DNA of 64,000 nucleotides from an uncultured Gammaproteobacteria bacterium (GTDB lineage: Bacteria > Pseudomonadota > Gammaproteobacteria > GCA-002705445 > GCA-002716945): NCBI GenBank assembly GCA_902535975.1, contig CACAVP010000001.1, positions 6,352-70,351 of the forward strand, in the 5' to 3' direction. Both the position numbers and the translations under genes were made by a program. The first letter of the stretch is position 1. Every line of letters begins with the position of its first letter. Of this stretch, positions 1-64,000 are shown piece by piece. The notes under the pieces are model-generated. The model worked only from the letters and a program-made list of their open reading frames with translations. It searched no databases and had not been told where the DNA came from.

Positions 1-468
1 TTCATATGCGCGGAACTTAAATCTACAGATGATAATGTAATTGATAAAATTACTGGTTTGCAGAATGAGATCAAGACTCTTAAGAAAAAAAATATTTTGT
101 ATTCCAAAGATTTTTTGACAAACCTTTATAAAGGTTATTCGGGTATTAATTTAAAAAATAATGTTATTTGTTTTATTGAGTGTGTTGATGATTTAGATTC
201 TAATGAATCGAGATTACTTACTGACATTATTAAATCTAATCATGATAAAAGCCTAAGTTTTCTATTAAGTAAATCTAAAAAAAATATAACTTGTTATATT
301 TGTGTATCTAAAAATATTATTTCTAGTTATAATGCGAAAAATTTATCCAAAGAGTTAAATACGAACTTTAACGGCAAAGGCGGAGGGAACGATACTTTCG
401 CAACAGTTGTCTTAAACGACACAAATGTTGATAAAATTAAGACGTTTATAACAGAAATAATAAAATGA
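1..468 (+). CDS. alaS: alanyl-tRNA synthetase, C-terminal fragment (5' end outside window)
   Basis: Frame is open from nt 1. The C-terminal KGGGxD..A motif resembles the AlaS DHHA1/C-terminal GGGGRPDMAQAGG region. Synteny alaS-lysC-csrA-tRNASer matches Pseudomonas. Confidence 0.6.
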   Translation, partial: FICAELKSTDDNVIDKITGLQNEIKTLKKKNILYSKDFLTNLYKGYSGINLKNNVICFIECVDDLDSNESRLLTDIIKSNHDKSLSFLLSKSKKNITCYICVSKNIISSYNAKNLSKELNTNFNGKGGGNDTFATVVLNDTNVDKIKTFITEIIK

Positions 469-1676
469 AAGTAATAGTAAAAAAATATGGCGGCACTTCT
501 GTCTCTAGCGTAACTAAAATAAAAAACATTGCAAAAAAGGTTGTAGATGATGCTACTCGTAACAATGTTGTGGTTGTACTCTCAGCAATGGGTAAAACTA
601 CTGATCAGCTTGTTTCGCTAGCAAATAGATGCACAAAAAATCCAGATATGAGGGACTATGATCTCCTGGTATCATCTGGTGAGCAAGTAAGCATTTCTCT
701 GTTATCGATGTCTATCAAGGATTTGGGTAGAGATGCTGTTGCATATACAGGGTGGCAAGCAGGCATAAGAACAAATAATTCACATTCATCTGCTCGCATT
801 GTAGATATAAATGCTAAAAAAATTAAAAAAGACTTAAAAGAGAACAAAATTGTAATCGTTGCAGGATTTCAAGGAATAAATAACGGTTCCATAACTACTC
901 TTGGAAGAGGTGGTTCCGATACATCTGCCGTAGCACTTGCTGCAGCATTGAAAGCTGCTGAGTGTCAGATATTCACAGATGTAGATGGAGTATATACAAC
1001 TGATCCTCGAGTTTGTTCAAAAGCTAAAAAAGTCGATCAAATGACTTATGAAGAGATGCTAGAAATGTCTGGTTTAGGCTCTAAAGTGTTACAATTACGA
1101 TCAGTTGAATTTGCGAGTAAATACAATGTTCCAGTTCGAGTTATGCATGCTCATAATTCAGGATCTGGTACATTAATTAAAAAAGAGGAGAAAAGCGTGG
1201 AAGATGCATTAATTACAGGAATAGCATTTACCAAAGATGAATCAGAGATAATGATTAGGGGCGTTAAAGACTCTCCTGGTATCGCCGCATCTATTCTGGG
1301 TCCTATCGGCGATGCAGATATCGAAGTGGACATGATAGTTCAAAACGTTGGCTCTGATGGATTGGCAGATTTTACTTTTACGGTCAGCAGAAAAGACTTT
1401 AATAAAGCAATACAAGTTATTGAAAAGAATAAGAAAAAAATGAATTTTTCAGATGTTTCTGCGACTAAAAATATTGTAAAGGTATCTCTGATAGGAGTTG
1501 GTATGAGATCTCATGCTGGAATAGCTGGCCAGATGTTCTCCTGCCTAGCGAGGAAAAAAATCAATATTCGTATGATTTCAACATCAGAAATCAAAATTTC
1601 TGTGGTAATTGATCAAAAAAACCTAGAAAACGCCGTTAAGGCGTTACATAATGAATTTAAGCTAGAAAGGAAATAA
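465..1676 (+). CDS. lysC: aspartate kinase (monofunctional, with ACT domains)
   Basis: N-terminal KYGGTSV motif and amino-acid-kinase domain. C-terminal ACT-like repeats. 403 aa. Confidence 0.9.
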
Positions 1677-1702
1677 TCTGGCCGGAAATGGAGGGGGAAA
1701 TC

Positions 1703-1888
1703 ATGCTTATACTAACTAGGCGTGTAGGAGAAGCTTTGATGGTAGGTGACGATACCAAAATTGTAGTTTTAGGGGTTAAAGGTAGCCAAATAAGACTAGG
1801 TATCAATGCACCCAAAGATGTCAAAGTTCACAGAGAAGAGATTTACGAAAAGATTAATGTAGATACTTCTGAAACTGCTACAAAGTAA
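1703..1888 (+). CDS. csrA: carbon storage regulator CsrA/RsmA
   Basis: [10 protein letters not shown]...GVKG.QIRLGI.AP. The true start is the internal ATG at 1703, preceded by a GGAGGGGG ribosome-binding site. The track ORF starts at 1688. Confidence 0.9.
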
Positions 1889-1902
1889 ACCAAATAATAC
1901 AG

Positions 1903-1990
1903 GGAGAAGTGGCTGAGTGGCTGAAAGCGGCACCCTGCTAAGGTGTTATAGGGTTATTCTCTATCGAGGGTTCGAATCCCTCCTTCTCCA
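1903..1990 (+). tRNA. tRNA-Ser (anticodon GCU), class II long variable arm
   Basis: GGAGAAG acceptor stem pairing with CTTCTCC. Anticodon loop CTGCTAA. TTCGAATCC T-loop. 88 nt. Confidence 0.85.
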
Positions 1991-1992
1991 AA

Positions 1993-3396
1993 CTAAGTCG
2001 ATTTCGGGAGTTTTTGGAAGGCATCTAATGCTCTTTGTCTAGTAGTTGATAGATCTACAATTGGTCGCGGGTAGTCACTATCAAGTTTTACACCATATTC
2101 TATTAGTCTATTTTCATCAAGATCAGCTGGTAAATGTATGTATTTACTTGGAATATTTTTCAACTCCGGAACATATTTTCGAATATAATCTCCGGTAGGA
2201 TCAAATTTTTTACTTTGCGTTACAGGGTTAAAAATTCTGAAATAGGGTGCTGCATCAGCTCCTGTACCTGCAACCCATTGCCAACTGGCGCTGTTACTTG
2301 CAATGTCTGCATCTACTAAAGTGTCCCAGAACCATTCTTGACCATATCTCCAATGTGTTAAGAGGTTTTTTACTAGAAATGAGCCTACAATCATACGCAC
2401 CCTATTATGCATATATCCTGTTTGCCATAGCTGTCTCATACCTGCATCAACTATAGGATAGCCTGTTAGCCCTTTCTGCCAAGATTTAATATTTTTTTGC
2501 TTATTTTCCCACTCGAAAGAGTCAAATTTCTTCTGTAAATTATCATGTATTAGATGGGGAAAATGAAACAGTAGGTGGTATGAAAATTCTCTCCAAACGA
2601 GTTCTTTATAAAATATCTCGCTATCATGACTGTTATCATCTTGAATAGATTCTGATAATTGTCTAATAGAGATTTCTCCAAACCTTATATGAGGTGACAG
2701 CATGGATGTTTTTGGCAAATCAGGTCTATTTCTATCTTCTGCATAACCTTGTAATCCTGAGGATAAGAAGGTGCCCAACCTTGTATTAGCACCTTTTTCG
2801 CCCGGTTCCCATATACTATCCAGCTTTTTATGCCAACTTTCCTCTGGCACGGCAGCTTCAATGACCGATTTGCTATCTTTGCTTTCTCTTGTTGGAAGAT
2901 AATGCAGTTTGCAGATATCGTAATTGTAAGATTCATATCTAAATTCGCTATATTTCTGCTTGTAGAAAGGTGTATATACTTTGAAAGGAGTACCATCTTT
3001 TTTTAGAGTTTTACTCGGATCCCTAAGTAAAGTTGAATGATAGATATTTAATGTAAGTCCCTGTTTTATAATATATTGTTCAATCTCATTGTCTTGTGAT
3101 AACTCTTGTTTGGAGTACCTTGCGTTCCAACACACATCAGTTATGTCATAACTATCAATTAGCTGTTTAAGTATAGTTTTTGGATCACCCTTTATAATAA
3201 CAAGATTGCCACTCATAGATTTGCAAAGAGACCCCAGACTTTTTTTGAGCCACCATCTGCTACTAGACCCAATAGGCATGGATTCATCAATAATATAAAC
3301 TGGTAGAACACTGTAGTTATTCGCTAAGCATAAATTAACTGTTTGGTTATCAGTCAACCTAAGATCGTTTCTAAACCAAATAAGACAATTTTTCAC
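1993..3396 (-). CDS. phrB: deoxyribodipyrimidine (CPD) photolyase, class I
   Basis: N-terminal LIWFRNDLRL. C-terminal WQWVAGTGADAAPYFRIFNP FAD-binding signature. Confidence 0.85.
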   Translation of the reverse strand: MKNCLIWFRNDLRLTDNQTVNLCLANNYSVLPVYIIDESMPIGSSSRWWLKKSLGSLCKSMSGNLVIIKGDPKTILKQLIDSYDITDVCWNARYSKQELSQDNEIEQYIIKQGLTLNIYHSTLLRDPSKTLKKDGTPFKVYTPFYKQKYSEFRYESYNYDICKLHYLPTRESKDSKSVIEAAVPEESWHKKLDSIWEPGEKGANTRLGTFLSSGLQGYAEDRNRPDLPKTSMLSPHIRFGEISIRQLSESIQDDNSHDSEIFYKELVWREFSYHLLFHFPHLIHDNLQKKFDSFEWENKQKNIKSWQKGLTGYPIVDAGMRQLWQTGYMHNRVRMIVGSFLVKNLLTHWRYGQEWFWDTLVDADIASNSASWQWVAGTGADAAPYFRIFNPVTQSKKFDPTGDYIRKYVPELKNIPSKYIHLPADLDENRLIEYGVKLDSDYPRPIVDLSTTRQRALDAFQKLPKST

Positions 3397-3507
3397 TAAT
3401 AATACTCCTTGTTTATCAATTGCAAATCATTTGCTATAAATGCCAAGATTATCAGAGGTGATGCGTAAATTCACCTTTTTAGGCAGACAAGAGTGTATAA
3501 TTAAAAA

Positions 3508-4437
3508 ATGGAATTAAGCATAGAATACCTGGTAATTTTTCTGTTATTGCTCACGATCTCATATCTAGTTTATAAGAGTAAAAATACGTCAAATAACAGT
3601 ACGGTAGGTGACCATAATCAAATAACTCTTGAGCAGTTAAAAGATGCTGTTAGAGAGTTAGAGAGGGCAACCAATCAAAATTCGTCAAATATGAACGAGA
3701 TGTATACACTTTTAACTAAAGGAGGCTCGGTAGCTGGAAAATTCGGAGAAATTAATCTAAAGACAATACTTGAGAGCGCAGGTTTTAAAAAAGGCGTCAC
3801 ATATGACGAGCAGAAGGGCGTTGGCGGCTCAATTCCTGATATTGTCATCAAATTACCAGATAGTAAAAAAGTAATTATTGATTCGAAAGTTTCACTTGCA
3901 GATTATAATGACTACCTTAACGCAAAAGACGATATAATAAAGGATAATGCCCTCAAAAAGCATCAAACATCTATTAAAAATCATATAAAGTCGTTATCTT
4001 CGTCTAATTATCGAAGTCTTTTTGGAGATGACTCCCTTGACTTGATTATTATGTTTATGCCGATAGAGGGAGCATATATGCTTGCATGTGATGATGATAT
4101 GGTTAGGAAAGCTTCTACTGAAAAAATAGCAATTGTTGGCCCAACTACATTAATCGCTATATTACAAATCATATCACGCATATGGAGCAGCAAGCGACAG
4201 TCAGAAGCAACAAATGAAATAATCCGTGCTGCAACTGATATTTATGACAAAACAAGATTAGTTGGAGAAGCATTTGAAGAATTTGAGAAACATCTTGCGC
4301 AGGCAAATAAATCTATTGCGTCAGGTAAAACAAGAACTAAAAACCTTGTTTCTAAAGTTGAAAAAATGCGTACAATAGGTGGCTTAGAGCCAATTAAGGA
4401 TATTTCAGATAAACTTAAAGTCATTGATAAAGACTAA
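3508..4437 (+). CDS. rmuC: DNA recombination protein RmuC (short form)
   Basis: GEINLKTILE...VIDSKVSL...IMFMPIEGAY motifs of the RmuC family. N-terminal transmembrane helix. Confidence 0.75.
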   Translation: MELSIEYLVIFLLLLTISYLVYKSKNTSNNSTVGDHNQITLEQLKDAVRELERATNQNSSNMNEMYTLLTKGGSVAGKFGEINLKTILESAGFKKGVTYDEQKGVGGSIPDIVIKLPDSKKVIIDSKVSLADYNDYLNAKDDIIKDNALKKHQTSIKNHIKSLSSSNYRSLFGDDSLDLIIMFMPIEGAYMLACDDDMVRKASTEKIAIVGPTTLIAILQIISRIWSSKRQSEATNEIIRAATDIYDKTRLVGEAFEEFEKHLAQANKSIASGKTRTKNLVSKVEKMRTIGGLEPIKDISDKLKVIDKD

Positions 4438-4438
4438 T

Positions 4439-4511
4439 GCGCCTGTAGCTCAGGGGATAGAGCAATGGTTTTCTAAACCATCGGTCGGAGGTTCGAATCC
4501 TTCCAGGCGTG
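4439..4511 (+). tRNA. tRNA-Arg (anticodon UCU)
   Basis: Cloverleaf: acceptor GCGCCTG/CAGGCGT (G1:U72 wobble), anticodon loop TTTCTAA, T-loop TTCGAAT. 73 nt. Confidence 0.8.
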
Positions 4512-4554
4512 TTATAGTAGATAAAAATATTTTTGTTAGACATCGGAGGTCGTT

Positions 4555-4953
4555 ATGTTGAGTGTGCACCCAATATTTATTCTTGTTTCAATTTGGAGTG
4601 GGGTAATAATTTTCTTTTCGGCAGTAGTTGCCCCAACTGTCTTTAAATCATTAGAAGAGAGAGAGGCTGGCGTATTTCTCAGAGCATTTTTCCCAAAATA
4701 CTATATTTTTGGAATTGTGCTAGGGATAGCATCTGTGATAATACTAATGATTATGCCTATTAGTGTCATTTTGACTTATGGTATTGCTGCAATGACATTA
4801 CTGACTATACTAGGGAGGATGTCTATACCAGTAATCAACAATGCTAGAGATTCTGGAGACGAGGCTGGATTTAAGAGATATCACCTCATCAGCGTTATGA
4901 TGAATATATTAACGTTGATTATAGGACTCGTGATCTTGGGTATATATTTATAA
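4555..4953 (+). CDS. small integral membrane protein (DUF4149/TMEM205-like)
   Basis: Four predicted hydrophobic helices. VAP..FK.L.E.EAG..LR.FF..YY pattern. Confidence 0.4.
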   Translation: MLSVHPIFILVSIWSGVIIFFSAVVAPTVFKSLEEREAGVFLRAFFPKYYIFGIVLGIASVIILMIMPISVILTYGIAAMTLLTILGRMSIPVINNARDSGDEAGFKRYHLISVMMNILTLIIGLVILGIYL

Positions 4954-5808
4954 ATGGTATATAAAACAATAATATCTATCGATGATTTAAAAAATAATCT
5001 AAATAATGATGACTTTCTAATCTTTGACTCTCGCTGTGATATTAAAGACAGCGGATACGGTATTGATTCTTATACAGAAGGGCACATTCCAAACTCGATT
5101 TTTGTTGATGTTGACACTGATCTTGCCAGCGAGAAAAGGCCAGGGACAGGTCGCCATCCTTTGCCAGATCCAAATACATTCTCCGAGAAGCTCTCTCATT
5201 GGGGTATGAGTAATAATAAACAGGTTGTTGTCTATGATGATGCAGGCGGGGCCTTTGCCGGTCGGCTTTGGTGGATGTTGAAGTGGTTAGGTCATGAAGC
5301 TGTAGCAGTCTTGGATGGAGGGCTAAATTCCTGGGTTAAAGGAGGAAATAAGCTTGTTACAACACCTACAGTTTTTGAAAAAGCACATTTTGAGCCTTGT
5401 GTTCAAGAAAATATGATTGCTAAAGTTGAAGATGTTGAGGAAGCCCAATTTAAAATGAATACGATCTTGTTAGATGCTCGATCAAAAGAGAGGTACCAAG
5501 GGATAAATGATCCTGTGGATCCAATTGCAGGACATGTACCAGGTGCGATATCCCACCCACTGGGTACAAATCTTGATAAAACAGCCAAATTTAGGAGAAA
5601 AGAGGATCTACAACACAATTTTAATAAAATCTCAAATGATATGAAGGATAAAGAAATTATATCGATGTGCGGTTCAGGCATAACTGCTTGCCATAACATC
5701 CTCGCGCTTGAAATTATTGGAATAAGAGATGTTAAGCTTTACGTTGGATCATGGAGCGAGTGGATCACGGATGCCAACAGGCCAATAGTTACAATCAAAT
5801 CTAACTAA
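4954..5808 (+). CDS. sseA: 3-mercaptopyruvate/thiosulfate sulfurtransferase (tandem rhodanese)
   Basis: Two rhodanese domains. Active-site CGSGITAC near the C-terminus. Confidence 0.8.
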   Translation: MVYKTIISIDDLKNNLNNDDFLIFDSRCDIKDSGYGIDSYTEGHIPNSIFVDVDTDLASEKRPGTGRHPLPDPNTFSEKLSHWGMSNNKQVVVYDDAGGAFAGRLWWMLKWLGHEAVAVLDGGLNSWVKGGNKLVTTPTVFEKAHFEPCVQENMIAKVEDVEEAQFKMNTILLDARSKERYQGINDPVDPIAGHVPGAISHPLGTNLDKTAKFRRKEDLQHNFNKISNDMKDKEIISMCGSGITACHNILALEIIGIRDVKLYVGSWSEWITDANRPIVTIKSN

Positions 5809-7003
5809 TTCTTTCATAGTTTTTAACTATGTAGGTTTCAATAATGTTCAAAAAGTCCTCTTTAATCCTGTCTCCTCTTAATGTCGTGACTTTTTCACCA
5901 TCAACATAGACAGGTGCGCTAGGTGATTCATTTGTTCCAGGCAAGCTTATACCTATGTTCGCATGTTTGGATTCACCCGGACCATTGACAATACATCCCA
6001 TCACAGCAATATTGATATTTTCAACATTTTTATACTGAGATTTCCAAGTTATCATATTGTTTTCTATATGATTATTTATATCCTTAGTCAATTCTATAAA
6101 ATAGTTACTGGATGTCCTGCCGCAACCTGGACAGGAAATAACTTTAGGCTTGAATTGTTTGAGCCCCAAGCTAGCAAGTATATTTTTACAAACATCGACC
6201 TCCTGTGTTCTTGCACCCATTTTATCTGGTGTCAATGACACTCTTATCGTGTCTCCAATACCCTGATTTATTAGTATGGATAATGCAGCTACAGAGGAGA
6301 CTATTGCCTCGTCACCCATTCCAGCCTCTGTGAGGCCGAGATGAAGTGGATATCTACATTTTTTCGCAATTCTTGTGTATACCTCAACAAGTTGAGTGAC
6401 TGATGACACCTTGCAGGATAATATAATCTTATTACTATCTAATCCAAGTTCTTCAGCTAGCTCCGCCGATTTTAGGACAGAGTCGATTAACGCGTCTTTG
6501 ATAATTTCCTCATACGTATCAGATTTTTTACCATCTACAATCGTCTTTTCTAGGTATGATCTGCTTAAGCTACCCCAGTTTCCTCCTATTCTTACTGCCT
6601 TATCATATTTTTTAGCAATGTTAATGATTTCAGTAAAATTTTTATTATCTGAGGAGCCGACATTTCCAGGATTAATTCTGTATTTATCTAAAATAGATGC
6701 AGCTTCAGGGTAACATGCCAAAAGAGTGTGGCCGTTATAATGAAAATCTCCAATCAAGGGGAGGTTATAATTAGATTTTACTAGTAAATCTTTGATTTTT
6801 ATGACACTTTTTGCACTATCTTCATTATTGACTGTTATGCGCACTAGCTCGGAACCGCTATCATACAGTTCCTTAATTTGTGATGCAGTTTTGAGACTGT
6901 CCTCCGTTTGGGTGTTAGTCATAGACTGAATTCTGATAGGGTGCGAAGAGCCTATTATGACTCCACCTACATCTACATCATATGTCTCTCGCCTTTTAAT
7001 CAT
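5801..7003 (-). CDS. ispG: 4-hydroxy-3-methylbut-2-enyl diphosphate synthase (flavodoxin)
   Basis: N-terminal RRETY.V.VG.V.IGS..PI.IQSMTNT and INPGNVG motifs align to E. coli IspG. 400 aa because of a larger inserted domain. Confidence 0.9.
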   Translation of the reverse strand: MIKRRETYDVDVGGVIIGSSHPIRIQSMTNTQTEDSLKTASQIKELYDSGSELVRITVNNEDSAKSVIKIKDLLVKSNYNLPLIGDFHYNGHTLLACYPEAASILDKYRINPGNVGSSDNKNFTEIINIAKKYDKAVRIGGNWGSLSRSYLEKTIVDGKKSDTYEEIIKDALIDSVLKSAELAEELGLDSNKIILSCKVSSVTQLVEVYTRIAKKCRYPLHLGLTEAGMGDEAIVSSVAALSILINQGIGDTIRVSLTPDKMGARTQEVDVCKNILASLGLKQFKPKVISCPGCGRTSSNYFIELTKDINNHIENNMITWKSQYKNVENINIAVMGCIVNGPGESKHANIGISLPGTNESPSAPVYVDGEKVTTLRGDRIKEDFLNIIETYIVKNYERIS

Positions 7004-7024
7004 TAATGATATTATAGTGAATAG

Positions 7025-8023
7025 TTGTATATGTTAACAGAAAGAGAAAATATATTAATTGAATGCCTTGTTAAGGATTATATATCCAAGGGGAGCGCGA
7101 TTAGCTCTGATAGGCTACTTGAGAGGACTGGATTAAAATATAGTACTGCCACAATAAGGAAAGATCTGATAAAACTTGAGAGCTTAGGGCTCGTGGAATC
7201 TACACATGTGTCATCAGGCAGAGTTCCCACGGTCAAAGGTTATCGATATTACATTGATAATAATCTCAAAAGAAAGCCTTTATCAAAATCTGAACAAGAA
7301 TCAATAAAAAGTCTTATTAAGTCGAACTTGAATGAGAGCTCTATAATCTCATCTGCAACAGAATATATATCTGAGTTATCAGATTTTGCAGCTGTAATTG
7401 GCTCGTTCAAAGACGATAAAAAAATATTTAATAAACTAGAAATTCATGAATTGTCGTCAAATAAAGCTCTAGCAGTGGTATATATGGAGAATAATCACAT
7501 CGACAATAAAATTATCGACATACAAGGATTATCTCTATCTAAGCTAAATGCGTGTGTGAGCTACTTAAATCAGAATTTTGGTGGTGTTGAGTTGAGAGAT
7601 ATTCCATCAATTTTGACTAAAGGGCTCGAGAGCATACGTGATGAGATAAATACGGCCCTTAAAGTCCTTAATAACTTCATTTATCCAGACGCAGCAGATT
7701 TTGTAGTTACTGGTCAAAAAAAACTTGTAGACTCTAGCGATTTCTACACGATCGATAAAGTAAAAAATTTAGTAGAATTATTCGATAAAAAACAGACACT
7801 TAAAGACTTAATGTTAAAATGTATTAAAAATGAGAATATTCAGATTTACATCGGTGATGAGTCCGGTACAGATTTACTGACAGACTGCAGTCTAATCTCT
7901 GCGCCATATCAAAAAAATAATGAAACAGTTGGAGTTCTTGGTGTGATTGGTCCAAAAAGGATGGATTACGAGAGAATAGTGGAGATTGTAGATTTTACTG
8001 CTAAAATGTTCTCGAAAAATTAA
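7025..8023 (+). CDS. hrcA: heat-inducible transcription repressor HrcA
   Basis: N-terminal winged-helix LTERE..IL..LV..Y...G.AISS..L. Sits upstream of grpE-dnaK-dnaJ. The start may be the ATG at 7031. Confidence 0.85.
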   Translation: MYMLTERENILIECLVKDYISKGSAISSDRLLERTGLKYSTATIRKDLIKLESLGLVESTHVSSGRVPTVKGYRYYIDNNLKRKPLSKSEQESIKSLIKSNLNESSIISSATEYISELSDFAAVIGSFKDDKKIFNKLEIHELSSNKALAVVYMENNHIDNKIIDIQGLSLSKLNACVSYLNQNFGGVELRDIPSILTKGLESIRDEINTALKVLNNFIYPDAADFVVTGQKKLVDSSDFYTIDKVKNLVELFDKKQTLKDLMLKCIKNENIQIYIGDESGTDLLTDCSLISAPYQKNNETVGVLGVIGPKRMDYERIVEIVDFTAKMFSKN

Positions 8024-8028
8024 GGTGC

Positions 8029-8571
8029 ATGTATATGATCGATAAAGAGAGCACAACAGAAACAACACCTGAAGAAGTCGAAGAGTCTGTATCTGAAAAT
8101 CAAGTCACTTCAGAGAACGAAAATGGCGAAAAAACTTGGGAAGAAAAATACAATGATACCTATGACGCACTTCTTAGGGCAAAAGCTGAGGTTGAAAATA
8201 TAAAAAAAAGGTCTGAAAAAGAAATTAGTAATGCATATAAGTTCAGTACAGAATCGATATTTTTAGATTTAATACCAATTTTTGAATCGCTTGACATTGC
8301 AGTTTCCCAAGATACGGACAGCCTTAATAAAGAGAACTTGGTTGAGGGCAATAAACTTCTAAAAAATATGTTTGATTCACTATTAGAAAAAAATTCTCTA
8401 GAAGTAATCAATCCAATTAATGAGAAATTCGACCCTAACTTACATCAAGCCATAAAAACTATCGAAAATAACAAAAAAGATGATAATACTGTGGATGAAG
8501 TCCTTCAGAAAGGATACAAACTAGTTGGCAGAGTGATAAAGCCTGCTCTCGTAGTGGTAATTAAGAACTAG
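8029..8571 (+). CDS. grpE: nucleotide exchange factor GrpE
   Basis: LLRAKAE.EN.KKR coiled coil and C-terminal GrpE fold motifs. Confidence 0.85.
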   Translation: MYMIDKESTTETTPEEVEESVSENQVTSENENGEKTWEEKYNDTYDALLRAKAEVENIKKRSEKEISNAYKFSTESIFLDLIPIFESLDIAVSQDTDSLNKENLVEGNKLLKNMFDSLLEKNSLEVINPINEKFDPNLHQAIKTIENNKKDDNTVDEVLQKGYKLVGRVIKPALVVVIKN

Positions 8572-8574
8572 TTG

Positions 8575-8604
8575 ACTTGAAAAATATCATTTTATACCCA
8601 TATT
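8575..8604 (+). promoter_or_regulatory. sigma32-type heat-shock promoter upstream of dnaK (CTTGAAA-N13-ACCCATATT)
   Basis: cTTGAAAaatatcattttatACCCATATt matches the RpoH consensus TTGAAA-N13-15-CCCCATNT. Lies 30-60 nt upstream of the dnaK GTG start. Confidence 0.6.
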
Positions 8605-8635
8605 ACCTGTGTAAATAACATAACAGGAGAAATTA

Positions 8636-10585
8636 GTGGCAATCATCGGAATAGATCTAGGTACAACTAACTCATGCGTATCCTTAATGGATGGCGATAA
8701 AACAAAGGTAATTGAAAATAGCGAGGGTGATAGAACAACCCCATCTTATGTTGCATTCACTGATGATGATGAAACACTAGTTGGTCAATCTGCTAAAAGA
8801 CAGGCTGTGACTAACCCGTCTAATACCCTGTATGCTATAAAACGTCTCATTGGAAGAAAGTTTGATGAAGAAGCAGTTCAAAAGGATATTGAACTAGTGC
8901 CATATTCTATTGTAAAAAATTCAAATGATGACGCTTGGGTTGAAGTTAATGGTAAAAAAATGGCTCCGCCGGAAGTATCAGCAAAAATACTAATGAAAAT
9001 GAAACAAACTGCAGAAGATTACCTTGGTGCAGAAGTTAAAGAAGCTGTAATAACTGTTCCAGCGTATTTTAATGACTCACAAAGACAAGCAACAAAGGAT
9101 GCTGGTAAAATTGCAGGTCTCGATGTTAAAAGAATCATAAATGAACCAACAGCTGCTGCGCTTGCATATGGTCTCGACAAAGCATCTAACGAAAAGAAGG
9201 TTGTTGTCTATGACTTAGGCGGAGGAACATTCGATGTATCAATAATCGAAATGACTAAGATTGATGGTGAACAGCAATTCGAAGTTTTATCAACTAGTGG
9301 CGATACGTTTCTCGGTGGAGAAGATTTTGATTTAAGATTAATCGATTATCTTGTTGATGAATTCAAAAAAGATCAGGGTATTGACCTTAAACAGGATCCA
9401 CTTGCAATTCAAAGGTTAAAAGAAGCTGCTGAGAAAGCAAAGATAGAGCTATCATCAAGCTCACAAACAGATATTAATCTTCCTTACGTGACAGCTGATG
9501 CGTCAGGGCCAAAACATATGAATCTTAAATTGAGTAGAGCTAAATTAGAATCACTAGTTGATGATCTAGTTCAGAAAACATTAGAGCCATGCAAAACAGC
9601 TCTTAAAGATGCAGGAGTTTCTGTCAGTGATATTGGTGAAGTAATTTTAGTTGGTGGTCAAACACGTATGCCAAAAGTACAAGAAACCGTAAAAGATTTC
9701 TTCAACAGGGAGCCAAAAAAAGACGTTAATCCTGATGAAGCTGTAGCCATGGGCGCAGCTATTCAAGCTGGTGTTCTTGGAGGTGATGTTAAAGACGTGC
9801 TTCTGCTCGATGTTACACCTTTAACATTAGGTATTGAGACTATGGGTGGTGTTAGAACTCCATTGATAGAAAAAAACACAACTATACCAACTAAAAAATC
9901 ACAGGTATTTTCAACTGCTGAGGATAATCAACCAGCGGTTACAGTCCATGTACTCCAAGGTGAAAGGGAAGTTGCATCTGGCAATAAGTCCCTAGGTAAG
10001 TTTGATTTATCAGATATACCACCAGCACCAAGAGGCACACCTCAGATTGAAGTCACATTTGATATTGATGCTAATGGAATATTGAATGTCTCCGCAAAGG
10101 ACAAAGCTACCGGAAAAGAACAATCGATCATAATCAAAGCCTCAAGCGGTCTTAGTGAAGAAGAAATCAATAATATGGTAAAAGATGCTGAGAAACATGC
10201 TGAAGCTGACAAAAAAGTCAAAGAACTTGTTGATGCAAAAAATCAAGCAGAAGCTATGATTAATGGATCTGAAAAAGCTATTAAAGATTTGGGCGACAAA
10301 GCTGATAAATCTGATGTAGATTCCACAAATAAGGCTATCGAAGATCTTAGAGAGGCTATAAAGACTGATGAGATCGAAAAAATAAAAGATTTGACAATGA
10401 AGCTTACTGAAGTTGCTGGTAAAATTGCGCAACAAGCTTATCAGGAACAAGCTCAAGCTGCAGGCGAGACAACTCAGACTGCAGATGGAAATGACAATGC
10501 AAATCCATCGAATAAAGATGCTGTAGATGCTGAATTTGAAGAAGTTGAAGATAGCCAAGACGAACCAAAAGAAAATACTAAATAA
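8636..10585 (+). CDS. dnaK: molecular chaperone DnaK (Hsp70)
   Basis: [12 protein letters not shown] and DLGGGTFD motifs with overall Hsp70 layout. GTG start with AGGAG ribosome-binding site. Confidence 0.95.
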
Positions 10586-11703
10586 TGGCAAAAGCCGATT
10601 ATTATAATCTGCTCGGCGTATCTCGAGACGCCTCCGAGCAAGAGCTTAAAAAAGCATATAAGAAATTGGCTATGAAATATCATCCTGATAGAAATCAGGG
10701 TGATAAGAATGCTGAGAAGAAATTTAAAGAAGTCTCAGAAGCTTACGAGGTACTCTCAGACCAAAATAAAAGGCAAGCATATGATCAGTTCGGACATGAA
10801 GGCTTAGATCAGAGATTTGGTCAAGGTGGAGGTTTTCAGGGAGGCTCTTTTAACGATATTTTTGGTGATGTCTTTGGTGACATTTTTGGTGGAAGTTCAA
10901 GATCTCAAACTAGGGCAAGAAGGGGCGCAGATTTAGAGTATAGAATTGAGGTATCTCTTGAGGATGCTATCAATGGAAAAGAGATAAAGATTAGTGTACC
11001 TAGAAGAGTAAGTTGTAAATCTTGTAAAGGAACTGGTGCTAAAAATGGAACTGCTTTAAAAACTTGTGGCCATTGCAATGGCCAAGGTCAAGTAAGAGTA
11101 AGTCAGGGTTTTTTCTCGGTTCAACAAACATGTCCAGTTTGCAAAGGAAGAGGCAAAGTTATTGAGGAGAGCTGTCCTGATTGTAATGGATCTGGATTTA
11201 TTCAGGAAACAAAAAAATTAGCAGTTAAAATACCTGCTGGGGTAGATAATGGAGATCAGATTAGGCTTTCAGGAGAAGGTGAGGGCGGACCTAATAATGG
11301 AGTGCCTGGTGATTTGTATGTATCAGTAAGTGTTAAACCTCACAAGTTTTTTCAAAGAGACGGAGATGATATTCTATGCGAGGTGCCAATTAGTTTTACG
11401 TCCGCAACATTAGGTGACAAGATAATATTGCCAACACTTGAGGGCAAAGTTGAATTAACTGTTCCAGCTGGTACTCAAAGCGGTAGAGCATTTAGAATAA
11501 AAAATAAAGGTGTTAAATCTGTAAGATCATCGTATAAAGGCGATTTATATTGTAAAGTAAATATAGAAACTCCAGTGAACTTAACTAAAGAGCAAAAAGA
11601 GTTATTGAATAAATTAGATGAGTCATTTTCTAAAAGCAAATCAAAACACAGACCTAATGAAAAATCATGGCTAGATGGTATAAAAGAATTTTTTGATAAA
11701 TGA
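10585..11703 (+). CDS. dnaJ: chaperone DnaJ (Hsp40)
   Basis: J-domain with HPD. G/F-rich region. Four CxxCxGxG zinc-finger repeats. Confidence 0.95.
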
Positions 11704-12422
11704 AAAATAGTAAAATAGCTATCAATGGATTTTTTGGGAGAATGGGTCAAGCTATCTATGAATTATCTTTGGAACAAAAGTTTAATGTTACACTTGGTGT
11801 TGATAAGAAAGATAAATTACAATCTGATCTGAATTTAAAATTGTCTGATAACTTATCTGAACATCCGGAATTATTTGATGTAGTGATAGATTTTTCACTA
11901 CCAGAGCCATGCCTTAATGCTGTACAAGAATGTCAAATGCTCAACAAGCCAATCACTATCGGCACAACTGGATTTAATTCCGAGCAAAAGGAAATACTTG
12001 TTGAGGCTAGTAAGGACATAGCTTTGCTATTAGCACCTAATATGAGTATAGGTGTTAATGCCACTCTCAGATCTATCTCTGAACTATCTAAACTATTGTC
12101 GAAATATGAAGTTTCGATAGAGGAAACACATCATAAAAATAAGCTTGATTCTCCATCCGGAACAGCTCTGAAGATTGCTGAAGTAATAGCAAAGTCTCGA
12201 CAGTCGAATTTAAGTGACATTAAGATTGAATCATTTAGAGAGGAGGGCGAAGTAGGTATTCATAAGACTGTTTTTAAATCACCAGATGATGAAATAATTC
12301 TTTACCATAACGCCTACAATAGAAAGATATTTGCACAAGGTGCACTTGATACCTCTCAATGGATTTCAAATCAGAGTAGTGGCTTTTATACGTATGAGAA
12401 TTATTTGGAGGATATTTCTTGA
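11700..12422 (+). CDS. dapB: 4-hydroxy-tetrahydrodipicolinate reductase
   Basis: N-terminal Rossmann [11 protein letters not shown]. DapB length. dnaJ-dapB synteny. Confidence 0.85.
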
Positions 12423-13345
12423 ACATAGCTGTCGTATTTCCGGGACAAGGATCGCAAAACAAAGATATGGCTGATAGCTTTAGTAATGTAAGTTCATTTA
12501 ATGATGTTATTGATCAGGGCTCCGAAATACTTAATTATGATGTTAGAGAAGCTATTAAAGATGAGCAGAAGATTAATGATACTATTTATACACAACCATT
12601 GATGCTTACAATATCTTATGCGATGTGGGATACATTGATTAAGAAGACAAGTGTAAAAGCAAATGTTGGAGCAGGACACAGCCTAGGTGAGTATACAGCA
12701 CTAGTAGCAAACAATACTATCTCTTTTCAAGATGCACTCATGTTGGTGAAAAAACGTGCTGAGTTTATGTCCTCAGCCATGGTGGACGTTGATGGTGCTA
12801 TGGCAGCAGTAATTGGGCTGGATGGTAATAAAGTAAGAGATATATGTATAGAAGCATCAAAAGACGGAGCAATTATAGAAGCTGTCAATTTTAATTGCCC
12901 TGGTCAAACGGTTATTGCTGGTCATACTGATGCGGTTGAGGATATAACGACTGTTTTGAAAACCTCTGGAGCTAAGATTGTAAAAAAATTACCAGTTTCT
13001 CTTGCTGCACATACCTCACTTCTTAAATCTGTTTCAAATGATTTACGAGATGAGCTGAGAGGGATTAACTTCAACTTAGACAATTCATTTGATGTGATTC
13101 ATAATTATGATTTATCTGTAAGTAAAAATGAGGAAAGGTTTATAGATTGTTTATCCATGCAAGTATGCTCTCCAGTTCGATGGATTGAGACTATGCAAAC
13201 CTTTAAAAGTAATGATGTCTCGGATGTTATTGAGGTCGGCCCTGGTAATGTCTTACAAGGGCTAGTCAAAAGATTTGATAAAACCTTACGCGTTCATTCT
13301 TTTAGTAATATTGAAGATATAAATTCAATCAAGCAGGTACTATAA
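12419..13345 (+). CDS. fabD: malonyl-CoA:ACP transacylase
   Basis: VFPGQGSQ and GHSLGEY active-site motifs. Confidence 0.9.
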   Translation: MNIAVVFPGQGSQNKDMADSFSNVSSFNDVIDQGSEILNYDVREAIKDEQKINDTIYTQPLMLTISYAMWDTLIKKTSVKANVGAGHSLGEYTALVANNTISFQDALMLVKKRAEFMSSAMVDVDGAMAAVIGLDGNKVRDICIEASKDGAIIEAVNFNCPGQTVIAGHTDAVEDITTVLKTSGAKIVKKLPVSLAAHTSLLKSVSNDLRDELRGINFNLDNSFDVIHNYDLSVSKNEERFIDCLSMQVCSPVRWIETMQTFKSNDVSDVIEVGPGNVLQGLVKRFDKTLRVHSFSNIEDINSIKQVL

Positions 13346-13352
13346 TATAAAC

Positions 13353-14081
13353 ATGAAGGATAAGGTTATACTCGTAACGGGCGCTAATAGAGGGATAGGG
13401 CTAAACATCATACAAAGACTTAATAATGAGGGCTACACCGTAATCGGTACTTCTAGAACTGACGATGGTGCAAATATAATATCCCAAGAAATCAACAGCA
13501 ATGGCGGGAAAGGATTAAAAATGGATGTTACAAATCAAGAGTCTATTAATTCTGCTATAAAAAATATTCAGGATGAATACGGTACACTTTATGGACTTGT
13601 AAATAATGCAGGTATGACCAATGACAATTTATTAATGAGAATGACCGATGAGCAATGGCTGTCAGTTATAGAGACTAATTTAACTTCTATCTATAGGGTA
13701 ACTAAATCGATTGTTAAAGATATGATGAAAGCGAGAGAAGGGCGCATAGTAAACATCGGGTCTATTGTTGGCATGATGGGTAACGCAGGCCAATCAAATT
13801 ACTCTGCATCTAAATCTGGTCTTTTAGGATTTACAAAATCTCTTGCGAGAGAGCTATCATCAAGAAATATTAACGTAAACTCAATTTCACCTGGTTTTAT
13901 AGATACTGACATGACTAAAGCTTTATCTGATGATCAAATTGATAATCTCTCTAAGAATATACCTTTAGGTAGAATCGCGGAATCATCTGAAGTGTCAAGT
14001 GTTGTCTCTTTTTTACTATCTGATGATTCATCATATATAACTGGTGAAAATATTAATGTAAATGGCGGCTTATATATGTAA
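13353..14081 (+). CDS. fabG: 3-oxoacyl-ACP reductase
   Basis: SDR fold: TGANRGIG, NAG, and YSASK catalytic motif. Confidence 0.9.
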   Translation: MKDKVILVTGANRGIGLNIIQRLNNEGYTVIGTSRTDDGANIISQEINSNGGKGLKMDVTNQESINSAIKNIQDEYGTLYGLVNNAGMTNDNLLMRMTDEQWLSVIETNLTSIYRVTKSIVKDMMKAREGRIVNIGSIVGMMGNAGQSNYSASKSGLLGFTKSLARELSSRNINVNSISPGFIDTDMTKALSDDQIDNLSKNIPLGRIAESSEVSSVVSFLLSDDSSYITGENINVNGGLYM

Positions 14082-14129
14082 AAATACATATAATTTTAAT
14101 CAAAATTAATTCGATAGGAGAATGTAATA

Positions 14130-14363
14130 ATGAGTAGTGTAGAGGAAAGAGTAAAGAATATTATCGTTACTCAGCTGGGTGTAAAAGCGGAAGATGTAAA
14201 AAATGAATCTAAATTTATAGATGATTTAGGTGCTGATTCTCTTGATACTGTTGAATTAGTTATGGCACTCGAAGAAGAGTTTGAAACGGAAATCCCTGAT
14301 GAAGAAGCTGAAAAAATAACTTCTGTTCAGGAAGCTATAGATTACGTCAACGCAAATCAATAA
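14130..14363 (+). CDS. acpP: acyl carrier protein
   Basis: [20 protein letters not shown] phosphopantetheine-attachment motif. 77 aa. Confidence 0.95.
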
Positions 14364-14365
14364 TT

Positions 14366-15610
14366 ATGACTAGAAAACGTGTGGTAGTCACCGGCATAGG
14401 ATGTCTAACGCCAATTGGATGTAATAAAGATGACTTCTGGAAATCTCTTTTAGAAGGCAAGTCTGGTGCTAAGACCATCGATTTTCTAGACGTTGATAAA
14501 CTGCCTGTAAAGTTCTCTGCGTCTGTAAAAGATTTTCAATCTGATAAATACTTCGACAAAAAAGATTTAAAGAAAATGGATCTTTTTATGCAATATGGTA
14601 TGGCTGCCGGTATGGATGCTGTAGCTGATGCAAAGTTATTAGAATCTCAATGTAATCCCGATAGAATTGGTGTTTCTATTGGCTCAGGCATAGGTGGACT
14701 TTATAACATAGAAAATACTAGAGATACATTTATCAAAAGTGGTTCAAGAAGAATATCACCTTTTTTTGTTCCAGCCAGTATCATAAATATGATCTCAGGT
14801 AACTTATCTATCAAATATGGTTTTAAAGGCCCTAATTTATCTATCGTTACAGCATGCACAACAGGGACGCATAATATCGGCGAGGGTTTCAGGCAAATAC
14901 AATACTCTCACGCAGATGTGATGATATGTGGTGGAGCAGAAATGGCTACCTCAGATTTAGGTGTGGGTGGATTTGCAGCTGCAAGGGCATTGTCTACTCG
15001 CAATGACTCGCCTGAGACAGCGAGCAGACCATGGGATAAAGATAGGGATGGTTTTGTTTTAGGAGATGGCGCAGGAGTGATTGTCCTGGAGGAGCTAGAG
15101 CACGCAAAAAAAAGAGGCGCAAAGATATATGCTGAAATAAATGGCTATGGCATGAGTGCAGACGCCTATCATATGACGCTTCCATCTGAAACAGGAGAAG
15201 GTGCATCTAGATGTATGACGCTAGCCCTTGAAGATGCAAACTTAGATCCATCAAACATTGATTATATTAATGCTCATGGAACTTCTACACCTGCAGGTGA
15301 TATTCTAGAGTTAAAAGCTGTGAAAAAAACATTTGGATCTAATTCTAAAAACCTTATTATCAATTCAACAAAGTCCATGATTGGGCACCTTCTGGGTGCA
15401 GCAGGTGGTGTTGAAGCTATCGTATGTATACTTTCGATATTAAACGGTAAGATTCATCAAACAATAAATATTGAAAACCTGGATCAAGAATGTGATTTAA
15501 ATGTAAATCATGAATCTTCTATCGATTGCGATATTAATTTCGCCTTATCTAACTCATTTGGTTTTGGAGGCACAAACGGATCTCTAATTTTTTCAAAATT
15601 TAAAAACTAA
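14366..15610 (+). CDS. fabF: 3-oxoacyl-ACP synthase II
   Basis: KAS II thiolase fold: active Cys in ACTTGTH context, then HGTSTPAGD and GHLLGAAG. Confidence 0.9.
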   Translation: MTRKRVVVTGIGCLTPIGCNKDDFWKSLLEGKSGAKTIDFLDVDKLPVKFSASVKDFQSDKYFDKKDLKKMDLFMQYGMAAGMDAVADAKLLESQCNPDRIGVSIGSGIGGLYNIENTRDTFIKSGSRRISPFFVPASIINMISGNLSIKYGFKGPNLSIVTACTTGTHNIGEGFRQIQYSHADVMICGGAEMATSDLGVGGFAAARALSTRNDSPETASRPWDKDRDGFVLGDGAGVIVLEELEHAKKRGAKIYAEINGYGMSADAYHMTLPSETGEGASRCMTLALEDANLDPSNIDYINAHGTSTPAGDILELKAVKKTFGSNSKNLIINSTKSMIGHLLGAAGGVEAIVCILSILNGKIHQTINIENLDQECDLNVNHESSIDCDINFALSNSFGFGGTNGSLIFSKFKN

Positions 15611-15616
15611 TTCCAC

Positions 15617-16423
15617 TTGAAAACACAGGTCTTTATAAATCCAAAATCTATTCCAGTTAATGATAGGGCATTTAATTATGGCGATGGACTGTTTGAAACT
15701 ATTTTAGTACATAATGGAGAGCCTCTCTTCCTTAAAGAGCACTTGATTAGGCTTAACTCAGGATGCAAGAAATTAAGGATTGAATTACCATCACGAACAC
15801 TTATTGAGAAATCTATTAATAAATCTATAGGAAATACAAAAAAATGTATTATAAAAATAATATACAGCAGAGGTATATCATCACATGGCTATGGCTATGA
15901 TAAAAAAGTGAAACCTCAATTATATATAATCAAAAAGAAAGCTACACATATCAGAAGGTCACTTTTCATTTCATTGCGATATTCTAAATACAAATTGTGT
16001 GATAACCCTTATTTATCAAAGATTAAACATTTGAATAGGTTGGAACAGATCCTCGGACTTACTTTTACGGACAGGAAAGAAAGTAATAATATTTTAATTG
16101 ATAAAAATGATAATATTATAGAGTGCATTTCCTCTAACATATTTCTATACACAATTAAGAAAAATAATTTTAATTTTGTCACCCCTGATTTGTCTAATTC
16201 TGGTGTAGATGGGATAATGAAAAAGGTTATTATAAAATTTATGAAAAGAAAAAAAATCAGTATTTCTGAGAATACTATCAAGCAAAAAGATATCAGAAAA
16301 TTTCATGGAGCTTTTATATGTAATTCGGTAACGGGTATTCAATTCGTTAAGAAGATAGGTGAACATGCTTTAAGTCATTCAAGAGAATTAGAGGCTATCT
16401 TGGATAAATTTGTCTATGAGTAA
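15617..16423 (+). CDS. pabC: aminodeoxychorismate lyase (fold-type IV PLP enzyme)
   Basis: N-terminal FNYGDGLFET.. of the class IV aminotransferase family. Position after fabF as in E. coli. TTG start. Confidence 0.65.
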   Translation: MKTQVFINPKSIPVNDRAFNYGDGLFETILVHNGEPLFLKEHLIRLNSGCKKLRIELPSRTLIEKSINKSIGNTKKCIIKIIYSRGISSHGYGYDKKVKPQLYIIKKKATHIRRSLFISLRYSKYKLCDNPYLSKIKHLNRLEQILGLTFTDRKESNNILIDKNDNIIECISSNIFLYTIKKNNFNFVTPDLSNSGVDGIMKKVIIKFMKRKKISISENTIKQKDIRKFHGAFICNSVTGIQFVKKIGEHALSHSRELEAILDKFVYE

Positions 16424-17036
16424 ATTTATTGTTATAGAAGGGAGCGAGGGTGTAGGTAAGTCTACTCAGATTAAAACTATAAAATCATTTCTGGAAGAAC
16501 ATAAAATTGAATATATTGTCACAAGAGAGCCGGGAGGAACATCATTCGGTGAATCGATTCGATCTATAATCCTTGATCAGAATAACGATACGGATAATCT
16601 AACTGACTCCTTACTATTTTATGCATCAAGATACGAGAACTATAGTAAAATTATACTGCCAGCGCTGAAAAATGGGAAAACCGTAATATGTGATAGATTC
16701 CATTACTCAACTTTCGTATATCAGGGGATAGTTGGTGATGATGAATTAGTTAAAAAGATACATAATATATTTGATGCTATATTTTCAAAATCTATTGATC
16801 ATATTATCTATTTATATACAGACCCAGAAGAGAGTTTGAAAAGAATATCAAGAAGATCAATAACTGATAAGTTTGAGAGTAGAGGTCTTGAATATTTGAA
16901 TAAATTAAACAAAGCTTATGAATCAATTTTTTCTAATATGGAGAATGTGATTAAATTAAATACCTCGAGAGACAAAGAAATCACAAAAAAAGATCTTCTC
17001 GAAAAACTGAAGACTATATTTACAACCCATGATTAA
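16410..17036 (+). CDS. tmk: thymidylate kinase
   Basis: P-loop FIVIEGSEGVGKST. TREPGGT. DRF lid motif. Confidence 0.9.
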   Translation: MSMSKFIVIEGSEGVGKSTQIKTIKSFLEEHKIEYIVTREPGGTSFGESIRSIILDQNNDTDNLTDSLLFYASRYENYSKIILPALKNGKTVICDRFHYSTFVYQGIVGDDELVKKIHNIFDAIFSKSIDHIIYLYTDPEESLKRISRRSITDKFESRGLEYLNKLNKAYESIFSNMENVIKLNTSRDKEITKKDLLEKLKTIFTTHD

Positions 17037-17928
17037 TAGATTCTCTTTAGATCATCAATCAAAAAATTATTTGATCATATCCTCTGATATAGAATCACGT
17101 TATGAGATGGTGATCAAAAAAGTAGGTGAGTACTATGACAAATCTGTTGAGAAGATACTTGAAAATCCTGATGTCATGTATGTGTCACTTCCCGTTATTG
17201 ATAAATCTGGAAATATTACATCAACGTTGTCAAATTATGAGTTACAAATGCGCGAGTATGGTTTACTTGATAAATTAGATACTAATAGAATCGGAAACGA
17301 AATAACTATTGATCAAATCAGAGAGGTAATATCATTTACTCAAATCTCCGCACACAAAAATAAGAAAACCGTCATATTAAATAGTGCTTCGAATATGAAT
17401 AAGGAAGCATCTTCAGCTCTTCTTAAGACCCTTGAGGAAGTTTCATCAAATTGTACTTTTATATTGCTAGCGAGTTCACTCAATAGCATTGCAGAAACCA
17501 TAAAAAGTAGGTGCCAAGTATTACAACACGAACAAAATTTCGAGATGAATAAGAATTCTAACTTCAAAGACTTCTTTTTTTCGAAACATCCTTTTTTGAG
17601 GAATATTGATCCTGATTATAATATTTTTAATCTTACAGAGAGCATAAAGGTACAAATTGATGGACTTTTAGACAAAACACTTGATCCTATAGATGTTTCT
17701 AATGAATGGAGTAATATACACTTGAATCTTATTCTATGTATTGTTGTTGAATATATTATTTTTAATTGTAAGAATGCAATATATAAGCCATTTGATCAGT
17801 CATTAGATCAATATCACAAAAAGCTAGTTGATACATATACCAAGATTCCTCTAATCAAGAAAAACATAAACCTTAATATAAATACAAAGTACTTATTGAA
17901 TAACCTTACGATTGAATTAGCTTCTTAA
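17029..17928 (+). CDS. holB: DNA polymerase III delta-prime subunit (degenerate AAA+, no Walker A)
   Basis: ALLKTLEE and TIKSRCQ motifs. Position after tmk. Confidence 0.65.
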   Translation: MINRFSLDHQSKNYLIISSDIESRYEMVIKKVGEYYDKSVEKILENPDVMYVSLPVIDKSGNITSTLSNYELQMREYGLLDKLDTNRIGNEITIDQIREVISFTQISAHKNKKTVILNSASNMNKEASSALLKTLEEVSSNCTFILLASSLNSIAETIKSRCQVLQHEQNFEMNKNSNFKDFFFSKHPFLRNIDPDYNIFNLTESIKVQIDGLLDKTLDPIDVSNEWSNIHLNLILCIVVEYIIFNCKNAIYKPFDQSLDQYHKKLVDTYTKIPLIKKNINLNINTKYLLNNLTIELAS

Positions 17929-17946
17929 TCATAATACTATCCAACT

Positions 17947-19101
17947 ATGAAAAAATCAGACAATAATGTTGTTAGTTTATTTGAGCAAACAAATCAGGGC
18001 GTTCAAAAAACTGTTTTAACTGACTCCATGAAAATGAAAAGAGGAGGCTCCTTATCTAATCCTATAGTAGCTTATGAAACCTGGGGTAAGTTATCTAAAC
18101 AAAAGGATAATGTTGTCGTCATTCTAACAGGCCTCAGCGCAAGTTCACATGTTGCCTCTCATTCTAATAATTCTAAACCAGGATGGTGGGAAGGAATAGT
18201 TGGTCCAGATAAGGCTATCGATACAAATAAATTTTATGTGATATGTGTTAATTCACTCGGTAGTTGTTTTGGCTCTACAGGACCAGCATCCATCAATCAA
18301 ATTACTGGTGAGCCTTTTCGGTTAACTTTCCCTGAGCTTACAATTGATGATATGGCGACTGCAACTAAACTTCTTTTAGATAAGTTGGGCATTAAGCAAA
18401 TTAATACTTTAGTGGGACCCTCTATGGGTGGAATGCATGCCTTGGCGTTAATCATTCAAAATAATGACTTTGTAAGAAACTTCATAGCTATCTCTACTGC
18501 ATTTCAATCATTACCTTATGCAATAGCCATAAGGTCACTGCAAAGAGAGGTTATTAGAAAAGATCCCCTATGGAAAAATGGCTATTATACACATGATAGT
18601 CAACCATTAAATGGTGTCAGAATTGCTAGAAAATTAGGAATGATATCCTATCGATCTGCAAATGAATGGGCACAGAGATTTGGGAGGAAAAAATCATCTA
18701 AAAATAATATAACTCAAAATACATTTGGTATAGAAAATACAGGTTTTGAATTCGAAATAGAGTCTTATTTAGAACACTTGGCTATAAAATTCCAAGATGT
18801 ATTTGATGCTAATTGCTATTTATATCTTTCGAGATCAATTGATTGGTTTGATATAATTGATTATGGATCTTCTTCTGAAGAAGTTTTGGGTAAAACCGGA
18901 TTAGAGAGCGCTTTGATACTAGGCGTTGAGTCAGATATATTATTTCCAATTAATCAACAAAAAGAACTCGCTGAGTATCTATCTACTAATTCTACAAAAG
19001 TCACATATAAAAGTTTAGACTGTATACAGGGTCATGATTCATTTTTAGTTGATATCGAGAGATTTTCTGAAGAAATTAAATGTTACTTAAAAGATATTTA
19101 G
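17947..19101 (+). CDS. metX: homoserine O-acyltransferase (MetX family alpha/beta hydrolase)
   Basis: YETWGKL...VVVILTGLSASSH and GPSMGGMHAL nucleophile-elbow motifs. Confidence 0.7.
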   Translation: MKKSDNNVVSLFEQTNQGVQKTVLTDSMKMKRGGSLSNPIVAYETWGKLSKQKDNVVVILTGLSASSHVASHSNNSKPGWWEGIVGPDKAIDTNKFYVICVNSLGSCFGSTGPASINQITGEPFRLTFPELTIDDMATATKLLLDKLGIKQINTLVGPSMGGMHALALIIQNNDFVRNFIAISTAFQSLPYAIAIRSLQREVIRKDPLWKNGYYTHDSQPLNGVRIARKLGMISYRSANEWAQRFGRKKSSKNNITQNTFGIENTGFEFEIESYLEHLAIKFQDVFDANCYLYLSRSIDWFDIIDYGSSSEEVLGKTGLESALILGVESDILFPINQQKELAEYLSTNSTKVTYKSLDCIQGHDSFLVDIERFSEEIKCYLKDI

Positions 19102-19559
19102 CTACGCTTTTATTACTAATTATTTGTACACCGTCTTACGCGGATCAATATGAGGGTATGGTAATAAAAGTTATTGACGGAGATACAATCTGGGTAAAAA
19201 CTAGCAATAAACATATTAAAATACGACTTAGTTATATTGATGCTCCTGAGCTTAAACAGACGCATGGGGTGCGAAGTAAGAATTTTTTAACTAATCTCAT
19301 ATTAGATAAAAATGTACAGATAAATGCGAACAAAAAGGATAGATATAACAGGCATTTAGGTGAAGTTTATATCCACAATCTAAAGGAGTCTATATTTGTG
19401 AATGCAAAAATGTTGAAATCTGGAAATGCTTGGATATATTCGGCCTATAGAGATAATTCCTACCTGCAAAACCTTGAAAATTACGCTAGGATGAAAAAAC
19501 TAGGTCTGTGGAGTGAAAAAGCACCCATAGAGCCATGGGTTTATCGAAGATCAAAATAG
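19080..19559 (+). CDS. secreted thermonuclease (SNase-like)
   Basis: Signal peptide. VIDGDT and IRL..IDAPE motifs of staphylococcal-nuclease homologues. Confidence 0.7.
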   Translation: MLLKRYLATLLLLIICTPSYADQYEGMVIKVIDGDTIWVKTSNKHIKIRLSYIDAPELKQTHGVRSKNFLTNLILDKNVQINANKKDRYNRHLGEVYIHNLKESIFVNAKMLKSGNAWIYSAYRDNSYLQNLENYARMKKLGLWSEKAPIEPWVYRRSK

Positions 19560-19696
19560 ACTTAATTTAAGTTTTTTTTAATCGTTTATTGGATCTACAT
19601 TTTTCTGAGCAGTAAATGACATCGTCCCAATTTCTCTCCCATTTTTTTCTCCATACGAAAGACAATCCGCACACAGGACATATCTTTCTCGGAAGA

Positions 19697-20050
19697 TCAC
19701 TTTTTTTCATTCAACTGATGCCTATTTTTATAGAACAAGAAAAGAGCAATAATTTCATACAGTATTACTCCAAAATGATAAATGATTGGTAAAGCGACTA
19801 TATTCCCAATCCATCTATACCTTGGTATATTCCGCCACATTATAATAAACGCTCTGACACCTGAATATATCTCATTGTCCTTTATTACATGCAATCGTCT
19901 AATCAGCTCCCTATGACTCTTGCCAGATAATTTCATAGATATTTCTAAATCATTGATATCTATCCAATTTATATCATTTTCAAGAGACTTATAATGACTT
20001 ATCTCTTTAGAGCATATAGGGCAACTGTCATTAAAAAGAACTTTGATCAT
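19697..20050 (-). CDS. DUF393/DCC-family thiol-disulfide oxidoreductase-like protein
   Basis: N-terminal [13 protein letters not shown] (CxxC). ~117 aa. This family is commonly adjacent to photolyase/cryptochrome genes. Confidence 0.6.
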
Positions 20051-21534
20051 AATGTATTCCTTTCGATAAATTCGCTTGCTTTGGACAATATGTTATCCTT
20101 TTTCTCTTTTTTCATTTTATCAAACAGTGAGACCATCATATTTAACCTAGGATTTTTTTTGAAGAATATGCGGTTCTTATCTATAAATCGCCAATAAAGT
20201 CCATCCATTACATCACACCATGGACCCTTCTTGAAATTCATCATCTTTAGAATATAGTTTGAACCACAGATATATGGTTTAGTTGCCATTATACCTCCAT
20301 CAGCAAAAAGCCCCATACTATACACATTCGGAGTCATAACCCAATCTGAAGAATCAATATATAGTTCCATAAACCACTTATAAGCGTTTCTGGGCTGGAT
20401 TTCGCACAAATTCATTATATTGACTTGAATCATTAGTCTTTCAATGTGATGGGAGTAGGCATGTTTAATTGTGCTCTTTATTGAGTAATCCAATGGATCT
20501 AAGCCCGTGTTACCGGTATACCAACTTTTTTTGATCTTTCTCTGATGGTTGAAAAAGTTACTTTTTTCCATATTCTTACCTTCAAAATGATAGAGACATC
20601 TCATGAACTCTCTCCATCCTATTATTTGTCTTATAAAACCTTCATATGAATTAAGAGGTATACCCTTTAAATCCTTGATATTATTCAGAATATCTAGAGG
20701 AGTTATTAAACCGATATTGAGTGAAGAGCTTAGATTTGAGTGAAACCATATATGTGATTTCTGGTCAACGGAATCCTCATAATCCCCAAATTGACTAAAT
20801 TTATGAGCAAGAAAGTGTTTTAGGTTATCTAGTGCCTGCTCTCTAGTCGTTGGGTAGTTAAAATATTTCGTTTCGCCGTAATGGTCTTTAAACATATTAT
20901 CGACTAACTTAGTTATATCTTTTGTATGTTTTGATTTTTTAAACTGTAAGAGGGCAGGTGGTAGCAAGTTTTGAGGTATTTTTTTTCTATTATCCCCATC
21001 ATATGTCCATTTCCCACCGACTGGTTTACCATCTTTCATCAATATGTCTAATTTTTTCCTTTGATTAATGTAAAAGTCCGTCATTTTGTATTTTGGGCTT
21101 TTCCTTTGTATACACATCTCTTCAAAGTCTTTTAATTTTGTCAGGAACATTGGAGTATCATAAATTTCAATACTTATTCCTTTTTTTTCCAGCCTCCTCA
21201 ATTTCCTCTCAAACCATATATCTTCAATTGTCCATAAACTGATCTTCTTTATTTTCAACTTATTTAGATATTTATGAAGATAATCCACATAAGTGTCTGA
21301 ATCTCCTGGTTTTAATTCATAGTAATCAGTCGTAACCTTGTTTTTATTAAGCATATCTCTGTAAGATCTCATCGCAGATAAAAATAGAGTGATCTTCTGT
21401 TTGTGATGTTTCTTATATGTACATAAGTCTATATCTTCCTTCATAAAAACATGCTTTATGTTAAATTTCTTTACATATTCTATTGGGAACAATTGGTTTC
21501 CTAAAATGACGTGTATTGTGATTTCCTTATCCAT
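20047..21534 (-). CDS. photolyase/cryptochrome family protein, PhrB/CryB (FeS-BCP, COG3046) type
   Basis: HHKQKITLFLSAMRSY, EGFIRQIIGWREFMR and AYSHHIERLMI blocks match Agrobacterium PhrB and Rhodobacter CryB-type proteins. Confidence 0.65.
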   Translation of the reverse strand: MDKEITIHVILGNQLFPIEYVKKFNIKHVFMKEDIDLCTYKKHHKQKITLFLSAMRSYRDMLNKNKVTTDYYELKPGDSDTYVDYLHKYLNKLKIKKISLWTIEDIWFERKLRRLEKKGISIEIYDTPMFLTKLKDFEEMCIQRKSPKYKMTDFYINQRKKLDILMKDGKPVGGKWTYDGDNRKKIPQNLLPPALLQFKKSKHTKDITKLVDNMFKDHYGETKYFNYPTTREQALDNLKHFLAHKFSQFGDYEDSVDQKSHIWFHSNLSSSLNIGLITPLDILNNIKDLKGIPLNSYEGFIRQIIGWREFMRCLYHFEGKNMEKSNFFNHQRKIKKSWYTGNTGLDPLDYSIKSTIKHAYSHHIERLMIQVNIMNLCEIQPRNAYKWFMELYIDSSDWVMTPNVYSMGLFADGGIMATKPYICGSNYILKMMNFKKGPWCDVMDGLYWRFIDKNRIFFKKNPRLNMMVSLFDKMKKEKKDNILSKASEFIERNTL

Positions 21535-21608
21535 GTATGAGTAGAATAGGTCATCTTTGGGATGATTTCTAGATATATGTATGTTCGTATAATATATATT
21601 ATGTAAAA

Positions 21609-22412
21609 CTAATAGGTAAAAAACACTTGATTGTTAGCTATCGTGTAATCATTAATAAGTAATTTCGTACTCTCTGACGATAACCAGTCAAACAATAATT
21701 TTGCTTGAAGATAATTGTTATCAGGGCATTTATCAGGATTGATCAGTATTAAGCCATATGGGTTCTGCATGAGTTTTTTATTGCTGAATAGAACACTATG
21801 ATTTTGTTTATTTGAAAATTTTATCCATGTAGATCTGTCTACAATAGTATAGGCATTAAGTGATATTGCGATATTAAGAGATTGCCCCATTCCTTGACCT
21901 GTTTCAAAGTACCATGATCCACTGAATATGCGCGGATCAATCTTAGCAGCATCCCATATTTTTTTCTCTGCAGCATTCGTCCCACTCGAATCAGCTCGTG
22001 ACACAAAATTTGATTTTTTGGTGTATATTTTTAAAAATGCCTCGTCTGGAGATAAAGATTTTCTGATATCAGCTGGATCATTGCTGGGTCCAACAATAAT
22101 GAAATCATTATACATTAGGATATGTCGTTTGATTCCATACCCTTGTTTCATAAATTGTTTTTCTCTTTTTTCATCATGTACAATCAATAAGTCTCCATCA
22201 CAATTTTTAGAGTTTCTAATAGCTTGACCTGTTCCAACTGCTATAGTCTTTATTACAAGCGAATCATATTTAGGATATTTAGGGAGAAGATATTTATATA
22301 ATCCAGAGTCTCTCGTTGATGTTGTAGACTGAATAATTACCTCACTTGAATGAGAATTCAGAGAGAAGAAAATAATTATTAATAATAGCAAATTATTATA
22401 TCTAATTTTCAT
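21609..22412 (-). CDS. tupA: ABC transporter periplasmic binding protein, tungstate/molybdate TupA-like
   Basis: Signal peptide. TTSTRDSGL motif characteristic of TupA-type oxyanion binders. Confidence 0.55.
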   Translation of the reverse strand: MKIRYNNLLLLIIIFFSLNSHSSEVIIQSTTSTRDSGLYKYLLPKYPKYDSLVIKTIAVGTGQAIRNSKNCDGDLLIVHDEKREKQFMKQGYGIKRHILMYNDFIIVGPSNDPADIRKSLSPDEAFLKIYTKKSNFVSRADSSGTNAAEKKIWDAAKIDPRIFSGSWYFETGQGMGQSLNIAISLNAYTIVDRSTWIKFSNKQNHSVLFSNKKLMQNPYGLILINPDKCPDNNYLQAKLLFDWLSSESTKLLINDYTIANNQVFFTY

Positions 22413-23031
22413 AATGAATCTCGCTATTACTATATAAGTGAATATTACGATGATTTATATTATTTTTTATCCTTGCATCATGAGTAATCATATAAATCTT
22501 TGTATTAGATGCAATAAGGTTAGTTATTATCTTCATTATCATTTCTATATGTTCGCTATCAAGATTATTAGATGGTTCATCATAATATAAAACTTGAGGA
22601 TCTAAAATCAAAGATCTTAATAATGATACAAGCTGTATTTCACCACCTGACAAAGCACGAATTTTTTTCTGCAGGAGATAATCAAGATTATGAGCAGAAA
22701 CCATATTCTCGATTATTTCAGATCTATATTTTGCTTCTATTGATTTACAATAAAGTGCATGGAAAAGATTATTATAAACAGTATTATTCAGAAAAATAGG
22801 ATTTTGAAAGACAAATGCTTTTCTGATATCGCTTTTTTCAAACCTTTCTACTCTACCAGATGTTGGCGTATAAAGACCATACAATATTTTCATCAATGTA
22901 GTCTTACCTACTCCATTATTACCAGTAATTATTGTAAGTGGAGAGTCTTCAATATTTATTGATATATCCTCTAAAATATTAGTCTTGTTCGCTGAATAAA
23001 AAAGTTTTTTTATCTTGAATGAAAAATTCAT
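22402..23031 (-). CDS. tupC: ABC transporter ATP-binding protein (TupC-like)
   Basis: Walker A GNNGVGKTT. LSGGE signature. Walker B. Confidence 0.7.
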   Translation of the reverse strand: MNFSFKIKKLFYSANKTNILEDISINIEDSPLTIITGNNGVGKTTLMKILYGLYTPTSGRVERFEKSDIRKAFVFQNPIFLNNTVYNNLFHALYCKSIEAKYRSEIIENMVSAHNLDYLLQKKIRALSGGEIQLVSLLRSLILDPQVLYYDEPSNNLDSEHIEMIMKIITNLIASNTKIYMITHDARIKNNINHRNIHLYSNSEIHYEN

Positions 23032-23687
23032 AGATAAACTCTCTTAATTAAAAAAATAATGAGATTAATTATTATTGCTATGAAGATAAGCGATAATCCT
23101 AGATACATTGCTAATTCTAGTTCACCACGTGAGGTTTCTAGTACAATACTAGTTGTCATTACCCTGGATATGTTTGATATGTTACCACCAACTATGATTA
23201 CTGCTCCAACTTCTGATAATGCGCGCCCTAGACCTGTCATTGATACTATTACTAAATCAAATCGTGTTTCAAGTATTATGGTATTTATAATCTTTCCTCT
23301 AGATGCATTTAAAGATGACATATATTCACTTATTTCATGAAATTTATTTTCAAAAATAGTATACAGTAATGATGTTATTATTGGTGTGATAATTATGAAC
23401 TGAGCTATTATCATTATTGTCGGGCTGTAGAGAATATCTAGAAATCCCAGAACACCAGAATTAGAAAATATAATATATAGAAACAGACCTACTACTACTG
23501 GAGGAAGACTCATTAATGAGTTCACAATCAATAGAATAAAGCCTTTTCCTCGAAAATTATTTAATAATAAATATGATGACAAAAGAAGAGAGAATAGAAA
23601 TGCGAGGACTGTCGCAAAAACTGAGACATATAATGATAGTTGGATGATTTCAATGTATTCGTTAGTTAAAATACTAAGATAACTCAT
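23028..23687 (-). CDS. tupB: ABC transporter permease (TupB-like)
   Basis: Six hydrophobic helices. EAA-like loop. Overlaps the ATPase gene. Confidence 0.6.
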   Translation of the reverse strand: MSYLSILTNEYIEIIQLSLYVSVFATVLAFLFSLLLSSYLLLNNFRGKGFILLIVNSLMSLPPVVVGLFLYIIFSNSGVLGFLDILYSPTIMIIAQFIIITPIITSLLYTIFENKFHEISEYMSSLNASRGKIINTIILETRFDLVIVSMTGLGRALSEVGAVIIVGGNISNISRVMTTSIVLETSRGELELAMYLGLSLIFIAIIINLIIFLIKRVYL

Positions 23688-23691
23688 GATA

Positions 23692-24405
23692 CTAAATCGG
23701 ATGTTTTAAGTGGTACTTGATCATACTTAGAATATGTATTAATAAATACTTTATAGACTTACTGCTCTCTCTTGCGCCATGATGTTTAACTTCAAATTGA
23801 CTGGTAAGAAGTATTCTCTCATTTGTAGAGTGAACTCTTTTGCATATATCAACATCCTCATAGTAAAGAAAAAACTGTTCATCGAAACCTCCTATATTTC
23901 TAAATAAACTACTCTCGAATAACATGAACATACCTGATATCCAGTCCACATCATAAACTTTCTTTTCACTAAAAGAATATTCGCTTTTCTTTTTAAAAAT
24001 TCTTTTAAAAGGAGTCAGGATAGACGGAAACATTCGTGCGTTGTCATTATGAGATCCATTATTTGTCACACTTATCGGCGATATTAGTTTAGTATTTGTA
24101 GATACTAATATCTTAATAAGTTCATTTATCATATTAGCCTCGATTTGAACATCAGGATTCAAAATTAAAAAATATTTTGAATCTGATAATGAAAACGCAT
24201 AATTATGATTTTCTCCGAATCCTTTAATTTGAGTATTTCTAACGATTAGTACTCTTTTATTATTTGTATATTTCCTTATAATATTTTCATCTTCACTTAC
24301 ATTTATAGTAAGTATGATCCTTACCTCAGTATTATTGATTAGCTCATCCAACAAGTTTTTTATCATCATGAGTTGTTTATGAGATACTATAGAAACCGTG
24401 ATCAT
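23692..24405 (-). CDS. glycosyltransferase family 2 (rhamnosyltransferase-like)
   Basis: GT-A fold with NPD and YYEDVD (DxD) motifs. 237 aa. Confidence 0.65.
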   Translation of the reverse strand: MITVSIVSHKQLMMIKNLLDELINNTEVRIILTINVSEDENIIRKYTNNKRVLIVRNTQIKGFGENHNYAFSLSDSKYFLILNPDVQIEANMINELIKILVSTNTKLISPISVTNNGSHNDNARMFPSILTPFKRIFKKKSEYSFSEKKVYDVDWISGMFMLFESSLFRNIGGFDEQFFLYYEDVDICKRVHSTNERILLTSQFEVKHHGARESSKSIKYLLIHILSMIKYHLKHPI

Positions 24406-25271
24406 CGAATGTAATTATCCTTTTGTAATAATTGATCTACATAATAACGCCAGTCTTTGATTTGTATTTTAGAAATGTTTCTTAATTTATCATTATCCAA
24501 AACACTATAAAGTGGTCTTCTAGCCGCTAAATCAAGCTTATCCGTACTTATTTTACTAATTTTGATAGAATTAGTATCATTGTCTTTCAGTTTATTATAT
24601 ATGTACATTGCAAATTCATACCATGATGTATTGCCGTTAGGAACAACATTATATATTCCAAAACATGTTTTATCATTATTAATGATATCTAAAACTACTT
24701 TTGCAATAAAGTGAGATGATGTTGGCACGCCAAACTGATCATCAACAATTTTTAAATTATTATTGTTATCTATTGATTGGATTATTTTTGCTAAAAAATT
24801 TCCTTCATACTCTGAATATACCCATGATGTTCTAAATATGAAATATTTATCATGATTTTGAATAATATTTAAATCGCCCTGCTGTTTAGAATATCCATAA
24901 TAATTTATAGGATCCATCTCGGAATCCTCTTTGTAAGGATCAATTGATGCACCAGAAAAAACATAATCACTAGAGAAGTGAATTAATACTATTCCTTTAT
25001 CAGAGCAATATTTTGCTAGGAACTCAGGAAGTTTAGCATTTATTTGATAAGACAATTCTTTATTATTTTCAGCTTCATCAACTTTAGTGTAGGCAGCCGC
25101 ATTTATTATCATTTGTGGATTAAAGGATGATACATGATATGTAAGAGCTTTATAATTTAAGAAATTGAAATCTTTTTTTGAACATGATGATAAAACATGG
25201 TTATCATTAGCAATTATTTTTTGAAGATCCTTCCCTATTTGTCCTTGATTTCCCAATAATAATATTTTCAT
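24402..25271 (-). CDS. rfbD: dTDP-4-dehydrorhamnose reductase
   Basis: ILLLGNQGQIGKDL Rossmann fold. RmlD length and YxxxK. Confidence 0.8.
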   Translation of the reverse strand: MKILLLGNQGQIGKDLQKIIANDNHVLSSCSKKDFNFLNYKALTYHVSSFNPQMIINAAAYTKVDEAENNKELSYQINAKLPEFLAKYCSDKGIVLIHFSSDYVFSGASIDPYKEDSEMDPINYYGYSKQQGDLNIIQNHDKYFIFRTSWVYSEYEGNFLAKIIQSIDNNNNLKIVDDQFGVPTSSHFIAKVVLDIINNDKTCFGIYNVVPNGNTSWYEFAMYIYNKLKDNDTNSIKISKISTDKLDLAARRPLYSVLDNDKLRNISKIQIKDWRYYVDQLLQKDNYIR

Positions 25272-26500
25272 ATTTTTGATACATGTATCTTATTAATTTG
25301 AGAAGCAAAAAAAATTATAAGGACAAGAAAGAATACTACTGCTTGATGATGAGTAAATTGAGTTTGTGTCATCATATAACCAAACTGTGAAATCAAAACT
25401 GATAGGCCTGATATACTAAAATAAGACGCTTCGTTATCCAAATGTTTGCTAAAAAATCTATATAATAATAGATAAAAGATCAATAAGCCTATTATCCCAA
25501 TAAAACCTGCTTTAACCCCAATATCTAGGAAATCATTGTGGGGATGATCTCTTGCTTCGATTCTAATATTCCTCTCGAAACTCTTATCTTTAACTATTTT
25601 TTCGAATTTATTAAACCCAACTCCAATTAATTTATTTTCTTTGATAATATCAAAAGCCGTATCAATGAAAAATACTCTTTCTTTAATAGAATTATCTATA
25701 TTTGATATATATACGGTATCGTTTTGAACTAAGTTTGAAATATTCACAGCATATAGTTGGAATTTTGTACTTAATGGAGTAAGAGACAGAATAAAGATTA
25801 AACCTATCATACTTGCAGTATTTTTAAGGGAGATCCTCATCAAGCCTTTATAAAGTAAATATATCAGAAATAATGCTAAACCAATTAATGAACCAACTGT
25901 CATTGAGAAGGACCATGACAATAAAGATGAGATTAACCCAAGAAATATAAATCTTTTACCTATTTTACAGTCTGAAAGTAAAGCACAGATGTTAAGAATA
26001 AATAATGTCATGCATAAATTTCCATACGTAATAGCTGAGCTAGAGACAGGGTTTAATCGATTTGGATAATCTCTATTAATGCGCTGATCAAATGTAATTT
26101 TATCTTCTGAAAGATAATATATTCCAGAAGATAACAGAGATAGTACAGATAAAATGATTATGACTTTGATAAATGTATTTTCATCAAATTTAATAGAGGA
26201 TAACATTAAATAAATTGGCAATAATAAAATTAGTCTTGAATAATTGTCAAATTCGTTTAACTGTGCTGAGTGGTAAATAAGGGCAAAAGCTATAATCAGA
26301 AACAGTTGAACAAAAGGTATAAAGAAATCTTTAGTGTTTCCTAATTTAAGATTACTCCTACTATCATATAAAAAAATCATAGATGAAATTAATAGGAGTA
26401 TTAATAAAAAATTAGCGATTGATCTGTCGATGAAATTGAAAACAAGAAAAGATATAAAAAGAAATGGAACGAGATTATCGGTATATTTTGTAGATAGCAA
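25268..26500 (-). CDS. O-antigen ligase/polymerase family membrane protein (Wzy_C domain)
   Basis: ~10 TM helices. HPHNDFLDIGVKAGFIGIIG loop motif typical of Wzy/WaaL. Confidence 0.6.
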   Translation of the reverse strand: MLSTKYTDNLVPFLFISFLVFNFIDRSIANFLLILLLISSMIFLYDSRSNLKLGNTKDFFIPFVQLFLIIAFALIYHSAQLNEFDNYSRLILLLPIYLMLSSIKFDENTFIKVIIILSVLSLLSSGIYYLSEDKITFDQRINRDYPNRLNPVSSSAITYGNLCMTLFILNICALLSDCKIGKRFIFLGLISSLLSWSFSMTVGSLIGLALFLIYLLYKGLMRISLKNTASMIGLIFILSLTPLSTKFQLYAVNISNLVQNDTVYISNIDNSIKERVFFIDTAFDIIKENKLIGVGFNKFEKIVKDKSFERNIRIEARDHPHNDFLDIGVKAGFIGIIGLLIFYLLLYRFFSKHLDNEASYFSISGLSVLISQFGYMMTQTQFTHHQAVVFFLVLIIFFASQINKIHVSKI

Positions 26501-26502
26501 TT

Positions 26503-28176
26503 CTAGAACAAGCCAACAATGTTGCCGTCATCATCAATATCTATCCGCTCAGCTGCTGGTATTTTTGGCAAACCAGGCATAGTCATTATGTCACCACAGA
26601 CCATAACAATAAATTCAGCTCCAGCAGACAGCCTTACTTCCCTGATTGGTATCTCATGATTATCTGGTGCGCCTCTAAGAGACGGATCAGTGGAGAAGGA
26701 ATACTGCGTCTTGGCCACACATACCGGAAACTCGCCGTATCCATTATTCTGTAATTCCTCGATTTGTTTTTTTACTGAAGCACTTGCTGTTATGCTTGAA
26801 GCGCCATATATTTTTTTAGCAATCGTCTCCATTTTGTCCCATAACGGCATCTCGTCAGGGTATAAGAAATTAAAATTGTTATCTGATGATTCAATGGTTT
26901 CAACTACAGTCTTAGCAAGCTCCTCAGCTCCTTTTCCTCCGTGAGCCCAATGAGTGGAAGATACAATTGGAACATCAAGTTCACTTGATTTTTTCTTAAG
27001 TAATTCTCTCTCTTTATCTGTATCGAAACTAAAGCCATTTATACCAACTACAACAGGTAGACCGTAGTTATTTTTGATGTTATTAACATGTCTTTCTAGG
27101 TTACTCATTCCTTTCTCAAGATAGTCTATGCCCTCCTCATTGAGGTTTTCAAGTGAGCAGCCACCATGATATTTTAAAGCTCTAATGGTAGCAACTAAGA
27201 CTACAGCAGAGGGTTTTAGATCTGCTTTTCTACATTTAATATCTAAAAATTTTTCAGCACCTAAGTCTGCTCCAAACCCAGCTTCAGTAACAACGAAGTC
27301 TGCAAGCTTAAGCGAAGCTTTAGTAGCAATCACAGAATTACAGCCATGCGCAATATTAGCGAAAGGACCTCCATGAATCACAGCAGGGTTATTTTCTAGA
27401 GTTTGTACTAGATTAGGTTTTAAAGCATCTTTAAGTAACACTGTCATCGCGCCGTCAGCGTTAATATCTTTTGCTAAAATTGGCTTTTTATCTCTTGTGT
27501 ATGCTATTACTATTTTGCCTAGCCTATTTTTTAGATCACCTATTGACGTAGCTAGACAAAATATTGCCATTATTTCAGAAGCTACAACTATATCGAATCC
27601 ATCCTGACGCGGATATCCATTACCTATAGATCCCAGAGAGCAAACAGTACTTCTTAAAGCTCTATCATTCATATCAAGAACTCTTTTCCATGATACCCTC
27701 CTTACGTCTATACCAAGTTTATTTCCATGGTGAATGTGATTATCAAGCATAGCTGCAAGAAGATTGTTTGCTAGCTGGATTGCATTGAAATCTCCGGTAA
27801 AATGAAGATTAATATCTTCCATTGGTATAACTTGTGCCATACCCCCGCCTGCTGCACCACCTTTCATACCAAATACAGGCCCTAGTGAAGGCTCTCTGAT
27901 GGTGACAAGCGCTTTCTTACCAATGAGGTTTAAAGCGTCTCCAAGACCTACAGAGGTAGTTGTTTTTCCTTCTCCAGCTGGGGTTGGGCTAATAGCAGTA
28001 ACTAAAATAAGCTTGCCATCAGGTTTATTTCCAAGAGATTTAATATAATCAAGTGATATCTTAGCTTTGTAGTGTCCAAAGGGCTCGAGTGAATCAATTG
28101 GTATATCAAGCTTCTCCGCGATGCTACCGATTCTTTCTGGACTCGCTGCCTGGGCTATTTCAATATCAGATTTCAT
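26503..28176 (-). CDS. fhs: formate--tetrahydrofolate ligase
   Basis: Full-length [17 protein letters not shown]-loop. 557 aa. Confidence 0.9.
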
Positions 28177-28219
28177 TAGAATAATATTAACAGAAAAAAT
28201 AGGCTAATTACAATTAGGT

Positions 28220-29329
28220 CTAATCAATTCCTCTATTATTTATAACTTTTCTCAAGTTATCAGATTTAGAATAAGGGCTATCAACATCATCAATCATCAA
28301 TGGTTTACTCGCTTTAAGATCTTTTAGGATTATAGTTTCATTTACTATCTCACGACACGACAGCTGTCCCTTGACTAATGGAATAGCTAATTTAAAAAGA
28401 TCGTTAAAATTATCACTAGATATTTTTGTACCTTTAGGGATATCTTTCCTCATATAGATTCCTCTCACTAGTTCATCGAGATAAACAGTCTCTCTATTTG
28501 ATATGATGCGCCTCGAGGTGGAATTGCCACCGCAAATTTCTCTTGCTTTTTGGTATGCTTGAAACCACTCATGTATATTATCGGGTATAGAATTATACTT
28601 TGACACCGCTACACCGCCTTCATTAATATCGATATGTCTTTCCCATGTTCTAGCCCCCTTGGCATACGATGCAATCATTGAATTGGTCCAATTATGATAT
28701 TCATGTGATGAGAAACCAATGATGTTATTTGGATATCTCTTTCTAAGATAATCAATTTGATCTAACTCCAATTCGTGATCCTCGGAGGGATATAATGATA
28801 CACAGTGATTCACTGCAAGAGGAATATCTCTTTTATTGAAGTAGTCAACTATATTATCAATATCAAGTTCCGACATACCTCCAGTTGATACTATTGTCGG
28901 TAATTTTTTTGATGCTATTTTCTCAATTAATGGCCAATCATTTGCATCAGAACTTGCAATTTTGATAATTGGATAGCCTAGTTCTTCACATACATCAACA
29001 GATTTCTCATCGAAAGGTGTTGCCATAGCGATACATCCTGAACTTATAATTTTATCAGAGAGCTTTTTATAGCTACTTTTGGAAAGTTTTGTTGAAATTG
29101 TTTTTGAAATGTATCTCGATTTTTTATAGTTTTTATAATCATCATGAATAAAATTGTCAACATCTCTAATCTGCAATTTTATTGCTGCTTTAATTTTGTT
29201 ATAACGAACAACTTTTGAATATTGTGAAATGATGCTCTCACCTCTTTTGATATCACCCAGATGATTGTTAGCTAATTCAAGTACAAAAAGATCTTGGAGA
29301 AGTTCTTTACCTTTATTATGTTTTGACAT
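28220..29329 (-). CDS. NeuB-family nonulosonic/ulosonic acid synthase (PEP-aldose condensing), with C-terminal AFP-like domain
   Basis: LELANNHLGDIKRGESII vs NeuB EIGINHEGSL. ATPFDEKSVD...IKIASSD...PTIVSTGGMS...AVNHCVSLYPSE...IGFSSHE...ERHI. C-terminal KGTKISSDNF SAF domain. Confidence 0.75.
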   Translation of the reverse strand: MSKHNKGKELLQDLFVLELANNHLGDIKRGESIISQYSKVVRYNKIKAAIKLQIRDVDNFIHDDYKNYKKSRYISKTISTKLSKSSYKKLSDKIISSGCIAMATPFDEKSVDVCEELGYPIIKIASSDANDWPLIEKIASKKLPTIVSTGGMSELDIDNIVDYFNKRDIPLAVNHCVSLYPSEDHELELDQIDYLRKRYPNNIIGFSSHEYHNWTNSMIASYAKGARTWERHIDINEGGVAVSKYNSIPDNIHEWFQAYQKAREICGGNSTSRRIISNRETVYLDELVRGIYMRKDIPKGTKISSDNFNDLFKLAIPLVKGQLSCREIVNETIILKDLKASKPLMIDDVDSPYSKSDNLRKVINNRGID

Positions 29330-29431
29330 GACTCACCCCGAGCTACAATAATTTCTGAGGTTAACATTTGTAGCTTATTATTTCAAATCGAAATTTATTT
29401 CAGAAGAAAAAAGAGTGTATTATATAAAAAA

Positions 29432-30376
29432 TTAATCATCATCAAAATTAATTCTCTTTTCTTCGATGATTATTGGTCTGTTATTTATATAACGTAATAT
29501 ATGAGCAAGATATTCTCCAATAAATCCAATTACAAGAAATAATGCACCAAATAAGAATGACGTGAGTATGATCAATGGCGCAATACCAGCAGAAAAATCT
29601 GACCAAAAGATTAACTTTTTGAAAAAATAATATATACCTATTAGTATGCTTATAAAACTAATGATAAAACCAAAAAAACTTATGATTCTCAAGGGGACTA
29701 TAGAATTACTAATAATTCCTAACATACCTATGTCATAGAGTGTATAGAGATTATTTTTAGTAACACCCTTCTCTCTCCTATTTTGTGTAAATTCAATTAG
29801 TTTAGGTTTAAATCCTAATTCAGTAATCATTCCTCTCAAGTACGGATATGGATCATTTATTTTCTTAATAATATCTATAAATCTTTTTGAATATATACCA
29901 AAACCAGTAGAGTGATGAATAATGTCGTGTTCTGTAATTTTCTTTAAAAATGTGTAATACAAACCTCGTATTTTATGAAATAAAAAATTTGTTTTAGATC
30001 TAGTTTTCACTCCTAAAACTACCTCATCACCTTTAAGCCAAGCATCTACTAACTCAGGGATTAATTCAGGAGGGTCTTGCATATCAGATGCAAGATATAA
30101 CACAGCGTCTGAATTCGTCTGCATCATGGCCCAATATGGTGATCTTATATGCCCAAAATTTCTTTTATTAAAAATAAGCTTTAGTTTTTTGTCTTTAGAG
30201 GCAAGTTTCTCCAACAAAGATCTAGTATCATCTGTACTGGCGTTATCAATAATCAGCACGTCAATATCAATATCACTAATCTTGGATATATTCTTCTTAA
30301 CTGAAGTATAGAAATCTTGAATTATTTCTGCTTCGTTATAACAAGCTGATACAATTGTAAGTGTTTTATTTGGCAT
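29432..30376 (-). CDS. polyprenyl-phosphate sugar synthase (GtrB/ArnC/DPM1-type GT2 with two C-terminal TM helices)
   Basis: TIVSACYNEAE, DNASTDDT and DMQDPP motifs plus C-terminal hydrophobic hairpin. Confidence 0.75.
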   Translation of the reverse strand: MPNKTLTIVSACYNEAEIIQDFYTSVKKNISKISDIDIDVLIIDNASTDDTRSLLEKLASKDKKLKLIFNKRNFGHIRSPYWAMMQTNSDAVLYLASDMQDPPELIPELVDAWLKGDEVVLGVKTRSKTNFLFHKIRGLYYTFLKKITEHDIIHHSTGFGIYSKRFIDIIKKINDPYPYLRGMITELGFKPKLIEFTQNRREKGVTKNNLYTLYDIGMLGIISNSIVPLRIISFFGFIISFISILIGIYYFFKKLIFWSDFSAGIAPLIILTSFLFGALFLVIGFIGEYLAHILRYINNRPIIIEEKRINFDDD

Positions 30377-31379
30377 TTTTAGATTTATCCATAGATGATA
30401 CTCTGATTTTTAACAATAGTTTAGAGATTAACAAAAAAATATCTCCATATCTGATTCTTGATAGCGCAATAACTGAAACACCATAAATCAGCGCAGCCCA
30501 TCGAGGCAATATAACAATCGGTCTTATAATCCTATATGATAGGTATCTACTCAAAGAGCTATCAAATTCAATGAGATTATCAATGGAAATGTGATTTAAC
30601 CTTCTATATAAAAAATATTGCGAATAAAATAAAAGGATAGTTTTTATGAGTACTTTTTTATAAATATCACTGTCTAGGTATGATAAAAGTTGTTGACTAT
30701 AGTTGTTAACGAAAATCTCATAGAAATCATAGTTATATTCATAGTTTATTTTTGCAGCAATCATAAATTTTCCAATATACAAGTTATTATTATGACTAGA
30801 TGCTTGTAAAAGTAAATTCAATTGATATAAGGAGGTGTTTTCCGAATGCACAGCATCACTAAAATCAACTAGCTCTCTATTGACTATGATCGAAGAGATG
30901 AAAGTAGATCTATATGATACTTTCTCAATGAAATGATTAAAATCATAAGCATAAGTTAGTTCATTAAAAATGGGTTTTTCATCATATGATTTTTTATACC
31001 CGTAAGAGTTAAGGAATATACATGATAGCTCTTTATCTCTTATTTCTTTGATAAGATATGCTATGCTATCTTCTAGAATATAATCATCGTCTCCAACAAC
31101 CCAAATATACTTTCCGCTAGCTTTTTTGTAACAATTTATAATATTCTTATCGCCACCAATATTTTCTGAATTTTGAATAATCACTAAATGCTGCTTCAGT
31201 GATTTATATTTACTAAGAACATCTAGCTTATAATTAGATGAGTCATTGATTGATACAAGAATTTCTAATTCTATATTTTCATCCATGGCTATGATGTTTG
31301 TTTCAAGTGACTTTATACATAATTCAAAAAGATCTTCTCTCTGATATGTTGGAATACAAATAGATAATAATTTAGACAT
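30366..31379 (-). CDS. glycosyltransferase family 2
   Basis: SICIPTYQRE start. DDDYIL DxD motif. GT-A fold. Confidence 0.65.
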   Translation of the reverse strand: MSKLLSICIPTYQREDLFELCIKSLETNIIAMDENIELEILVSINDSSNYKLDVLSKYKSLKQHLVIIQNSENIGGDKNIINCYKKASGKYIWVVGDDDYILEDSIAYLIKEIRDKELSCIFLNSYGYKKSYDEKPIFNELTYAYDFNHFIEKVSYRSTFISSIIVNRELVDFSDAVHSENTSLYQLNLLLQASSHNNNLYIGKFMIAAKINYEYNYDFYEIFVNNYSQQLLSYLDSDIYKKVLIKTILLFYSQYFLYRRLNHISIDNLIEFDSSLSRYLSYRIIRPIVILPRWAALIYGVSVIALSRIRYGDIFLLISKLLLKIRVSSMDKSKNAK

Positions 31380-32598
31380 TTTTTATTTTGATAATACTTC
31401 TAATTGCTAGTGGTAATACAACAACTAATTGCATCCCAAGCAAAGACACAAGTGGCCCGTAAACTCCGTGTGTCTTGATTGTAATAATACTAAACAGTAA
31501 AATAACTAACGAGCTTAAAGAGTTTATTTTGAATAAAGGGTCAACTAAAAATGATCTTGTATAGATGATCAAGCTACCAATTATCTGATTTATTAGTATT
31601 GCGACTGCTAAAATAATCATTAAGTCAAAACTAAGCATCCTACTAGTTAAAACACTCAAGCTCTCCAAATAATAAAATATTGATATTATAACTACACCAG
31701 GTATGTAGATCTGAAATAACTCTCTAATGCTTTTAATATATATTTGATCTAAATTTCTAAGGTTCTTATTTGTTGCTTCTTGAGTCATGTTTGGAATACT
31801 TAAATGTAGCTTAGATGAGGAAATTAATAATATAGTATTGAGCATAGCTAAAGTTAGACCAAATTGTCCTGATAGTTCAACGGAAAGATAAATAAAAATT
31901 ATAAGTATCTGAAATTGTGTGATGATGTAACCGGCAAGCCAAGATATGCCAACGTGGATAACAAATGTCTCTCTGGGTAATTCGATGGAGTGGCTGGATA
32001 ATACTGAATTTAAATAAACATAAAATAGTCTATTATGTTTTTTTATCAAGTAAAGAATTTGCACTATAACAGCAGATATAGAAATCGCAATAGTAGCTAA
32101 GAGTCCAACAAAATATAAAACAACAATAAAAAAAAATATGATTGATGAAACATTCTGTACCAGTTTAATAAAATAAACTTCTCTTATATGTCCAGTCCCC
32201 TGCAAAATAGCAAATATTGGCATCAAAAATAAAAAAATTGAGGAGGTTAAACACAAGAGCAACCATATTGGTATCCAATTATAGGAAAGATTTTGATCTT
32301 GATAAGAGAAGAATATATAACCAATTATAGTAAAAGAAATAAAAAAAAATACACTGGACTTTAAATATTTAGGTGCAGAATATCTTAATAAATCATCACT
32401 ATTACTAATTTTTGATGATGATAGGTGTAAGAGTGATTCAGAATATCCAAAATCAAATAATGTATAAAATCCCACCATTGTTAAAAATGCATAATACCAA
32501 CCCTGCTCATAGATTGTTAGATAGCTTGTAACAAGAAAAAGAAATAGAATTCCTGTAACTGCATGGACTATTCGCTGTATGAGTATAATATTATTCAT
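31372..32598 (-). CDS. polytopic membrane protein, putative Wzx-type flippase
   Basis: ~12 hydrophobic segments. 408 aa. Position within the glycan cluster. No sequence motif verified. Confidence 0.35.
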   Translation of the reverse strand: MNNIILIQRIVHAVTGILFLFLVTSYLTIYEQGWYYAFLTMVGFYTLFDFGYSESLLHLSSSKISNSDDLLRYSAPKYLKSSVFFFISFTIIGYIFFSYQDQNLSYNWIPIWLLLCLTSSIFLFLMPIFAILQGTGHIREVYFIKLVQNVSSIIFFFIVVLYFVGLLATIAISISAVIVQILYLIKKHNRLFYVYLNSVLSSHSIELPRETFVIHVGISWLAGYIITQFQILIIFIYLSVELSGQFGLTLAMLNTILLISSSKLHLSIPNMTQEATNKNLRNLDQIYIKSIRELFQIYIPGVVIISIFYYLESLSVLTSRMLSFDLMIILAVAILINQIIGSLIIYTRSFLVDPLFKINSLSSLVILLFSIITIKTHGVYGPLVSLLGMQLVVVLPLAIRSIIKIKNV

Positions 32599-34390
32599 GA
32601 ACAGGGATTATCATATTCTCCTGAAGCTCTTCTTTGCTCAAAAATGGTGATAAATCCTCTAAAGGTGGTGAAGTTATTGTGCCATCCGGATGCTGCTTGG
32701 CCCCTAATTTAGGTTCGAAGCGTTGATTTGGATCTACAAAGACCTCGAGTATGCCAGACGATTTTTTCAGAAGTTTTTTGACTTCTCTCTCTAATTTACT
32801 TATATCTTTGCATGCTTCGTATTTAAAACCAAATGAGGAAGCAATTTTTCTGAATGACGGAAAAGTGACGCCACTTTTAGGACCAGAGCCAAATTCTTTT
32901 CCATTGAAGAAATTTTTTTGAGTTTGGAACATTGATACATACCCTTTATTGTTAATGATTATTATTTTTATTGGTAGTTGATTTGATTTGATAGTTTCTA
33001 GTTCTTGAAGATTCATCATAATGGAACCATCGCCTGTAATACATACAATGTCTTTCATGCCACTGCTATAGCATGCACCAATTGCCGCAGGTAAATCATA
33101 ACCCATTGTCGCGGACCCTGAGTTAGACCAAACCCTCTGGCCTTTTTTTATTTTAAATGCCTGGTGAGTTGTTACCACGGCCGTACCGTTTGCTGTTATA
33201 ACAATGTCATTATTTTTCATATTATTTGAGAGTATATCGATCAGACAGTACGGATTAATTTGTTTTTTAGGATTATAAAATTCATCCTTTACGACAGGAT
33301 ATTTTATTTTTCTTTTTTTACACCACGTAATCCAATCATTATGAAGCATAAGTTTATTTCGTATTTTCTGAGTTAATCTGGGGAGAAATATATTTAGATT
33401 TTTATGAACTTTTAAGTATGGTTTAACTGTATGTTTATTGAGTTCTGTTTTATCAACATCAACCCAGATAATTTTTGATGCTCTTGCAAACATTTTATAA
33501 TTGTAACTAACTTGTCTTATGTTAAGTCTAGAACCTAATACAAGGAGTAGATCAGAATTTTGAACAGCAAAGTTTCCTGCTCTATCACCAACCGTACCAG
33601 CTTTGCCAATATATAATTTATGGTCTTCCCATATCACATCTTGAGAGTTGAAAGAGGAAACTACTGGAATATTTAATAAATTTACCAGCTTAATGAAGTC
33701 TGCATGTTTACCCGACAATCTTATTCCACTTCCGCAATATATTACAGGCCTCTTTGATTTTTTGATTAGTGAGAGGATTTTTTTTAATTTATTATCAAGT
33801 TCTTTTTTATTTTCTACTATTCTTGGAGGAACATATCTCTTCATCTTTTTTATATCCACCATTGCTGCCTGAATATCCAAGGGTATATCAAGCCAACATG
33901 GTCCTGGTCTGCCAGATTTAGCTAAATAAATTGCTTTTTCAAGATCATATAGAACATCTTTAGCTTTTGTAATCATCTTAGAAAACTTTGTTATTGGTTT
34001 GATAACTGGAATTATATCTAGTTCTTGATCACCTAATTGTCTGAGAGGAACTTTTGAGGCGCTAACAGTTGTCTCTAGTTTTACTTGTCCAGATAGGACG
34101 ATCATTCCAATACTATCGACAAAAGCCCCATAAACGCCAGTTATAGCATTTGTCCCTCCTGGCCCTGATGTGACATTTAGAGCGCAGAGGTTGTTATTAA
34201 GTCTATAAAAAGATTCTGCAGCTATGCTAGATGCTTGCTCATGGTGATTGTAAATTACGTTGAATCTTTCATTTATAGAAAATGAATGATTAAGATGCAT
34301 AGACCCTCCCCCAGTGACTGAAAAACATGTGTTTATCCCATGTTTAGCCAAAGTTGTTACTATAAGGTCACTTACTTTTACAGTTGTCAT
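32591..34390 (-). CDS. thiamine-diphosphate-dependent enzyme, acetolactate-synthase-like (YerE-type sugar branching enzyme candidate)
   Basis: N-terminal TPP_enzyme_N. Central domain. C-terminal GDGS...MNLQELETI TPP-binding motif. Adjacent to ddhA/ddhB. Confidence 0.7.
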   Translation of the reverse strand: MTTVKVSDLIVTTLAKHGINTCFSVTGGGSMHLNHSFSINERFNVIYNHHEQASSIAAESFYRLNNNLCALNVTSGPGGTNAITGVYGAFVDSIGMIVLSGQVKLETTVSASKVPLRQLGDQELDIIPVIKPITKFSKMITKAKDVLYDLEKAIYLAKSGRPGPCWLDIPLDIQAAMVDIKKMKRYVPPRIVENKKELDNKLKKILSLIKKSKRPVIYCGSGIRLSGKHADFIKLVNLLNIPVVSSFNSQDVIWEDHKLYIGKAGTVGDRAGNFAVQNSDLLLVLGSRLNIRQVSYNYKMFARASKIIWVDVDKTELNKHTVKPYLKVHKNLNIFLPRLTQKIRNKLMLHNDWITWCKKRKIKYPVVKDEFYNPKKQINPYCLIDILSNNMKNNDIVITANGTAVVTTHQAFKIKKGQRVWSNSGSATMGYDLPAAIGACYSSGMKDIVCITGDGSIMMNLQELETIKSNQLPIKIIIINNKGYVSMFQTQKNFFNGKEFGSGPKSGVTFPSFRKIASSFGFKYEACKDISKLEREVKKLLKKSSGILEVFVDPNQRFEPKLGAKQHPDGTITSPPLEDLSPFLSKEELQENMIIPVHE

Positions 34391-35424
34391 TTATCTTTGT
34401 TCCATTGGTAGGTTCTCTCTATTGCTTCATTTAAAAATACAGATTGTTGAATACCGCTACAACTAATAATTTTATTATTATCAGGGACATATCTTGAAGT
34501 ATTCCATCCTACATCCTTTTTATCTTCAACTACGTAACTACTATGATATTTTGATGCAATCATATCAGCTAACTTAGATATTGATACGCATTCTTTTGAG
34601 CCAAGATTATATGATCCGCTTGTATTATCATCAACAAGGAGAAATAACATCCATAGTACCAGATCTGTTGGATAGAGATACGAGCGTACAGGCTTACCAT
34701 TTCCTTTTACAACAATTTTTTCTTTTTTTAATGCATTATCTATAAAATTACCTGCAGCAAAATGTATATCAAGAGAAAGCATTGGTCCAAGTAGTGCAAA
34801 TATCCTTGCATTTGCATATTTGAGGTTATATTTTTTACTATATAGTGCAAATAATGATTCAGATGAGCGTTTAGCCTCGGCATATGCATGAAGTGCGTTT
34901 GACGTATCTGGTGCAGATCTCTCTGACTCCTTGATATATTCGATATTACTATCTTGAACGCCATATATTGCCCCAGAGCTGAGGTTCAGTGCTCTGCCAG
35001 TAAATTTTTTCTTTTTTAGTTCTGAAAGAATTCTTTTTGTGCCATCAACTACTACTGAAAACATTTCTATTGGGTCTTTTTCGTTAAGTTCTGCACTTGC
35101 TGATGTTGCACCATGTACTAAGTAATCATAATTACAGTTTAGTGACATCTCTCTTATATCTGATTGGATTACATGAATCGATTGATTAGTAAAATCTATG
35201 TATTTATTTTGATACAATCTTTCTTTATCTCTTGTTAAGACATGTAATGTGTATGAGCAACCTGTCAATTTTTGATAATGAAGGAGGGATGATATTAGCC
35301 ATTTGCCTATGAATCCAGTACATCCGGTTAAAAGAATTTTTTTATTATCAAGTTTTTTCAGATACTTACCACCAACTTCGGTGATGTAATCTAGGTCATC
35401 ATTAATACACCACCTTTTATTCAT
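34387..35424 (-). CDS. NAD(P)-dependent epimerase/dehydratase family protein (extended SDR; sugar nucleotide reductase/epimerase)
   Basis: ILLTGCTGFIGKWL Rossmann fold. YAEAK catalytic motif. Confidence 0.6.
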   Translation of the reverse strand: MNKRWCINDDLDYITEVGGKYLKKLDNKKILLTGCTGFIGKWLISSLLHYQKLTGCSYTLHVLTRDKERLYQNKYIDFTNQSIHVIQSDIREMSLNCNYDYLVHGATSASAELNEKDPIEMFSVVVDGTKRILSELKKKKFTGRALNLSSGAIYGVQDSNIEYIKESERSAPDTSNALHAYAEAKRSSESLFALYSKKYNLKYANARIFALLGPMLSLDIHFAAGNFIDNALKKEKIVVKGNGKPVRSYLYPTDLVLWMLFLLVDDNTSGSYNLGSKECVSISKLADMIASKYHSSYVVEDKKDVGWNTSRYVPDNNKIISCSGIQQSVFLNEAIERTYQWNKDK

Positions 35425-36466
35425 CTAAATATTCGTGTATCTGTTTTTTAGAAAATTCTAACATATCCTTGTTATTCATATATGCTTTGTACCATTCTAC
35501 AGTAGCAGTCAGAGACTTTTCAAAACTCCACTTTGGAATCCAATCTAAATCTCTGCGTGACTTTGTTATATCTAAATAAAGCAACCCTGCCTCGTGATCA
35601 AACTTTTCTCTAGAGATATCATAGTTCAGCTCAGGCAATTCTATTTTCATGTACTCGACTACGTCTCTAACCGTTTTATGTGAGGTTTCATTCGGCCCAA
35701 AATTCCATGAGCCTTGCACATTTTCAACAGAATATAACCTCTCTGCAAGCTCCATATAACCAATAAGTGGTTCTAGTACATGTTGCCATGGTCTTACAGA
35801 GTCTGGATATCTTATCAGTAGCTGCTTATTAGAGATAATTGATCTAAAAATATCTGGTATTAATCTATAATTTGACCAATCTCCGCCTCCAATAACATTA
35901 CCAGCTCTTGCAGTTACTGCCCGAGGAATCTCTTTAAAGAAAGAAGATATGTATGCTGACGTTACGATCTCAGAGCAGGCTTTTGATGCAGAATATGCAT
36001 CATGACCACCAAGCTCGTCTGTTTCTTTATATCCTGTGTTTTTTTCGAGATTCTTATAACATTTATCAGATGTTACATTTACAAAAGCTTTTATATAATC
36101 AAAAGTTCTTACAATTTCGCAGATATTAACACTTCCAATTACATTTGTTTCAAAAGTATTAACCGGATCTTTATATGATTCTTTGACTATGCTTTGTGCG
36201 GCCATATGAAAAATAACTTCCGGTCTGTGCTCCGATACTAAGCTATGCAGATTGTTATAATCTTTAATGTTAGAAATATTACTTTTACAAACAGTATCTA
36301 ATTTATTTGTTTGAAATATCGAAGGCGTTGTATTCGGCTCTAACGATACACCTACTATTTCAGAGCCAAGTTCATTTAAAAGCATGGTTAACCATGAGCC
36401 TTTAAATCCTGTGTGACCAGTTATAAGGACCTTTTTATTTTTCCAAAAGTTAGTCTTTAAAGTCAT
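35417..36466 (-). CDS. rfbG: CDP-glucose 4,6-dehydratase
   Basis: FWKNKKVLITGHTGFKGSWL N-terminus typical of DdhB/RfbG. YSASK. Confidence 0.85.
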   Translation of the reverse strand: MTLKTNFWKNKKVLITGHTGFKGSWLTMLLNELGSEIVGVSLEPNTTPSIFQTNKLDTVCKSNISNIKDYNNLHSLVSEHRPEVIFHMAAQSIVKESYKDPVNTFETNVIGSVNICEIVRTFDYIKAFVNVTSDKCYKNLEKNTGYKETDELGGHDAYSASKACSEIVTSAYISSFFKEIPRAVTARAGNVIGGGDWSNYRLIPDIFRSIISNKQLLIRYPDSVRPWQHVLEPLIGYMELAERLYSVENVQGSWNFGPNETSHKTVRDVVEYMKIELPELNYDISREKFDHEAGLLYLDITKSRRDLDWIPKWSFEKSLTATVEWYKAYMNNKDMLEFSKKQIHEYLDE

Positions 36467-37223
36467 GCCAAGGGAATATTTTCTTAGACTGAGCTAGGTC
36501 ATTCAGATAATTCATGTCTCTCAATGTATCCATCGGTTGCCAGAAAAGTTCATGTTTATAAGCGCTAAGTTCATTTTTATCAGCCAATTTTTCAAGTGGC
36601 TCTCTTTCCCATATAGTCATGTCATTATTAATATAAGAGAATATTTCTGGCTCAAGAACAAAAAAACCTCCGTTTATCCAACCTGATTCTCCAATAGGTT
36701 TTTCAACAAATTTAGTTACAGATCCATTATCTAATGATACAGACCCAAACCTACCTTGTGGTTTAACTACTGTCATTGTTGAGATTTTTTTTGACTCCTT
36801 ATGGTGATCTAATAGTTTATTAATATCGATATTACCTACACCGTCACCATAAGTAAGAAAAAAGGTCCCATCTATATATTTTTTGATTCTTTGAATGCGG
36901 CCACCTGTCATTGTAGTTTCACCTGTATCAACTAACGTGACTCTCCAATTCTCCGAGTTATTTGAATGAACTTCCATCTTATTTTCTTTGAGATTAAATG
37001 TAATATCAGAATTACGAAGCAGAAAGTTAGAAAAATATTCTTTGATAGTATAACCTTTATAGCCACAACAGATTATAAAATCAGACACACCGTAGTAAGA
37101 ATATATCTTCATTACATGCCATAGAATTGGTTTGCCAGCAATCTCCACCATTGGTTTAGGCACTCTTGATGTCTCCTCTGAGAGTCTTGTTCCTAGGCCG
37201 CCAGCAAGAATTACTGCTTTCAT
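36450..37223 (-). CDS. rfbF: glucose-1-phosphate cytidylyltransferase
   Basis: MKAVILAGGLGTRLSEET..PKPMVEIAGKPILWHVMKIYS...FIICCGYKGY almost co-linear with Salmonella RfbF. Confidence 0.9.
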   Translation of the reverse strand: MKAVILAGGLGTRLSEETSRVPKPMVEIAGKPILWHVMKIYSYYGVSDFIICCGYKGYTIKEYFSNFLLRNSDITFNLKENKMEVHSNNSENWRVTLVDTGETTMTGGRIQRIKKYIDGTFFLTYGDGVGNIDINKLLDHHKESKKISTMTVVKPQGRFGSVSLDNGSVTKFVEKPIGESGWINGGFFVLEPEIFSYINNDMTIWEREPLEKLADKNELSAYKHELFWQPMDTLRDMNYLNDLAQSKKIFPWHDFKD

Positions 37224-37255
37224 AATAATCTCTGTAATATTTAAACTTATCTAAA

Positions 37256-38497
37256 CTAAAGTTTATGAGTAATGCAATAGTTTTTCAAACCTATAATTGT
37301 TGAATCAATAGCACTTGTACATTTCACAACTTTTAAATTTGTATTGTACTCTAATACTTCACAAAATTCAGGAATTTTCACACCAAGTGCACCAGTTACA
37401 TATATTTTTTTAAAATCTTGATAGCGTTTGATATCGTTGACGATAGATATATACTGATTAACAAGTGCCTTTTTTATAGAGTATATATAATCATCGATCT
37501 CGTTGATATTATCAATAGATGTTAAATTCTCATTTTTTTTATAACCATACAATCCTTTTATTATGCTCAGATTAATTTCATATTCATTATCATGATTTAT
37601 GTTATTACTAGTCTTGAATAACTTGTTCCAAAAAATAGAATCAATATTTTCATCAAATAGTGAATCGACATAAGAAGCATATTCATTAAGTACTCTGCCA
37701 CAAGGAATGTGCGTTAATGTATTAATGAATTTTTTATTCGCAAAGGGTCTAATTTCATAAGATAGATTTGGGGAATATTCCATGGAAACCTGAGAGCCTG
37801 TTCCCAGGTTTATGTTTACACTTGAAGACAAGTCAATTGACATTATAGCTGCTTGTAGATCACCTAAACCTCCATATATAGGGATATTTTTTTTTGAATA
37901 ATTTATATATCCAAGTGTTTCACTATATGATGAAACATCGTAAGTAATAATTTCTGTCTCATCCAAACTCTTCATCCAACTATTGTTCCAGATATCAAAT
38001 AATCCAGTGGCAGCAGCAAGATGTATGGATGTTTTATTGCTCCATGAACCATTTAAAAGAATTAAGGCGTCTATAAGTGAAAGGAGATGGCTTTTTTTAT
38101 GAAAATTTTCATGATACTTTAGATTGATTCTTGGTAACCCGACTTTGTCATTAATGCCAGTAATTTTTAACAAGCTGTCGTCTGGGCTTTGTATATTTTT
38201 TTCTTTGTTATGTGATAAATCTGCTCTCCATGATATATACAAATCTTCTTCTAATGGTGGCAAAGATTCAGATAATATAAATCCATGCATTTCAGAGCAT
38301 ATGGCTATTTTGTCAATGTCATGATGATATTCAAGATGTTCATGAAATCTCTCATTTATATACCTTAATGTTACTTTTGATCTTTCATTGAAAAATGTTC
38401 CAGGAGTGCTAAAAATATCTGACAAGACTTTAGTTTCAGAATTAAATAGCGATGATTTTACTCGACTAGCACCAAAGTCTATCAATAATATATTCAC
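37256..38497 (-). CDS. ASKHA-fold putative sugar/cyclitol kinase (hypothetical)
   Basis: N-terminal LLIDFGASRVK resembles the phosphate-1 motif of the actin-like ATPase/sugar kinase superfamily. Overlaps the DHQS-like gene by 4 nt. Confidence 0.3.
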   Translation of the reverse strand: MNILLIDFGASRVKSSLFNSETKVLSDIFSTPGTFFNERSKVTLRYINERFHEHLEYHHDIDKIAICSEMHGFILSESLPPLEEDLYISWRADLSHNKEKNIQSPDDSLLKITGINDKVGLPRINLKYHENFHKKSHLLSLIDALILLNGSWSNKTSIHLAAATGLFDIWNNSWMKSLDETEIITYDVSSYSETLGYINYSKKNIPIYGGLGDLQAAIMSIDLSSSVNINLGTGSQVSMEYSPNLSYEIRPFANKKFINTLTHIPCGRVLNEYASYVDSLFDENIDSIFWNKLFKTSNNINHDNEYEINLSIIKGLYGYKKNENLTSIDNINEIDDYIYSIKKALVNQYISIVNDIKRYQDFKKIYVTGALGVKIPEFCEVLEYNTNLKVVKCTSAIDSTIIGLKNYCITHKL

Positions 38498-39669
38498 ATC
38501 TGGCTTAAATTCTTAATTGTCTCATTGATTCGCTTATCACTCACTTCGTCAAGAGAGAAGTCAATAAATCTCATATCACCAATCCTGCTTATAATTGCTA
38601 ATTTTAAGTTTGACCCGATAACCTTTTTGTCTCTCTTTAGAAATTCAATAAAAGAACTATTTTTTAATGTAAAGAAATAGTCCAGTGAGTTTTTTGGGAC
38701 TATATTCATAACTATGTCCCTGATAACAGAGATGGTATCAGATGATAAATCTAAAATAGATCTAGAAAGTTCATTTTCAACCATGATCCCGAGCGCAACA
38801 GCTTGTCCATGTGGAATTTTAAAATCAACCATTGCTTCAATAGCATGACCTATGCTGTGACCATAATTCATTGATTTCCTATGATTAAGCTCAAACTCAT
38901 CATATTCCACTACTGACTTCTTAACAGATAAAGATAGCTTTATCAGTTTATCAAGAATTTCCTTATCTGGCTTTAAGAGACTATCATTAGATATCAAATG
39001 GTAAATAAGTTTTTTATATTGTAAAAAAACTTCCTCCCCACCTGTGATCGCTAACCTAAGAATTTCACCATAGCCTGAAAATATATCATCTTTATTAAGA
39101 GTATAATTAAAATTAGTATCAATAATTATTTCTCTTGGGGCGGAAAAGAGTGCAATTAAATTTTTGGTACCATTATGGTTCAAACCCGTCTTGCCCCCTA
39201 CGCAACTATCACTTTGACCCAATAAAGTTGTAGGGATATATTTCCAAGGTATCCCTCTTTTAAAGGTAGCTGCTGCATAAGCTACTAGATCTTGAATAAT
39301 TCCTCCACCTAACCCATAAATACATGTTCCTCGGTTAGCATTATTTTCAAGAAGAAAATCACATATTCTGAGAGCTTCATGAATATTTTTATTATCTTCT
39401 ACAGCTTCAACAATATAGGTAGGATAACTATTTAAAGTATCGCGTAAATTAGGATAAATCCTCATTATATTTTTATCAGCTATAAATATATAATCTGAAT
39501 ATTTTTCGTTATTTAGATCTATCTTACTTACAACATTATCAGTAAATGTTACTTTATAGTCTCGCGGTGAGGATGATATGCACATAGTATTTGAATTATT
39601 CAAATCCACATTAAAATCTGAACCATCAATTAAAAAATTATATTCACTAGTTGTTCTCAAAAAAACCAC
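38494..39669 (-). CDS. 3-dehydroquinate synthase-like sugar phosphate cyclase
   Basis: GLGGGIIQDLVAYAAATFKRGIPWKYIPTTLLGQSDSCVGGKTGLN, GTKNLIALFSAP and ELNHRKSMNYGHSIGHAIEA...HGQAVALG align block-for-block with AroB/DHQS-family motifs. ~80 aa N-terminal extension. Confidence 0.75.
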   Translation of the reverse strand: MVFLRTTSEYNFLIDGSDFNVDLNNSNTMCISSSPRDYKVTFTDNVVSKIDLNNEKYSDYIFIADKNIMRIYPNLRDTLNSYPTYIVEAVEDNKNIHEALRICDFLLENNANRGTCIYGLGGGIIQDLVAYAAATFKRGIPWKYIPTTLLGQSDSCVGGKTGLNHNGTKNLIALFSAPREIIIDTNFNYTLNKDDIFSGYGEILRLAITGGEEVFLQYKKLIYHLISNDSLLKPDKEILDKLIKLSLSVKKSVVEYDEFELNHRKSMNYGHSIGHAIEAMVDFKIPHGQAVALGIMVENELSRSILDLSSDTISVIRDIVMNIVPKNSLDYFFTLKNSSFIEFLKRDKKVIGSNLKLAIISRIGDMRFIDFSLDEVSDKRINETIKNLSQM

Positions 39670-40330
39670 CTGCTATAAATCCACCATCGATAGTAATATC
39701 TTGGCCAGTTAGATACGATGCTTTTTCACTACATAGGTAAAGCGCCATGTTACTTATGTCTTTAACATTTCCTAGTCTCTTCAAAGGTATTCGTGTTTCC
39801 AGTTTTACGATATCTTCTTTTGGAAGATTATTTCTTGTAAGTTTAGTATCAATAAAACCAGGAGTAATTGAGTTTACACGGATATCGTATTGACTAAGTT
39901 CTAAAGCAAGGTTTTTCATTACACCTTGTAACGCATGCTTTGATACAGAATACGGAAATCTACCAACTCTTCCATAGCTCGAATAAAGTGAGGAAATTAT
40001 AACTATCGATGATGATTTGGATAATAAATTCTTTGTTATCAAGTAATGGACTATCTTTACAAATGACATAAAGTTAATATTGATTGATTTAAGTATTCTT
40101 TCAATATCATCAGATTCAAAATGATTCAATTTATTATCTGCAGCACAAAAAATTAAGTTGTCATAAACAGTTACAATTGATTGAAGATATTTATCAACAG
40201 AGTCTTTTGAAGATAAATCTAAATCTGATCTTGTTGTTGCGATAACATTACTTGTTTTTGAAAATTCATCAGAAATAGACGTCCCAATATCGCCATTTCC
40301 TGAAATTATAAGAGTATTTTTCATGCTCAT
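39647..40330 (-). CDS. short-chain dehydrogenase/reductase (classical SDR)
   Basis: IISGNGDIG glycine motif. YSVSK catalytic motif. 227 aa. Confidence 0.7.
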   Translation of the reverse strand: MSMKNTLIISGNGDIGTSISDEFSKTSNVIATTRSDLDLSSKDSVDKYLQSIVTVYDNLIFCAADNKLNHFESDDIERILKSININFMSFVKIVHYLITKNLLSKSSSIVIISSLYSSYGRVGRFPYSVSKHALQGVMKNLALELSQYDIRVNSITPGFIDTKLTRNNLPKEDIVKLETRIPLKRLGNVKDISNMALYLCSEKASYLTGQDITIDGGFIAGGFFENN

Positions 40331-40344
40331 AGTATAAGTTTACC

Positions 40345-40755
40345 TCAATCCTCAGCTTTAAATGTAATTTTACTCTGCCAAAGATATCCAAATAATATAA
40401 CAGGTATTGCAAACATATATTGAGCAATTACAGGATGTAGACTTAAATAATATATCAGAGCAGGTAATATTATTATATTAAATAAATAAACAATTACATG
40501 ATAAGTACTAAACTTGAATAACTCTGATATATAATTACCAGAAGTCTTAAATACATAAATCTTATTAGTCATGTATGCAAATAGGACGGAAATTATGTAT
40601 GATCCCGTAAGAATTTGGAGATAGTGAAAATTAAATTCAAATAATACAAAGTATAAAATTGGGAATATACTAAGACCTACTATAGTATTTACGATTCCTA
40701 CATAGAGATAACTTTTTAATTTATTCTCAGCCAACACGTTGGTACTATTTTTCAT
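40345..40755 (-). CDS. GtrA-family polyprenyl-phosphate-sugar flippase-like membrane protein
   Basis: 136 aa with four hydrophobic helices. Y.YVGIVNTIVGLSIFPILYF N-terminus typical of GtrA. Confidence 0.55.
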   Translation of the reverse strand: MKNSTNVLAENKLKSYLYVGIVNTIVGLSIFPILYFVLFEFNFHYLQILTGSYIISVLFAYMTNKIYVFKTSGNYISELFKFSTYHVIVYLFNIIILPALIYYLSLHPVIAQYMFAIPVILFGYLWQSKITFKAED

Positions 40756-40853
40756 GATATTTGAATATAGTTGCTCTATGTTAGAAAATGATAGTTCATA
40801 TAATGTAATTTTTCCACATAATAAATAAGTAATGTATTTAAGCTATTGAATGT

Positions 40854-42884
40854 CTATTTTACAAAAGAATAAAATGAGTATAGCATTTTATTATTTACAT
40901 GTAATGCTTTTCCCTTATCAATAATTTCTTTATACCAATATTGATTAGATACATTCATTCTATAAACATATACACTCTCTTTTTTATAAGTAAAAGCCCT
41001 ATCCTCATAACATTGATGAACATTAGAGCATCTTGCTAGAACATTTTCAAAATCGTTCAAATGCATCTGAGAAACATAGAAAATTAAATCGGTACTATCT
41101 TTTAAATTACATTCATCAATAAAATCGGTAATAAATTCGCTATCACATGTTTCTGCGTCAATGTTCGCCCTTGCAAAGTTAATATTGTATTGACCAGAAA
41201 CGTATTTTTTAATGATAGAATCTTCCATCTTTTTTGGTGGCAAGAAGTTATTTTTTTTTATAAGTCCATAATGTCCCTGATGCACAACGTGTGGCATCTT
41301 TAACATATAAATATGCATTGGTGGATTATACTTCATTTGTTCAATAGTTTTTTTAAGACTAGAAGAGGATGTCGTATCGTACCAAAATAATAAATTATAT
41401 TTCGATTGATTATCACTTAAGAGATTAAACATTGGTATTGAAGGTGTGGTTAAGATATTATTGTTTTCATTTTTTTGAGCAAAAGAAATAATATCATGTG
41501 TAAATTTGTCCATATGTATACCTCTAAAAATACCACTCGAAAATGATCTTTCATTTTTAATGTTATCTATGATGCTATTTGTTTTATATCCCCACCATTC
41601 ATATGAAGGATTAACAAGTTTATTTATTCCAAAAAAGACAGTTACAGTAATTATGGGCAAGATAGTATTTCTTAAAATATAGCTATCATCAGCGTTGTGA
41701 CAATATTTCTTGATCACAAAAATTAACTCTGCAAAAAATAACGCAAGTAAGATTTCTAAACTTACAGAATTAAAACCAGCTGTAGTTGTTCCGCAGTACG
41801 CAAGTGCATATAACGGTATACACAACAACACCTCACCTTTGGAGTTATTTCTTAAAAGTCGTAACAGAGGCCAAGATAGTGCGAAGACGTAAAGCAGCGC
41901 TGTTTTTACTTTAAATATGATAAAAATAGATATTATTAATACGAGAATTAGTATCAGGTAGAGATGTGATCGGGCGTTAACATTAGATATTCCGATGAAT
42001 GTTGAAATATTTTGGTAGTAATTTCCTATGAATGAAGCAAGTTTTTCTTTATATGATTGGATTAGAAAATATACAGCATACACGAAGGTTATCAGTAATG
42101 CAGATACTGTTATGATTGCTCTATTACCTGGATCTAGAATAAACCTAGACAAAACGACGAATATAGACCCTTTTGGTGTATCAAGCGAGAAGATTGTTAC
42201 CCATGAAGGAGTTATGTAGGTCGTATAAGCTAATAATAAGGCTATACTCACCAAGAATACAAGATTCTTCTTTAGAATACCTAAAAAATTATAGCCATAG
42301 AGGATTAGAAATCCATTTAGATATAACAATAACCCAAAACCATAAATTACACCGATATTATGTTTAGTAAGGATTAGTAGACCTATTAATAATCCCGAAA
42401 ACAGAAATGTCTTATTTTTTATTTTATTACTTGCGCTTGGCAAAATGTAAATTGTGAGAGCAACAATAAGCGATACAATAGTGTGATAGTCTTTAGCAAC
42501 AAATGTTGAATTGCTTATTATTAAAAAAAATACTAATAATGAACTAATGATAGCAGAGTGAATGTCAGTATATTTTTTTAAGATTAAGAAAATTATATAA
42601 AAGTTTAATGCGTGCAATAAGGCGAATATATATCTCAAAGAAATAAAATCTAATCCAAAGAGATCTATTAATCTACTAAATACATGGACTGTTAAAGGGG
42701 GTAAAAAATAATTATATTCTTTATAAATATCTACTCCACTGTTTACATATACAGCAAAGCTTTCAAACCATCCCTCTGTGATGAAGAACTGATACTTAGA
42801 AATAAAATAATTAAAAATTAATATAACAGAAAAAAAAGCTATGTAGATGGCTAAGGATATAATATTTTTTTTATCAGTCTTCAA
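40854..42884 (-). CDS. large polytopic membrane protein with C-terminal soluble domain (GtrC/GT-C-like glycosyltransferase candidate)
   Basis: ~12 N-terminal TM helices plus ~250 aa hydrophilic C-terminus. Follows the GtrA-like gene. Confidence 0.3.
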   Translation of the reverse strand: MKTDKKNIISLAIYIAFFSVILIFNYFISKYQFFITEGWFESFAVYVNSGVDIYKEYNYFLPPLTVHVFSRLIDLFGLDFISLRYIFALLHALNFYIIFLILKKYTDIHSAIISSLLVFFLIISNSTFVAKDYHTIVSLIVALTIYILPSASNKIKNKTFLFSGLLIGLLILTKHNIGVIYGFGLLLYLNGFLILYGYNFLGILKKNLVFLVSIALLLAYTTYITPSWVTIFSLDTPKGSIFVVLSRFILDPGNRAIITVSALLITFVYAVYFLIQSYKEKLASFIGNYYQNISTFIGISNVNARSHLYLILILVLIISIFIIFKVKTALLYVFALSWPLLRLLRNNSKGEVLLCIPLYALAYCGTTTAGFNSVSLEILLALFFAELIFVIKKYCHNADDSYILRNTILPIITVTVFFGINKLVNPSYEWWGYKTNSIIDNIKNERSFSSGIFRGIHMDKFTHDIISFAQKNENNNILTTPSIPMFNLLSDNQSKYNLLFWYDTTSSSSLKKTIEQMKYNPPMHIYMLKMPHVVHQGHYGLIKKNNFLPPKKMEDSIIKKYVSGQYNINFARANIDAETCDSEFITDFIDECNLKDSTDLIFYVSQMHLNDFENVLARCSNVHQCYEDRAFTYKKESVYVYRMNVSNQYWYKEIIDKGKALHVNNKMLYSFYSFVK

Positions 42885-42931
42885 AGCAGTTACCTTTTTT
42901 AAAAAATTCGAATAGTGCGCTTATCATCATG

Positions 42932-44749
42932 TTAATTTATTTTTTTGTTCGTAAGAATGACTATTTCATCATAATTAAGGCTTTTGTTGAAATATGTTCC
43001 ATCATTAATAGTATTATATATTTCATCGTTTGCCATTAAACCTGCATCTGGGTTGCCTTTATAACTCAGGCCAATTATGTAATCTACGTCATTTTTTATT
43101 ATCTCTATAATATTATCAGACGAGACCTCCCTATATGAGGTTCCTAAGTGCCACCACAAAGGGAGTCCTGATGGTGGCACGATATTATACTTTGCATATA
43201 GATATTCAATTCTTGATAAAAATAGGATTTTCCTATTTTTAAGTTTATCTTGGTTGTCCTTAAAGAAACTCTCGACACTCTTCTCATAACGATAATGATA
43301 TTGTGATGTTTTATGATTTTTGAAAAATTCATCATCAAGAATTGCAGTATAGTCATTCCTATCAATAGGTGGCCCGGCAGTTAGAAGCTTTAATCTATAA
43401 AATCCCTCAAGAGAGAGGGAAACTATAATTATTATAGCCCATGGAGCTATAGTTTTTATAGTTGTTGAATCATAGGAATTATTTGCGATGAATGCTATCG
43501 CAATTGACAGAATAAGTATCCCGAAAGATGAAGACCTTACATCAAAACTTTGCAGAATTATAATAAATGTCAGTAATACACCAAAGAATCCCCATCCGAA
43601 CAAAATTAATTTATGCATACTAAATTGATCAGTAAAATCTTTTAGAACTCTATTTTTAATCAATGGTATCAGGAAATATATTGTTGTTATGAACAAGAAT
43701 AAGATTGGGATAATTTCCCAATTCCTTGATACCAATAAAAAGAAAAATGCAAAAAGGCCCAGCGTCCATGAAGGTGTAGGCCGATTGAATAGTCTCGATG
43801 AGATCAATTCTAATGTAAAAATAAGGATAAGTAGGAATTCAAAAAAATATAAAGAGTATTCTTTTAATCGTCCTCCAGATAAATCAAATAGATTAAATGT
43901 AAGTAATCCTGCATTAATAAAACCATGGATAGCAGACCTCTCACTCCCTATCATCGATAAATCATATATGTATTTGTTTATATCAAAAAATATAAAATTA
44001 GTTATTAGATATAGTGTTAAATAAAAAATAATACTTAAGTAAAAAATCCATATTAGGGTTAACTTTATTCGTTGATATATATTTATCTTAGTATCAAACA
44101 ATATCCATGTAGCAAGAAGCAAAGAATTCATTACTGCAAAACCCACACCTGTATTAGCTCGCATAAAACATAAAAACGATAAAATGAAAGCTAATAGAAT
44201 AATAGAAGGAGATGTTATCTTATTATAGTGCCTGTTGATGATTATTATGTACAAAAGAAAGGTTGAAAATGCTGCCATCACATTACTAGCATCATGAAGG
44301 TAAATAAAACCATCAGTTATTAAAGGCAATATGGTGGCAAATAAAAAAGCATAAAAAATTATTATGTTAGATTTTTTCGAGTTTAGATGATAATAAGTAC
44401 CGACTACAGCAAAGATAGATGTATAGATAATTAATCCATTAGTAAATAAATTCCATGTGACTCCATCATTGATAACAGCCATCAATTTTAAAATTACTGC
44501 AAAGCCAGGAGAAAAAGCATTATCAACAAAATCATGAAAGCTCTGACCGCTGTACATTGCTTGGGCAAGAGAAACAATAGGTGCGAGATCAAAACCTGCA
44601 AAACCTTTTGATCCTATAAAGGATGAATAGATTGCAGCTATCGTAAATACGAATGTCACAAAAAGAGCTTCTAGAAAATTTATTTTTTTAATAGCGTTCA
44701 ACAGAGGTTTCTCGTATTGTATAATCGGTATTTCCTGATCATTCTCCAA
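42932..44749 (-). CDS. large polytopic membrane protein (second GtrC/GT-C-like candidate, same layout as the neighbour)
   Basis: Same architecture as the 40854..42884 product. No verified catalytic motif. Confidence 0.3.
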   Translation of the reverse strand: MENDQEIPIIQYEKPLLNAIKKINFLEALFVTFVFTIAAIYSSFIGSKGFAGFDLAPIVSLAQAMYSGQSFHDFVDNAFSPGFAVILKLMAVINDGVTWNLFTNGLIIYTSIFAVVGTYYHLNSKKSNIIIFYAFLFATILPLITDGFIYLHDASNVMAAFSTFLLYIIIINRHYNKITSPSIILLAFILSFLCFMRANTGVGFAVMNSLLLATWILFDTKINIYQRIKLTLIWIFYLSIIFYLTLYLITNFIFFDINKYIYDLSMIGSERSAIHGFINAGLLTFNLFDLSGGRLKEYSLYFFEFLLILIFTLELISSRLFNRPTPSWTLGLFAFFFLLVSRNWEIIPILFLFITTIYFLIPLIKNRVLKDFTDQFSMHKLILFGWGFFGVLLTFIIILQSFDVRSSSFGILILSIAIAFIANNSYDSTTIKTIAPWAIIIIVSLSLEGFYRLKLLTAGPPIDRNDYTAILDDEFFKNHKTSQYHYRYEKSVESFFKDNQDKLKNRKILFLSRIEYLYAKYNIVPPSGLPLWWHLGTSYREVSSDNIIEIIKNDVDYIIGLSYKGNPDAGLMANDEIYNTINDGTYFNKSLNYDEIVILTNKKIN

Positions 44750-44888
44750 TTGGCATCCATCTTGTAATATATTTGATAGTAGATTAAGATACTATCATTA
44801 TTTGTGAGTTATGTAATCAAAATTAAATTTTCATAGATAACTACTCACGTTACATAGAGGCTAACTTGAATATAAGTATAAATATATT

Positions 44889-45095
44889 ATGCGATCTCTT
44901 TTACAGTTCTTTCTAATCTCAAATTTTCTTTTTTTTTCACATAATGCGTTTGCATACATGGACCCAGGCTCTTTATCTATTCTATTACAAATAATTATCG
45001 GAATCTTTGCATCTATTGCTATCTTTTTTAAACAATTAAAACAAAGGATATTAAATATTTTCAGAAGAACAAAGAAAAAAAATGATGATAAATGA
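44889..45095 (+). CDS. small membrane/secreted peptide (hypothetical)
   Basis: 68 aa with a hydrophobic N-terminus and a second hydrophobic helix. First gene of the plus-strand mini-operon. Confidence 0.25.
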   Translation: MRSLLQFFLISNFLFFSHNAFAYMDPGSLSILLQIIIGIFASIAIFFKQLKQRILNIFRRTKKKNDDK

Positions 45096-45135
45096 AGTTA
45101 TCTAAGTAAAATCTAAATGTAAAAATTTTTTTATT

Positions 45136-46524
45136 ATGGAAAAAATATCTAGCTCTTTCAAAGATAACTCAAACCAAGTATATGTCCATGATTCTAAAAT
45201 AATTAGAACTATAAATGTAGAAAAAAACTCTGCATATCCTAAAGTTTTTGAAGATGGGATCATAGATGAACTTATAAAAAAAGGAGATATAGTAAATTCA
45301 AAATTGATACCGCCTTTAGACTATAAAGACAAAAAAAATATATATATTGAACATGAAAAAATAAATTTTATATCATATCCATATGAATGGAGTAATATTT
45401 TTCTTTACCTTGCAGGTTTGAAAACACTTGAGATTAATAAAAGTTTATTGGAATATGGTTACCATTTAATTGATGCAAATGCATTTAATATTCAATTTAT
45501 AAATGGAAAACCAACTCTAATTGATCTTGGTTCTATCGTCAATTATGATAACAAATTTGGATGGCAAGGAATGCAAGAGTTTATATGTTCTTTTTTTAAT
45601 CCATTATATTTTATGTCAAGATCCTCAATTCGCTTCAATGATGTCTATAAAAGTTTCCTAAATGGTATACCTTCAAGCTTTATATATAAAACAAAAAATA
45701 TAAGAGATTTTTTCCGTTTACGATTTTTATTGAATATATTTTCTCATGAGCAACTAATGAAGAATATACATAAAAAAAATCAAATAAAAAATAAAAATAT
45801 AGAAAGTGTGAAATATATTTCTACTAATAAATATAAATCAATACTTGAATTGCAAGAGAGTTTTCTGAAGAAAACTTATTCCGATATTAAGAGCACTCGA
45901 TCATATTGGGATAGTTATGCAAGTAAAATGCATAACTATAGTGATACTGATATTGAGAAAAAGCAAAAAATTATTATTGATTATGTAAATAAATATAAAC
46001 CAAAATGTTTATTAGATCTGGGATGCAACAATGGTGATTATTCTCTACTTGCACATCAGAATGGTATTGAAAAAATTATAGCTGTTGATAATGATGAGAA
46101 TTGTATAGAAAGGTTAGCTCAAAAAGTAATAGATAGTAATCTTCCAATTGTTCCGCTGATAATAGATTTTACTAATGAGTCACCATTACATGGTTGGTCT
46201 GGTTCAGAGAGGTTTTCATTTTCCCATAGAGCTAAAGAATGTGATGGCGTCATTGCTTTAGCCCTAGTTCATCACTTGGTGATAGGAAAAAATATACCAA
46301 TGGATCAGGCAATAAAATGGATTATACAATCTTCAGAACATGGAGTTATAGAATTTGTAAAAAAAGAAGATAGTCAGATTAAGGAAATGCTCTCTTCAAG
46401 AAAAGATATATTTGAAGATTATAATATTGATACATTTAGAGATATTATGAAAAAAAATGTAAAGATATTAAATGAGAAAATATTAGATTCTAATACAAGA
46501 GTGATATTTATTTATGAAAAATAA
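45136..46524 (+). CDS. bifunctional kinase-like (APH/choline-kinase fold) / class I SAM-dependent methyltransferase fusion protein
   Basis: N-terminal domain HLIDANAFN...IDLGS (HxDxxxxN catalytic loop plus DxG metal loop). C-terminal domain LLDLGCNNGDYS (motif I) plus IAVDNDENCIERL. Confidence 0.5.
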   Translation: MEKISSSFKDNSNQVYVHDSKIIRTINVEKNSAYPKVFEDGIIDELIKKGDIVNSKLIPPLDYKDKKNIYIEHEKINFISYPYEWSNIFLYLAGLKTLEINKSLLEYGYHLIDANAFNIQFINGKPTLIDLGSIVNYDNKFGWQGMQEFICSFFNPLYFMSRSSIRFNDVYKSFLNGIPSSFIYKTKNIRDFFRLRFLLNIFSHEQLMKNIHKKNQIKNKNIESVKYISTNKYKSILELQESFLKKTYSDIKSTRSYWDSYASKMHNYSDTDIEKKQKIIIDYVNKYKPKCLLDLGCNNGDYSLLAHQNGIEKIIAVDNDENCIERLAQKVIDSNLPIVPLIIDFTNESPLHGWSGSERFSFSHRAKECDGVIALALVHHLVIGKNIPMDQAIKWIIQSSEHGVIEFVKKEDSQIKEMLSSRKDIFEDYNIDTFRDIMKKNVKILNEKILDSNTRVIFIYEK

Positions 46525-48031
46525 ATACTTATTCACTCTAATTCTTGGATTACTAATAATATTAGATAATTTATCCTTTGTATATTTTAATTATGCGAAA
46601 GAGATAGCTCCATCTCTCTTATATATTTTTGGTTTTTCATTTTTGATTTTTTCTGTTTTCTATTTTTTATTTAAAAAAACAATCTTTATAAATTATGTCA
46701 CTAGTTTTTATCTATTAACATTAGTGATGACATTTAAACTTCTTCAGTACTCATTTATAGCAAAATTAGATACTTTTTATTTATTCGTGTTATCAGTTTT
46801 AGTTTTTATTTTTATTAAATTATTTTTTGATAAAAAAAGAACTATAGATTTATTAATTATCGTTTTTTTTGTTTCCTCAACTTCGTTAATTTCAAATTAT
46901 CTAACTCAAAATGAAAATATTAATGATATTAAATATGAAATAACTAATGATCATAATAATTTTATTGATCAACTCTCTTCAATTAAATTAAAAAGTAAGC
47001 CAAATATATATTTAATAGGTTTTGATTCAATGACATCTAAGTCATGGCAAAAAAAATATTTTGGTTATGAAGAGAGTTATATTGAAACGTTAGATAAGTA
47101 CTATGAATCATACTCTGGATTTAATTTATACGTGCCAACTCTTCATGCTTTAAATGCGCTCATGAGACTAGATCAAGATAAAAAAATCTATGGTCCATTA
47201 ATGCCAACACTTGGATTAGTTAATGGAAAATATCGAAGTCCATTACTTTATTTGATGAAAAGTAATGGTTACACAACAAACTTTTACTATTATGATACTT
47301 ACTTTGGGGAAAAGGGAAGATATCTTGATAATCTTTATATTAATGAAAAGCAGATTTTAACTCATACTGCATTATGTCAGTCAAGCAATAGCATACAAAG
47401 AAAATTTTTCTTAATGGGAGCTTGTAATGAAGACACACTGATAGATGGTATATTGGGATATACGGGACCTGGGGTTGACATATATGAATGGCCAAAGATC
47501 ACTATCTCATTAGCTATAGATAGATCGATAAAATCAGGTAACCCTAATATAAATATTTTATTTTTTTATCGCCCTATAGGACATGTTCCGTCGGCATTTG
47601 ACTATAATAATGAACAACAGTTAGTAGATTATAAAAAATTCTATAGTCGCCATAGTGTTATAGCTAGAGAATTACTAGAGAAAATAAGAAATAAAATTTT
47701 AAGTAAAGACCCCAAAGCATTAGTTGTTGTTTTTGGTGATCATGGTCCTTACCTATCAAAAGGAGTAGATTGCTCTAAACAAGAAAATAAAACTTTTTGC
47801 ATACATAATACATACGCAGCAAATGTTAGTGTATTAAAAACAAATAATAGATGTTCATCAGAGTATAAATCATTCATCCGAGGAAATGTTATCACGCCAA
47901 GTGAAATTGTATTTTCTAAGTTGTCCTGCCTTTCGAAAAATCCTGTTCTTTTAAGACAACAAATAAAGTATAGAAATTCTTCAGAAACGAAGCCTGGATT
48001 TTTTGAAAATTTAGATAATTATTTGTACTAG
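46514..48031 (+). CDS. membrane-anchored alkaline-phosphatase-superfamily protein (phospho-substituent transferase/sulfatase-like)
   Basis: Five N-terminal TM helices. Soluble domain with IYLIGFDSMTS and VVVFGDHGPYL (GDHG) metal-ligand motifs. Confidence 0.4.
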   Translation: MKNKYLFTLILGLLIILDNLSFVYFNYAKEIAPSLLYIFGFSFLIFSVFYFLFKKTIFINYVTSFYLLTLVMTFKLLQYSFIAKLDTFYLFVLSVLVFIFIKLFFDKKRTIDLLIIVFFVSSTSLISNYLTQNENINDIKYEITNDHNNFIDQLSSIKLKSKPNIYLIGFDSMTSKSWQKKYFGYEESYIETLDKYYESYSGFNLYVPTLHALNALMRLDQDKKIYGPLMPTLGLVNGKYRSPLLYLMKSNGYTTNFYYYDTYFGEKGRYLDNLYINEKQILTHTALCQSSNSIQRKFFLMGACNEDTLIDGILGYTGPGVDIYEWPKITISLAIDRSIKSGNPNINILFFYRPIGHVPSAFDYNNEQQLVDYKKFYSRHSVIARELLEKIRNKILSKDPKALVVVFGDHGPYLSKGVDCSKQENKTFCIHNTYAANVSVLKTNNRCSSEYKSFIRGNVITPSEIVFSKLSCLSKNPVLLRQQIKYRNSSETKPGFFENLDNYLY

Positions 48032-48720
48032 AATTTTTTAAGTAAAGTTTGAGATATAATATAATCTTCGGGTATTCCGATATCGATAAAAATCCCTTCG
48101 AAGTTACATACACCTATTTTTTCAAAATTTTTTTTGATTGCTAAAAAATCTTGCTCGAAAGAAAAATTTAATCCTTCAGTAAAATCATCTAGCTGATTAG
48201 TTTTTAAATAATAAACACCTGCATTAATTATACCAGGCTCATTACTTCCTTTTTCCTCAAACCCAAGAAGATTGTTATCTTTAAAAGAAATTGAGCCGTA
48301 TCTTGATACATTTTTAACAAATATTCCACATAGAATTGATTTATTAATCTTGTTAAACGTTGACTCCACTAAATCATAATTAATGTCTGCAAAAGTATCT
48401 CCATTAAATACAAAAATACAATCTTCTGTTGCATGAGAAATTCCTAGCTTAATTGCACCACCGGTTCCTAACATGTCTTCTTCTTTTGAAAAAATTATTT
48501 CAGTACCAAAATCTTCTTTTGAAAAATAGTCTATAATATATTGACTTTTATAGCCTATAGATAGGATTACTCTTTTAAAATTATTTTTAACTAAATGTTT
48601 TATTAATATCTCTAGAAAGGGTCTCCCATTAATTAACGCCATTGGTTTAGGAATATCTTTTACTAGAGGTTTAAGCCTTGTTCCAAGTCCGCCTGCAAGA
48701 ATTATTGCTTCTCTAGTCAT
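48028..48720 (-). CDS. sugar-1-phosphate nucleotidyltransferase, short form (HddC-like heptose-1-P guanylyltransferase candidate)
   Basis: AIILAGGLGTRL..L....PKPM. 230 aa with no C-terminal extension. In an operon with the heptose genes. Confidence 0.55.
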   Translation of the reverse strand: MTREAIILAGGLGTRLKPLVKDIPKPMALINGRPFLEILIKHLVKNNFKRVILSIGYKSQYIIDYFSKEDFGTEIIFSKEEDMLGTGGAIKLGISHATEDCIFVFNGDTFADINYDLVESTFNKINKSILCGIFVKNVSRYGSISFKDNNLLGFEEKGSNEPGIINAGVYYLKTNQLDDFTEGLNFSFEQDFLAIKKNFEKIGVCNFEGIFIDIGIPEDYIISQTLLKKF

Positions 48721-48744
48721 AAAATTTATTATTTAGTTTGGTAA

Positions 48745-49776
48745 TCACCTATTAAGAGGAATTTTTCCTCTTTTGATTTCAACTCGCCAATGTTCTAGCA
48801 AGTCACCAAACATTTTTTTTACTGGTATTTCTGGCTGCCAGTCAATAACTGAGGAAATTTTTGTATTATCAAACATTTGATAATCTGCATCAATTGGCCT
48901 TAATCTTGATTCTTCTTCAATTACAGTAATATCGTTTCTTGTGCTCATGCTCAACATGATATCTATGACCTCTGTCAATTTATAAGCCTCTTTTCCAGCA
49001 ATATTAAAATAGTCTCCTTTAGAGATTTTATTTTCATAACATGCGCATAAAAGCAAATAATACGCCCTTACCGCGTCTCTAGTATCTTGAAATGTCCTAA
49101 TACTAGACAAATTACCAACAAAAATATTTGGATCTTGAAGCCCAGCTTCAATGAGAGCTATCTGTTTCGCAACAGTACTCTCAAAAAAAACGTCACTTCT
49201 TCTCGGACCTGAATGTGTACCCATCCTAGTCACAAATGTTTTCATTTTGTATGCTTCGCCATAAAATCTTCCAAGGTGATCAGTTGCTATTTTACTTATA
49301 CTATATGGACTCGACCCATGAAAAGGAGTTGATTCATTAATCTTTTCCCCCGAAGGTTGCTTCCCATAAACTTCGCTTGAGGAACATATATGTATTGACG
49401 GGTCATATGAACAATTCTCTCCTACTTTTTTAATGCTCTCTAATAGATTCGTTGTACCGATGATATTCGTTTGTAATGTTTCTAATGGTATATCGAAGGA
49501 TGTTTTTGGGAATGATTGAGCTGCTAGATGCGATATAAATTTAGGCTTTTCTCTCAAAATAATATTGTAAATCGACACATAATCATTTAAGTCACCATAA
49601 CAGAGATATATTCTTTCTTTATTATTTATCTTTGTTGTTAGGTGATATAGGTTGTCCATAGGTTCTTGCCATCTCATAAATCCAATTATGTTTAAATCTG
49701 TATTTTCCAGAATATAATCAGCCAGTTGAGAACCTACTTGTCCAGTGATTCCAGTAATTAGTATTGAATTATTCAT
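48745..49776 (-). CDS. GDP-mannose/GDP-manno-heptose 4,6-dehydratase (Gmd/DmhA-like)
   Basis: ILITGITGQVGS...YGDL.D......I....P..I.HLAAQS matches the Gmd family. 343 aa. Confidence 0.75.
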   Translation of the reverse strand: MNNSILITGITGQVGSQLADYILENTDLNIIGFMRWQEPMDNLYHLTTKINNKERIYLCYGDLNDYVSIYNIILREKPKFISHLAAQSFPKTSFDIPLETLQTNIIGTTNLLESIKKVGENCSYDPSIHICSSSEVYGKQPSGEKINESTPFHGSSPYSISKIATDHLGRFYGEAYKMKTFVTRMGTHSGPRRSDVFFESTVAKQIALIEAGLQDPNIFVGNLSSIRTFQDTRDAVRAYYLLLCACYENKISKGDYFNIAGKEAYKLTEVIDIMLSMSTRNDITVIEEESRLRPIDADYQMFDNTKISSVIDWQPEIPVKKMFGDLLEHWRVEIKRGKIPLNR

Positions 49777-50876
49777 ATATACCTTTCAAAACATGAGAGC
49801 CATACTCTATATCCTTTAAAAAATTTGAGGAAAGTATTCTTCTCATCATTACTCAATTGATGAGTTTCATCGAGCTTTTTATCAAGTTCATTCAGTAAGT
49901 TTAAAGAAACATCAAAATATGTTTTACCGGATAGCTGAATTGATCTAAGCCAACCGACAAAAGTTTCAGTATTTTGATTTCCAAATATTTCAAGTTCTAG
50001 GTCATGCCATAAATTATGATCATTTCTATCCTGTTTAACCAGTGGAAAGCCAAAACTTATTGCATCATCAAAATAGTCGGCAACTCGCTTTGTAAAATAA
50101 CTTGCCCAAATGTCATCAAAGCGTCCAATATGAGGGCTAAGAAAATAGGATGGTATCGCTTCTCTGGCTAGGGCAGTATTTTGTGAGTTAAATGGGCACC
50201 ATGTATCTTTTTCTAGAGCAAAGTTATCATCACGTATATATCCAGTCACATCAATTGGATTAGTAAGTCTAGTTATTGCATCAATGTCAGGATCTCCTAA
50301 CCAAAGCCCACCATTAACAACCACCTTTTTACTTTTAATAGATTCAATTTTTTTAGCTCTTGAAATTTGTCTTTCTGATATGGGGTAACCTCGAGCAAAA
50401 AATTCTCTACTATTCTTATCAATTAAAAAATCACAAATATTTAGCCATGAGGAAGAGGTCTCTAAAACCGGCAAACTAATAGTTGATCCAACATTTTGAT
50501 GACCATCTAAATACCCCTCACGCTCTATAAAATTATCATCATCTATGGTGATTATCACATCAGAGTTATTTTCATATGCGAAAAGTATACCCACATTTCT
50601 TCTTTGAACACAATTCCATGGTAAAAAGTTTAGAAGTTCAGGATATTTCTCTAGATAGTTATTCTGTTTCTCGACATCAAAGTATTGAAAATCATAATTG
50701 AACTTATCATTTAGAGATTCTACGTATGGTTTAGCCTTTTTATCGGTTTTTTTATCTCCAATAACGATAAAAGATACGTTCTTATAATCATGATTGATAC
50801 AATCATTTGCATAGTCTTCAAGTAAAACTGGATTATTGATTGTAGTTGTAACTATTGAGAATTTTTTATTAGTCAT
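49773..50876 (-). CDS. GT75 / reversibly-glycosylated-polypeptide-like protein (putative NDP-sugar pyranose-furanose mutase)
   Basis: VIITIDDDNF, FARGYPISERQ, GGLWLGDPDIDAITRL and GRFDDIWASYF blocks parallel plant RGP/UDP-arabinopyranose mutase motifs. Confidence 0.5.
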   Translation of the reverse strand: MTNKKFSIVTTTINNPVLLEDYANDCINHDYKNVSFIVIGDKKTDKKAKPYVESLNDKFNYDFQYFDVEKQNNYLEKYPELLNFLPWNCVQRRNVGILFAYENNSDVIITIDDDNFIEREGYLDGHQNVGSTISLPVLETSSSWLNICDFLIDKNSREFFARGYPISERQISRAKKIESIKSKKVVVNGGLWLGDPDIDAITRLTNPIDVTGYIRDDNFALEKDTWCPFNSQNTALAREAIPSYFLSPHIGRFDDIWASYFTKRVADYFDDAISFGFPLVKQDRNDHNLWHDLELEIFGNQNTETFVGWLRSIQLSGKTYFDVSLNLLNELDKKLDETHQLSNDEKNTFLKFFKGYRVWLSCFERYI

Positions 50877-50878
50877 TG

Positions 50879-51847
50879 TTATCTCTCTCTTATTTTACTC
50901 TGATTCTCCTTAAACCAGTTTATAGTTTTTAACAGACCTGATTTTAGATCAACTTTAGGCTTCCAATTAAGCTTTGTTACTTTATCAGTATTAAATTCTC
51001 TCTCTTTTTGTCCGGCTGGTTGGTTTGTATCATAGTTAAGTTGACCTTTAAAGTCGGTTAATTCAGCTATTGTTTCAGCTAGATGCCTAATCGATGTTTG
51101 AAGACCAGTGGCAATATTGATAGAACCTTCAAATTTGTTATCCACTAGAAGTACTATTGCAGAAATTAAGTCATCTATAAACAGAAAATCTCTCTTAGCC
51201 TCACCATTCCCCCAAATATCAATTGTATTTTGCTTTTTTTGAACACATTCAACAAATCTTCTTATTAGTCCAGGAACAACATGCGAATTGACTACATGAA
51301 AGTTATCATGTGGACCGTAGATATTTGCAGGAATACAATATGCGTACTTAATTTTACTTTTTTCATTTATTGCTCTCAGGTGAACCAACAAACCTCTTTT
51401 TGCATAAGCATATGCATCATTTGTTACTTCAGGAATCCCATCAAGAAAGTCAGCCTCATTCAGCATGCGTCCCTCTAAAATTTTAGGGTAGGCGCACCCA
51501 GTGCCCATCCCAAAAAAATACTCTACATTATTTTCTGATGATGCATTTACGATGTTAGTATTAATTAGAACATTATCGCTATAAAAGTCAGCCTTATTCG
51601 TATTATTTGCATGAATTCCCCCTACTTTGGCTGCGAGATGTATTACAACATTAGGCTTGAAATCAGCAAAAAGTTGATCAGTTATAGATTTGTTTCTCAA
51701 ATCATATTTGCTGCCTATAGACAATATAGATTCATTTTTATTCTCGTAGTAGTTTGAAAGATTCTTACCAATTAAGCCTGTACCGCCTGTAATTAATATC
51801 TTTCGATTCATCATTTTTAGATTATTTTGCATCCCAGCTCTCAGCAC
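50879..51847 (-). CDS. GDP-L-fucose synthase-like 3,5-epimerase/4-reductase (Fcl/WcaG family)
   Basis: AAKVGGIHANNT..ADF and NIYGPHDNFH..NSHVVPGLIRRF are near-identical to Fcl signature blocks. Confidence 0.75.
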   Translation of the reverse strand: MLRAGMQNNLKMMNRKILITGGTGLIGKNLSNYYENKNESILSIGSKYDLRNKSITDQLFADFKPNVVIHLAAKVGGIHANNTNKADFYSDNVLINTNIVNASSENNVEYFFGMGTGCAYPKILEGRMLNEADFLDGIPEVTNDAYAYAKRGLLVHLRAINEKSKIKYAYCIPANIYGPHDNFHVVNSHVVPGLIRRFVECVQKKQNTIDIWGNGEAKRDFLFIDDLISAIVLLVDNKFEGSINIATGLQTSIRHLAETIAELTDFKGQLNYDTNQPAGQKEREFNTDKVTKLNWKPKVDLKSGLLKTINWFKENQSKIRER

Positions 51848-52862
51848 CTATAAGAGTAAATACACAGGGATAGAAAAATCCCTGAGGACACAGCTCTCTT
51901 AATTTGCTTATTACAGATATTCTCTTGGATAGAGGGACAATAAACATCATGAATCCTCCACCACCTGCACCCAATACTTTAGCAGAGAGTGCGCCTGCGC
52001 TATAAGCTGATTTTATATATTTATCAATTTCACCAGTTGTAATAGAAGTTGATGTCTCTTTCTTTATTTCCCAGTTTTGTTCTAAGCCTTTTGCAAATTC
52101 AAATATATCCCCTCTTAGTAGCGCATTTTTCATTGGAGCAACAAGCTCTTTGATTTTTTCAAGCTGAAGATAGATATCAGAATCACCACTCTCAAGTTTT
52201 TTTGTCTGACTATCAATAATATTGGCGGATTCTCTTGATTGGCCTGTATAGTAAAGTACTATGTTTGACTCAAGAATAGATACGTACTCATTTTTTAAAC
52301 GCAGTGGATTAACTATTACATGATCTCCTGGATTAAATTCAATAAAATTAAATCCTCCAAATGATGCAGCATACTGATCTTGTCTGCCTCCATTTAGTTT
52401 CATTTTTACTCTCTCAACTAAAAAAGCATGTCTTGCTAGTTCATAATCCCCGAGACCCAAATTAAGAAAGTCATTAAAAGCTTGAAGTATAGCTATCGTG
52501 AGAGTTGATGATGCTCCCAATCCTGAGCCTATTGGTGCATCTGAGTGTGTTTTTATTCTTACAGGAATAGGTTTGTCATTATTGAAGTGATTTATTACAT
52601 ACTTATATATTTCATGATGTAATTTCAATTGAAATGTTTGATCATCAAAGATTTTATCTAAATCTACAGATTCATTCAAACTTAAGTCTAAAGATTCATA
52701 AAATACTCTATCAGTAGATACCTCAAGCTCACAATAAGCATACATTGCTATAGTAGCATTCAGCACAGCGCCACCTCTATCGTCTACAAAGGGAGATAAC
52801 TCTGTGCCTCCACCAGCAAAACTCAATCTTAGTGGGGCTCTAGCTGTAACTTTTTGTTTCAT
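51822..52862 (-). CDS. hddA: GHMP kinase, D-glycero-alpha-D-manno-heptose 7-phosphate kinase-like
   Basis: RAPLRLSFAGGGTE N-terminus and PIGSGLGASSTL GHMP motif. Confidence 0.65.
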   Translation of the reverse strand: MKQKVTARAPLRLSFAGGGTELSPFVDDRGGAVLNATIAMYAYCELEVSTDRVFYESLDLSLNESVDLDKIFDDQTFQLKLHHEIYKYVINHFNNDKPIPVRIKTHSDAPIGSGLGASSTLTIAILQAFNDFLNLGLGDYELARHAFLVERVKMKLNGGRQDQYAASFGGFNFIEFNPGDHVIVNPLRLKNEYVSILESNIVLYYTGQSRESANIIDSQTKKLESGDSDIYLQLEKIKELVAPMKNALLRGDIFEFAKGLEQNWEIKKETSTSITTGEIDKYIKSAYSAGALSAKVLGAGGGGFMMFIVPLSKRISVISKLRELCPQGFFYPCVFTLIGAESWDAK

Positions 52863-53259
52863 GATGTTTTCTATGTAAAAAATATTTTCTTAATGAAAAG
52901 TTTAATATATAAGTGAAGAATATTAATAAAATTCTGGAGTATAAATAATATACACCAAATATATCAGTAAGGATCCACATTGCAAAAACTGTGAATCCTA
53001 AGACTGCCGTTGATATCAAAATATAGCTTCCGAATTCTAATGTAAAGTTATCTCTAAATCTCCTTGATGAAAAGACCCAATTAACTGAAATAAAATAATT
53101 AACTACTGATCCAACAAAAAATCCTATAGTAGTCCCATATAAATAATAGATATCGAAGTATGTGACTAATAGGTACAATGTCGAGATATCTGATAGTGTA
53201 GCAATGCCCCCTACTACAGCATATTTAAGGCCCTCACTGATTAAACGTTTATCGAGCAC
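52840..53259 (-). CDS. GtrA-family membrane protein
   Basis: 139 aa. YAVVGGIATLSDISTLYLLV. Four helices. Confidence 0.55.
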   Translation of the reverse strand: MLDKRLISEGLKYAVVGGIATLSDISTLYLLVTYFDIYYLYGTTIGFFVGSVVNYFISVNWVFSSRRFRDNFTLEFGSYILISTAVLGFTVFAMWILTDIFGVYYLYSRILLIFFTYILNFSLRKYFLHRKHHETKSYS

Positions 53260-53983
53260 TTTTGAAAAACCTATTGAAAGTATAATATATCAAAAGATAT
53301 ATAGAATTTTTTATGGATTTTGATGAAACGCTTGCAGATGGTGATTTATATGTTATCGGGGTCTCTATACATTTGAATTTTTTCATTATATATCTTATTT
53401 CTGTTTGATAAAAATGTGAGGTTGACTTTATCCCATAATTGATAAGATGCGAAACTGCTTCTCTTTTCATAGCAATAAATCCTGAGGTTCCGTCTTTATA
53501 CGACATACCAAGCAATAAATTAGAAAACATAGTCCCTAACCTTGATAAATAATGTCTAGATGGACGTGAGTTATAAATAGAGCCCCCCTTTATAAATCGT
53601 GACCCAAAGACACAATCGTAATTTTTGTCTAAAAGTTCTAAAAACTTATAAATATCATCAGGATTATGTGATAACCCTCCATCCATCTCAATCACCGCAT
53701 CATGATTATCATCGTATGCTTTAGTATATCCTAGTATATATGCATCAATTGCATTCTTGTTATCTTCACCCCACAGAAAAACAAATCTATCATCTTTAGC
53801 ACTTATTTCCTCACATATTGATCTTGTGTTATCTTTAGATGCATTGTCTACAACTAGATAAATAGTAAATTTGTATTGTAATGAGGCAATCGATGAACAA
53901 ATGCTTTTATACAACTCGCGAGTAGTTTTGCTCTCATTTGCTAGCGGAATAACTATGCCAATAGAATCTAATTTATCATTCAT
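53249..53983 (-). CDS. GT2 polyprenyl-phosphate glycosyltransferase, soluble DPM1-like
   Basis: IVIPLANE, VVDNASKDNT and EMDGGLSHNP motifs. 244 aa. Confidence 0.6.
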   Translation of the reverse strand: MNDKLDSIGIVIPLANESKTTRELYKSICSSIASLQYKFTIYLVVDNASKDNTRSICEEISAKDDRFVFLWGEDNKNAIDAYILGYTKAYDDNHDAVIEMDGGLSHNPDDIYKFLELLDKNYDCVFGSRFIKGGSIYNSRPSRHYLSRLGTMFSNLLLGMSYKDGTSGFIAMKREAVSHLINYGIKSTSHFYQTEIRYIMKKFKCIETPITYKSPSASVSSKSIKNSIYLLIYYTFNRFFKSAR

Positions 53984-54051
53984 ATCAAGCCTTTTATACG
54001 TTCATCAGTTATCACGATGAAATACGTTTTTTAATATCTAAAATTTAATCA

Positions 54052-54597
54052 GTGTATAATAGGTGTATTGTACATGAATATAGTATGAAATATTATAAAA
54101 AAGAAATCCCGGAAATAATAATCTTTGAGCCTAGTTTGCATGAAGATGAAAGGGGCTGTTTTTATGAGAGTTATGTTAAAGAATTTTATGATAATGCAAT
54201 TGGTAGAGATGTAAATTTTATTCAGGAAAATGTTTCAGTTTCGAAACTAGGTGTATTAAGAGGTATGCATTATCAAACGCAGCCTTATGAACAGGCTAAG
54301 CTAATCAGTGTAGCTAAAGGAGAAGTATTTGATGTTGCATTAGATATAAGAGAAGATTCTCTGACTTATGGTAAATGGACAAGTGAAATAATATCATCTG
54401 ATAATAATAAGAGAATGTGGATACCAGAGGGTTTTGCACATGGTTTTCTTGCTTTAACTGATGATGTTGTCCTAAATTACAAGACTACAGAATATTACTC
54501 GCCTGACCATGAGATAATTTTTAAATATAATGATCCTAAATTTTCTATCGATTGGCCAAAGGAAATTAACTACATAATTTCAGAAAAAGATTCATAA
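54052..54597 (+). CDS. rfbC: dTDP-4-dehydrorhamnose 3,5-epimerase
   Basis: Cupin. RGCFYES, RGMHYQ and WIPEGFAHGF motifs. Confidence 0.85.
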   Translation: MYNRCIVHEYSMKYYKKEIPEIIIFEPSLHEDERGCFYESYVKEFYDNAIGRDVNFIQENVSVSKLGVLRGMHYQTQPYEQAKLISVAKGEVFDVALDIREDSLTYGKWTSEIISSDNNKRMWIPEGFAHGFLALTDDVVLNYKTTEYYSPDHEIIFKYNDPKFSIDWPKEINYIISEKDS

Positions 54598-54605
54598 GAT
54601 CAGAT

Positions 54606-55655
54606 TTAATTATTCCGATAGCCTCTGCCGAGTCTGACATTAGATTTATGCTCTTTCAGAATATTAGAGGTCCATTCTTTATTTTCTAAGTACCAGTCAA
54701 CAGTTTTTTCTAGACCTTCTATAATATCAACCTGTGGATTCCATAATAGCTCGTTGATAATTTTACTCGCATCAATAGCATATCTTCTATCGTGGCCAGG
54801 TCGATCTGACACATATTCAATTAAATAATCATAAGATTTATCTGAGGGTACTTTCTCATCTAGAATCCTACAAATATTTTTGACTATATCAATGTTATAA
54901 CACTCATTATCAGATCCTATCATGTAGGTCTCACCTACTTTCCCATTTTCCATTACTGAAAAGAGCGCATCAACGTGATCATCGACATATATCCAATCAC
55001 GAATCTGTTTACCATCGCCATATATTGGTATTTTCCTGCCCAAAAGTGCATTTGTAATTGTGAGGGGAATCAACTTCTCTGGGAACTGATAAGGGCCATA
55101 ATTGTTTGAACAATTTGTGATTATTGCAGGAATATGATGCGTATTAATCCAGGATCTTACCAAATGATCGCTTGAAGCCTTTGATACAGAATATGGATTG
55201 AGAGGATCGTATTTTGTATCTTCGTTGAACTTAATATTATTTTTCACAGATCCAAAAACTTCATCAGTAGAAATATGATGAAAAACAATATTATCAGGGC
55301 AGTCCTTTTTAACCCAGTACTTCGTAAATTCATCAAGGAGAACACACGTCCCCATTATATTAGTCGATAACACAGTAAAAGCTGAATCTATAGACCTATC
55401 TACATGACTTTCGGCTGCCAGATGAAAAATATATTCAGGTTGAAAATTTTCAAAGATATTATGTATCTTATCCTGATCTCTAATATCTGTCTGCTCAAAA
55501 GAATATTTTGGATGTTTCTCGATTGAGACAAGGTTTGTGAGTGAACCGGCATAGGAAAGACAGTCGACATTTAAAACAGTATGACCTCTCTTTATGGCTG
55601 ATAGGGTAACATTTGTACCGATAAAACCTGCGCCCCCTGTAATTAGAATTCGCAT
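54606..55655 (-). CDS. rfbB: dTDP-glucose 4,6-dehydratase
   Basis: MRILITGGAGFIG. YSVSK. RmlB length. Confidence 0.85.
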   Translation of the reverse strand: MRILITGGAGFIGTNVTLSAIKRGHTVLNVDCLSYAGSLTNLVSIEKHPKYSFEQTDIRDQDKIHNIFENFQPEYIFHLAAESHVDRSIDSAFTVLSTNIMGTCVLLDEFTKYWVKKDCPDNIVFHHISTDEVFGSVKNNIKFNEDTKYDPLNPYSVSKASSDHLVRSWINTHHIPAIITNCSNNYGPYQFPEKLIPLTITNALLGRKIPIYGDGKQIRDWIYVDDHVDALFSVMENGKVGETYMIGSDNECYNIDIVKNICRILDEKVPSDKSYDYLIEYVSDRPGHDRRYAIDASKIINELLWNPQVDIIEGLEKTVDWYLENKEWTSNILKEHKSNVRLGRGYRNN

Positions 55656-55658
55656 AAA

Positions 55659-57017
55659 CTAAACTCGATCATATATGTCATCAAATCGTATAATATCATC
55701 TTCTTCAAGATAGTCGCCGATTTGTATTTCAATCAACTTCAGCGGTGTTGACTGATCATTCCAGAGCATATGTTTATCATTTTTATCTATACAAGTTGAT
55801 TCATTTATCGATAAACTAAATATCTTATTATTTTTTTGTATCTGTGCGGTTCCCTCTAAAACTATCCAATGCTCAGTCCTTCTTCTATGACTCTGAAGAG
55901 ATAGTTTGCCATTTGGATCAACATGAAGAATTTTTATTTGATAACCAGGATATTTTAATAGGGATTCATACCATCCCCATGGTTTATATATTTTTTTTGT
56001 TTCCATTGTTTGAAGAGTATCAATATTGGATATAATATTTTTGATGTCACTTAGTTTACTTTTTTCAATACATAAAGTTTTCTGATTGGCGACGACGCAG
56101 ACTATATCTCTTAATCCAATGCCTATGACTTCATGGTTGTTGTCATAGGATTTTACAAAAGAATTTTCTGATTCTATCAGTAAATCCGATGACGAGTGCT
56201 CTGCAATACTCTTCCAGTCTCCCAGATCAGACCAGTGCTTTTCATACTTGAAACAACCTATATTTTCTATTTTTTCCATTATTGCAGTGTCAAACGAAAT
56301 ATTGTTTAAGTTTGTCCATAATTCCGAAATAATATGGGTTTCTCGTGCGTTATAATTCGTCTGAGATGAGATTCTATATAATTTGTCAAATAAGCCTACG
56401 TCGACTTTTTTTATAATTTCTAGTAACTTAGAAACTTGGAATAAAAACATTCCTGAATTCCATAGGTAGTTACCCGAATTAAACATTTCTTCTGCTTTTA
56501 ATTTATTTGGCTTTTCAAAAAAGTTTGTAACCGATGACACAAGAGACTCACCACTTGATTGAATATAGCCATATTGATCTGATGCATATTTAGGTGTAAT
56601 TCCAAATGTAATTACATTGAAATGATCTATAAATTTCATACTAGATTTTACAGCAAAATCAAAGTAATCACTATTTGGTATGTAATGATCTGAAGGCATA
56701 ACTAACATATATGCATCTTGATTTTTGTTCAAGAGGCAGGATATCAATATGCTTGCAGCTGTATTCTTCCCATCATTCTCATAGATAACTTTTTCATAGA
56801 GCTGTGAATCTATTTCATCTATAAAAGGTTTATGTTTTATATTCGTAGAAATTATAGGTTTCTCAAATACCTCACTTTTGCATCGACTGAGTGTCTGTGT
56901 AAGTAACATTTGATTATTAATTATTAATTGGTATTGTTTAGGTTTGTTAACTTGAGATAAAGGCCACAATCTTGTTCCTGAGCCTCCAGCTAAAATCAAT
57001 GGTATAATTTTTTCCAT
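55659..57017 (-). CDS. manC: mannose-1-phosphate guanylyltransferase / mannose-6-phosphate isomerase (type II PMI-GMP)
   Basis: LILAGGSGTRLWPLS NTase domain. C-terminal cupin. Start set at the internal Met (57017) abutting the gmhA stop. Confidence 0.8.
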   Translation of the reverse strand: MEKIIPLILAGGSGTRLWPLSQVNKPKQYQLIINNQMLLTQTLSRCKSEVFEKPIISTNIKHKPFIDEIDSQLYEKVIYENDGKNTAASILISCLLNKNQDAYMLVMPSDHYIPNSDYFDFAVKSSMKFIDHFNVITFGITPKYASDQYGYIQSSGESLVSSVTNFFEKPNKLKAEEMFNSGNYLWNSGMFLFQVSKLLEIIKKVDVGLFDKLYRISSQTNYNARETHIISELWTNLNNISFDTAIMEKIENIGCFKYEKHWSDLGDWKSIAEHSSSDLLIESENSFVKSYDNNHEVIGIGLRDIVCVVANQKTLCIEKSKLSDIKNIISNIDTLQTMETKKIYKPWGWYESLLKYPGYQIKILHVDPNGKLSLQSHRRRTEHWIVLEGTAQIQKNNKIFSLSINESTCIDKNDKHMLWNDQSTPLKLIEIQIGDYLEEDDIIRFDDIYDRV

Positions 57018-57018
57018 A

Positions 57019-57618
57019 TCACTCAGAGTCTTTAACATCTCCGAAAAGCTTGAACTCAACTGACTCACAGATCATATGACCAGCGATAGCATGGACTTCC
57101 TGAATCTTTGGAGTTTGGTCAGAATTAACTGAAATCACAACATCACAATTATCTGCTAGAAGTTTAGTCTCGCACCCAGACATTGCAATTATGCTTTTGA
57201 CTAGTGGCCTAGCGTCTTTTAAAAGTTCAAGAATATTCTCTGATTTTCCAGACGTAGTGTAAACTATCAACGTATCATCGTTTGTCCCAAAAGCTTGTAT
57301 TTGTCTTGAAAAGACTTTTTCATATCCATAATCATTAGAAATACATGTTAAGTTAGAAGTATTGGTAGTTAATGCTATCGCAGGAAGAGACGGTCTATTA
57401 AAATTAAATCTGCCAACAAACTCAGCGCATATATGTTGACTATCTGCTGCGCTCCCTCCATTACCTGCAAGCATGACTTTCCCTTTTTTATTGTATGTAT
57501 CAATAATCAATTCTGAGGCTTTTTTGAGAGATTCTAAGAATTCTCTAGAATTTAGAGATTCATTAATTACTTCTTTGGATTTCTCCAAGGAATTCATGAG
57601 TAGGGTTTCAATGTTCAT
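57019..57618 (-). CDS. gmhA: phosphoheptose (sedoheptulose-7-phosphate) isomerase
   Basis: SIS domain. GNGGSAADSQHICAEFVGRF aligns with E. coli GmhA [21 protein letters not shown]. Confidence 0.75.
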   Translation of the reverse strand: MNIETLLMNSLEKSKEVINESLNSREFLESLKKASELIIDTYNKKGKVMLAGNGGSAADSQHICAEFVGRFNFNRPSLPAIALTTNTSNLTCISNDYGYEKVFSRQIQAFGTNDDTLIVYTTSGKSENILELLKDARPLVKSIIAMSGCETKLLADNCDVVISVNSDQTPKIQEVHAIAGHMICESVEFKLFGDVKDSE

Positions 57619-57622
57619 TTTT

Positions 57623-58435
57623 TTAAAATTTAGTATTGTCTAAAATATCACATTTCCCATCATTTTTTGAATTTTTACTAGTAATTTTAATAAGACCAGA
57701 TACGCGATTTATATTAATTTTTGAATCTGAATTTGTAGCAGCTATTAAAATTTCACTAAATTCTGGTTTATAATATTTTTTTGAATCAAATTCAAATTGA
57801 TAAAAAATCCTATCAGACTCGTTAAAAACAAATGTAAGTTCATGATCATTCATCTGACATAATATGAATTTATTTTTCTTAGCATATTCTGTTTCTGGTT
57901 GTATATATGCTACAGGAGGAATGATATCGTCCATGTCATCTATAGATCTTGTTTTTGTACTTTCATTAACTTCTTTTTCTCTCTGATTTAGACTTTCAGG
58001 GATATCTTTTACAAGCATAGTTTTTGTCTCATTTCTTGTAATACAATACTCAAATGGAATGGTTAGGAGCCCAGAGTCATATAAATGCAATATTACTTTT
58101 TTGTCATTTATGATAAACAAATGATTGCGCCAACCCTTATAGTAGTCTCCTTTTTTCTCATTAATGGATAGACAAACTCTATAACCACTATAGATATCTC
58201 CCAGATGATCGATAGTCAACTTTTGGGGTGCATTTACGAATTCAATTTTTGTCGTTTGATGGTCTTCAATATTATTTATCAAGTAGTCTTTTAAAATAAC
58301 GTTGTATGTTTTGGGGTACTCACCGTAATCATCTTGTGAAACTTTGATATTTAGATCAGAAGATATAACAGATTGAGATGCAATATTAGTACATCCAGCT
58401 AATAAAAAAAATGTTATATAAACTAGAAATTTCAT
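57623..58435 (-). CDS. lipoprotein of unknown function
   Basis: Lipobox LLAGC after a hydrophobic signal. 270 aa. No recognised domain. Confidence 0.4.
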   Translation of the reverse strand: MKFLVYITFFLLAGCTNIASQSVISSDLNIKVSQDDYGEYPKTYNVILKDYLINNIEDHQTTKIEFVNAPQKLTIDHLGDIYSGYRVCLSINEKKGDYYKGWRNHLFIINDKKVILHLYDSGLLTIPFEYCITRNETKTMLVKDIPESLNQREKEVNESTKTRSIDDMDDIIPPVAYIQPETEYAKKNKFILCQMNDHELTFVFNESDRIFYQFEFDSKKYYKPEFSEILIAATNSDSKININRVSGLIKITSKNSKNDGKCDILDNTKF

Positions 58436-58436
58436 A

Positions 58437-58520
58437 TGCCCAGGGCCGGAGTCGAACCGGCACGAGATTGCTCTCGAGGGATTTTAAGTCCCTTGCGTCT
58501 ACCAATTCCGCCACCCGGGC
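58437..58520 (-). tRNA. tRNA-Leu (anticodon UAA)
   Basis: Reverse complement GCCCGGGTGGCGGAATTGGTAGACGC...CTTAAAA loop...GGTTCGACTCC. Class II long arm. Confidence 0.85.
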
Positions 58521-58696
58521 TGTAATTATATTTGTATGTAGACATAATTCTTTTGTTTATATAGTTCGTAATTCACATAAATATAGGAAGTAATATGCTA
58601 AGTAAGATAACATATCATGGTAAATTTTAGTATAGATTTATAAGCTATGGAAAGATTAATTATTATGCGCGAACGGATATTCTTTGGCTGCAATCA

Positions 58697-59938
58697 TCAA
58701 GTACCTTTCTTTCTTAGCATGATCATTACAGTTCTTAAGCCTATCTCTAATTCAAGCCAAAAGGACCAATTTTTAATATAATAAAGATCAAACATTAGCT
58801 TTTCAACAGCATCTTCCTCATTGTGTCCATATCGAAACATAACTTGTGCGAAACCAGTTATTCCTGGGGATACATTATTACGTAGATTGTAATTTTTTAT
58901 CTTATCTGAATAGTGCTTATGTAAATCTATCCATTCTGCTCTTGGTCCAGATATATGCATGTCTCCGAACAAGACATTTAGAAATTGTGGCATTTCATCT
59001 ATTCTTGTTTTCCTCATAAATGATCCATATGGAAATATTCTTTGTTTATCATTAATATTTTTTTCTGTTGTTTTGTCATGCATACTCTTTATTTTTAATA
59101 TTCTAAAAATTTTACCATTCTTTCCAATTCTATCTTGAGTAAAAATGAATCTCCCTGGTGATTGGTGTTGTACCGCTAGAAATGACATAGGTATTATAAC
59201 TAAACATATTGGAATAAAAAAAATAATAACCAACGAGTCAATTAATTTTTTAAGAATGAATTGAAAATAATTGTATCTCATAATATTGCTTTCTTCAGAG
59301 TTGAACTTATCATATGTAGTTTTTCTCAGATAGGATTCTAAAAACTTATCTATATCTATGATTTTATAATTATAGTTCACTTTGTCATCCTCAAGAACAT
59401 TAGATGTATTATTCACAACAAGGGATATTGTTTCATCGTGGTTGTATGAATCAAAGTCCTCGCAGACAGTATATTTGATATTCATATTTTTAAGCAGAGT
59501 AGAATCATTGTTTGATAACTCATATGAGTTGCCTATTATGGCAATTTTAATAATATTTTTTTCATATCGTGCTATTAGCTCATTTCCGACAATGACTAAG
59601 CAGAGAAGAAATGGGGTTAAAACAATATAATCATACACGAACTGCCTATCGCTTATAGCGAGAAGTAATAATACTATTATCATAAAAGAATAAAAAAAAG
59701 ATATGCAGAGATATTTTAATCGATAATTTAAATGGATGAGTATGTTGCTATATTTATTAGAGTGAAAAATAGTAAATAGATGAAAAACTATCCCAAAAGA
59801 TAATAAGGCGAAAAGATTTAATGAAATACTCTCATCTTCATACTGAATAAATGTGATCCAAAAAAGTATTGGAGCGATCATATTGAATAATAAACGAGGA
59901 ATTTGCTTACTATCAAAAATGTACATAACGTCCCACAC
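58697..59938 (-). CDS. undecaprenyl-phosphate sugar phosphotransferase (WbaP/WcaJ-type initiating transferase)
   Basis: C-terminal bacterial sugar transferase domain ...ISGPRAE...SPGITGFAQV.... N-terminal TM helices. 413 aa. Confidence 0.8.
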   Translation of the reverse strand: MWDVMYIFDSKQIPRLLFNMIAPILFWITFIQYEDESISLNLFALLSFGIVFHLFTIFHSNKYSNILIHLNYRLKYLCISFFYSFMIIVLLLLAISDRQFVYDYIVLTPFLLCLVIVGNELIARYEKNIIKIAIIGNSYELSNNDSTLLKNMNIKYTVCEDFDSYNHDETISLVVNNTSNVLEDDKVNYNYKIIDIDKFLESYLRKTTYDKFNSEESNIMRYNYFQFILKKLIDSLVIIFFIPICLVIIPMSFLAVQHQSPGRFIFTQDRIGKNGKIFRILKIKSMHDKTTEKNINDKQRIFPYGSFMRKTRIDEMPQFLNVLFGDMHISGPRAEWIDLHKHYSDKIKNYNLRNNVSPGITGFAQVMFRYGHNEEDAVEKLMFDLYYIKNWSFWLELEIGLRTVMIMLRKKGT

Positions 59939-59954
59939 AGTGAAAAAGCTTACA

Positions 59955-60025
59955 AGGCTAAGGTCGGAATCGAACCGGCGTTGACGGCTTTGCAGGCCGC
60001 TGCATTACCACTCTGCCACTTAGCC
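59955..60025 (-). tRNA. tRNA-Cys (anticodon GCA)
   Basis: Reverse complement GGCTAAGTGGCAGAG...CCTGCAAAGCC...GGTTCGATTCCGACCTTAGCCT. Confidence 0.8.
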
Positions 60026-60033
60026 AAATTTTG

Positions 60034-60106
60034 AGCGGGAAACGGGGCTCAAACCCGCGACCTCAACCTTGGCAAGGTTGCGCTCTATCAACTGAGCTAT
60101 TCCCGC
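60034..60106 (-). tRNA. tRNA-Gly (anticodon GCC)
   Basis: Reverse complement GCGGGAATAGCTCAGTTGATAGAGCGCAACCTTGCCAAGGTTGAGGTCGCGGGTTTGAGCCCCGTTTCCCGCT, near-identical to E. coli glyW. Confidence 0.85.
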
Positions 60107-60113
60107 AAATAAA

Positions 60114-60671
60114 CTAGCTTAGTATATCATCCCAAGCGTTTCTTACATAATAAATGAATGATATCACTGTTAAAACTGCAGCTATGAATAATAGCAATAT
60201 GCCAATAATATGTAAATCTATAGCGCCTAATGCAGTATTGGAATGAAGTAAACTAAATAATGCCAACATCTGAAAACCTGTCTTGATTTTCCCAAGATTA
60301 TTAACTTTTAGCGGTACATTGCTTTTCAACTCGGCCAATCTTTGCCTAATTGCGATTACGAGGAACTCTCTAGAAATGATGATTAATGATGACAAGATAA
60401 AAATAATAGAATCGAGTGATCTTGCTAGCAGAAAAATTGTTATAACAACCAAAAGTTTATCAGCTATAGGGTCGAGAAATGCTCCAAAAGCTGTAGTTTG
60501 GTTAAAGTTTCTTGCAACAAAGCCATCGAGATAATCTGTGATTAGTGCTAACAAAAAAATATAAGCAGAGATATCTCTGTATTTTCCATCATCCAGAATA
60601 AAGAAAAATACAATCAGAGGAATAAAGACTATTCTTGATATTGTAAGTATTGTAGCAACATTTAATTTCAT
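60114..60671 (-). CDS. pgsA: CDP-diacylglycerol--glycerol-3-phosphate 3-phosphatidyltransferase
   Basis: DG..AR........G..LDP.ADK CDP-alcohol phosphatidyltransferase motif. 185 aa. Confidence 0.85.
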   Translation of the reverse strand: MKLNVATILTISRIVFIPLIVFFFILDDGKYRDISAYIFLLALITDYLDGFVARNFNQTTAFGAFLDPIADKLLVVITIFLLARSLDSIIFILSSLIIISREFLVIAIRQRLAELKSNVPLKVNNLGKIKTGFQMLALFSLLHSNTALGAIDLHIIGILLLFIAAVLTVISFIYYVRNAWDDILS

Positions 60672-62467
60672 TTATGAATACTCATATATATATTTGTTGC
60701 CAACTTTTCACTTATACCGCTAACCTGTTTTAAATCCCTTATTGAAGCTTTCAAAACTCCTTGTATTCCTCCAAAATGATTGATGATTATTTTTTTTCTC
60801 TCATCCCCTATGCCTGGTATCCCATCAAGTTTAGAATTAAACATAAGTTTGTTATGTCTCTTTCGTTGATTAAGTATTGCAAATCGATGAGCTTCGTCTC
60901 TGATAGATTGTATTAAAGTAAGTGTCTCTTGATTAATATTATTTGTAATATCGCTATTTATATTATTCAGTATCTTATCATTTTTACTTAAACGATTTAG
61001 GCCTTTATGAATACCAATAATATTTACATTTTTACATTCAAGTGCCTCAACTACTTTCTTCGCTTGTGTTATCTGTCCTTTGCCTCCATCGACAATAATT
61101 AACATATGAGATGATTCAAAGCTTTCAAGTTTTAATAATCTACGTCTTATAATTTCTTTTAAGGCAGCATAATCATCAGATTTTTTTGTATTAACAATAT
61201 TGTATTTTCTATAGTTTTTTTTATCAAAACCATCTTTATCATAATAAATAGCAGATCCAACTGCCGAACTACCACTAATGTGACTCACATCGAAACATAA
61301 TATGAAATCTACATTTATTTTAAGCTGTGTATTTAAGTTTTTAAGGAGATTTTGGTCTTTTTTAATAGTTCTAAGCGATCTGTTAAATAAATTTGTAGAA
61401 CATAAATTCATGAATTCAGTGTACTTCTTGTCTATTCTGTTTAATATTTTTGAGTTTTGCTGATATTTTTTATTTATTACGGATTCGATATTATCTTTAT
61501 CAAGAATCTTATCCTTAGAAATTATTAGATTTGGAGGAACATGTGTTAGATAATATTGTTTAAAAAAAGAAGTAAGGGTCTCATTAATATTTTCATAATT
61601 ACTTTTTGAGAATATATAGTTTTTACAACCCATGTTAACTCCATTTCTTATAATATTAATGTCTACGAGTAATTTAGATTCATTTTCATAGCCTAAAATA
61701 AAATCTATGCTTTGATTTTCAGGAAAAATTGAGTAATGGCTTGCTATGTCTCTAACAAGAGCAATATTATCCCTGAATTTTGCTGCGAGTTCATAATTTT
61801 TATTTTCTGATGCAACTGCCATCTCCTCTTCCATTTTCTCAAACAAAGATGAGGTTTCACCTTTAAGAAACATGACTGCGCTCTCTACACTTTTTTTATA
61901 CTCTGATTTATCTATCAAGCCAACACAAGGTCCTGAGCATCTTTTTATTTGATACTGTAAACATGGTTTCTTTCTAGATCTATAATAGCTATCCTCACAT
62001 AAACGTACTAAAAATGTTTTTTGTAATATAGCAAGAATTTTACGAACATTACTTACATGTGTATATGGACCAAATAGTTGTTCATCCTTGTCTGCTGTAC
62101 CCCTGTAAAATTTAAAGCCTGGATAATCATGAGTTTTGTTCATATAAATGTATGGATATGATTTATCATCACGCAGAAGGATATTATATTTCGGCTTGTA
62201 CTCTTTTATTAAATTATTCTCTAGTAACAGCGCATCCTGCTCATTGGAGGTTATCTGATAATCTATGTCTTTAATTTTATGAATAAGTCGCTGATTCTTC
62301 AGTGATTGATTAGATTTGGTAAAGTAAGATGAGACTCTTTTCTTTAAATTACCTGCTTTGCCTATATATAGTATGGTTCTGCTATCATCCAGCATCTTGT
62401 AAACACCTGGAGCAGTTGGGAGATTTTTTAATAGTGATTTATCCATAATAACTAAGTTTAATTGCAC
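60668..62467 (-). CDS. uvrC: excinuclease ABC subunit C
   Basis: N-terminal GIY-YIG (GVYKM...LYIGKA). UvrBC-interacting region. C-terminal RNaseH-like/HhH domain. Confidence 0.9.
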   Translation of the reverse strand: MQLNLVIMDKSLLKNLPTAPGVYKMLDDSRTILYIGKAGNLKKRVSSYFTKSNQSLKNQRLIHKIKDIDYQITSNEQDALLLENNLIKEYKPKYNILLRDDKSYPYIYMNKTHDYPGFKFYRGTADKDEQLFGPYTHVSNVRKILAILQKTFLVRLCEDSYYRSRKKPCLQYQIKRCSGPCVGLIDKSEYKKSVESAVMFLKGETSSLFEKMEEEMAVASENKNYELAAKFRDNIALVRDIASHYSIFPENQSIDFILGYENESKLLVDINIIRNGVNMGCKNYIFSKSNYENINETLTSFFKQYYLTHVPPNLIISKDKILDKDNIESVINKKYQQNSKILNRIDKKYTEFMNLCSTNLFNRSLRTIKKDQNLLKNLNTQLKINVDFILCFDVSHISGSSAVGSAIYYDKDGFDKKNYRKYNIVNTKKSDDYAALKEIIRRRLLKLESFESSHMLIIVDGGKGQITQAKKVVEALECKNVNIIGIHKGLNRLSKNDKILNNINSDITNNINQETLTLIQSIRDEAHRFAILNQRKRHNKLMFNSKLDGIPGIGDERKKIIINHFGGIQGVLKASIRDLKQVSGISEKLATNIYMSIHK

Positions 62468-63023
62468 GTAAAAAAATCTTTTTTAACATACGTTTGTTGA
62501 TTTTATGTGTATTAATATTTAATTTACTACAATGATACGAGGATATTAATTTTATTTTCTCATTTAATTTTAATACGTTACCATGTTGAAATTTATGAGT
62601 ATTATATTTGATATCATATAGTTTGATTATTTGTCTATATGCCACCTCACCAAGAGCGATAATTACCTTTAGGTTCTGTAGCCTTGATAATTCATGAAAA
62701 TTATAAACTTGGCAATTATTTTTTTCAGCAGTTAACGGTAAATTCTTTTCTGGATAGCACCTTACAACATTTGTAATAAAATACTCATCAATTTCCAACT
62801 CTTCAATTATCTCCCTGATGAGTTGTCCTGAAAAATCAGCAGTAAATGGAATGCCTGTTTTATTTGCACCATGTAAACCAGGGGCAAGTCCGAAAACACA
62901 TATTCTGGAATTCAAACTTCCTGTTCCCCACACGGGTTTGCAATGATAACCGGGGTACTTATTTTTGATTTCTTGAAGATGTTTTTTGATACGCCCACAC
63001 AGTGTGCATTCTGTTTCGTACAT
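62439..63023 (-). CDS. uracil-DNA glycosylase superfamily protein (family 4/5-like)
   Basis: GLAPGLHGANKTGIPFT motif and an N-terminal Cys cluster. Confidence 0.6.
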   Translation of the reverse strand: MYETECTLCGRIKKHLQEIKNKYPGYHCKPVWGTGSLNSRICVFGLAPGLHGANKTGIPFTADFSGQLIREIIEELEIDEYFITNVVRCYPEKNLPLTAEKNNCQVYNFHELSRLQNLKVIIALGEVAYRQIIKLYDIKYNTHKFQHGNVLKLNEKIKLISSYHCSKLNINTHKINKRMLKKIFLRAIKLSYYG

Positions 63024-63962
63024 CTAGAACCTCAACAAAATTGATCCCCATGTAAATCCAGCACCAAAAGCCTCCATCATGATATAGTCACCTGATTTGA
63101 ATGTATTTTTAGTATTAGCATCATCAAATGCTAGAGGGATTGATGCAGCTGAGGTATTTCCATGCTTATTTACGGTAATAATAATTTTATCATGTGACAA
63201 ACTTATCTTCTTAGCAATAGCTAAGATTATTCTTTCATTGGCCTGATGTGGTACAAGCCAGTCAAGCTGTCCCTGCTCAAGATTATTTAATTCGAGTGTA
63301 TGTTTTGCCAATTGGCCAAGTGTATTTACTGCTGTTTTGAAAACATCACTGCCTTTCATTTCAATGTATTCTAAATCTGTATTAACTGTTAATAAATCCT
63401 TATACGATCCATCAGAACCTATAGTGCTTGATAAAATTCCAGCAGTATCAGAACTGCCCACTATCATGGCTCCTGCCCCATCACCAAATAATACACACGT
63501 GTTCCTATCTGTCCAATCTAGTAGCGAGGTGATCTTCTCAGTACCTACTACTAACGCATATTTTACTTGTTTAGACTCAATGTATTTCTTTGCAATGTCT
63601 AAGGCATAAACAAAGCCAGTACATGCTGCATTCAAATCAACCGAAAAGGCATTTTTTATATTAAGTCTATTTTGGAGGAGAACTGCAGTACTAGGGAATT
63701 TTCTTTCAGGTGTACAAGTAGCTAAAAATATTGCGCCTATCTCATCTTTTTTTAATCCAGACTTATTAATTGCATCTATCGATGCCTGATAAGCCATATC
63801 TACAGACGTCTCGTCATCAGATGATACTCTTCGCTCTTTGATGCCAGTTCTTTCTGTTATCCACTCATCAGTGGTATCTACGATACTCTCAAGCTCTTTA
63901 TTAGTTAAAATCTTTTCCGGAAGATAGCTACCACTAGATATTATTTTTGTAAATTTACTCAT
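63024..63962 (-). CDS. fabH: 3-oxoacyl-ACP synthase III
   Basis: KAS III: active Cys in AACTGF, HQAN, and NTSAASIP C-terminal motifs. Confidence 0.85.
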   Translation of the reverse strand: MSKFTKIISSGSYLPEKILTNKELESIVDTTDEWITERTGIKERRVSSDDETSVDMAYQASIDAINKSGLKKDEIGAIFLATCTPERKFPSTAVLLQNRLNIKNAFSVDLNAACTGFVYALDIAKKYIESKQVKYALVVGTEKITSLLDWTDRNTCVLFGDGAGAMIVGSSDTAGILSSTIGSDGSYKDLLTVNTDLEYIEMKGSDVFKTAVNTLGQLAKHTLELNNLEQGQLDWLVPHQANERIILAIAKKISLSHDKIIITVNKHGNTSAASIPLAFDDANTKNTFKSGDYIMMEAFGAGFTWGSILLRF

Positions 63963-64000
63963 TCAGCTCCCTACTAGTATATTCTCTAATGCTATCAATT

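What the first reader, a model, noticed from the sequence alone, without database searches (positions are those of the whole stretch)
37256..40330. 3-dehydroquinate-synthase-like sugar-phosphate cyclase + ASKHA kinase-like + SDR trio inside a cell-surface glycan locus: a candidate carbasugar/C7-cyclitol branch
The 391-aa protein at 38494..39669 carries the full DHQS-family motif set: GGG..DL.....A.....G.....PTT.L.Q.DS.VGGKT..N, GKN.IGAF, and E..R..LN.GH..GHA.E...HG.AVA.G. DHQS paralogues are the sedoheptulose-7-phosphate cyclases EEVS, EVS, DDGS and DOIS that make carbocyclic pseudo-sugars. It overlaps an upstream SDR by 23 nt and a downstream ASKHA-like kinase (LLIDFGASRVK) by 4 nt. That is the cyclase-kinase-dehydrogenase core of the validamycin/acarbose-type cyclitol pathways (ValA/ValC/oxidoreductase). 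The trio sits among nucleotidyltransferases, a GtrA flippase and membrane glycosyltransferases. The same island has gmhA, which consumes the same substrate, sedoheptulose-7-P. A cyclitol made and activated for incorporation into a surface polysaccharide would be unusual. I know of no described O-antigen or capsule locus with a DHQS-like cyclase.
Basis: partly seen in the sequence, partly recalled or inferred. Interest (0 to 1): 0.85.

Follow-up and report, generated by a model that had tools for sequence, protein, structure and literature searches.

The report
Dehydroquinate-synthase-like enzyme in branched-sugar operon
A reductase, a copy-like relative of the shikimate enzyme dehydroquinate synthase and a sugar kinase form a tightly conserved trio that belongs to a twelve-gene operon for an unusual branched cell-surface sugar; it looks like an undescribed way of preparing the sugar's side chain rather than a validamycin-type cyclitol pathway.

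Summary
The three overlapping genes are real and conserved. In 29 non-redundant related loci the SDR lies directly upstream of the DHQS-like gene in 23/23 cases and the kinase directly downstream in 20/21.

- The cyclase has the DAHP-type active site of true dehydroquinate synthase. 13 of 15 positions match AroB; only K197R and L267M differ.
- It lacks the sedoheptulose-7-P-cyclase signature.
- The kinase has an FGGY fold, not the ROK/ValC type.
- The gmhA-like gene belongs to a separate GDP-heptose-like module.

The trio is part of a larger module. Its other members are a NeuB-like synthase, a YerE/JanthE-like ThDP carboligase, CDP-glucose synthase and 4,6-dehydratase, a GtrA flippase, a polyprenyl-phosphate GT2 and a GT-C. 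The module recurs in marine metagenomes, Elusimicrobium simillimum and Brevinema andersonii.

In a sister clade a pyruvate aldolase replaces NeuB plus kinase.

Best model (inferred): NeuB-like makes a 3-deoxy-heptulosonate, the kinase phosphorylates it, the DHQS-like enzyme eliminates phosphate and the SDR reduces the ketone. This gives a 3,7-dideoxy α-keto acid, which the ThDP enzyme grafts onto CDP-4-keto-6-deoxyglucose to form a caryophyllose-like sugar.

True carbocycle formation is not excluded.

The parts
42932..44749 (-). 605-aa polytopic membrane protein, first gene of the co-directional string. It may be a second GT-C-type transferase.
   Evidence: ORF. No Pfam or NCBIfam hit. Its role is inferred from position only.
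40854..42884 (-). 676-aa GT-C-fold membrane glycosyltransferase (PMT_2). Candidate periplasmic transferase that takes the sugar from the lipid carrier.
   Evidence: Pfam PMT_2, 36.6 bits, cut-off 26.1. Large membrane proteins sit at the equivalent place in L008 and L098.
40345..40755 (-). GtrA-family small membrane protein, the putative flippase for the polyprenyl-phosphate-sugar.
   Evidence: Pfam GtrA_DPMS_TM, 60 bits. A GtrA gene is also present in L006, L008 and L098.
39647..40330 (-). Classical SDR ketoreductase (227 aa), overlapping the next gene and probably translationally coupled to it.
   Evidence: adh_short_C2, 129 bits. Best NCBIfam hits are FabG-like ketoreductases, all below cut-off. 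Immediate upstream neighbour of the DHQS-like gene in 23/23 loci. 23-nt overlap.
38494..39669 (-). DHQS-like NAD+/metal-dependent sugar-phosphate phospho-lyase (391 aa) with a DAHP-type active site.
   Evidence: Pfam DHQ_synthase and DHQS_C. TIGR04425 296 bits (cut-off 400) and aroB 261 bits (cut-off 305). Active-site typing. Tree. Comparison with solved structures.
37256..38497 (-). Divergent FGGY-family carbohydrate kinase (413 aa).
   Evidence: Homologues carry PF00370. Kinase motifs are invariant: D7, G9, K14, G212-D213-Q215, G232-T233-G234-S235. Model pLDDT 90. Foldseek hits are FGGY kinases. The subfamily is small: 726 representatives at E<=1e-3 among 1.84 billion.
36450..37223 (-). Glucose-1-phosphate cytidylyltransferase (RfbF/DdhA).
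   Evidence: TIGR02623 equivalog, 401 bits, cut-off 300.
35417..36466 (-). CDP-glucose 4,6-dehydratase (RfbG/DdhB), which makes the 4-keto-6-deoxy acceptor.
   Evidence: TIGR02622 equivalog, 452 bits, cut-off 278.
34387..35424 (-). Extended-SDR epimerase/reductase (345 aa). Candidate YerF-like reductase of the branch ketone.
   Evidence: Pfam Epimerase, 109 bits. Homologues (Epim345/Epim322) occur in at least 8 related loci. The function is inferred.
32591..34390 (-). YerE/JanthE-like ThDP-dependent carboligase (599 aa).
   Evidence: All three TPP_enzyme domains. Best solved relative is 8rph (JanthE, a YerE-like enzyme), 418 bits over the full length, against at most 233 bits for plant acetolactate synthases (identity of 8rph from PMC12188165). 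Present in 14 of 17 related loci of at least 9 kb.
31372..32598 (-). 408-aa polytopic membrane protein. It may be a Wzx-like flippase.
   Evidence: ORF, no Pfam hit. 28% identical to a protein at the same place in L013.
30366..31379 (-). GT2 glycosyltransferase (337 aa).
   Evidence: Pfam Glycos_transf_2, 61 bits.
29432..30376 (-). GtrB/ArnC/PgfS-like GT2 (314 aa) with a C-terminal membrane anchor. Candidate polyprenyl-phosphate glycosyltransferase.
   Evidence: NCBIfam PgfS 146 bits and ArnC 95 bits, both below cut-off. 44-47% identical homologues lie next to GtrA in L001 and L008.
28220..29329 (-). NeuB-family PEP-dependent ulosonic-acid synthase (369 aa). It is the most conserved gene of the module.
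   Evidence: Pfam NeuB, 126 bits. PseI and NeuB equivalogs only about 110 bits. Best PDB hit 3g8r, 191 bits. 55-60% identical in L001, L006, L008, L010. Present in 14 of 17 loci of at least 9 kb.

Best explanation
The trio is the middle of one pathway, encoded by the co-directional gene string 44749..28220. The pathway builds a CDP-activated, C4-acyl-branched higher-carbon sugar of the yersiniose/erwiniose/caryophyllose kind and installs it on a periplasmic acceptor.

**Steps assigned by homology (family membership shown, activities not tested)**
1. RfbF and RfbG make CDP-4-keto-6-deoxy-D-glucose.
2. A YerE/JanthE-like ThDP enzyme is the carboligase.
3. A GtrB/ArnC-like GT2, GtrA and a GT-C form a lipid-carrier transfer system.

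**Steps inferred**
1. The NeuB-like synthase condenses PEP with a free tetrose-size aldose to give a 3-deoxy-hept-2-ulosonic acid.
2. The FGGY kinase phosphorylates its terminal hydroxyl, giving a DAHP-like compound.
3. The DHQS-like enzyme binds it through the conserved DAHP carboxylate and phosphate pocket. It carries out the first half of the DHQS reaction: transient NAD+ oxidation followed by beta-elimination of phosphate.
4. The translationally coupled SDR reduces the resulting 6-ketone before it can cyclise. The product is a 3,7-dideoxy-heptulosonic acid that is still an α-keto acid.
5. The ThDP enzyme decarboxylates this donor and adds it to C4 of the CDP-keto-sugar.
6. The 345-aa extended SDR reduces the branch ketone.

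On this model the trio is a kinase, lyase and reductase cassette for terminal deoxygenation of the side-chain precursor.
For: **Module conservation**
- SDR, DHQS-like and FGGY genes are invariably adjacent.
- ThDP and NeuB-like genes are each present in 14 of 17 loci of at least 9 kb.
- Elusimicrobium simillimum has a single operon RfbF-RfbG-RfbH-reductase-SDR-DHQSL-FGGY-NeuB-ThDP-membrane protein-GtrA-GT2.
- Brevinema andersonii carries the same core.

**Active site**
- R130, D146, K152, N162, E194, K250, R264, N268, H271, H275, H287 and K356 (A. nidulans numbering) are invariant in 114/114 family members.
- They are also invariant across all three glycan-associated clades.
- They are identical to four annotated AroBs and unlike an S7P cyclase.
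- This points to a carboxylated, phosphorylated 3-deoxy-ulosonate as substrate.

**Alternative precursor routes**
- The sister clade (TIGR04425 at or above 400 bits) has ThDP-SDR-DHQSL plus an HpcH/HpaI or HMGL-like pyruvate aldolase in 11 loci. It has no kinase, and only one locus (L052) has a NeuB-like gene.
- The window's clade has NeuB plus kinase and no such aldolase.
- So NeuB plus kinase and aldolase look like alternative routes to the same phosphorylated keto-acid.

**ThDP enzyme**
- It is YerE-like (PMC12188165).
- Characterised relatives ErwE and MMAR_2332 use gamma-hydroxy α-keto acids made by an adjacent aldolase and add them to CDP-4-keto-3,6-dideoxyglucose.
- By my reading of the caryophyllose structure, the donor proposed for caryophyllose (compound 8 of that paper, whose main text does not name it) is a 3,7-dideoxy-heptulosonic acid (PMC9306805).

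**Third clade**
- Its DHQS-like and SDR genes sit with a D-2-hydroxyacid dehydrogenase and a KdsB/NeuA-type CMP-transferase.
- These enzymes also need a 2-keto acid or 2-ulosonic acid, not a carbocycle.
Against: - No enzyme of this module has been assayed. The order of steps and the size and stereochemistry of the keto acid are inference.
- Every DHQS catalytic residue is conserved. From published DHQS enzymology (my knowledge), the enol intermediate of the DHQS reaction cyclises readily even off the enzyme. Escaping cyclisation would therefore need active interception, and no DHQS homologue is known to stop at elimination.
- The invariant changes K197R and L267M are unexplained.
- The source of a free tetrose is unknown.
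- Only about half of the loci have RfbF/RfbG within reach (9 of 17). L002 shows the trio without NeuB or ThDP in the 10 kb seen downstream.
- GtrB/ArnC-type enzymes normally use UDP-sugars, not CDP-sugars.
Confidence: 0.5

Rival explanations
1. True cyclase acting on the free acid. The DHQS-like enzyme completes the DHQS reaction on DAHP or an isomer made by NeuB plus kinase. The SDR reduces the product to a quinate-like carbocyclic acid, which ends up in the glycan as a substituent or as the ketone acceptor of the ThDP enzyme.
For: The DHQS catalytic set is fully conserved. The protein is closest to solved DHQS structures. YerE-like enzymes accept cyclic ketones as acceptors (PMC12188165, PMC12247030). 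Carbocyclic O-antigen sugars exist whose genes are unknown, for example bradyrhizose (PMC4743980).
Against: A dehydroquinate-type product is an α-hydroxy acid and cannot serve as a ThDP donor. No ligase, acyltransferase or nucleotidyltransferase for a cyclitol acid is conserved in the module. The partners in the sister clades (pyruvate aldolase plus ThDP; 2-hydroxyacid dehydrogenase plus CMP-transferase) all point to a keto-acid product.
Confidence: 0.15
2. Cyclisation after ligation. The ThDP enzyme first couples the phosphorylated keto acid to the CDP-keto-sugar. The DHQS-like enzyme then cyclises the phosphorylated side chain, giving a sugar that carries or is fused to a cyclohexane ring (caryose/bradyrhizose-like).
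For: After ligation the side chain would be a DAHP analogue with the sugar in place of the carboxylate. The requirement for a glucose 4,6-dehydratase gene for bradyrhizose (PMC4743980) shows that a 4-keto-6-deoxyhexose can be a precursor of a carbocyclic sugar.
Against: K250 and R264 are invariant in all clades, including the clade that has no ThDP enzyme. In the comparator S7P cyclase both are replaced. From my recollection of the DHQS-inhibitor crystal structure they contact the carboxylate. A DHQS-size protein has no obvious room for a CDP-hexose.
Confidence: 0.08
3. One reading: a sedoheptulose-7-phosphate cyclase (EEVS/EVS/DDGS-like) with a ValC-like cyclitol kinase, making a C7-cyclitol that is activated and built into the polysaccharide.
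For: The gene order cyclase-kinase-dehydrogenase superficially resembles validamycin and acarbose clusters. A PGAP annotation calls one distant FGGY homologue 'sedoheptulokinase'.
Against: The S7P-cyclase signature (K250M, N268D/A, H275P) is absent. Similarity to ValA, DDGS and DOIS is weaker than to DHQS. The kinase has an FGGY fold, not ROK. gmhA belongs to another module.
Confidence: 0.04
4. Housekeeping aroB that happens to lie in the glycan island.
For: The AroB substrate residues are almost all canonical. No second DHQS homologue occurs in the 64-kb window.
Against: It scores below the aroB equivalog cut-off. It falls in a separate clade from AroBs in an unsupported NJ tree. It has no aroK or aroE neighbour. 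It overlaps glycan genes, and the same cassette sits in glycan operons of unrelated phyla. The rest of the genome could not be inspected.
Confidence: 0.02

Closest known systems
YerE-type acyl-branched sugar gene clusters: yersiniose (YerE/YerF), erwiniose (ErwE/F/I/J), caryophyllose (MMAR_2331/2332). 'Unifying scheme' of Steitz et al. 2022, PMC9306805.
   Same: Genes for CDP-glucose synthase and 4,6-dehydratase are present, plus the RfbH 3-dehydrase in relatives. There is a YerE-like ThDP carboligase, an enzyme that builds a gamma-hydroxy α-keto acid, and a reductase. All lie in a surface-glycan locus.
   Different: The keto acid is built by a NeuB-family PEP-dependent synthase instead of a pyruvate aldolase. 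Three extra, invariably linked genes (FGGY kinase, DHQS-like enzyme, SDR) have no counterpart in the clusters described in the main text of that paper. The window lacks RfbH, so the 3-OH would be kept.
3-Dehydroquinate synthase (AroB, TIGR01357)
   Same: Same two Pfam domains. 13 of 15 active-site positions are identical, including the metal ligands and the phosphate- and carboxylate-binding residues. Solved DHQS structures are the closest by sequence (E 1e-41).
   Different: Scores below the equivalog cut-off (261 against 305 bits). Forms a separate clade. Has invariant K197R and L267M and an N-terminal extension of about 30 residues. Has no shikimate-pathway neighbours and is always coupled to an SDR in glycan operons.
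NCBIfam TIGR04425, 'AroB-related putative sugar phosphate phospholyase (cyclizing)', a hypothetical equivalog
   Same: It is the sister group. It is also glycan-associated, also has an SDR immediately upstream, and has the same DAHP-type pocket.
   Different: The window's clade scores only 295-320 bits (cut-off 400). True members sit either with a pyruvate aldolase plus ThDP enzyme and no kinase, or with SIS, 2-hydroxyacid dehydrogenase, GFO/IDH/MocA and a CMP-transferase-cupin fusion in clusters that resemble nonulosonic-acid loci. The function of TIGR04425 itself is unassigned.
Sedoheptulose-7-phosphate cyclases with cyclitol kinases (ValA/ValC, AcbC/AcbM)
   Same: Same DHQS superfamily fold, and a kinase gene next to the cyclase.
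   Different: The pocket residues differ (K250, R264, N268, H275, K356). The kinase families differ (FGGY against ROK). The context differs (surface glycan against secondary metabolite).
GtrABC / ArnC-ArnE/F-ArnT / PgfS-type lipid-carrier glycosylation systems
   Same: A GtrA-family protein, a GtrB/ArnC/PgfS-like GT2 and a GT-C membrane transferase are encoded together.
   Different: The donor would be a CDP-linked branched sugar rather than UDP-glucose or UDP-Ara4FN. The acceptor is unknown.

Membership tests
3-dehydroquinate synthase AroB (TIGR01357) | Score at or above the curated equivalog cut-off of 305 bits | tested here: not met
   260.9 bits. Relatives score 242-277 bits.
3-dehydroquinate synthase AroB (TIGR01357) | Canonical DAHP, metal and phosphate pocket: R130 D146 K152 N162 E194 K197 K250 R264 L267 N268 H271 H275 H287 K356 | tested here: inconclusive
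   13 of 15 scored positions are identical to four annotated AroBs. K197R and L267M differ and are invariant in the window's immediate family (114/114), while basal members of the clade keep K and L.
3-dehydroquinate synthase AroB (TIGR01357) | Shikimate-pathway role (aroK/aroE context; the only DHQS in the genome) | tested here: not met
   It overlaps glycan genes and falls in a separate clade. The rest of the genome was not available.
TIGR04425 AroB-related putative phospholyase | Score at or above the cut-off of 400 bits | tested here: not met
   296.4 bits. Sister clades score 402-477 bits.
Sedoheptulose-7-P cyclases (EEVS/DDGS/EVS) | Pocket signature that replaces the DHQS residues K250, N268 and H275 (and R264 in DDGS) | tested here: not met
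   Window signature RDKNERKRMNHHHKK against S7P cyclase RDKNEKMAVDHPHLL. ValA and DDGS residues were read from the alignments.
Sedoheptulose-7-P cyclases (EEVS/DDGS/EVS) | Closer to ValA/DDGS than to DHQS by sequence | tested here: not met
   DHQS E 2.7e-41; DDGS 8.6e-21; ValA 8.2e-18.
FGGY carbohydrate kinases | Two-domain ASKHA fold of the FGGY type | tested here: met
   Model pLDDT 90. The top 50 Foldseek PDB hits are FGGY kinases, TM 0.65-0.79.
FGGY carbohydrate kinases | Pfam FGGY_N at or above the gathering score | tested here: not met
   18 bits against 28.8 for the window protein. Most homologues at 30-40% identity do carry PF00370.
FGGY carbohydrate kinases | Conserved phosphate-binding and catalytic-Asp motifs | tested here: met
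   D7, G9, K14, G212-D213-Q215 and N230/G232-T233-G234-S235 are invariant in 34 sequences. Assigning these to the FGGY motifs rests on my knowledge of glycerol kinase.
ROK-type cyclitol kinases (ValC/AcbM) | ROK/glucokinase fold | tested here: not met
   No ROK structure appears among the top fold matches. No PDB sequence hit at E<=10.
YerE-like ThDP carboligases | Three ThDP-enzyme domains, and closest to characterised YerE-like enzymes rather than acetolactate synthases | tested here: met
   Pfam. JanthE (8rph) 418 bits, 5ahk 266 bits, AHAS at most 233 bits. JanthE is described as YerE-like in PMC12188165.
YerE-like ThDP carboligases | Carboligation of an α-keto acid onto a CDP-4-keto-sugar | not testable with these tools
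   Needs an enzyme assay.
Acyl-branched sugar BGC (PMC9306805) | Genes for the CDP-4-keto-deoxyhexose acceptor | tested here: met
   RfbF 401 bits (cut-off 300) and RfbG 452 bits (cut-off 278). RfbH is absent from the window and present in relatives at 758 and 693 bits.
Acyl-branched sugar BGC (PMC9306805) | Pyruvate aldolase (HpcH/HpaI or BphI/HMGL type) next to the ThDP enzyme | tested here: not met
   None in the window. A NeuB-family synthase is present instead. The aldolases do occur in the sister clade.
GtrABC-like lipid-carrier glycosylation | GtrA, a polyprenyl-phosphate GT2 and a GT-C encoded together | tested here: met
   GtrA 60 bits and PMT_2 36.6 bits. The GT2 gives PgfS- and ArnC-like hits below their equivalog cut-offs.

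The most novel reading that the evidence does not exclude
The DHQS-like enzyme really does close a ring, either on the free acid or on the grafted side chain. These bacteria would then decorate their surface with a carbocycle-bearing sugar. The module would be the first genetic and enzymatic route to carbocyclic cell-surface sugars of the caryose/bradyrhizose kind, whose biosynthesis is unknown. It is widespread in marine bacteria and present in cultured Elusimicrobium and Brevinema.
Probability: 0.2. Interest if true: 0.88.

Novelty: new variant of a known kind. Interest (0 to 1): 0.62.

Why it matters
- **A shikimate enzyme fold recruited to glycan synthesis.** Dehydroquinate synthase is a textbook single-purpose enzyme of aromatic amino-acid synthesis. 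Here a large, phylogenetically separate set of near-identical active sites is hard-wired into surface-glycan operons of several phyla, including abundant marine bacteria.
- **Either outcome is new.** One possibility is a DHQS homologue that stops at phosphate elimination and acts as a deoxygenation device for sugar side chains. The other is a genuine carbocycle built into a cell-surface sugar.
- **It extends the acyl-branched sugar scheme.** The 2022 scheme gains a second, PEP- and kinase-dependent route to the keto-acid donor.
- **It gives leads on two open questions.** It offers a functional hypothesis for the uncharacterised NCBIfam family TIGR04425. It also suggests a candidate physiological donor type for JanthE-like enzymes, whose natural substrates are stated to be unknown.
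- **It allows prediction from sequence.** Caryophyllose-like 12-carbon sugars could be predicted in uncultured bacteria.
- **It is testable.** Two cultured hosts carry the module.

Tried and rejected
- **Genome-collection scan.** I should have used an alignment. As a result I could not look for the cassette in Bradyrhizobium, Burkholderia caryophylli or Mycobacterium marinum, could not identify the window's organism, and could not check its genome for a second aroB.
- **Exact-sequence look-ups.** Look-ups of the window's own proteins found no record.
- **Cluster-member look-up.** It gave no organism names.
- **Literature searches.** I searched for TIGR04425, for DHQS together with O-antigen, for sugar phosphate cyclase together with polysaccharide, and for DHQS in the M. 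marinum LOS cluster. None found a description. The supplement of PMC9306805 and the paper PMC3133064 are not held.
- **Bradyrhizose.** The paper shows only that a dehydratase-containing 11-gene cluster is needed. The gene list is in a figure I could not read, so the link stays a lead.
- **Plasmid collection.** A tblastn search returned only ordinary aroB genes and secondary-metabolite cyclases. These were useful as comparators only.
- **A wrong recollection, corrected.** I first recalled that R264 becomes Asp in ValA. The alignments show that N268 becomes Asp in ValA and that R264 becomes Asp in DDGS.
- **Alternative roles for the ThDP enzyme.** I considered an IolD or cyclohexanedione-hydrolase-like role and rejected it. 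Cyclohexane-1,2-dione hydrolase scores only 87 bits, against 418 for JanthE.
- **gmhA as a functional partner.** Rejected, because it belongs to a separate GDP-heptose-like module.

Full report
**1. What is there**

All genes from 44749 down to about 23692 lie on the minus strand. Gaps are tiny or the genes overlap, consistent with one transcription unit.

The three genes of the finding are exactly as described:
- An SDR at 39647..40330.
- A DHQS-family protein at 38494..39669.
- A 413-aa protein at 37256..38497.

The 23-nt and 4-nt overlaps are visible in the sequence: GTG within the SDR's last codons, and ATGTGA at the second junction.

Pfam and NCBIfam confirm the SDR and the two DHQS domains. 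The third protein gives only a sub-threshold FGGY_N hit (18 bits). Three further results establish it as a kinase:
- Its homologues at 30-40% identity carry PF00370.
- The nucleotide-binding and catalytic-Asp motifs are invariant in an alignment of 34 sequences.
- An AlphaFold model (pLDDT 90) matches only FGGY kinases in the PDB: xylulo-, glucono-, glycerol- and fuculo-kinase, TM 0.72-0.79.

**2. The surroundings**

The same gene string encodes, in order:
- a 605-aa membrane protein;
- a GT-C (PMT_2);
- GtrA;
- the trio;
- glucose-1-P cytidylyltransferase RfbF (401 bits, equivalog);
- CDP-glucose 4,6-dehydratase RfbG (452 bits, equivalog);
- an extended-SDR reductase/epimerase;
- a 599-aa ThDP enzyme;
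- a membrane protein;
- two GT2s, one of them GtrB/ArnC/PgfS-like;
- a NeuB-family synthase.

It sits with a mannose-1-P guanylyltransferase/PMI, a GHMP kinase, another nucleotidyltransferase, a second GtrA and a GT2. That is a separate GDP-heptose-like module.

**3. Conservation elsewhere**

Exact-protein look-ups and one metagenome scan gave about 90 loci.

In 29 non-redundant loci of the window's clade:
- the SDR is the immediate upstream neighbour in 23/23;
- the FGGY-like gene is the immediate downstream neighbour in 20/21.

In the 17 loci of at least 9 kb:
- the ThDP enzyme is present in 14;
- the NeuB-like gene is present in 14;
- RfbF/RfbG are present in 9.

NeuB-like is the most conserved gene, at 55-60% identity.

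Elusimicrobium simillimum carries the whole system as one operon: RfbF, RfbG, RfbH, a reductase, SDR, DHQS-like, FGGY, NeuB, ThDP, a large membrane protein, GtrA and GT2. Brevinema andersonii has the core.

The FGGY-like subfamily is small and specific. It has 726 representatives at E<=1e-3 and 51 at E<=1e-30 among 1.84 billion.

**4. What kind of DHQS homologue**

Against solved structures, true DHQS proteins are the best hits (E 1e-41). DOIS and DDGS follow at 1e-21 and ValA at 1e-17.

- Four annotated AroBs in shikimate contexts read RDKNEKKRLNHHHKK.
- The window protein reads RDKNERKRMNHHHKK.
- An annotated S7P cyclase reads RDKNEKMAVDHPHLL. Its own best PDB hits are ValA and DDGS.

The residues that S7P cyclases replace (K250, R264, N268, H275, K356) are therefore all of the DHQS type. 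They are invariant in 114/114 family members and in all related clades. Only K197R and L267M distinguish the window's subclade.

The protein scores 261 bits on aroB (cut-off 305) and 296 bits on TIGR04425 (cut-off 400), so it is a member of neither curated family.

A neighbour-joining tree without support values places all glycan-associated sequences in a superclade apart from AroB, in three clades:
- **Clade 1**, which contains the window: SDR, DHQSL and FGGY with NeuB and ThDP.
- **Clade 2**: SDR and DHQSL with ThDP, RfbF/G/H and GT2, and no kinase.
- **Clade 3**: SIS, SDR, DHQSL, a D-2-hydroxyacid dehydrogenase, GFO/IDH/MocA and a KdsB/NeuA-type CMP-transferase-cupin, in clusters that resemble nonulosonic-acid loci.

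Clades 2 and 3 are bona fide TIGR04425 members at 402-477 bits.

**5. The partners**

The ThDP enzyme's best solved relative is 8rph, at 418 bits over the full length, against at most 233 bits for plant acetolactate synthases. 8rph is JanthE, described as a YerE-like enzyme whose physiological substrates are unknown (PMC12188165).

YerE-like enzymes decarboxylate an α-keto acid and add it to the C4 ketone of CDP-4-keto-3,6-dideoxyglucose. ErwE and MMAR_2332 use gamma-hydroxy keto acids made by an adjacent pyruvate aldolase. By my mapping of the caryophyllose structure onto their scheme, the donor proposed for caryophyllose is a 3,7-dideoxy-heptulosonic acid (PMC9306805).

Clade 2 loci carry exactly such aldolases next to ThDP-SDR-DHQSL: the HpcH/HpaI type in 9 loci and the HMGL/BphI-like type in 2. 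They have no kinase. Neither the window nor any clade 1 or clade 3 locus has these aldolases.

NeuB plus kinase and pyruvate aldolase are therefore alternatives. This fits with what is known of the two enzyme types. NeuB-type synthases use unphosphorylated aldoses (my knowledge), so a kinase is needed afterwards. An aldolase could instead take a phosphorylated aldehyde such as erythrose-4-P directly.

**6. Mechanism proposed**

Everything downstream of the DHQS-like enzyme needs a 2-keto acid. That holds for the ThDP enzyme in clades 1 and 2, and for the 2-hydroxyacid dehydrogenase and CMP-transferase in clade 3. A dehydroquinate-type product has no 2-keto group.

The most economical reading has five steps:
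1. NeuB-like makes a 3-deoxy-heptulosonate.
2. The FGGY kinase makes its 7-phosphate, a DAHP-like compound.
3. The DHQS-like enzyme oxidises C5 transiently and eliminates phosphate.
4. The coupled SDR reduces the 6-ketone. The product is a 3,7-dideoxy-heptulosonate.
5. The ThDP enzyme transfers this to CDP-4-keto-6-deoxyglucose.

Since the window has no RfbH, the 3-OH would be retained.

The 345-aa reductase would then reduce the branch ketone. The GT2, GtrA and GT-C would move the sugar through a lipid carrier to a periplasmic acceptor.

Family assignments rest on homology. The reaction order, the substrates and the non-cyclising outcome are all inferred. The main objection is chemical. The DHQS enol intermediate is known to cyclise readily, and no DHQS homologue is known to stop at elimination. 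I give this specific model about 0.5, and the broader statement that the trio serves a YerE-type branched-sugar pathway about 0.8.

**7. Rivals**

- True cyclisation on the free acid: 0.15.
- Cyclisation of the side chain after ligation: 0.08.
- Housekeeping aroB: 0.02.

The last two are contradicted by the pocket typing, the kinase fold, the tree and the context. The first two remain open and are the exciting case. Carbocyclic O-antigen sugars exist, and the genes for bradyrhizose are stated to be unknown (PMC4743980).

**8. Novelty**

I found no description of this module in the searchable literature. Its nearest curated relative is a 'hypothetical equivalog'.

It is best filed as a new variant of the known acyl-branched-sugar pathways. 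The new elements are the kinase, DHQS-like and SDR branch, and a NeuB-type donor synthase.

**Limits**

- The organism and the rest of its genome could not be examined.
- The tree is a distance tree without support values.
- Nothing was tested biochemically.

Noticed in passing
window 48028..53983 (minus strand) and 54606..59938: A second, separate lipid-carrier glycosylation module. It contains an NTP-transferase (230 aa), a GDP-mannose-4,6-dehydratase-like protein, a protein with a plant-type 'reversibly glycosylated polypeptide' domain (PF03214, 42 bits; 49773..50876), an epimerase, a GHMP kinase, GtrA and a GT2. Further on lie dehydratase, ManC/PMI, SIS (gmhA-like) and Bac_transf genes. 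It looks like a GDP-(6-deoxy)heptose pathway. An RGP-domain protein in a bacterium is unusual.
   Followed up: partly
window 26503..28176: A full-length formate-tetrahydrofolate ligase gene (883 bits) sits inside the glycan gene string, between the NeuB-like gene and a Wzy_C/O-antigen-ligase-like gene. No formyltransferase was seen nearby.
   Followed up: no
L072 521..14244; also L048, L067, L077, L082, L086: A third DHQS-like clade (TIGR04425, 423-477 bits) lies in a conserved set with SIS, SDR, DHQS-like, D-2-hydroxyacid dehydrogenase, GFO/IDH/MocA and a CTP_transf_3-cupin fusion. The set sits next to NeuB, UDP-GlcNAc 2-epimerase and CBS-nucleotidyltransferase genes, as in a legionaminic-acid-type cluster. 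This suggests a CMP-activated 7-carbon ulosonic acid or a modification of nonulosonic acids.
   Followed up: partly
L074 6716..7528; L033 15684..17288; nine further clade 2 loci: HpcH/HpaI-type or HMGL-like pyruvate aldolases lie directly beside ThDP-SDR-DHQS-like genes, and only in loci that lack the FGGY kinase and, with one exception (L052), a NeuB-like gene. The HpcH/HpaI type is the family of the M. marinum caryophyllose gene MMAR_2331. Described caryophyllose-type clusters may therefore also involve a DHQS-like enzyme.
   Followed up: partly
window 32591..34390: The closest solved structure is JanthE (8rph), whose physiological substrates are reported as unknown. The window's operon suggests the kind of donor and acceptor such enzymes may use. 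The window protein has the canonical GDG ThDP motif, not JanthE's CDG.
   Followed up: partly
window 28220..29329: The NeuB-like protein is much closer to the uncharacterised structural-genomics entry 3g8r ('probable spore coat polysaccharide biosynthesis protein E', 191 bits) than to N-acetylneuraminate or pseudaminate synthases (63-80 bits).
   Followed up: no
window 45136..48031 (plus strand): Two plus-strand genes interrupt the minus-strand island: a 462-aa protein with a weak methyltransferase domain and a 505-aa protein with a weak sulfatase/phosphoethanolamine-transferase-like hit. They may be glycan-modifying enzymes.
   Followed up: no
window 63024..63962 and L006 20829..21164: Both the window's island and the related island in L006 (GCA_945875865.1) are bordered by a FabH (ACP_syn_III) gene. 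This hints at a shared insertion site, or at related organisms that carry swapped glycan cassettes.
   Followed up: no

Follow-up and report, generated by a model that had tools for sequence, protein, structure and literature searches.

In the LPS core, the sugar kinase WaaP, which has a protein-kinase-like (PKL) fold, phosphorylates a lipid-linked glycan, and after export the alkaline-phosphatase (AlkP)-family enzymes EptC/CptA add a further phospho-group. The donors of LtaS, EptA, BcsG and OpgB are ordinary phospholipids, and no dedicated kinase or methyltransferase is needed. Enzymes of the LtaS/EptA/OpgB type release diacylglycerol, which is recycled by dedicated kinases (DgkA, DgkB). Proteins are modified as well; for example, PptA acts on pilin, and EptC on FlgG.

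Three further systems resemble the locus described here. WbdD of E. coli O9a is a bifunctional kinase/methyltransferase that caps O-polysaccharide with methyl phosphate (PDB 4azs/4ax8; PMC3482155). In the BcsE-BcsF-BcsG system of E. coli type II cellulose, an amphipathic extension and a C-terminal tail of BcsF recruit cytosolic BcsE (PMC11470070). Finally, three-component periplasmic glycosylation systems of the GtrA/GtrB/GtrC type have been summarised (PMC13390465).

The present locus lies in a 64,000-nucleotide stretch of DNA from an uncultured Gammaproteobacteria bacterium, hereafter the window. Three plus-strand open reading frames (ORFs) had been predicted in it, and all were recovered by ORF calling with exactly the extents claimed: a 68-aa small membrane peptide (44889..45095); a 462-aa two-domain cytoplasmic enzyme, in which a PKL domain is fused to a class I SAM methyltransferase (45136..46524); and a 505-aa polytopic membrane protein with an extracytoplasmic AlkP-superfamily domain (46514..48031). 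The last two ORFs overlap by 11 nt, and the 3′ end of the 505-aa gene shares 4 nt with that of a convergent gene (48028-48720). The G+C content of the trio, 0.235-0.243 versus about 0.32, is the minimum of the window, and a promoter/terminator scan was uninformative in such AT-rich DNA (26 sites found vs 28 expected). The three genes are real rather than chance ORFs, since each has relatives in the databases: 1,690 for the 462-aa protein (best E = 9e-207), four close and many distant ones for the 505-aa protein, and a family of at least 914 clusters for the peptide. One near-identical contig, L085, is a frameshifted nanopore assembly.

Every motif quoted in the original prediction was located (LLDLGCNNGDYS, HLIDANAFN, IDLGS, GFDSMTS and GDHG), but all three proteins fall short of every curated cut-off in Pfam, NCBIfam and PADLOC. 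Of the Pfam families proposed for them, PF01636 gave no match to the window proteins, and the methyltransferase (E about 3e-4, 21 bits) and Sulfatase (PF00884, 19.4 bits vs a cut-off of 25) matches lie below gathering thresholds. The kinase-like, methyltransferase and AlkP calls are backed instead by structure prediction and profile searches.

The 462-aa fusion is predicted to have neither a TM segment nor a signal peptide. In its AF2 model (pLDDT 90, pTM 0.91), residues 1-255 (45136..45900, plus strand) adopt a bilobal kinase fold. Invariant residues of this PKL domain are S7, D10, R24, E84, W85, D113, N118, D130 and W143, with D113, N118, D130, S7, D10 and R24 conserved in 100% of 107 representatives that are merely 22-35% identical to the window protein. 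The catalytic-loop motif D113-x4-N118 is followed at the usual spacing, 12 residues on, by the putative metal-binding D130 (the DFG equivalent), roles that are assigned from motif spacing rather than superposition. The catalytic loop had been described as HxDxxxxN; it is present, although the string reads H-x-x-D-x4-N. H110 of HLIDANAFN is not conserved, and the conserved element is D113-x4-N118 ... D130, the last of these lying with S133 in IDLGS. The N-lobe has no invariant Lys and no recognisable beta3-Lys/alphaC-Glu pair; an invariant R24 occupies the third strand and an invariant E84 follows strand 5. Because that pair is not recognisable and R24 stands there instead, ATP-dependent phosphotransfer is no more than likely. 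The activation segment is very short, and the protein-kinase activation-loop and substrate-binding subdomains are absent.

At the sequence level, a direct assignment to the aminoglycoside (APH) or choline kinases is ruled out by the absence of any Pfam or NCBIfam match, APH (PF01636) included, to residues 1-255 at E <= 0.1; a profile of the domain likewise found no match among PDB sequences at E <= 10. The sole APH link is the top Foldseek match, to the APH-type kinase AmiN (E = 1.2e-4). Of the aminoglycoside/choline-kinase fold originally proposed, the kinase-like structure stands and the family membership by sequence does not, and the domain is, on its model, a remote and minimal PKL domain. 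It has no sequence relation to WaaP.

The remainder of the fusion (residues ~256-462; 45901..46521, plus strand) is a class I SAM-dependent methyltransferase domain, as had been predicted. The model shows a Rossmann-like fold, motif I (LLDLGCNNGDYS; D294-L-G-C-N-N-G300, with D294, G296, N298 and G300) and, where beta2 ends, an acidic residue. Residues of note in the domain include the acidic D318/D320, H379-H380, and R359, R365 and R455. In the 107 representatives, D294, G296, G300, H379, H380, R365 and R455 are 97-99% conserved, and conservation across the two domains indicates that both putative active sites are under strong selection. The phosphate methyltransferase of WbdD needs an HH pair plus an Arg, but an HH after beta4 is widespread in class I methyltransferases and is no specific mark of phosphate methylation (PMC3482155). 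The HH pair (379-380) and Arg residues of the fusion are thus compatible with methyl-phosphate formation without being specific for it. WbdD also offers a precedent for a kinase and a methyltransferase in one protein (PMC3482155). Its layout, however, is methyltransferase-kinase-coiled-coil with a C-terminal region that recruits WbdA, whereas the present protein runs from kinase to methyltransferase, ends at residue 462 and has no coiled-coil.

The 505-aa protein has five predicted N-terminal TM helices (residues about 5-131), all before D171 and none after it; a Kyte-Doolittle scan returns four at a threshold of 1.6 and five at 1.5. Its extracytoplasmic AlkP-superfamily domain spans residues about 160-505 and carries a metal/nucleophile set of D171 (in GFDSMTS), T209, H357, and D409 and H410 (in GDHG). 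Typical of the superfamily are such metal ligands (an Asp after beta1, a His and an Asp-His pair), with the nucleophile some 40 residues beyond the first Asp. Among 33 partner proteins from other loci, each residue of the set is conserved in 27-33; D171, H357 and D409 occur in all 33, and T209 is Thr in 31 and Ser in two. Most partners have 4-5 TM helices before the AlkP domain (range 3-6). Searched against the PDB, a profile of the partners matched sulfatases (E = 5e-13), LtaS (3.6e-12) and the EptA-like 4kav (1e-4), and aligned T209 with the Cys/Ser nucleophile of sulfatases; a shallow alignment of five AlkP sequences found no match in the same kind of search. Partners from different sequence clusters all match PF00884 above its cut-off (26.7-80.6 bits). 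The formylglycine motif C/S-x-P-x-R is absent: the site reads V-P-T209-L-H-A-L, and no P-x-R occurs in the partners. There are no NCBIfam matches for the 505-aa protein, and distant partners score far under the cut-offs of the LtaS and YejM models (32 bits vs 970).

Profile, residue conservation and TM scan therefore bear out the call of a transferase-type AlkP-superfamily enzyme that is anchored in the membrane and has Thr as its nucleophile. Its predicted architecture (~5 TM helices, an external AlkP domain and a Thr/Ser nucleophile) is that of LtaS, EptA and BcsG, and the likeness extends to MCR-1, EptC/CptA, OpgB and GacH, which also have Asp/His ligands. Sequence identity to these enzymes is nevertheless very low, and no family model in Pfam or NCBIfam reaches its cut-off. 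Moreover, the known enzymes use existing phosphatidylglycerol or phosphatidylethanolamine and are not coupled genetically to a kinase-methyltransferase. The WaaP-EptC/CptA pair is an established kinase-to-AlkP relay across the membrane, but its genes are unlinked and come with neither a methyltransferase nor a peptide.

The original prediction had treated the 68-aa peptide as an incidental upstream ORF. In fact, no other partner is linked to the fusion as tightly. Its residues 1-22 resemble a Sec-type signal peptide, with a basic n-region, a hydrophobic h-region and a terminal A-F-A (M-R-S...FLFFSHN-A-F-A, then Y); this assignment was made by eye and from residue counts, and cleavage is predicted. 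Ala occupies position -1 in 50 and position -3 in 39 of 65 homologues. The predicted mature N-terminus, Y23-M-D-P-G-S-L-S-I-L-L-Q34, precedes and enters a single TM helix (about residues 29-47) that is followed by a basic C-terminal tail. The signature YMDPGSLSILLQ (44955..44990, plus strand; family consensus YLDPG[TS]GSxxLQ) is predicted to lie outside the cytoplasm and in the outer leaflet. Across the family, the mature N-terminus takes the form Y-x-D-P-x3-S-x3-Q with one TM helix and a basic tail, and Y1, D3, P4, S8 and Q12 are invariant or nearly so in 65-67 homologues. Position 6 (T/S) varies, as in YIDPGAGS and YLDPGFFS, and at no position of the cytosolic tail is a Ser, Thr, Tyr, Lys or Arg conserved in the same set. 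In several monoderm-type lineages, the gene starts directly at M-Y-L-D-P-G. The best 120 family matches are all stand-alone proteins of 51-77 aa, with no fusions among them; translational fusions of peptide and kinase-methyltransferase suggested by extended ORFs were rejected as ORF-calling artefacts in high-GC genomes.

The BcsEFG operon has the same layout: it combines BcsF, a single-pass membrane peptide of ~60 aa, with the soluble, multidomain BcsE of the cytosol and with BcsG, a polytopic transferase of AlkP fold (PMC11470070). The two peptides are not homologous, however, and neither are BcsE and the kinase-methyltransferase: BcsE is a catalytically dead, c-di-GMP-binding regulator, whereas the fusion retains catalytic residues in both domains. 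BcsF lacks a conserved external motif, the gene order is different, and BcsE and BcsF make no direct contact with BcsG.

The fusion family comprises about 5,200 cluster representatives at 50% identity and is present in at least 598 species; the module as a whole spans no fewer than 15 bacterial phyla. Its hosts include Proteobacteria (with SAR11-type marine bacteria), Nitrospirota, Chloroflexota, Acidobacteriota and Gemmatimonadota, as well as Bacteroidota, Planctomycetota, Chlamydiota and Patescibacteria. A peptide homologue lies directly upstream of the fusion gene in 73 of 78 species loci, at a median gap of 4 nt; this count uses a relaxed signature, and a stricter regex, which misses variant motifs, gives 58 of 78. 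The signature matched 76 times in 901 kb of related loci, nearly always beside a fusion gene, and a reversed-sequence control gave 0 matches. Reciprocally, three of four peptides on long contigs adjoin a fusion gene. An AlkP-type gene follows the fusion directly in 49 of 72 loci, and in 61 of 80 it is present anywhere within the fetched locus (up to about 13 kb). This gene neighbourhood is repeated across 15 phyla or more, and the stop codon of one gene often overlaps the start codon of the next. Roughly a third of loci lack an AlkP gene immediately after the fusion, and roughly a quarter lack one within the fetched span; no consistent substitute gene was seen in such loci. Across phyla, then, linkage of peptide and fusion is obligate and that of the AlkP gene frequent.

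Beyond the trio, no neighbour is conserved across 80 species, so the module appears self-contained. Neither a fourth conserved gene nor a glycan-locus setting in general could be upheld, as no family recurs in 125 flanking genes (GT2 occurs in 5 of the 125). An anti-phage defence reading was likewise set aside: PADLOC has no match for the three window proteins, and on a homologue it gave a generic methyltransferase-domain match alone (mad2, 3e-8).

The local surroundings are lineage-specific. On the minus strand, divergent from the trio, 40345..44749 holds a GtrA-type protein (40345-40755), a 676-aa PMT_2/GT-C-like membrane protein (40854-42884), both called by Pfam, and a polytopic protein of 605 aa that belongs to no Pfam family (42932-44749). 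In the closest relatives (L001-L004), where the GtrA/GT-C periplasmic glycan-modification context is kept, the trio is adjoined by homologues of the two larger proteins (676 and 605 aa), which is not the case in the 80 species loci. The divergent orientation, from which separate regulation had been proposed, is not conserved, the trio being co-directional with its neighbours in L001-L003. Nor is the module tied to this polysaccharide island, since nothing outside the trio is conserved across the 80 species; the trio is not an island-specific operon, and polysaccharide decoration is at best a local acceptor rather than its defining function. The Gtr systems share a logic with the trio: the lipid-linked donor is made by an enzyme at the cytoplasmic face and moved or escorted by a small membrane protein, and a polytopic enzyme with its active site outside passes the group on to an envelope polymer. 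Like them, the trio is a mobile, self-contained accessory module, and here it sits directly beside GtrA and GT-C genes. There is no homology, however; the trio would handle a phospho-substituent rather than a sugar, and its small partner has one TM helix rather than 3-4. That the peptide might serve as a flippase is wholly conjectural.

The probable role of the module is to place a phosphate-based group on the cell envelope or to process one there. From the modelled folds, the conserved catalytic residues and the predicted topologies, we infer the substrates, the order of reactions and the physical contacts of a self-contained, membrane-spanning module that handles a phospho-group; in the specific form that follows, this reading is tentative, with somewhat less than an even chance of being right. 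The peptide would span the membrane with the N-terminus facing out and the C-terminus facing in, an arrangement reached in diderm lineages after signal-peptidase cleavage following A-x-A, and its basic tail may dock the soluble fusion at the membrane, much as BcsF docks BcsE. At the cytoplasmic face, the PKL domain would phosphorylate a hydroxyl on some non-protein molecule at the membrane, for example a lipid or a lipid-linked glycan. The methyltransferase domain would act next on that molecule, and the simplest reaction, known from WbdD, would be O-methylation of the phosphate just added. Once the product has been transferred to the outer face, Thr209 and the metal site D171/H357/D409/H410 of the AlkP enzyme would form a covalent phospho-enzyme intermediate, and the enzyme would move the phospho-substituent onto an extracytoplasmic acceptor, or trim it. 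For this genome and the relatives closest to it, the probable acceptor is the surface glycan modified by the neighbouring GtrA/GT-C genes, and addition of methyl phosphate to this glycan, as originally suggested, is plausible by analogy with WbdD. The functional link between fusion and AlkP enzyme could still be indirect, given that LtaS, EptA, BcsG and OpgB work without a dedicated kinase or methyltransferase. In addition, the invariant residues of the peptide sit outside rather than on the cytosolic tail supposed to bind the fusion, so a purely anchoring role would leave them unexplained.

Several other readings were weighed against this module. A phospholipid head-group cycle, in which the AlkP enzyme, like LtaS and EptA, takes a phospho-head group from a glycerophospholipid and frees diacylglycerol, the PKL domain re-phosphorylates diacylglycerol or polyprenol, and the methyltransferase remakes a methylated donor, would account for the kinase-methyltransferase fusion, and a lipid substrate would account for a self-contained module that works in any phylum. 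The diacylglycerol left by LtaS/EptA/OpgB-type enzymes must indeed be recycled by dedicated kinases, and a short activation segment is typical of PKL kinases acting on small molecules or lipids rather than proteins. We know of no diacylglycerol or polyprenol kinase with a PKL fold, however, the AlkP gene is not always adjacent, and the external motif of the peptide goes unexplained; this cycle is rather unlikely. Alternatively, the substrate may be a protein, on the model of PptA and EptC: the fusion would phosphorylate and/or methylate the peptide or the AlkP protein inside, and/or the AlkP enzyme would place a phospho-group on Ser8 outside. The lack of a conserved Ser, Thr, Tyr, Lys or Arg position in the peptide tail, the missing protein-kinase subdomains and the variability of position 6 all argue against such a system, which we regard as unlikely.

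That the fusion is a WbdD-like cytoplasmic chain terminator, which would set the length of a lipid-linked glycan by placing methyl phosphate on its non-reducing end, with the AlkP enzyme functionally unrelated, is quite unlikely. The domain order is reversed, a coiled-coil or C-terminal ruler is lacking (462 aa vs 708 aa), and similarity to WbdD is restricted to motif I of the methyltransferase (E = 0.007). Pfam scans that covered most of the island ORFs identified no Wzm/Wzt-type polysaccharide ABC exporter; the only ABC genes adjoin a solute-binding protein (21609-23687), and a Wzy_C protein is present in the island. Moreover, the family occurs mostly outside glycan loci, and the obligate peptide and frequently overlapping AlkP gene would be unexplained. 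Loose or chance linkage, with a periplasmic nutrient-scavenging sulfatase or phosphatase beside a methyltransferase whose "kinase" is a non-catalytic substrate-binding module, is suggested by the Pfam name Sulfatase, the atypical N-lobe with R24 in place of Lys, and generic database names. It is very improbable in view of the Thr that replaces the formylglycine motif (T-L-H-A-L), partners that mostly carry 4-5 TM helices and are not secreted, adjacency in at least 15 phyla with often overlapping codons, and the complete conservation of D113, N118 and D130, which is unexpected for a pseudokinase.

The boldest reading of the trio is a previously unrecognised, self-regenerating donor cycle for phosphodiester decoration of the envelope. 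Here, the PKL domain would phosphorylate diacylglycerol, polyprenol or polyprenyl phosphate, the methyltransferase would make a methyl-phosphate head group, the YLDPG peptide would oligomerise via its Gly/Ala-rich TM helix and escort the donor outward, and the AlkP enzyme would transfer the group via Thr209 to an acceptor on the surface and free the lipid alcohol for a further round. This cycle is decidedly doubtful; if true, it would imply a new class of lipid-linked donor and a new and widespread surface modification, and the peptide would be a small escort or flippase subunit of a novel type.

No curated model exists for the family of any of the three components, and literature searches on the motif and the gene combination found nothing relevant, PMC13390465 being concerned with unrelated, separate genes. 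A widespread, mobile envelope-modification module would bear on surface chemistry, recognition by phages and grazers, and antigenic variation in abundant environmental bacteria, and the kinase-like domain would be a new bacterial family of the PKL superfamily. The obligate, translationally coupled peptide, with its five near-invariant residues, offers a compact genetic handle on the module and exemplifies the functional small proteins overlooked by most gene callers and annotators. The fusion, for its part, is mislabelled in public databases, either under the name "ribosomal protein L11 methyltransferase" or with a generic methyltransferase label.

The three plus-strand genes encode a 68-aa small membrane protein (44889–45095), a 462-aa fusion of a protein-kinase-like domain with a class I SAM methyltransferase domain (45136–46524), and a 505-aa membrane-anchored enzyme of the alkaline phosphatase (AlkP) superfamily (46514–48031), the latter two ORFs sharing 11 nt. 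These co-directional ORFs match the coordinates of the original prediction exactly. Its interpretation, in which a kinase, a methyltransferase and a phospho-group transferase act together on the polysaccharide, was partly supported as a whole. All of the motifs it quoted were found, although its “HxD” is actually H110-x-x-D113, of which the family keeps only D113-x4-N118. Almost all neighbouring genes between 20 kb and 54 kb of the window lie on the minus strand. The trio is also the G+C minimum of the window (0.235–0.243 over 45000–47000, versus ~0.32 window-wide), a drop that would fit horizontal gain of the module. In Pfam, NCBIfam and PADLOC, all three proteins stay below the curated cut-offs, and curated domain libraries give no match at all for residues 1–255 of the fusion or for the whole 68-aa peptide.

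The main new result is that the peptide-fusion-AlkP module recurs across phyla. With one genome scanned per species, the fusion occurs in at least 598 species, which represent Alpha- and Gammaproteobacteria, Acidobacteriota, Chloroflexota, Gemmatimonadota, Nitrospirota, Bacteroidota, Planctomycetota, Lentisphaerota, Chlamydiota, Spirochaetota, Bacillota, Actinomycetota and Patescibacteria, together with a Candidatus Limenecus MAG. Cultured carriers include Kiloniella litopenaei P1-1 (locus L018), Nitratireductor arenosus and Vibrio breoganii. Clustering of the neighbours in 80 loci revealed a homologue of the 68-aa peptide just before the fusion (−1) and, just after it (+1), an AlkP-type protein. 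In 73 of 78 loci the peptide gene, recognized by a relaxed signature, lies directly 5′ of the fusion gene, the median gap being 4 nt; two Bacteroidales loci have it downstream instead. An AlkP partner lies directly 3′ in 49 of 72 loci, and 61 of 80 carry one at some position. Where no AlkP gene is adjacent, nothing takes its place consistently, and no family is conserved outside the trio, the commonest among 125 flanking genes being GT2 (five genes). The module is notable because it is found so widely, is sharply defined and lends itself to direct testing.

The peptide family is characterized by the consensus YLDPG[TS]GSxxLQ, followed by a small-residue-rich TM helix and a basic aromatic tail. 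Y1 (Tyr23 of the precursor), S8 and Q12 of the signature are invariant, and D3 and P4 are conserved at ≥90%. Before this Tyr, most diderm lineages encode a textbook signal peptide that ends in A-x-A (Ala at −1 in 50/65). In some other lineages, several Chloroflexota and Gemmatimonadota among them, the gene begins at M-Y-L-D-P-G or a few residues ahead of it. Both forms are predicted to yield the same mature peptide, with its N-terminus outside and its tail inside. The relaxed signature has only 76 matches over 901 kb, against zero when the sequence is reversed as a control. A reciprocal search with the peptide profile returned 914 clusters, and the best 120 are all stand-alone proteins of 51–77 aa. 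Four peptide genes were located on long contigs: three adjoin a fusion gene (E ≤ 1e-132), one of these in a full trio, and the fourth is an orphan. The orphan YIDPGTGS gene (contig L088, 5001–5180) has no kinase-methyltransferase or AlkP gene within 5 kb; the peptide is thus at times separated from its partners, or may rely on ones located elsewhere.

The fusion has 1,690 relatives in the database search, and the best 120 are mostly full-length (435–504 aa), with one 298-aa fragment. A search with the N-terminal domain alone matched 5,208 cluster representatives at 50% identity, 3,808 of them at E ≤ 1e-10. Nearly all are ~460 aa long with the domain at the N-terminus, and the fusion architecture is therefore fixed. 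Foldseek matched this domain to kinases only (E ~1e-4, TM-scores 0.3–0.45), headed by the APH-type amicoumacin kinase AmiN and RIO kinases. The predicted kinase-like fold is therefore confirmed, as that of a remote, minimal superfamily member, but membership of the APH/choline kinase (ChoK) family fails on sequence. Only ~8 residues separate D130 from the next helix, a short segment that appears to resemble those of RIO, APH and choline kinases and to lack the activation loop of protein kinases. The canonical β3-Lys/αC-Glu pair was not identified in the N-terminal domain, and R24 may stand in for its role. For the methyltransferase domain, class I models match residues ~277–382, but below threshold (E ~3e-4).

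Conservation was assessed in 107 full-length representatives that are only 22–35% identical to the window protein. S7, D10, R24, D113, N118, D130 and W143 are 100% conserved in this set, and the methyltransferase residues D294, G296, G300, H379, H380, R365 and R455 are so at 97–99%. Since catalytic residues persist across such divergent proteins, both active sites look functional. The best 120 relatives carry no source label, “PrmA”, or “class I SAM-dependent methyltransferase”. Some family members (e.g., MBC8296020.1 and several JGI entries) are labelled “50S ribosomal protein L11 methyltransferase / PrmA”. This label is almost certainly wrong, since the match is confined to the SAM-binding motif and scores 16–19 bits against a cut-off of 183.

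Close relatives of the 505-aa AlkP protein are rare, with four in the database search. Its PF00884 match, expected from the original prediction, is present at residues 386–422 but falls short of the cut-off (19.4 versus 25 bits). In other phyla, the products of the gene 3′ of the fusion form three sequence clusters, all above that cut-off. In an alignment of 33 partners, those outside the sequence cluster of the window protein being 11–17% identical to it, D171, H357 and D409 are kept in 33/33 and H410 in 27/33, while position 209 is Thr in 31 and Ser in two. Ahead of the catalytic domain most partners have 4–5 predicted TM helices (range 3–6), with none after it. Against solved structures, the partner profile matched sulfatases (E = 5e-13), LtaS (3.6e-12) and an EptA-like protein (1e-4). 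Thr209 aligns with the Cys/Ser nucleophile of sulfatases; the motif C/S-x-P-x-R is absent, which rules out a formylglycine sulfatase. Given the position of Thr209 and the TM layout, the claim of a transferase-type enzyme holds: layout and nucleophile type are those of the lipid-dependent phosphotransferases LtaS, EptA, OpgB and BcsG, with the protein falling below the cut-off of every curated model for these four. Two tandem AlkP paralogues lie 3′ of the fusion gene in loci L038 and L047, and in L019 (3515–3763 and ~5800) two YLDPGTGS peptides and two AlkP genes surround one fusion gene. Such duplication gives a hint that the external enzyme has diversified, perhaps towards different acceptors.

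From the observed folds, conserved residues, topology predictions and gene linkage, we tentatively favor a membrane-spanning module that handles a phospho-group. The soluble kinase-methyltransferase would be docked at the membrane by the cytosolic tail of the peptide, much as BcsF docks BcsE, both being encoded beside the AlkP-fold BcsG (PMC11470070). It would phosphorylate, then methylate, a membrane-associated non-protein substrate, for which WbdD, whose phosphate-methylating domain requires an HH pair and an Arg, is a precedent (PMC3482155). Outside the membrane, Thr209 of the AlkP enzyme would transfer or trim the phospho-substituent. Here we infer the substrates, the reaction order and the physical contacts. 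The trio is rated as a putative envelope phospho-modification system, a known kind, here built from new families. It works most like a cross between WbdD chemistry and the three-component logic of BcsEFG and Gtr while belonging to none of these families, and no publication on the peptide motif or the gene combination was found in a literature search.

The phospho-group model has its weak points. The invariant, outward-facing residues of the peptide are unexplained by a simple anchor role. A rival reading, in which a protein-directed system acts on the peptide itself, is improbable, and the kinase-like domain appears to lack a protein-kinase activation loop. To our knowledge, the LtaS/EptA-type enzymes characterised so far do without a kinase or methyltransferase of their own. 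A cycle that recycles diacylglycerol or a phospholipid head group is unlikely, if a shade less so than the peptide-substrate system. The fusion fails WbdD membership on architecture, and a WbdD-like terminator is marginally more doubtful than either. Adjacency of the AlkP gene is not universal; that the genes are unrelated is very improbable, with the same gene order recurring across phyla.

In the window, the module with its putative phospho-group role sits in a surface-glycan locus containing a Wzy_C protein, NeuB, RmlD, several GT2s, nucleotide-sugar enzymes, two GtrA proteins, a PMT_2/GT-C protein and an initiating Bac_transf. In its closest relatives (loci L001–L004, 51–68% identity), the trio adjoins homologues of a 676-aa GT-C-like protein, a 605-aa membrane protein and GtrA. 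In this lineage, therefore, the module has been recruited into a periplasmic glycan-modification gene set. The divergent orientation, earlier read as a sign of separate regulation, is present but particular to this genome, as the trio is co-directional with those neighbours in L001–L003. The 605-aa polytopic protein (42932–44749, minus strand), which adjoins both the trio and the PMT_2/GT-C protein in L001–L004, has no Pfam or NCBIfam family and is probably a second, unclassified GT-C-like transferase. A metagenome contig, L085 (ENA ERZ28548060, agincourt1_1__contig_5567_pilon), has the same gene order as the window, with homologues of the fusion and AlkP proteins (P0002, P0121) that are 98–99% identical. 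Many of its genes are fragmented, including those for the fusion (298 aa) and AlkP protein (434 aa), and are probably split by long-read frameshift errors rather than being pseudogenes.

The island carries further minus-strand genes of note. A 3-dehydroquinate-synthase-like gene of the sugar-phosphate cyclase type (38494–40330, with 36450–38497) adjoins an SDR, a 413-aa protein without a Pfam family and a nucleotidyltransferase, a set that suggests an unusual cyclitol or carbasugar, or a rearranged heptose-type building block. A full-length, three-domain, acetolactate-synthase-like thiamine-diphosphate enzyme (599 aa, 32591–34390) is encoded beside two NAD-dependent epimerase/dehydratases, with a homologue near the trio in L001 and L004; it could be YerE-like, making a branched-chain sugar. 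A 367-aa protein of the plant-type “reversibly glycosylated polypeptide” family (PF03214, E = 6.5e-11; 49773–50876), uncommon in bacterial glycan loci, is encoded between a GDP-mannose-dehydratase-like gene and an epimerase, and also in L085. A formate-tetrahydrofolate ligase (26503–28176, 883 bits), mid-island between the Wzy_C-type protein and the NeuB-family gene, may be a trapped housekeeping gene, or may instead supply formyl groups for an N-formylated sugar. At the island edge lies a compact ABC importer set (PBP_like_2 binding protein, ATPase and permease; 21609–23687, minus strand), adjoined by a photolyase-related DPRP gene (20047–21534).

Follow-up and report, generated by a model that had tools for sequence, protein, structure and literature searches.

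Bacterial GT75 mutases and the locus analyzed

The GT75 family includes two characterized and crystallized bacterial enzymes, MtdL and Hyg20, which are GDP-L-galactose/GDP-L-fucose mutases (PMC9937993). The substitutions D87N and D87S abolish MtdL activity, whereas active plant UAMs lack Asp87 and have Ser at that position. In plant RGP5, which has been described as inactive, neither His287 nor the beta-phosphate Arg is conserved. Furthermore, the UDP-using plant enzymes have Pro and Asp at the positions corresponding to MtdL residues 13 and 86, respectively (PMC9937993).

A relative of these mutases is encoded in the stretch of 64,000 nucleotides from an uncultured marine Gammaproteobacteria bacterium that was analyzed here (hereafter the window). 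The gene belongs to a set of seven minus-strand genes at 48028..53983, which are listed below in the order of transcription, followed by one gene located outside of this set:

53249..53983, minus strand: soluble DPM1/PgfS/ArnC-like GT2, a predicted polyprenyl-phosphate glycosyltransferase and the first operon gene (PF00535, 78 bits)
52840..53259, minus strand: GtrA-family small membrane protein (PF04138 GtrA/DPMS TM domain, 67.7 bits)
51822..52862, minus strand: HddA (NF049969, E=1.5e-87, 294 bits; PDB WcbL 4USM, E=3e-83)
50879..51847, minus strand: Fcl-type GDP-4-keto-6-deoxy-sugar 3,5-epimerase/4-reductase (NF047922, E=3e-76; E. coli GDP-fucose synthetase 1E6U, E=1e-59)
49773..50876, minus strand: GT75-family protein (PF03214 RGP, 42.4 bits, E=6.5e-11; gathering score 23.8)
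48745..49776, minus strand: 4,6-dehydratase DmhA (PDB 7US5, E=5.4e-155, 519 bits)
48028..48720, minus strand: HddC (NF049965, E=1.4e-55; Y. pseudotuberculosis HddC 5XHW/6JQ8, E=1e-40)
57019..57618, minus strand: sedoheptulose-7-phosphate isomerase GmhA (PF13580 SIS_2; TIGR00441, E=3.4e-52)

The original prediction described a seven-gene operon here, and all of its open reading frames and gene calls were reproduced by profile, PDB, and fold searches. The successive gaps are -11, -23, -26, +2, -4, and +24 nt, the first of these being the 11-nt overlap between the GT2 and GtrA genes. The true start of the Fcl-like gene is probably the ATG at 51814 or 51811, as the alignment of its product to 1E6U begins at residue 13; using ATG 51814 instead of GTG 51847 turns the -26 gap into about +7. 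Consensus scans for promoters and terminators gave scores no better than those of shuffled sequence, such that operon status is drawn from the tight spacing and conserved gene order rather than from such signals.

The GT75-family protein

The proposed GT75 resemblance held in both profile and structure searches. In addition to the PF03214 match above the gathering score, the protein matches MtdL (7XPR/7YUA) with a phmmer E-value of 5.8e-44 as a single sequence, and the family profile matches MtdL over its full length (E=1.7e-78). The AF2 model (pLDDT 94.4) aligns with MtdL in Foldseek at a TM score of 0.90-0.92 (rmsd 2.2 A, 30% identity) and with rice UAM2, one of the plant arabinose mutases, at a TM score of 0.65. 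The island open reading frames scanned included no Glf-type mutase.

The subfamily has more than 2000 homologs, mostly in metagenome-assembled genomes (MAGs). No variation was seen among 32 aligned homologs at T11/I13 (T13/I15 in MtdL), D41, R93, D112-D114, N115, R162, D197, S231, Q232, R252, D255, R284, and H287. The protein retains the nucleophilic Arg, the DDD motif, and the catalytic Asp residues, as well as the determinants of the GDP type, namely Thr at MtdL position 13 and a small non-acidic residue at MtdL position 86. Two residues on which MtdL activity depends are exchanged in the window protein: the Mn ligand His287 for Gln282, and Asp87 for Val90. Gln at the former position and Val/Ile at the latter are found in 118-120 of the 120 closest homologs. 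The near-invariance of the Gln indicates a selected active-site variant rather than decay. The protein is predicted to be a metal-dependent, flavin-free GDP-6-deoxyheptopyranose/furanose mutase of a "Gln287" subfamily. The original prediction regarded bacterial GT75 mutases acting on GDP-heptoses as uncharacterized. This holds for the heptose substrate; the class of GT75 GDP-sugar mutases itself is already known from MtdL and Hyg20 (PMC9937993).

Heptose pathway genes

Four genes (DmhA, HddA, HddC, and GmhA) have heptose-specific enzymes as their top characterized or structural homologs. The best match of DmhA, 7US5, is the C. jejuni heptose 4,6-dehydratase, whereas GDP-mannose dehydratases reach only 1e-28 to 1e-32 and the gmd profile TIGR01472 scores only 154 bits, its cutoff being 415. 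HddA also matches 3K85 (E=6e-81) and C. jejuni 4N3O (E=7e-71), although its 294 bits fall below the NF049969 equivalog cutoff of 600. GmhA, which feeds the heptose pathway from outside the operon, lies upstream at a distance of 3.0 kb from the start of the operon, not 4 kb away as first stated. GmhB is missing from the window, as the original prediction had noted for the island; a tblastn search of all 64 kb with the GmhB of a related locus (L001, see below) gave a best E-value of 2.4.

The closest relatives of the Fcl-like enzyme are true GDP-fucose synthases, and C. jejuni heptose C4-reductases match it far more weakly (1e-29 to 1e-37). It retains the epimerization pair Cys109/His179 and the reductase residues Tyr136 and Lys140, with Thr at the position of the catalytic Ser107. 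Together with the dehydratase match, these conserved residues support the proposal that dehydratase and reductase yield a GDP-6-deoxyheptose. A neighboring cupin scores 177 bits as RmlC versus 63-74 bits for heptose epimerases; it is a genuine dTDP-rhamnose enzyme outside the heptose pathway. Finally, a ManC gene (GDP-mannose), scoring above its equivalog cutoff, lies 1.7 kb upstream and makes a GDP-hexose substrate possible.

Lipid-loading genes and candidate transferases

The best NCBIfam matches of the GT2 are PgfS (4.7e-18), ArnC (5.6e-11), AglJ, and dolichyl-P hexose transferase. Among PDB entries, it is closest to the catalytic domain of the Dol-P-Man synthase of P. furiosus (5MLZ, E=6.5e-17), with ArnC structures ranking next, and no hydrophobic segment was found in the protein. 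The donor specificity of a GT2 is not readable from sequence. Membership of the next protein in the GtrA family was confirmed, and the flippase role originally given to it is the usual assumption; it may act either as a lipid-sugar flippase or as a membrane partner of the GT2. Alternatively, it may correspond to the membrane domain of an archaeal-DPMS-like synthase, encoded here as a separate protein; a phmmer comparison with the TM domain of PfDPMS gave no match.

Two further genes in the window encode large membrane proteins:

40854..42884, minus strand: GT-C-type polytopic glycosyltransferase (PF13231 PMT_2, 36.6 bits; gathering score 26.1)
42932..44749, minus strand: 605-aa polytopic membrane protein with about 10 hydrophobic segments

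The first has at least 10 hydrophobic segments, a C-terminal soluble part of about 250 aa, and a 48% homolog in L001; a PDB sequence search gave no match. It is a candidate periplasmic transferase using a polyprenyl-P-sugar. The second matched no Pfam family, has 78 relatives among 1.84e9 representatives, and gave an unusable AF2 model (pLDDT 48). Its 56% homolog is located directly after HddC in L001. It is possibly a second lipid-sugar-dependent transferase, with a tentative link to the operon.

Comparative genomics

Neighborhoods were compared among 80 loci picked by similarity, all from MAGs and many on incomplete contigs. The gene order is kept in L001 (73% GT75 identity) and L087/L088 (66%), giving three related marine operons. 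GtrA follows the GT2 in these loci, and only they and the window place the two genes side by side. GmhB is found inside the cluster in L001, and the GmhA ortholog is within the operon in L087/L088. Among distant loci from unrelated phyla, 17 of the 80 have two or more of GmhA/HddA/HddC/GmhB next to a GT75 of this type, in most cases along with a 50%-identical DmhA. In a neighbor-joining tree, the window falls in a clade with heptose genes in 20 of 27 loci. Moreover, a cassette of DmhA-GmhA-HddA-HddC-(GmhB)-GT75-reductase-cupin is present in gut MAGs of Alphaproteobacteria, Elusimicrobia, Melainabacteria, Akkermansia, Succinivibrio, and Mailhella. These patterns favor the proposed action of the GT75 protein on a GDP-(6-deoxy)heptose.

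Loading onto polyprenyl phosphate also gains comparative support. A short DPM1-like GT2 is found within 5.4 kb of GT75 in about 41 of 81 loci. In 36 loci, which span CPR, Acidobacteria, Nitrospirales, and Proteobacteria, the distance is no more than 1.5 kb; this GT2 is 240-280 aa long, TM-less, and similar to DPM1/AglJ/PgfS. The spacing has two modes, with the genes either adjacent or separated by one SDR gene. Large polytopic or GT-C-like neighbors, several of which resemble PMT_2 (GT-C), occur in 25 of 41 loci with the short GT2 versus 10 of 40 without it, and L003, L015, and L035 unite DmhA, the short GT2, and GT75.

Proposed route and alternative explanations

The operon may encode a self-contained pathway that converts sedoheptulose-7-phosphate into a 6-deoxy-heptofuranose bound to a lipid carrier. 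DmhA would dehydrate the GDP-heptose to GDP-6-deoxy-4-keto-D-lyxo-heptose, and the Fcl-type enzyme would epimerize C3 and C5 and reduce C4. Flavin-free ring contraction by the GT75 protein would then give the furanose, a reaction that MtdL and Hyg20 carry out on GDP-L-fucose and GDP-L-galactose; in this chemistry, the conserved Arg162 would attack C1, Asp255 would serve as the base, and the DDD motif would hold a divalent metal, with Gln282 as a further ligand where MtdL has its histidine. Because mutases of this kind have an equilibrium that lies toward the pyranose, the GT2, assisted at the membrane by GtrA, would draw off the furanose by transferring it to polyprenyl phosphate. This would probably yield polyprenyl-P-6-deoxy-L-galacto-heptofuranose, and a GT-C enzyme (40854-42884, perhaps also 42932-44749) would attach the sugar to a surface glycan in the periplasm. 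We consider this complete route somewhat better than an even prospect.

The lipid step could be dispensable if cytoplasmic glycosyltransferases use the GDP-heptofuranose directly, with the GT2 and GtrA loading another sugar or the pyranose for an unrelated Gtr-like side-chain modification. The gut cassettes lack the DPM1-like GT2 and pair GT75 with GT1/GT4-type transferases, indicating that a mutase of this type does not require lipid loading. Moreover, GtrB and ArnC relatives use UDP-sugars, and the island has other NDP-sugar pathways (dTDP-Rha, CDP-hexose, and GDP-Man) and a second GtrA. However, three diverged operons show translational coupling of the heptose genes with both GT2 and GtrA, and the adjacent or one-gene spacing in 36 loci would be difficult to account for if GT2 and GT75 were not functionally coupled. 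We regard direct use as unlikely.

Two other explanations concern the GT75 protein itself, and we regard both as quite improbable. One holds that it is a mutase of a GDP-hexose (such as GDP-L-fucose or GDP-L-galactose), which a promiscuous DmhA and the Fcl-like enzyme would form from the GDP-mannose supplied by ManC. The nearby ManC, the affinity of the Fcl-like enzyme to GDP-fucose synthases, the substrates of MtdL and Hyg20 (PMC9937993), and the subfamily members in L007, L011, and L057, which are accompanied by Gmd/Fcl or ManC only, all agree with this. Nonetheless, the operon itself includes HddA and HddC (and in L087/L088 also GmhA), the dehydratase matches the heptose enzyme with about 400 bits more than it does any Gmd, and the window has no canonical Gmd. 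The other holds that the protein is not a mutase but glycosylates itself on arginine, acts as an ordinary glycosyltransferase, or serves as a non-catalytic partner in the manner of class-2 plant RGPs, such that the glycan would contain 6-deoxy-heptopyranose. Its GT-A fold is common to real transferases, and the changes at Asp87 and His287 affect positions linked to loss of activity in MtdL and to the inactive RGP5 (PMC9937993). Against this, all other catalytic and substrate-binding residues are invariant, including the nucleophilic Arg, both Asp partners, the beta-phosphate Arg, and the DDD motif, the replacing Gln appears to be under selection, and active plant UAMs also lack Asp87.

Taken together, these findings favor the route through GDP-6-deoxyheptose and polyprenyl phosphate. 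The enzyme type is known; a GDP-heptose substrate and the coupling to a lipid carrier, both undescribed so far, would be new for the GT75 family.

Operon Organization and Heptose-Pathway Genes

All seven open reading frames (ORFs) that the original prediction placed at 48028-53983 were found, each on the minus strand. Successive genes are separated by -11, -23, -26, +2, -4, and +24 nt. The -26 nt overlap vanishes if the Fcl-like gene starts at ATG 51814/51811, which is probably its real start because only from residue 13 onward does this ORF align with the E. coli GDP-fucose synthetase. Scanning of positions 47500-54700 for consensus promoters and terminators returned 38 and 3 sites, respectively, compared with 36.7 and 2.6 in shuffled sequences. 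As these signals are no richer than in the shuffles, we infer operon status from the gene packing and the conserved gene order.

Four genes have best characterized relatives that are specific to heptose metabolism, namely GmhA, HddA, HddC, and DmhA. Together with the gene for the Fcl-type enzyme and the GT75 gene, they are as follows.

Genes of the predicted GDP-6-deoxyheptose pathway in the window
48028-48720, minus strand: HddC (Yersinia HddC, 1e-40)
48745-49776, minus strand: DmhA-like dehydratase
49773-50876, minus strand: GT75 protein, predicted GDP-6-deoxyheptose mutase (PF03214, MtdL similarity, and fold)
50879-51847, minus strand: Fcl-type epimerase/reductase (nearest relatives are true GDP-fucose synthetases; 1E6U, 1e-59)
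51822-52862, minus strand: HddA (heptose-7-phosphate kinases WcbL, 3e-83, and Campylobacter jejuni 4N3O, 7e-71)
57019-57618, minus strand: GmhA (best matches heptose-specific; outside the operon)

Assignment of 48745-49776 as an ordinary Gmd was rejected, as GDP-mannose dehydratases score only about 100-115 bits, compared with 519 bits for the closely related C. jejuni DmhA. The Fcl-type protein retains Cys109 and His179 for C3/C5 epimerization as well as the reductase Tyr/Lys pair, and the C. jejuni heptose C4-reductases are far more distant from it than the GDP-fucose synthetases are. The C4-reductase required for a 4-keto-6-deoxy intermediate is probably this short-chain dehydrogenase/reductase (SDR). 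The adjoining cupin on the other strand (54052-54597) was considered as a heptose C3/C5 epimerase resembling C. jejuni DdahB/MlghB and was rejected, given its 177 bits to true RmlC versus 63-74 bits to heptose epimerases; RmlB and RmlD are also encoded in the window. Since the cupin is a real RmlC, epimerization in the heptose pathway should come from the Fcl-type enzyme. The absence of GmhB from the island, as originally noted, agrees with a tblastn search of the 64-kb window that detected none (best E = 2.4). GmhB is found in the cluster of L001, a related marine locus, and in five other loci, and the host of the window presumably encodes it elsewhere in its genome.

The GT75 Protein and Its Active Site

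The product of 49773-50876 matches PF03214 at 42.4 bits (gathering score 23.8, E = 6.5e-11) in a partial alignment that covers residues 159-337 only. Similarity to MtdL is much more extensive, with E = 5.8e-44 in phmmer and E = 1.7e-78 over MtdL residues 7-372 when a profile of 32 homologs was used. The AlphaFold (AF2) model (pLDDT 94.4, pTM 0.94) superimposes on six MtdL crystal structures with TM scores of 0.90-0.92, an rmsd of 2.2 A, and 30% identity; the match of rice UAM2 to the model has a TM score of only 0.65. PF03214 is the sole family matched, without GLF or NAD_binding_8 domains, and no GLF match was found among the island ORFs scanned. The GT75 similarity first noticed in the sequence is thus upheld by profile and structure alike, and a Glf-type enzyme is not indicated.

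MtdL and Hyg20 are bacterial GT75 enzymes that interconvert the pyranose and furanose forms of GDP-L-galactose and GDP-L-fucose, using Mn2+ and an arginine nucleophile without flavin (PMC9937993). Because these two have been characterized, the enzyme class was already known, a point that the original prediction did not mention. The fold and chemistry are therefore not new; the active-site signature is distinct, and the predicted substrate and the proposed downstream coupling would be new. The subfamily of the window protein has >2000 members, nearly all of them without a name.

The residues defined for MtdL (PMC9937993) were mapped onto the window protein. Those kept, in MtdL numbering, are Thr13/Ile15 (T11/I13 in the window protein), Asp40, Arg90, the DDD motif, Asn112, Arg159 (R162), Asp195, Ser228-Gln229, Arg257, Asp260, Arg289, and His292. 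Among 32 homologs and 80 loci, D112-D113-D114, R162, D197, and D255 (MtdL D109-D110-D111, R159, Asp195, and Asp260) are invariant, as are the phosphate- and sugar-binding residues S231, Q232, R252, R284, and H287 (MtdL Ser228-Gln229, Arg257, Arg289, and His292). Three positions differ, namely Asn42 (Lys43 in the window protein), Asp87 (Val90), and the Mn ligand His287 (Gln282). Gln stands in for His287 in 79 of the 82 locus sequences and in 118 of the 120 closest database proteins; His is kept only in two Gemmataceae loci and two database proteins. The Asp87 position is aliphatic (I/V/L/M) in all 120 closest homologs. In MtdL, Asp87 lies near the sugar C4-OH and is essential, and it is Ser in active plant UDP-arabinopyranose mutases (UAMs) (PMC9937993). 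GDP specificity in MtdL involves Thr13, Asn42, and Ser86 (PMC9937993). At the positions that separate GDP from UDP users, the window protein keeps Thr11 and has a small, non-acidic Cys89 as in GDP users, and Asn42 is replaced by Lys43.

These substitutions thus define a subfamily and are no accident of the window gene. The near-invariance of the Gln and aliphatic residues, combined with the invariance of the other catalytic positions, speaks for selection of a variant active site and against decay of the enzyme. The same pattern is also the main reason for caution. Two loci from planctomycete MAGs of the Gemmataceae (L079 and L081; GT75 genes at 9926-11164 and 10001-11101, respectively) have the MtdL-type Asp87 and His287, with Thr at position 228. 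These genes occur together with genes for HddA, HddC, GmhB, a DPM1-like GT2, and an Fcl-like protein, and the heptose association therefore extends beyond the Gln subfamily.

Linkage of GT75 to Heptose Genes

In L001 (a Logan contig; GT75 identity 73%), all seven genes recur in unchanged order, followed by homologs of a 605-aa membrane protein and the GT-C candidate found in the window, GmhB, and a second GtrA gene. In L087 and L088 (JGI contigs; 66%), the order is GT2-GtrA-HddA-Fcl-GT75-DmhA-GmhA-HddC, with GmhA inside the operon. L087 also has a flavin-type UDP-galactopyranose mutase (GLF) gene at 7426-8577 and a DUF4422 gene downstream of the heptose/GT75 genes, so both types of furanose mutase coexist in one cluster.

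More distant neighborhoods were compared in 80 loci from species-representative genomes, all of them MAGs, with a best GT75 identity of 48%; a scan of genome contigs found no relative above this value. At least two of GmhA, HddA, HddC, and GmhB lie beside the GT75 gene in 17 of the 80 loci. Thirteen or more of these 17 carry a cassette of DmhA (50%), GmhA, HddA, HddC, in some cases GmhB, GT75, an RmlD-like reductase, and a small cupin, in gut Alphaproteobacteria, Elusimicrobia, Melainabacteria, Akkermansia, Succinivibrio, and Mailhella. In a neighbor-joining tree, the window protein groups with L001, and of the 27 loci in the clade that contains them, 20 carry heptose genes or a gene for a DmhA-like dehydratase. 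This linkage, recurring across phyla, is the strongest evidence for a predicted action of GT75 on GDP-(6-deoxy)heptose, and the 17 loci, L001, L087/L088, and the clade all back the original prediction of this substrate. Within the library searched, no paper tied GT75 to heptoses or to polyprenyl-phosphate carriers, and nothing relevant was returned on RGPs in bacterial gene clusters.

GT2, GtrA, and GT-C Genes

The first gene of the operon encodes a 244-aa GT2 protein without a hydrophobic segment. Among proteins of known structure, it is most similar to the Pyrococcus furiosus Dol-P-Man synthase (PfDPMS), in its catalytic domain, and next to ArnC. Its best NCBIfam matches are PgfS, ArnC, AglJ, and a Dol-P hexose transferase, every one of them a polyprenyl-phosphate glycosyltransferase family and all below the equivalog cutoffs. 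Such short GT2 genes were missed in a BLAST-based context map because of low identity and were found with a local HMM built from five of these proteins, which gave 190-380 bits versus below 80 bits for generic GT2. By this HMM, about 41 of the 81 loci have a short GT2 gene. Of the 39 intact matches, 36 lie within 1.5 kb of GT75, either next to it or with one SDR gene between. DmhA, GT2, and GT75 occur together in L003, L015, and L035. The GT2-SDR-GT75 triad is typically found in CPR bacteria and Acidobacteria. Its conserved form, with a short DPM1/AglJ-like GT2, an SDR epimerase/reductase, and a GT75 in which Gln replaces the MtdL His287, extends over CPR bacteria, Acidobacteria/Bryobacterales, and others (e.g., L069 8237-11086, L054 8109-11161, and L024 8093-11098), and a PMT_2-like membrane protein often adjoins it.

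Large polytopic proteins (400 aa or more, seven or more transmembrane [TM] segments) are encoded within 6 kb more often in loci with GT2 (25 of 41) than in loci without it (10 of 40). Of nine such proteins sampled, five have PMT_2 similarity, two above threshold. Two membrane-protein genes in the window are relevant here.

Large membrane proteins encoded near the operon
40854-42884: GT-C candidate (PMT_2, 36.6 bits, above the gathering score; homolog in L001)
42932-44749: 605-aa membrane protein (about 10 TM segments; the soluble C-terminal part is conserved)

The 605-aa protein has no Pfam family, nor do nine of 10 remote relatives, and it has no detectable similarity to the neighboring GT-C candidate. 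Searching 1.84 billion representatives gave only 78 relatives at E <= 1e-3. Only three close homologs were found, and the L001 homolog directly follows HddC. Its AF2 model has a pLDDT of 48.

The GtrA gene, of the GtrA/DPMS-TM family, overlaps the GT2 gene, and GtrA stands beside GT2 only in close relatives of the window. The flippase role given to it in the original prediction is assumed; GtrA could just as well represent the membrane domain of a DPMS-like synthase, detached from the catalytic part, given the shared Pfam family, the overlapping genes, and a combined length of 383 aa versus 374 aa for PfDPMS. A phmmer comparison of GtrA with the TM domain of PfDPMS gave no match. The further prediction, that the sugar is loaded onto polyprenyl phosphate and transferred in the periplasm, fares well as a general theme of the GT75 subfamily in view of the GT2 and GT-C neighbors. 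It is not universal, since the gut cassettes are without the GT2.

The Surrounding Glycan Island

The operon lies inside a low-GC (26-33%) glycan island at roughly 23.7-60 kb of the window. Other island functions include dTDP-rhamnose, CDP-hexose, GDP-mannose, and NeuB-type genes, a Wzy-like protein, and an initiating Bac_transf enzyme. At the island edge (58437-60106), three tRNA genes bracket the Bac_transf gene (58697-59938), which fits a surface-glycan region that is hypervariable and may have been exchanged. Mid-island, between the Wzy-like and NeuB-like genes, sits a housekeeping gene for formate-tetrahydrofolate ligase (26503-28176; 88-89% identity to proteins of marine Gammaproteobacteria MAGs). 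Copies of the operon with 96% identity are present in reef seawater metagenome assemblies, and the host is an uncultured marine gammaproteobacterium.

Further genes in the island may belong to other sugars. A CDP-hexose-type set at 32591-37223 (nucleotidyltransferase, 4,6-dehydratase-like SDR, further SDR, and thiamine-diphosphate enzyme) is reminiscent of branched-chain, yersiniose-type sugar synthesis, and L001 also has a homolog of the thiamine-diphosphate enzyme. Beside the GT-C candidate, positions 37256-40755 hold a DHQ-synthase-like gene, genes for a 413-aa protein and a 227-aa SDR, and a second GtrA gene, which may form a second lipid-linked sugar pathway. The 413-aa protein has no Pfam match, and its L001 homolog is a weak FGGY kinase match. 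In L001, homologs of the DHQ-synthase-like, 413-aa, and 227-aa SDR genes, unlike those of GtrA and GT-C, adjoin NeuB- and HAD-type genes; the NeuB-like gene of the window (28220-29329) is about 8 kb from this group. Between the operon and the membrane-protein genes, two plus-strand genes that are absent from L001 (45136-48031) may decorate the glycan. One encodes a 462-aa methyltransferase-like protein with a 26% homolog directly after GT75 in L035, and the other a protein of 505 aa, in which a weak sulfatase-type domain is found along with 4-5 TM segments.

Proposed Pathway and Alternatives

In the proposed route, DmhA would convert the GDP-heptose precursor to GDP-6-deoxy-4-keto-heptose, and the Fcl-type enzyme would act on this intermediate. 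GT75 would then convert the pyranose to the furanose, with Arg162 as the nucleophile, Asp255 as the base, and a metal bound by the DDD motif and, probably, by Gln282. GT2/GtrA would move the furanose onto polyprenyl phosphate, and the GT-C enzyme would hand the sugar to a surface glycan. The steps before GT75 are predicted from strong homology, and those of GT75, GT2/GtrA, and GT-C from homology combined with gene neighborhood. We consider the whole chain, from heptose synthesis through GT-C transfer, somewhat better than an even bet.

Three alternatives were weighed. Cytoplasmic transferases may use the furanose while GT2 loads something else; the gut cassettes without the GT2 are compatible with this reading, the frequent proximity of GT2 to GT75 speaks for a shared pathway, and we regard it as unlikely. 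The real substrate could also be a GDP-hexose from ManC-derived GDP-mannose, a sugar for which the island has genes. Set against the heptose-specific relatives of four genes and the recurring linkage, this seems improbable. The same low standing is given to the possibility that the GT75 protein is no mutase, owing to the replacements of His and Asp, as the conservation of these very replacements points to selection.

More tentatively, and with slightly less than even confidence, the polyprenyl-linked heptofuranose route of the window may be one case of a widespread and previously undescribed bacterial module. This module would combine a GT75 that has Gln at its metal site with a short DPM1-like GT2, a GT-C enzyme, and in many cases an SDR, and would turn GDP-pyranoses into furanoses linked to polyprenyl phosphate, for use in glycosylation outside the cytoplasm. 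It is seen in CPR bacteria, Acidobacteria, Nitrospirales, Planctomycetes, and marine Gammaproteobacteria. It would be an NDP-sugar-derived counterpart of mycobacterial decaprenyl-P-arabinofuranose, and the sugar here would be 6-deoxy-L-galacto-heptofuranose, made by a flavin-independent route non-homologous to that of Campylobacter.

Comparison With Characterized Systems

The window enzyme shares with MtdL and Hyg20 the full-length fold (TM 0.90-0.92, 30% identity), the DDD motif, the nucleophilic Arg, and the guanine-site Thr13/Ile15. In all three, the mutase is preceded by a Gmd-type dehydratase and an Fcl-type epimerase/reductase giving an L-galacto-configured GDP-sugar, a product that is predicted for the window. 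Unlike MtdL, it has Gln for His287, Val for Asp87, and Lys for Asn42, and its predicted substrate has seven carbons. MtdL (Marinactinospora thermotolerans, A201A) and Hyg20 (Streptomyces hygroscopicus, hygromycin A) belong to actinomycete antibiotic clusters and are coupled to soluble natural-product glycosyltransferases, whereas the window GT75 lies in a Gram-negative surface-glycan island and is predicted to be coupled to a polyprenyl-P GT2, GtrA, and GT-C. The plant UDP-L-arabinopyranose mutases (RGPs) share PF03214 with the window protein and have the metal-dependent, flavin-free chemistry via arginine that is predicted for it. However, they are much more distant (rice UAM 8CID, E = 8e-9, TM 0.65), use UDP-sugars, and have Pro/Asp where the window GT75 has Thr/Cys.

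The C. jejuni HS:10 and HS:41 capsules have the same early pathway (GmhA, HddA, GmhB, HddC, and DmhA) and lead to GDP-6-deoxy-L-galacto- and GDP-6-deoxy-D-altro-heptofuranose (PMC10680097). The predicted window product is either identical to the HS:10 GDP-6-deoxy-heptofuranose or an isomer of it (PMC10680097). Their mutases, HS10.16 and HS41.15, have been assigned as Glf-type and FADH2-dependent and are themselves still uncharacterized (PMC10680097); FADH2 dependence has been demonstrated for a related HS:41 CDP-sugar mutase (PMC12369002). In C. jejuni, the cupin epimerases and the C4-reductases are distinct enzymes, whereas the window has one bifunctional Fcl-type enzyme and a non-homologous GT75. 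Moreover, the C. jejuni sugar enters an ABC-transporter capsule, with no lipid-monophosphate donor.

Polyprenyl-P loading in the cytoplasm, flipping, and periplasmic transfer would resemble GtrA/GtrB/GtrC O-antigen glucosylation and ArnC/ArnT. However, the window GT2 is without a membrane segment, whereas TM helices form the C-terminal part of GtrB and ArnC, and a GtrA-like domain is fused to PfDPMS. GT2 and GtrA are separate overlapping genes in the window, and a GDP-furanose, the predicted donor, is not known for that enzyme class. Mycobacterial decaprenyl-phospho-D-arabinofuranose (DPA) is, to our knowledge, the only well-known lipid-monophosphate furanose donor for extracytoplasmic GT-C enzymes (Emb/Aft), and the GtrA-family protein Rv3789 is associated with its pathway. 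Nevertheless, DPA synthesis starts from PRPP, takes place on the lipid, and includes a later epimerization, with no NDP-sugar and no pyranose-furanose mutase, and the enzymes have no sequence relation to those of the window beyond the general GT-C and GtrA classes.

Implications

Mammals lack furanose sugars, and the enzymes producing these sugars are therefore targets for drugs and vaccines. We know of only two routes to nucleotide-furanoses, by flavin-dependent Glf-type and metal-dependent GT75 mutases, and of only two assayed bacterial GT75 enzymes, both from actinomycete antibiotic pathways. The hypothesis put forward here is specific and has several independent genomic lines behind it, and is still a prediction. 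The natural active-site variant, in which Gln replaces His at the metal site and Val replaces Asp near C4, bears on the mechanism of GT75 mutases, and the window enzyme could serve as an enzymatic source of GDP-heptofuranoses. More broadly, a large bacterial GT75 subfamily (>2000 sequences, frequent in uncultured lineages and gut MAGs) may serve cell-surface glycan synthesis, may take a seven-carbon GDP-sugar, and may often feed a polyprenyl-phosphate carrier instead of a soluble transferase.
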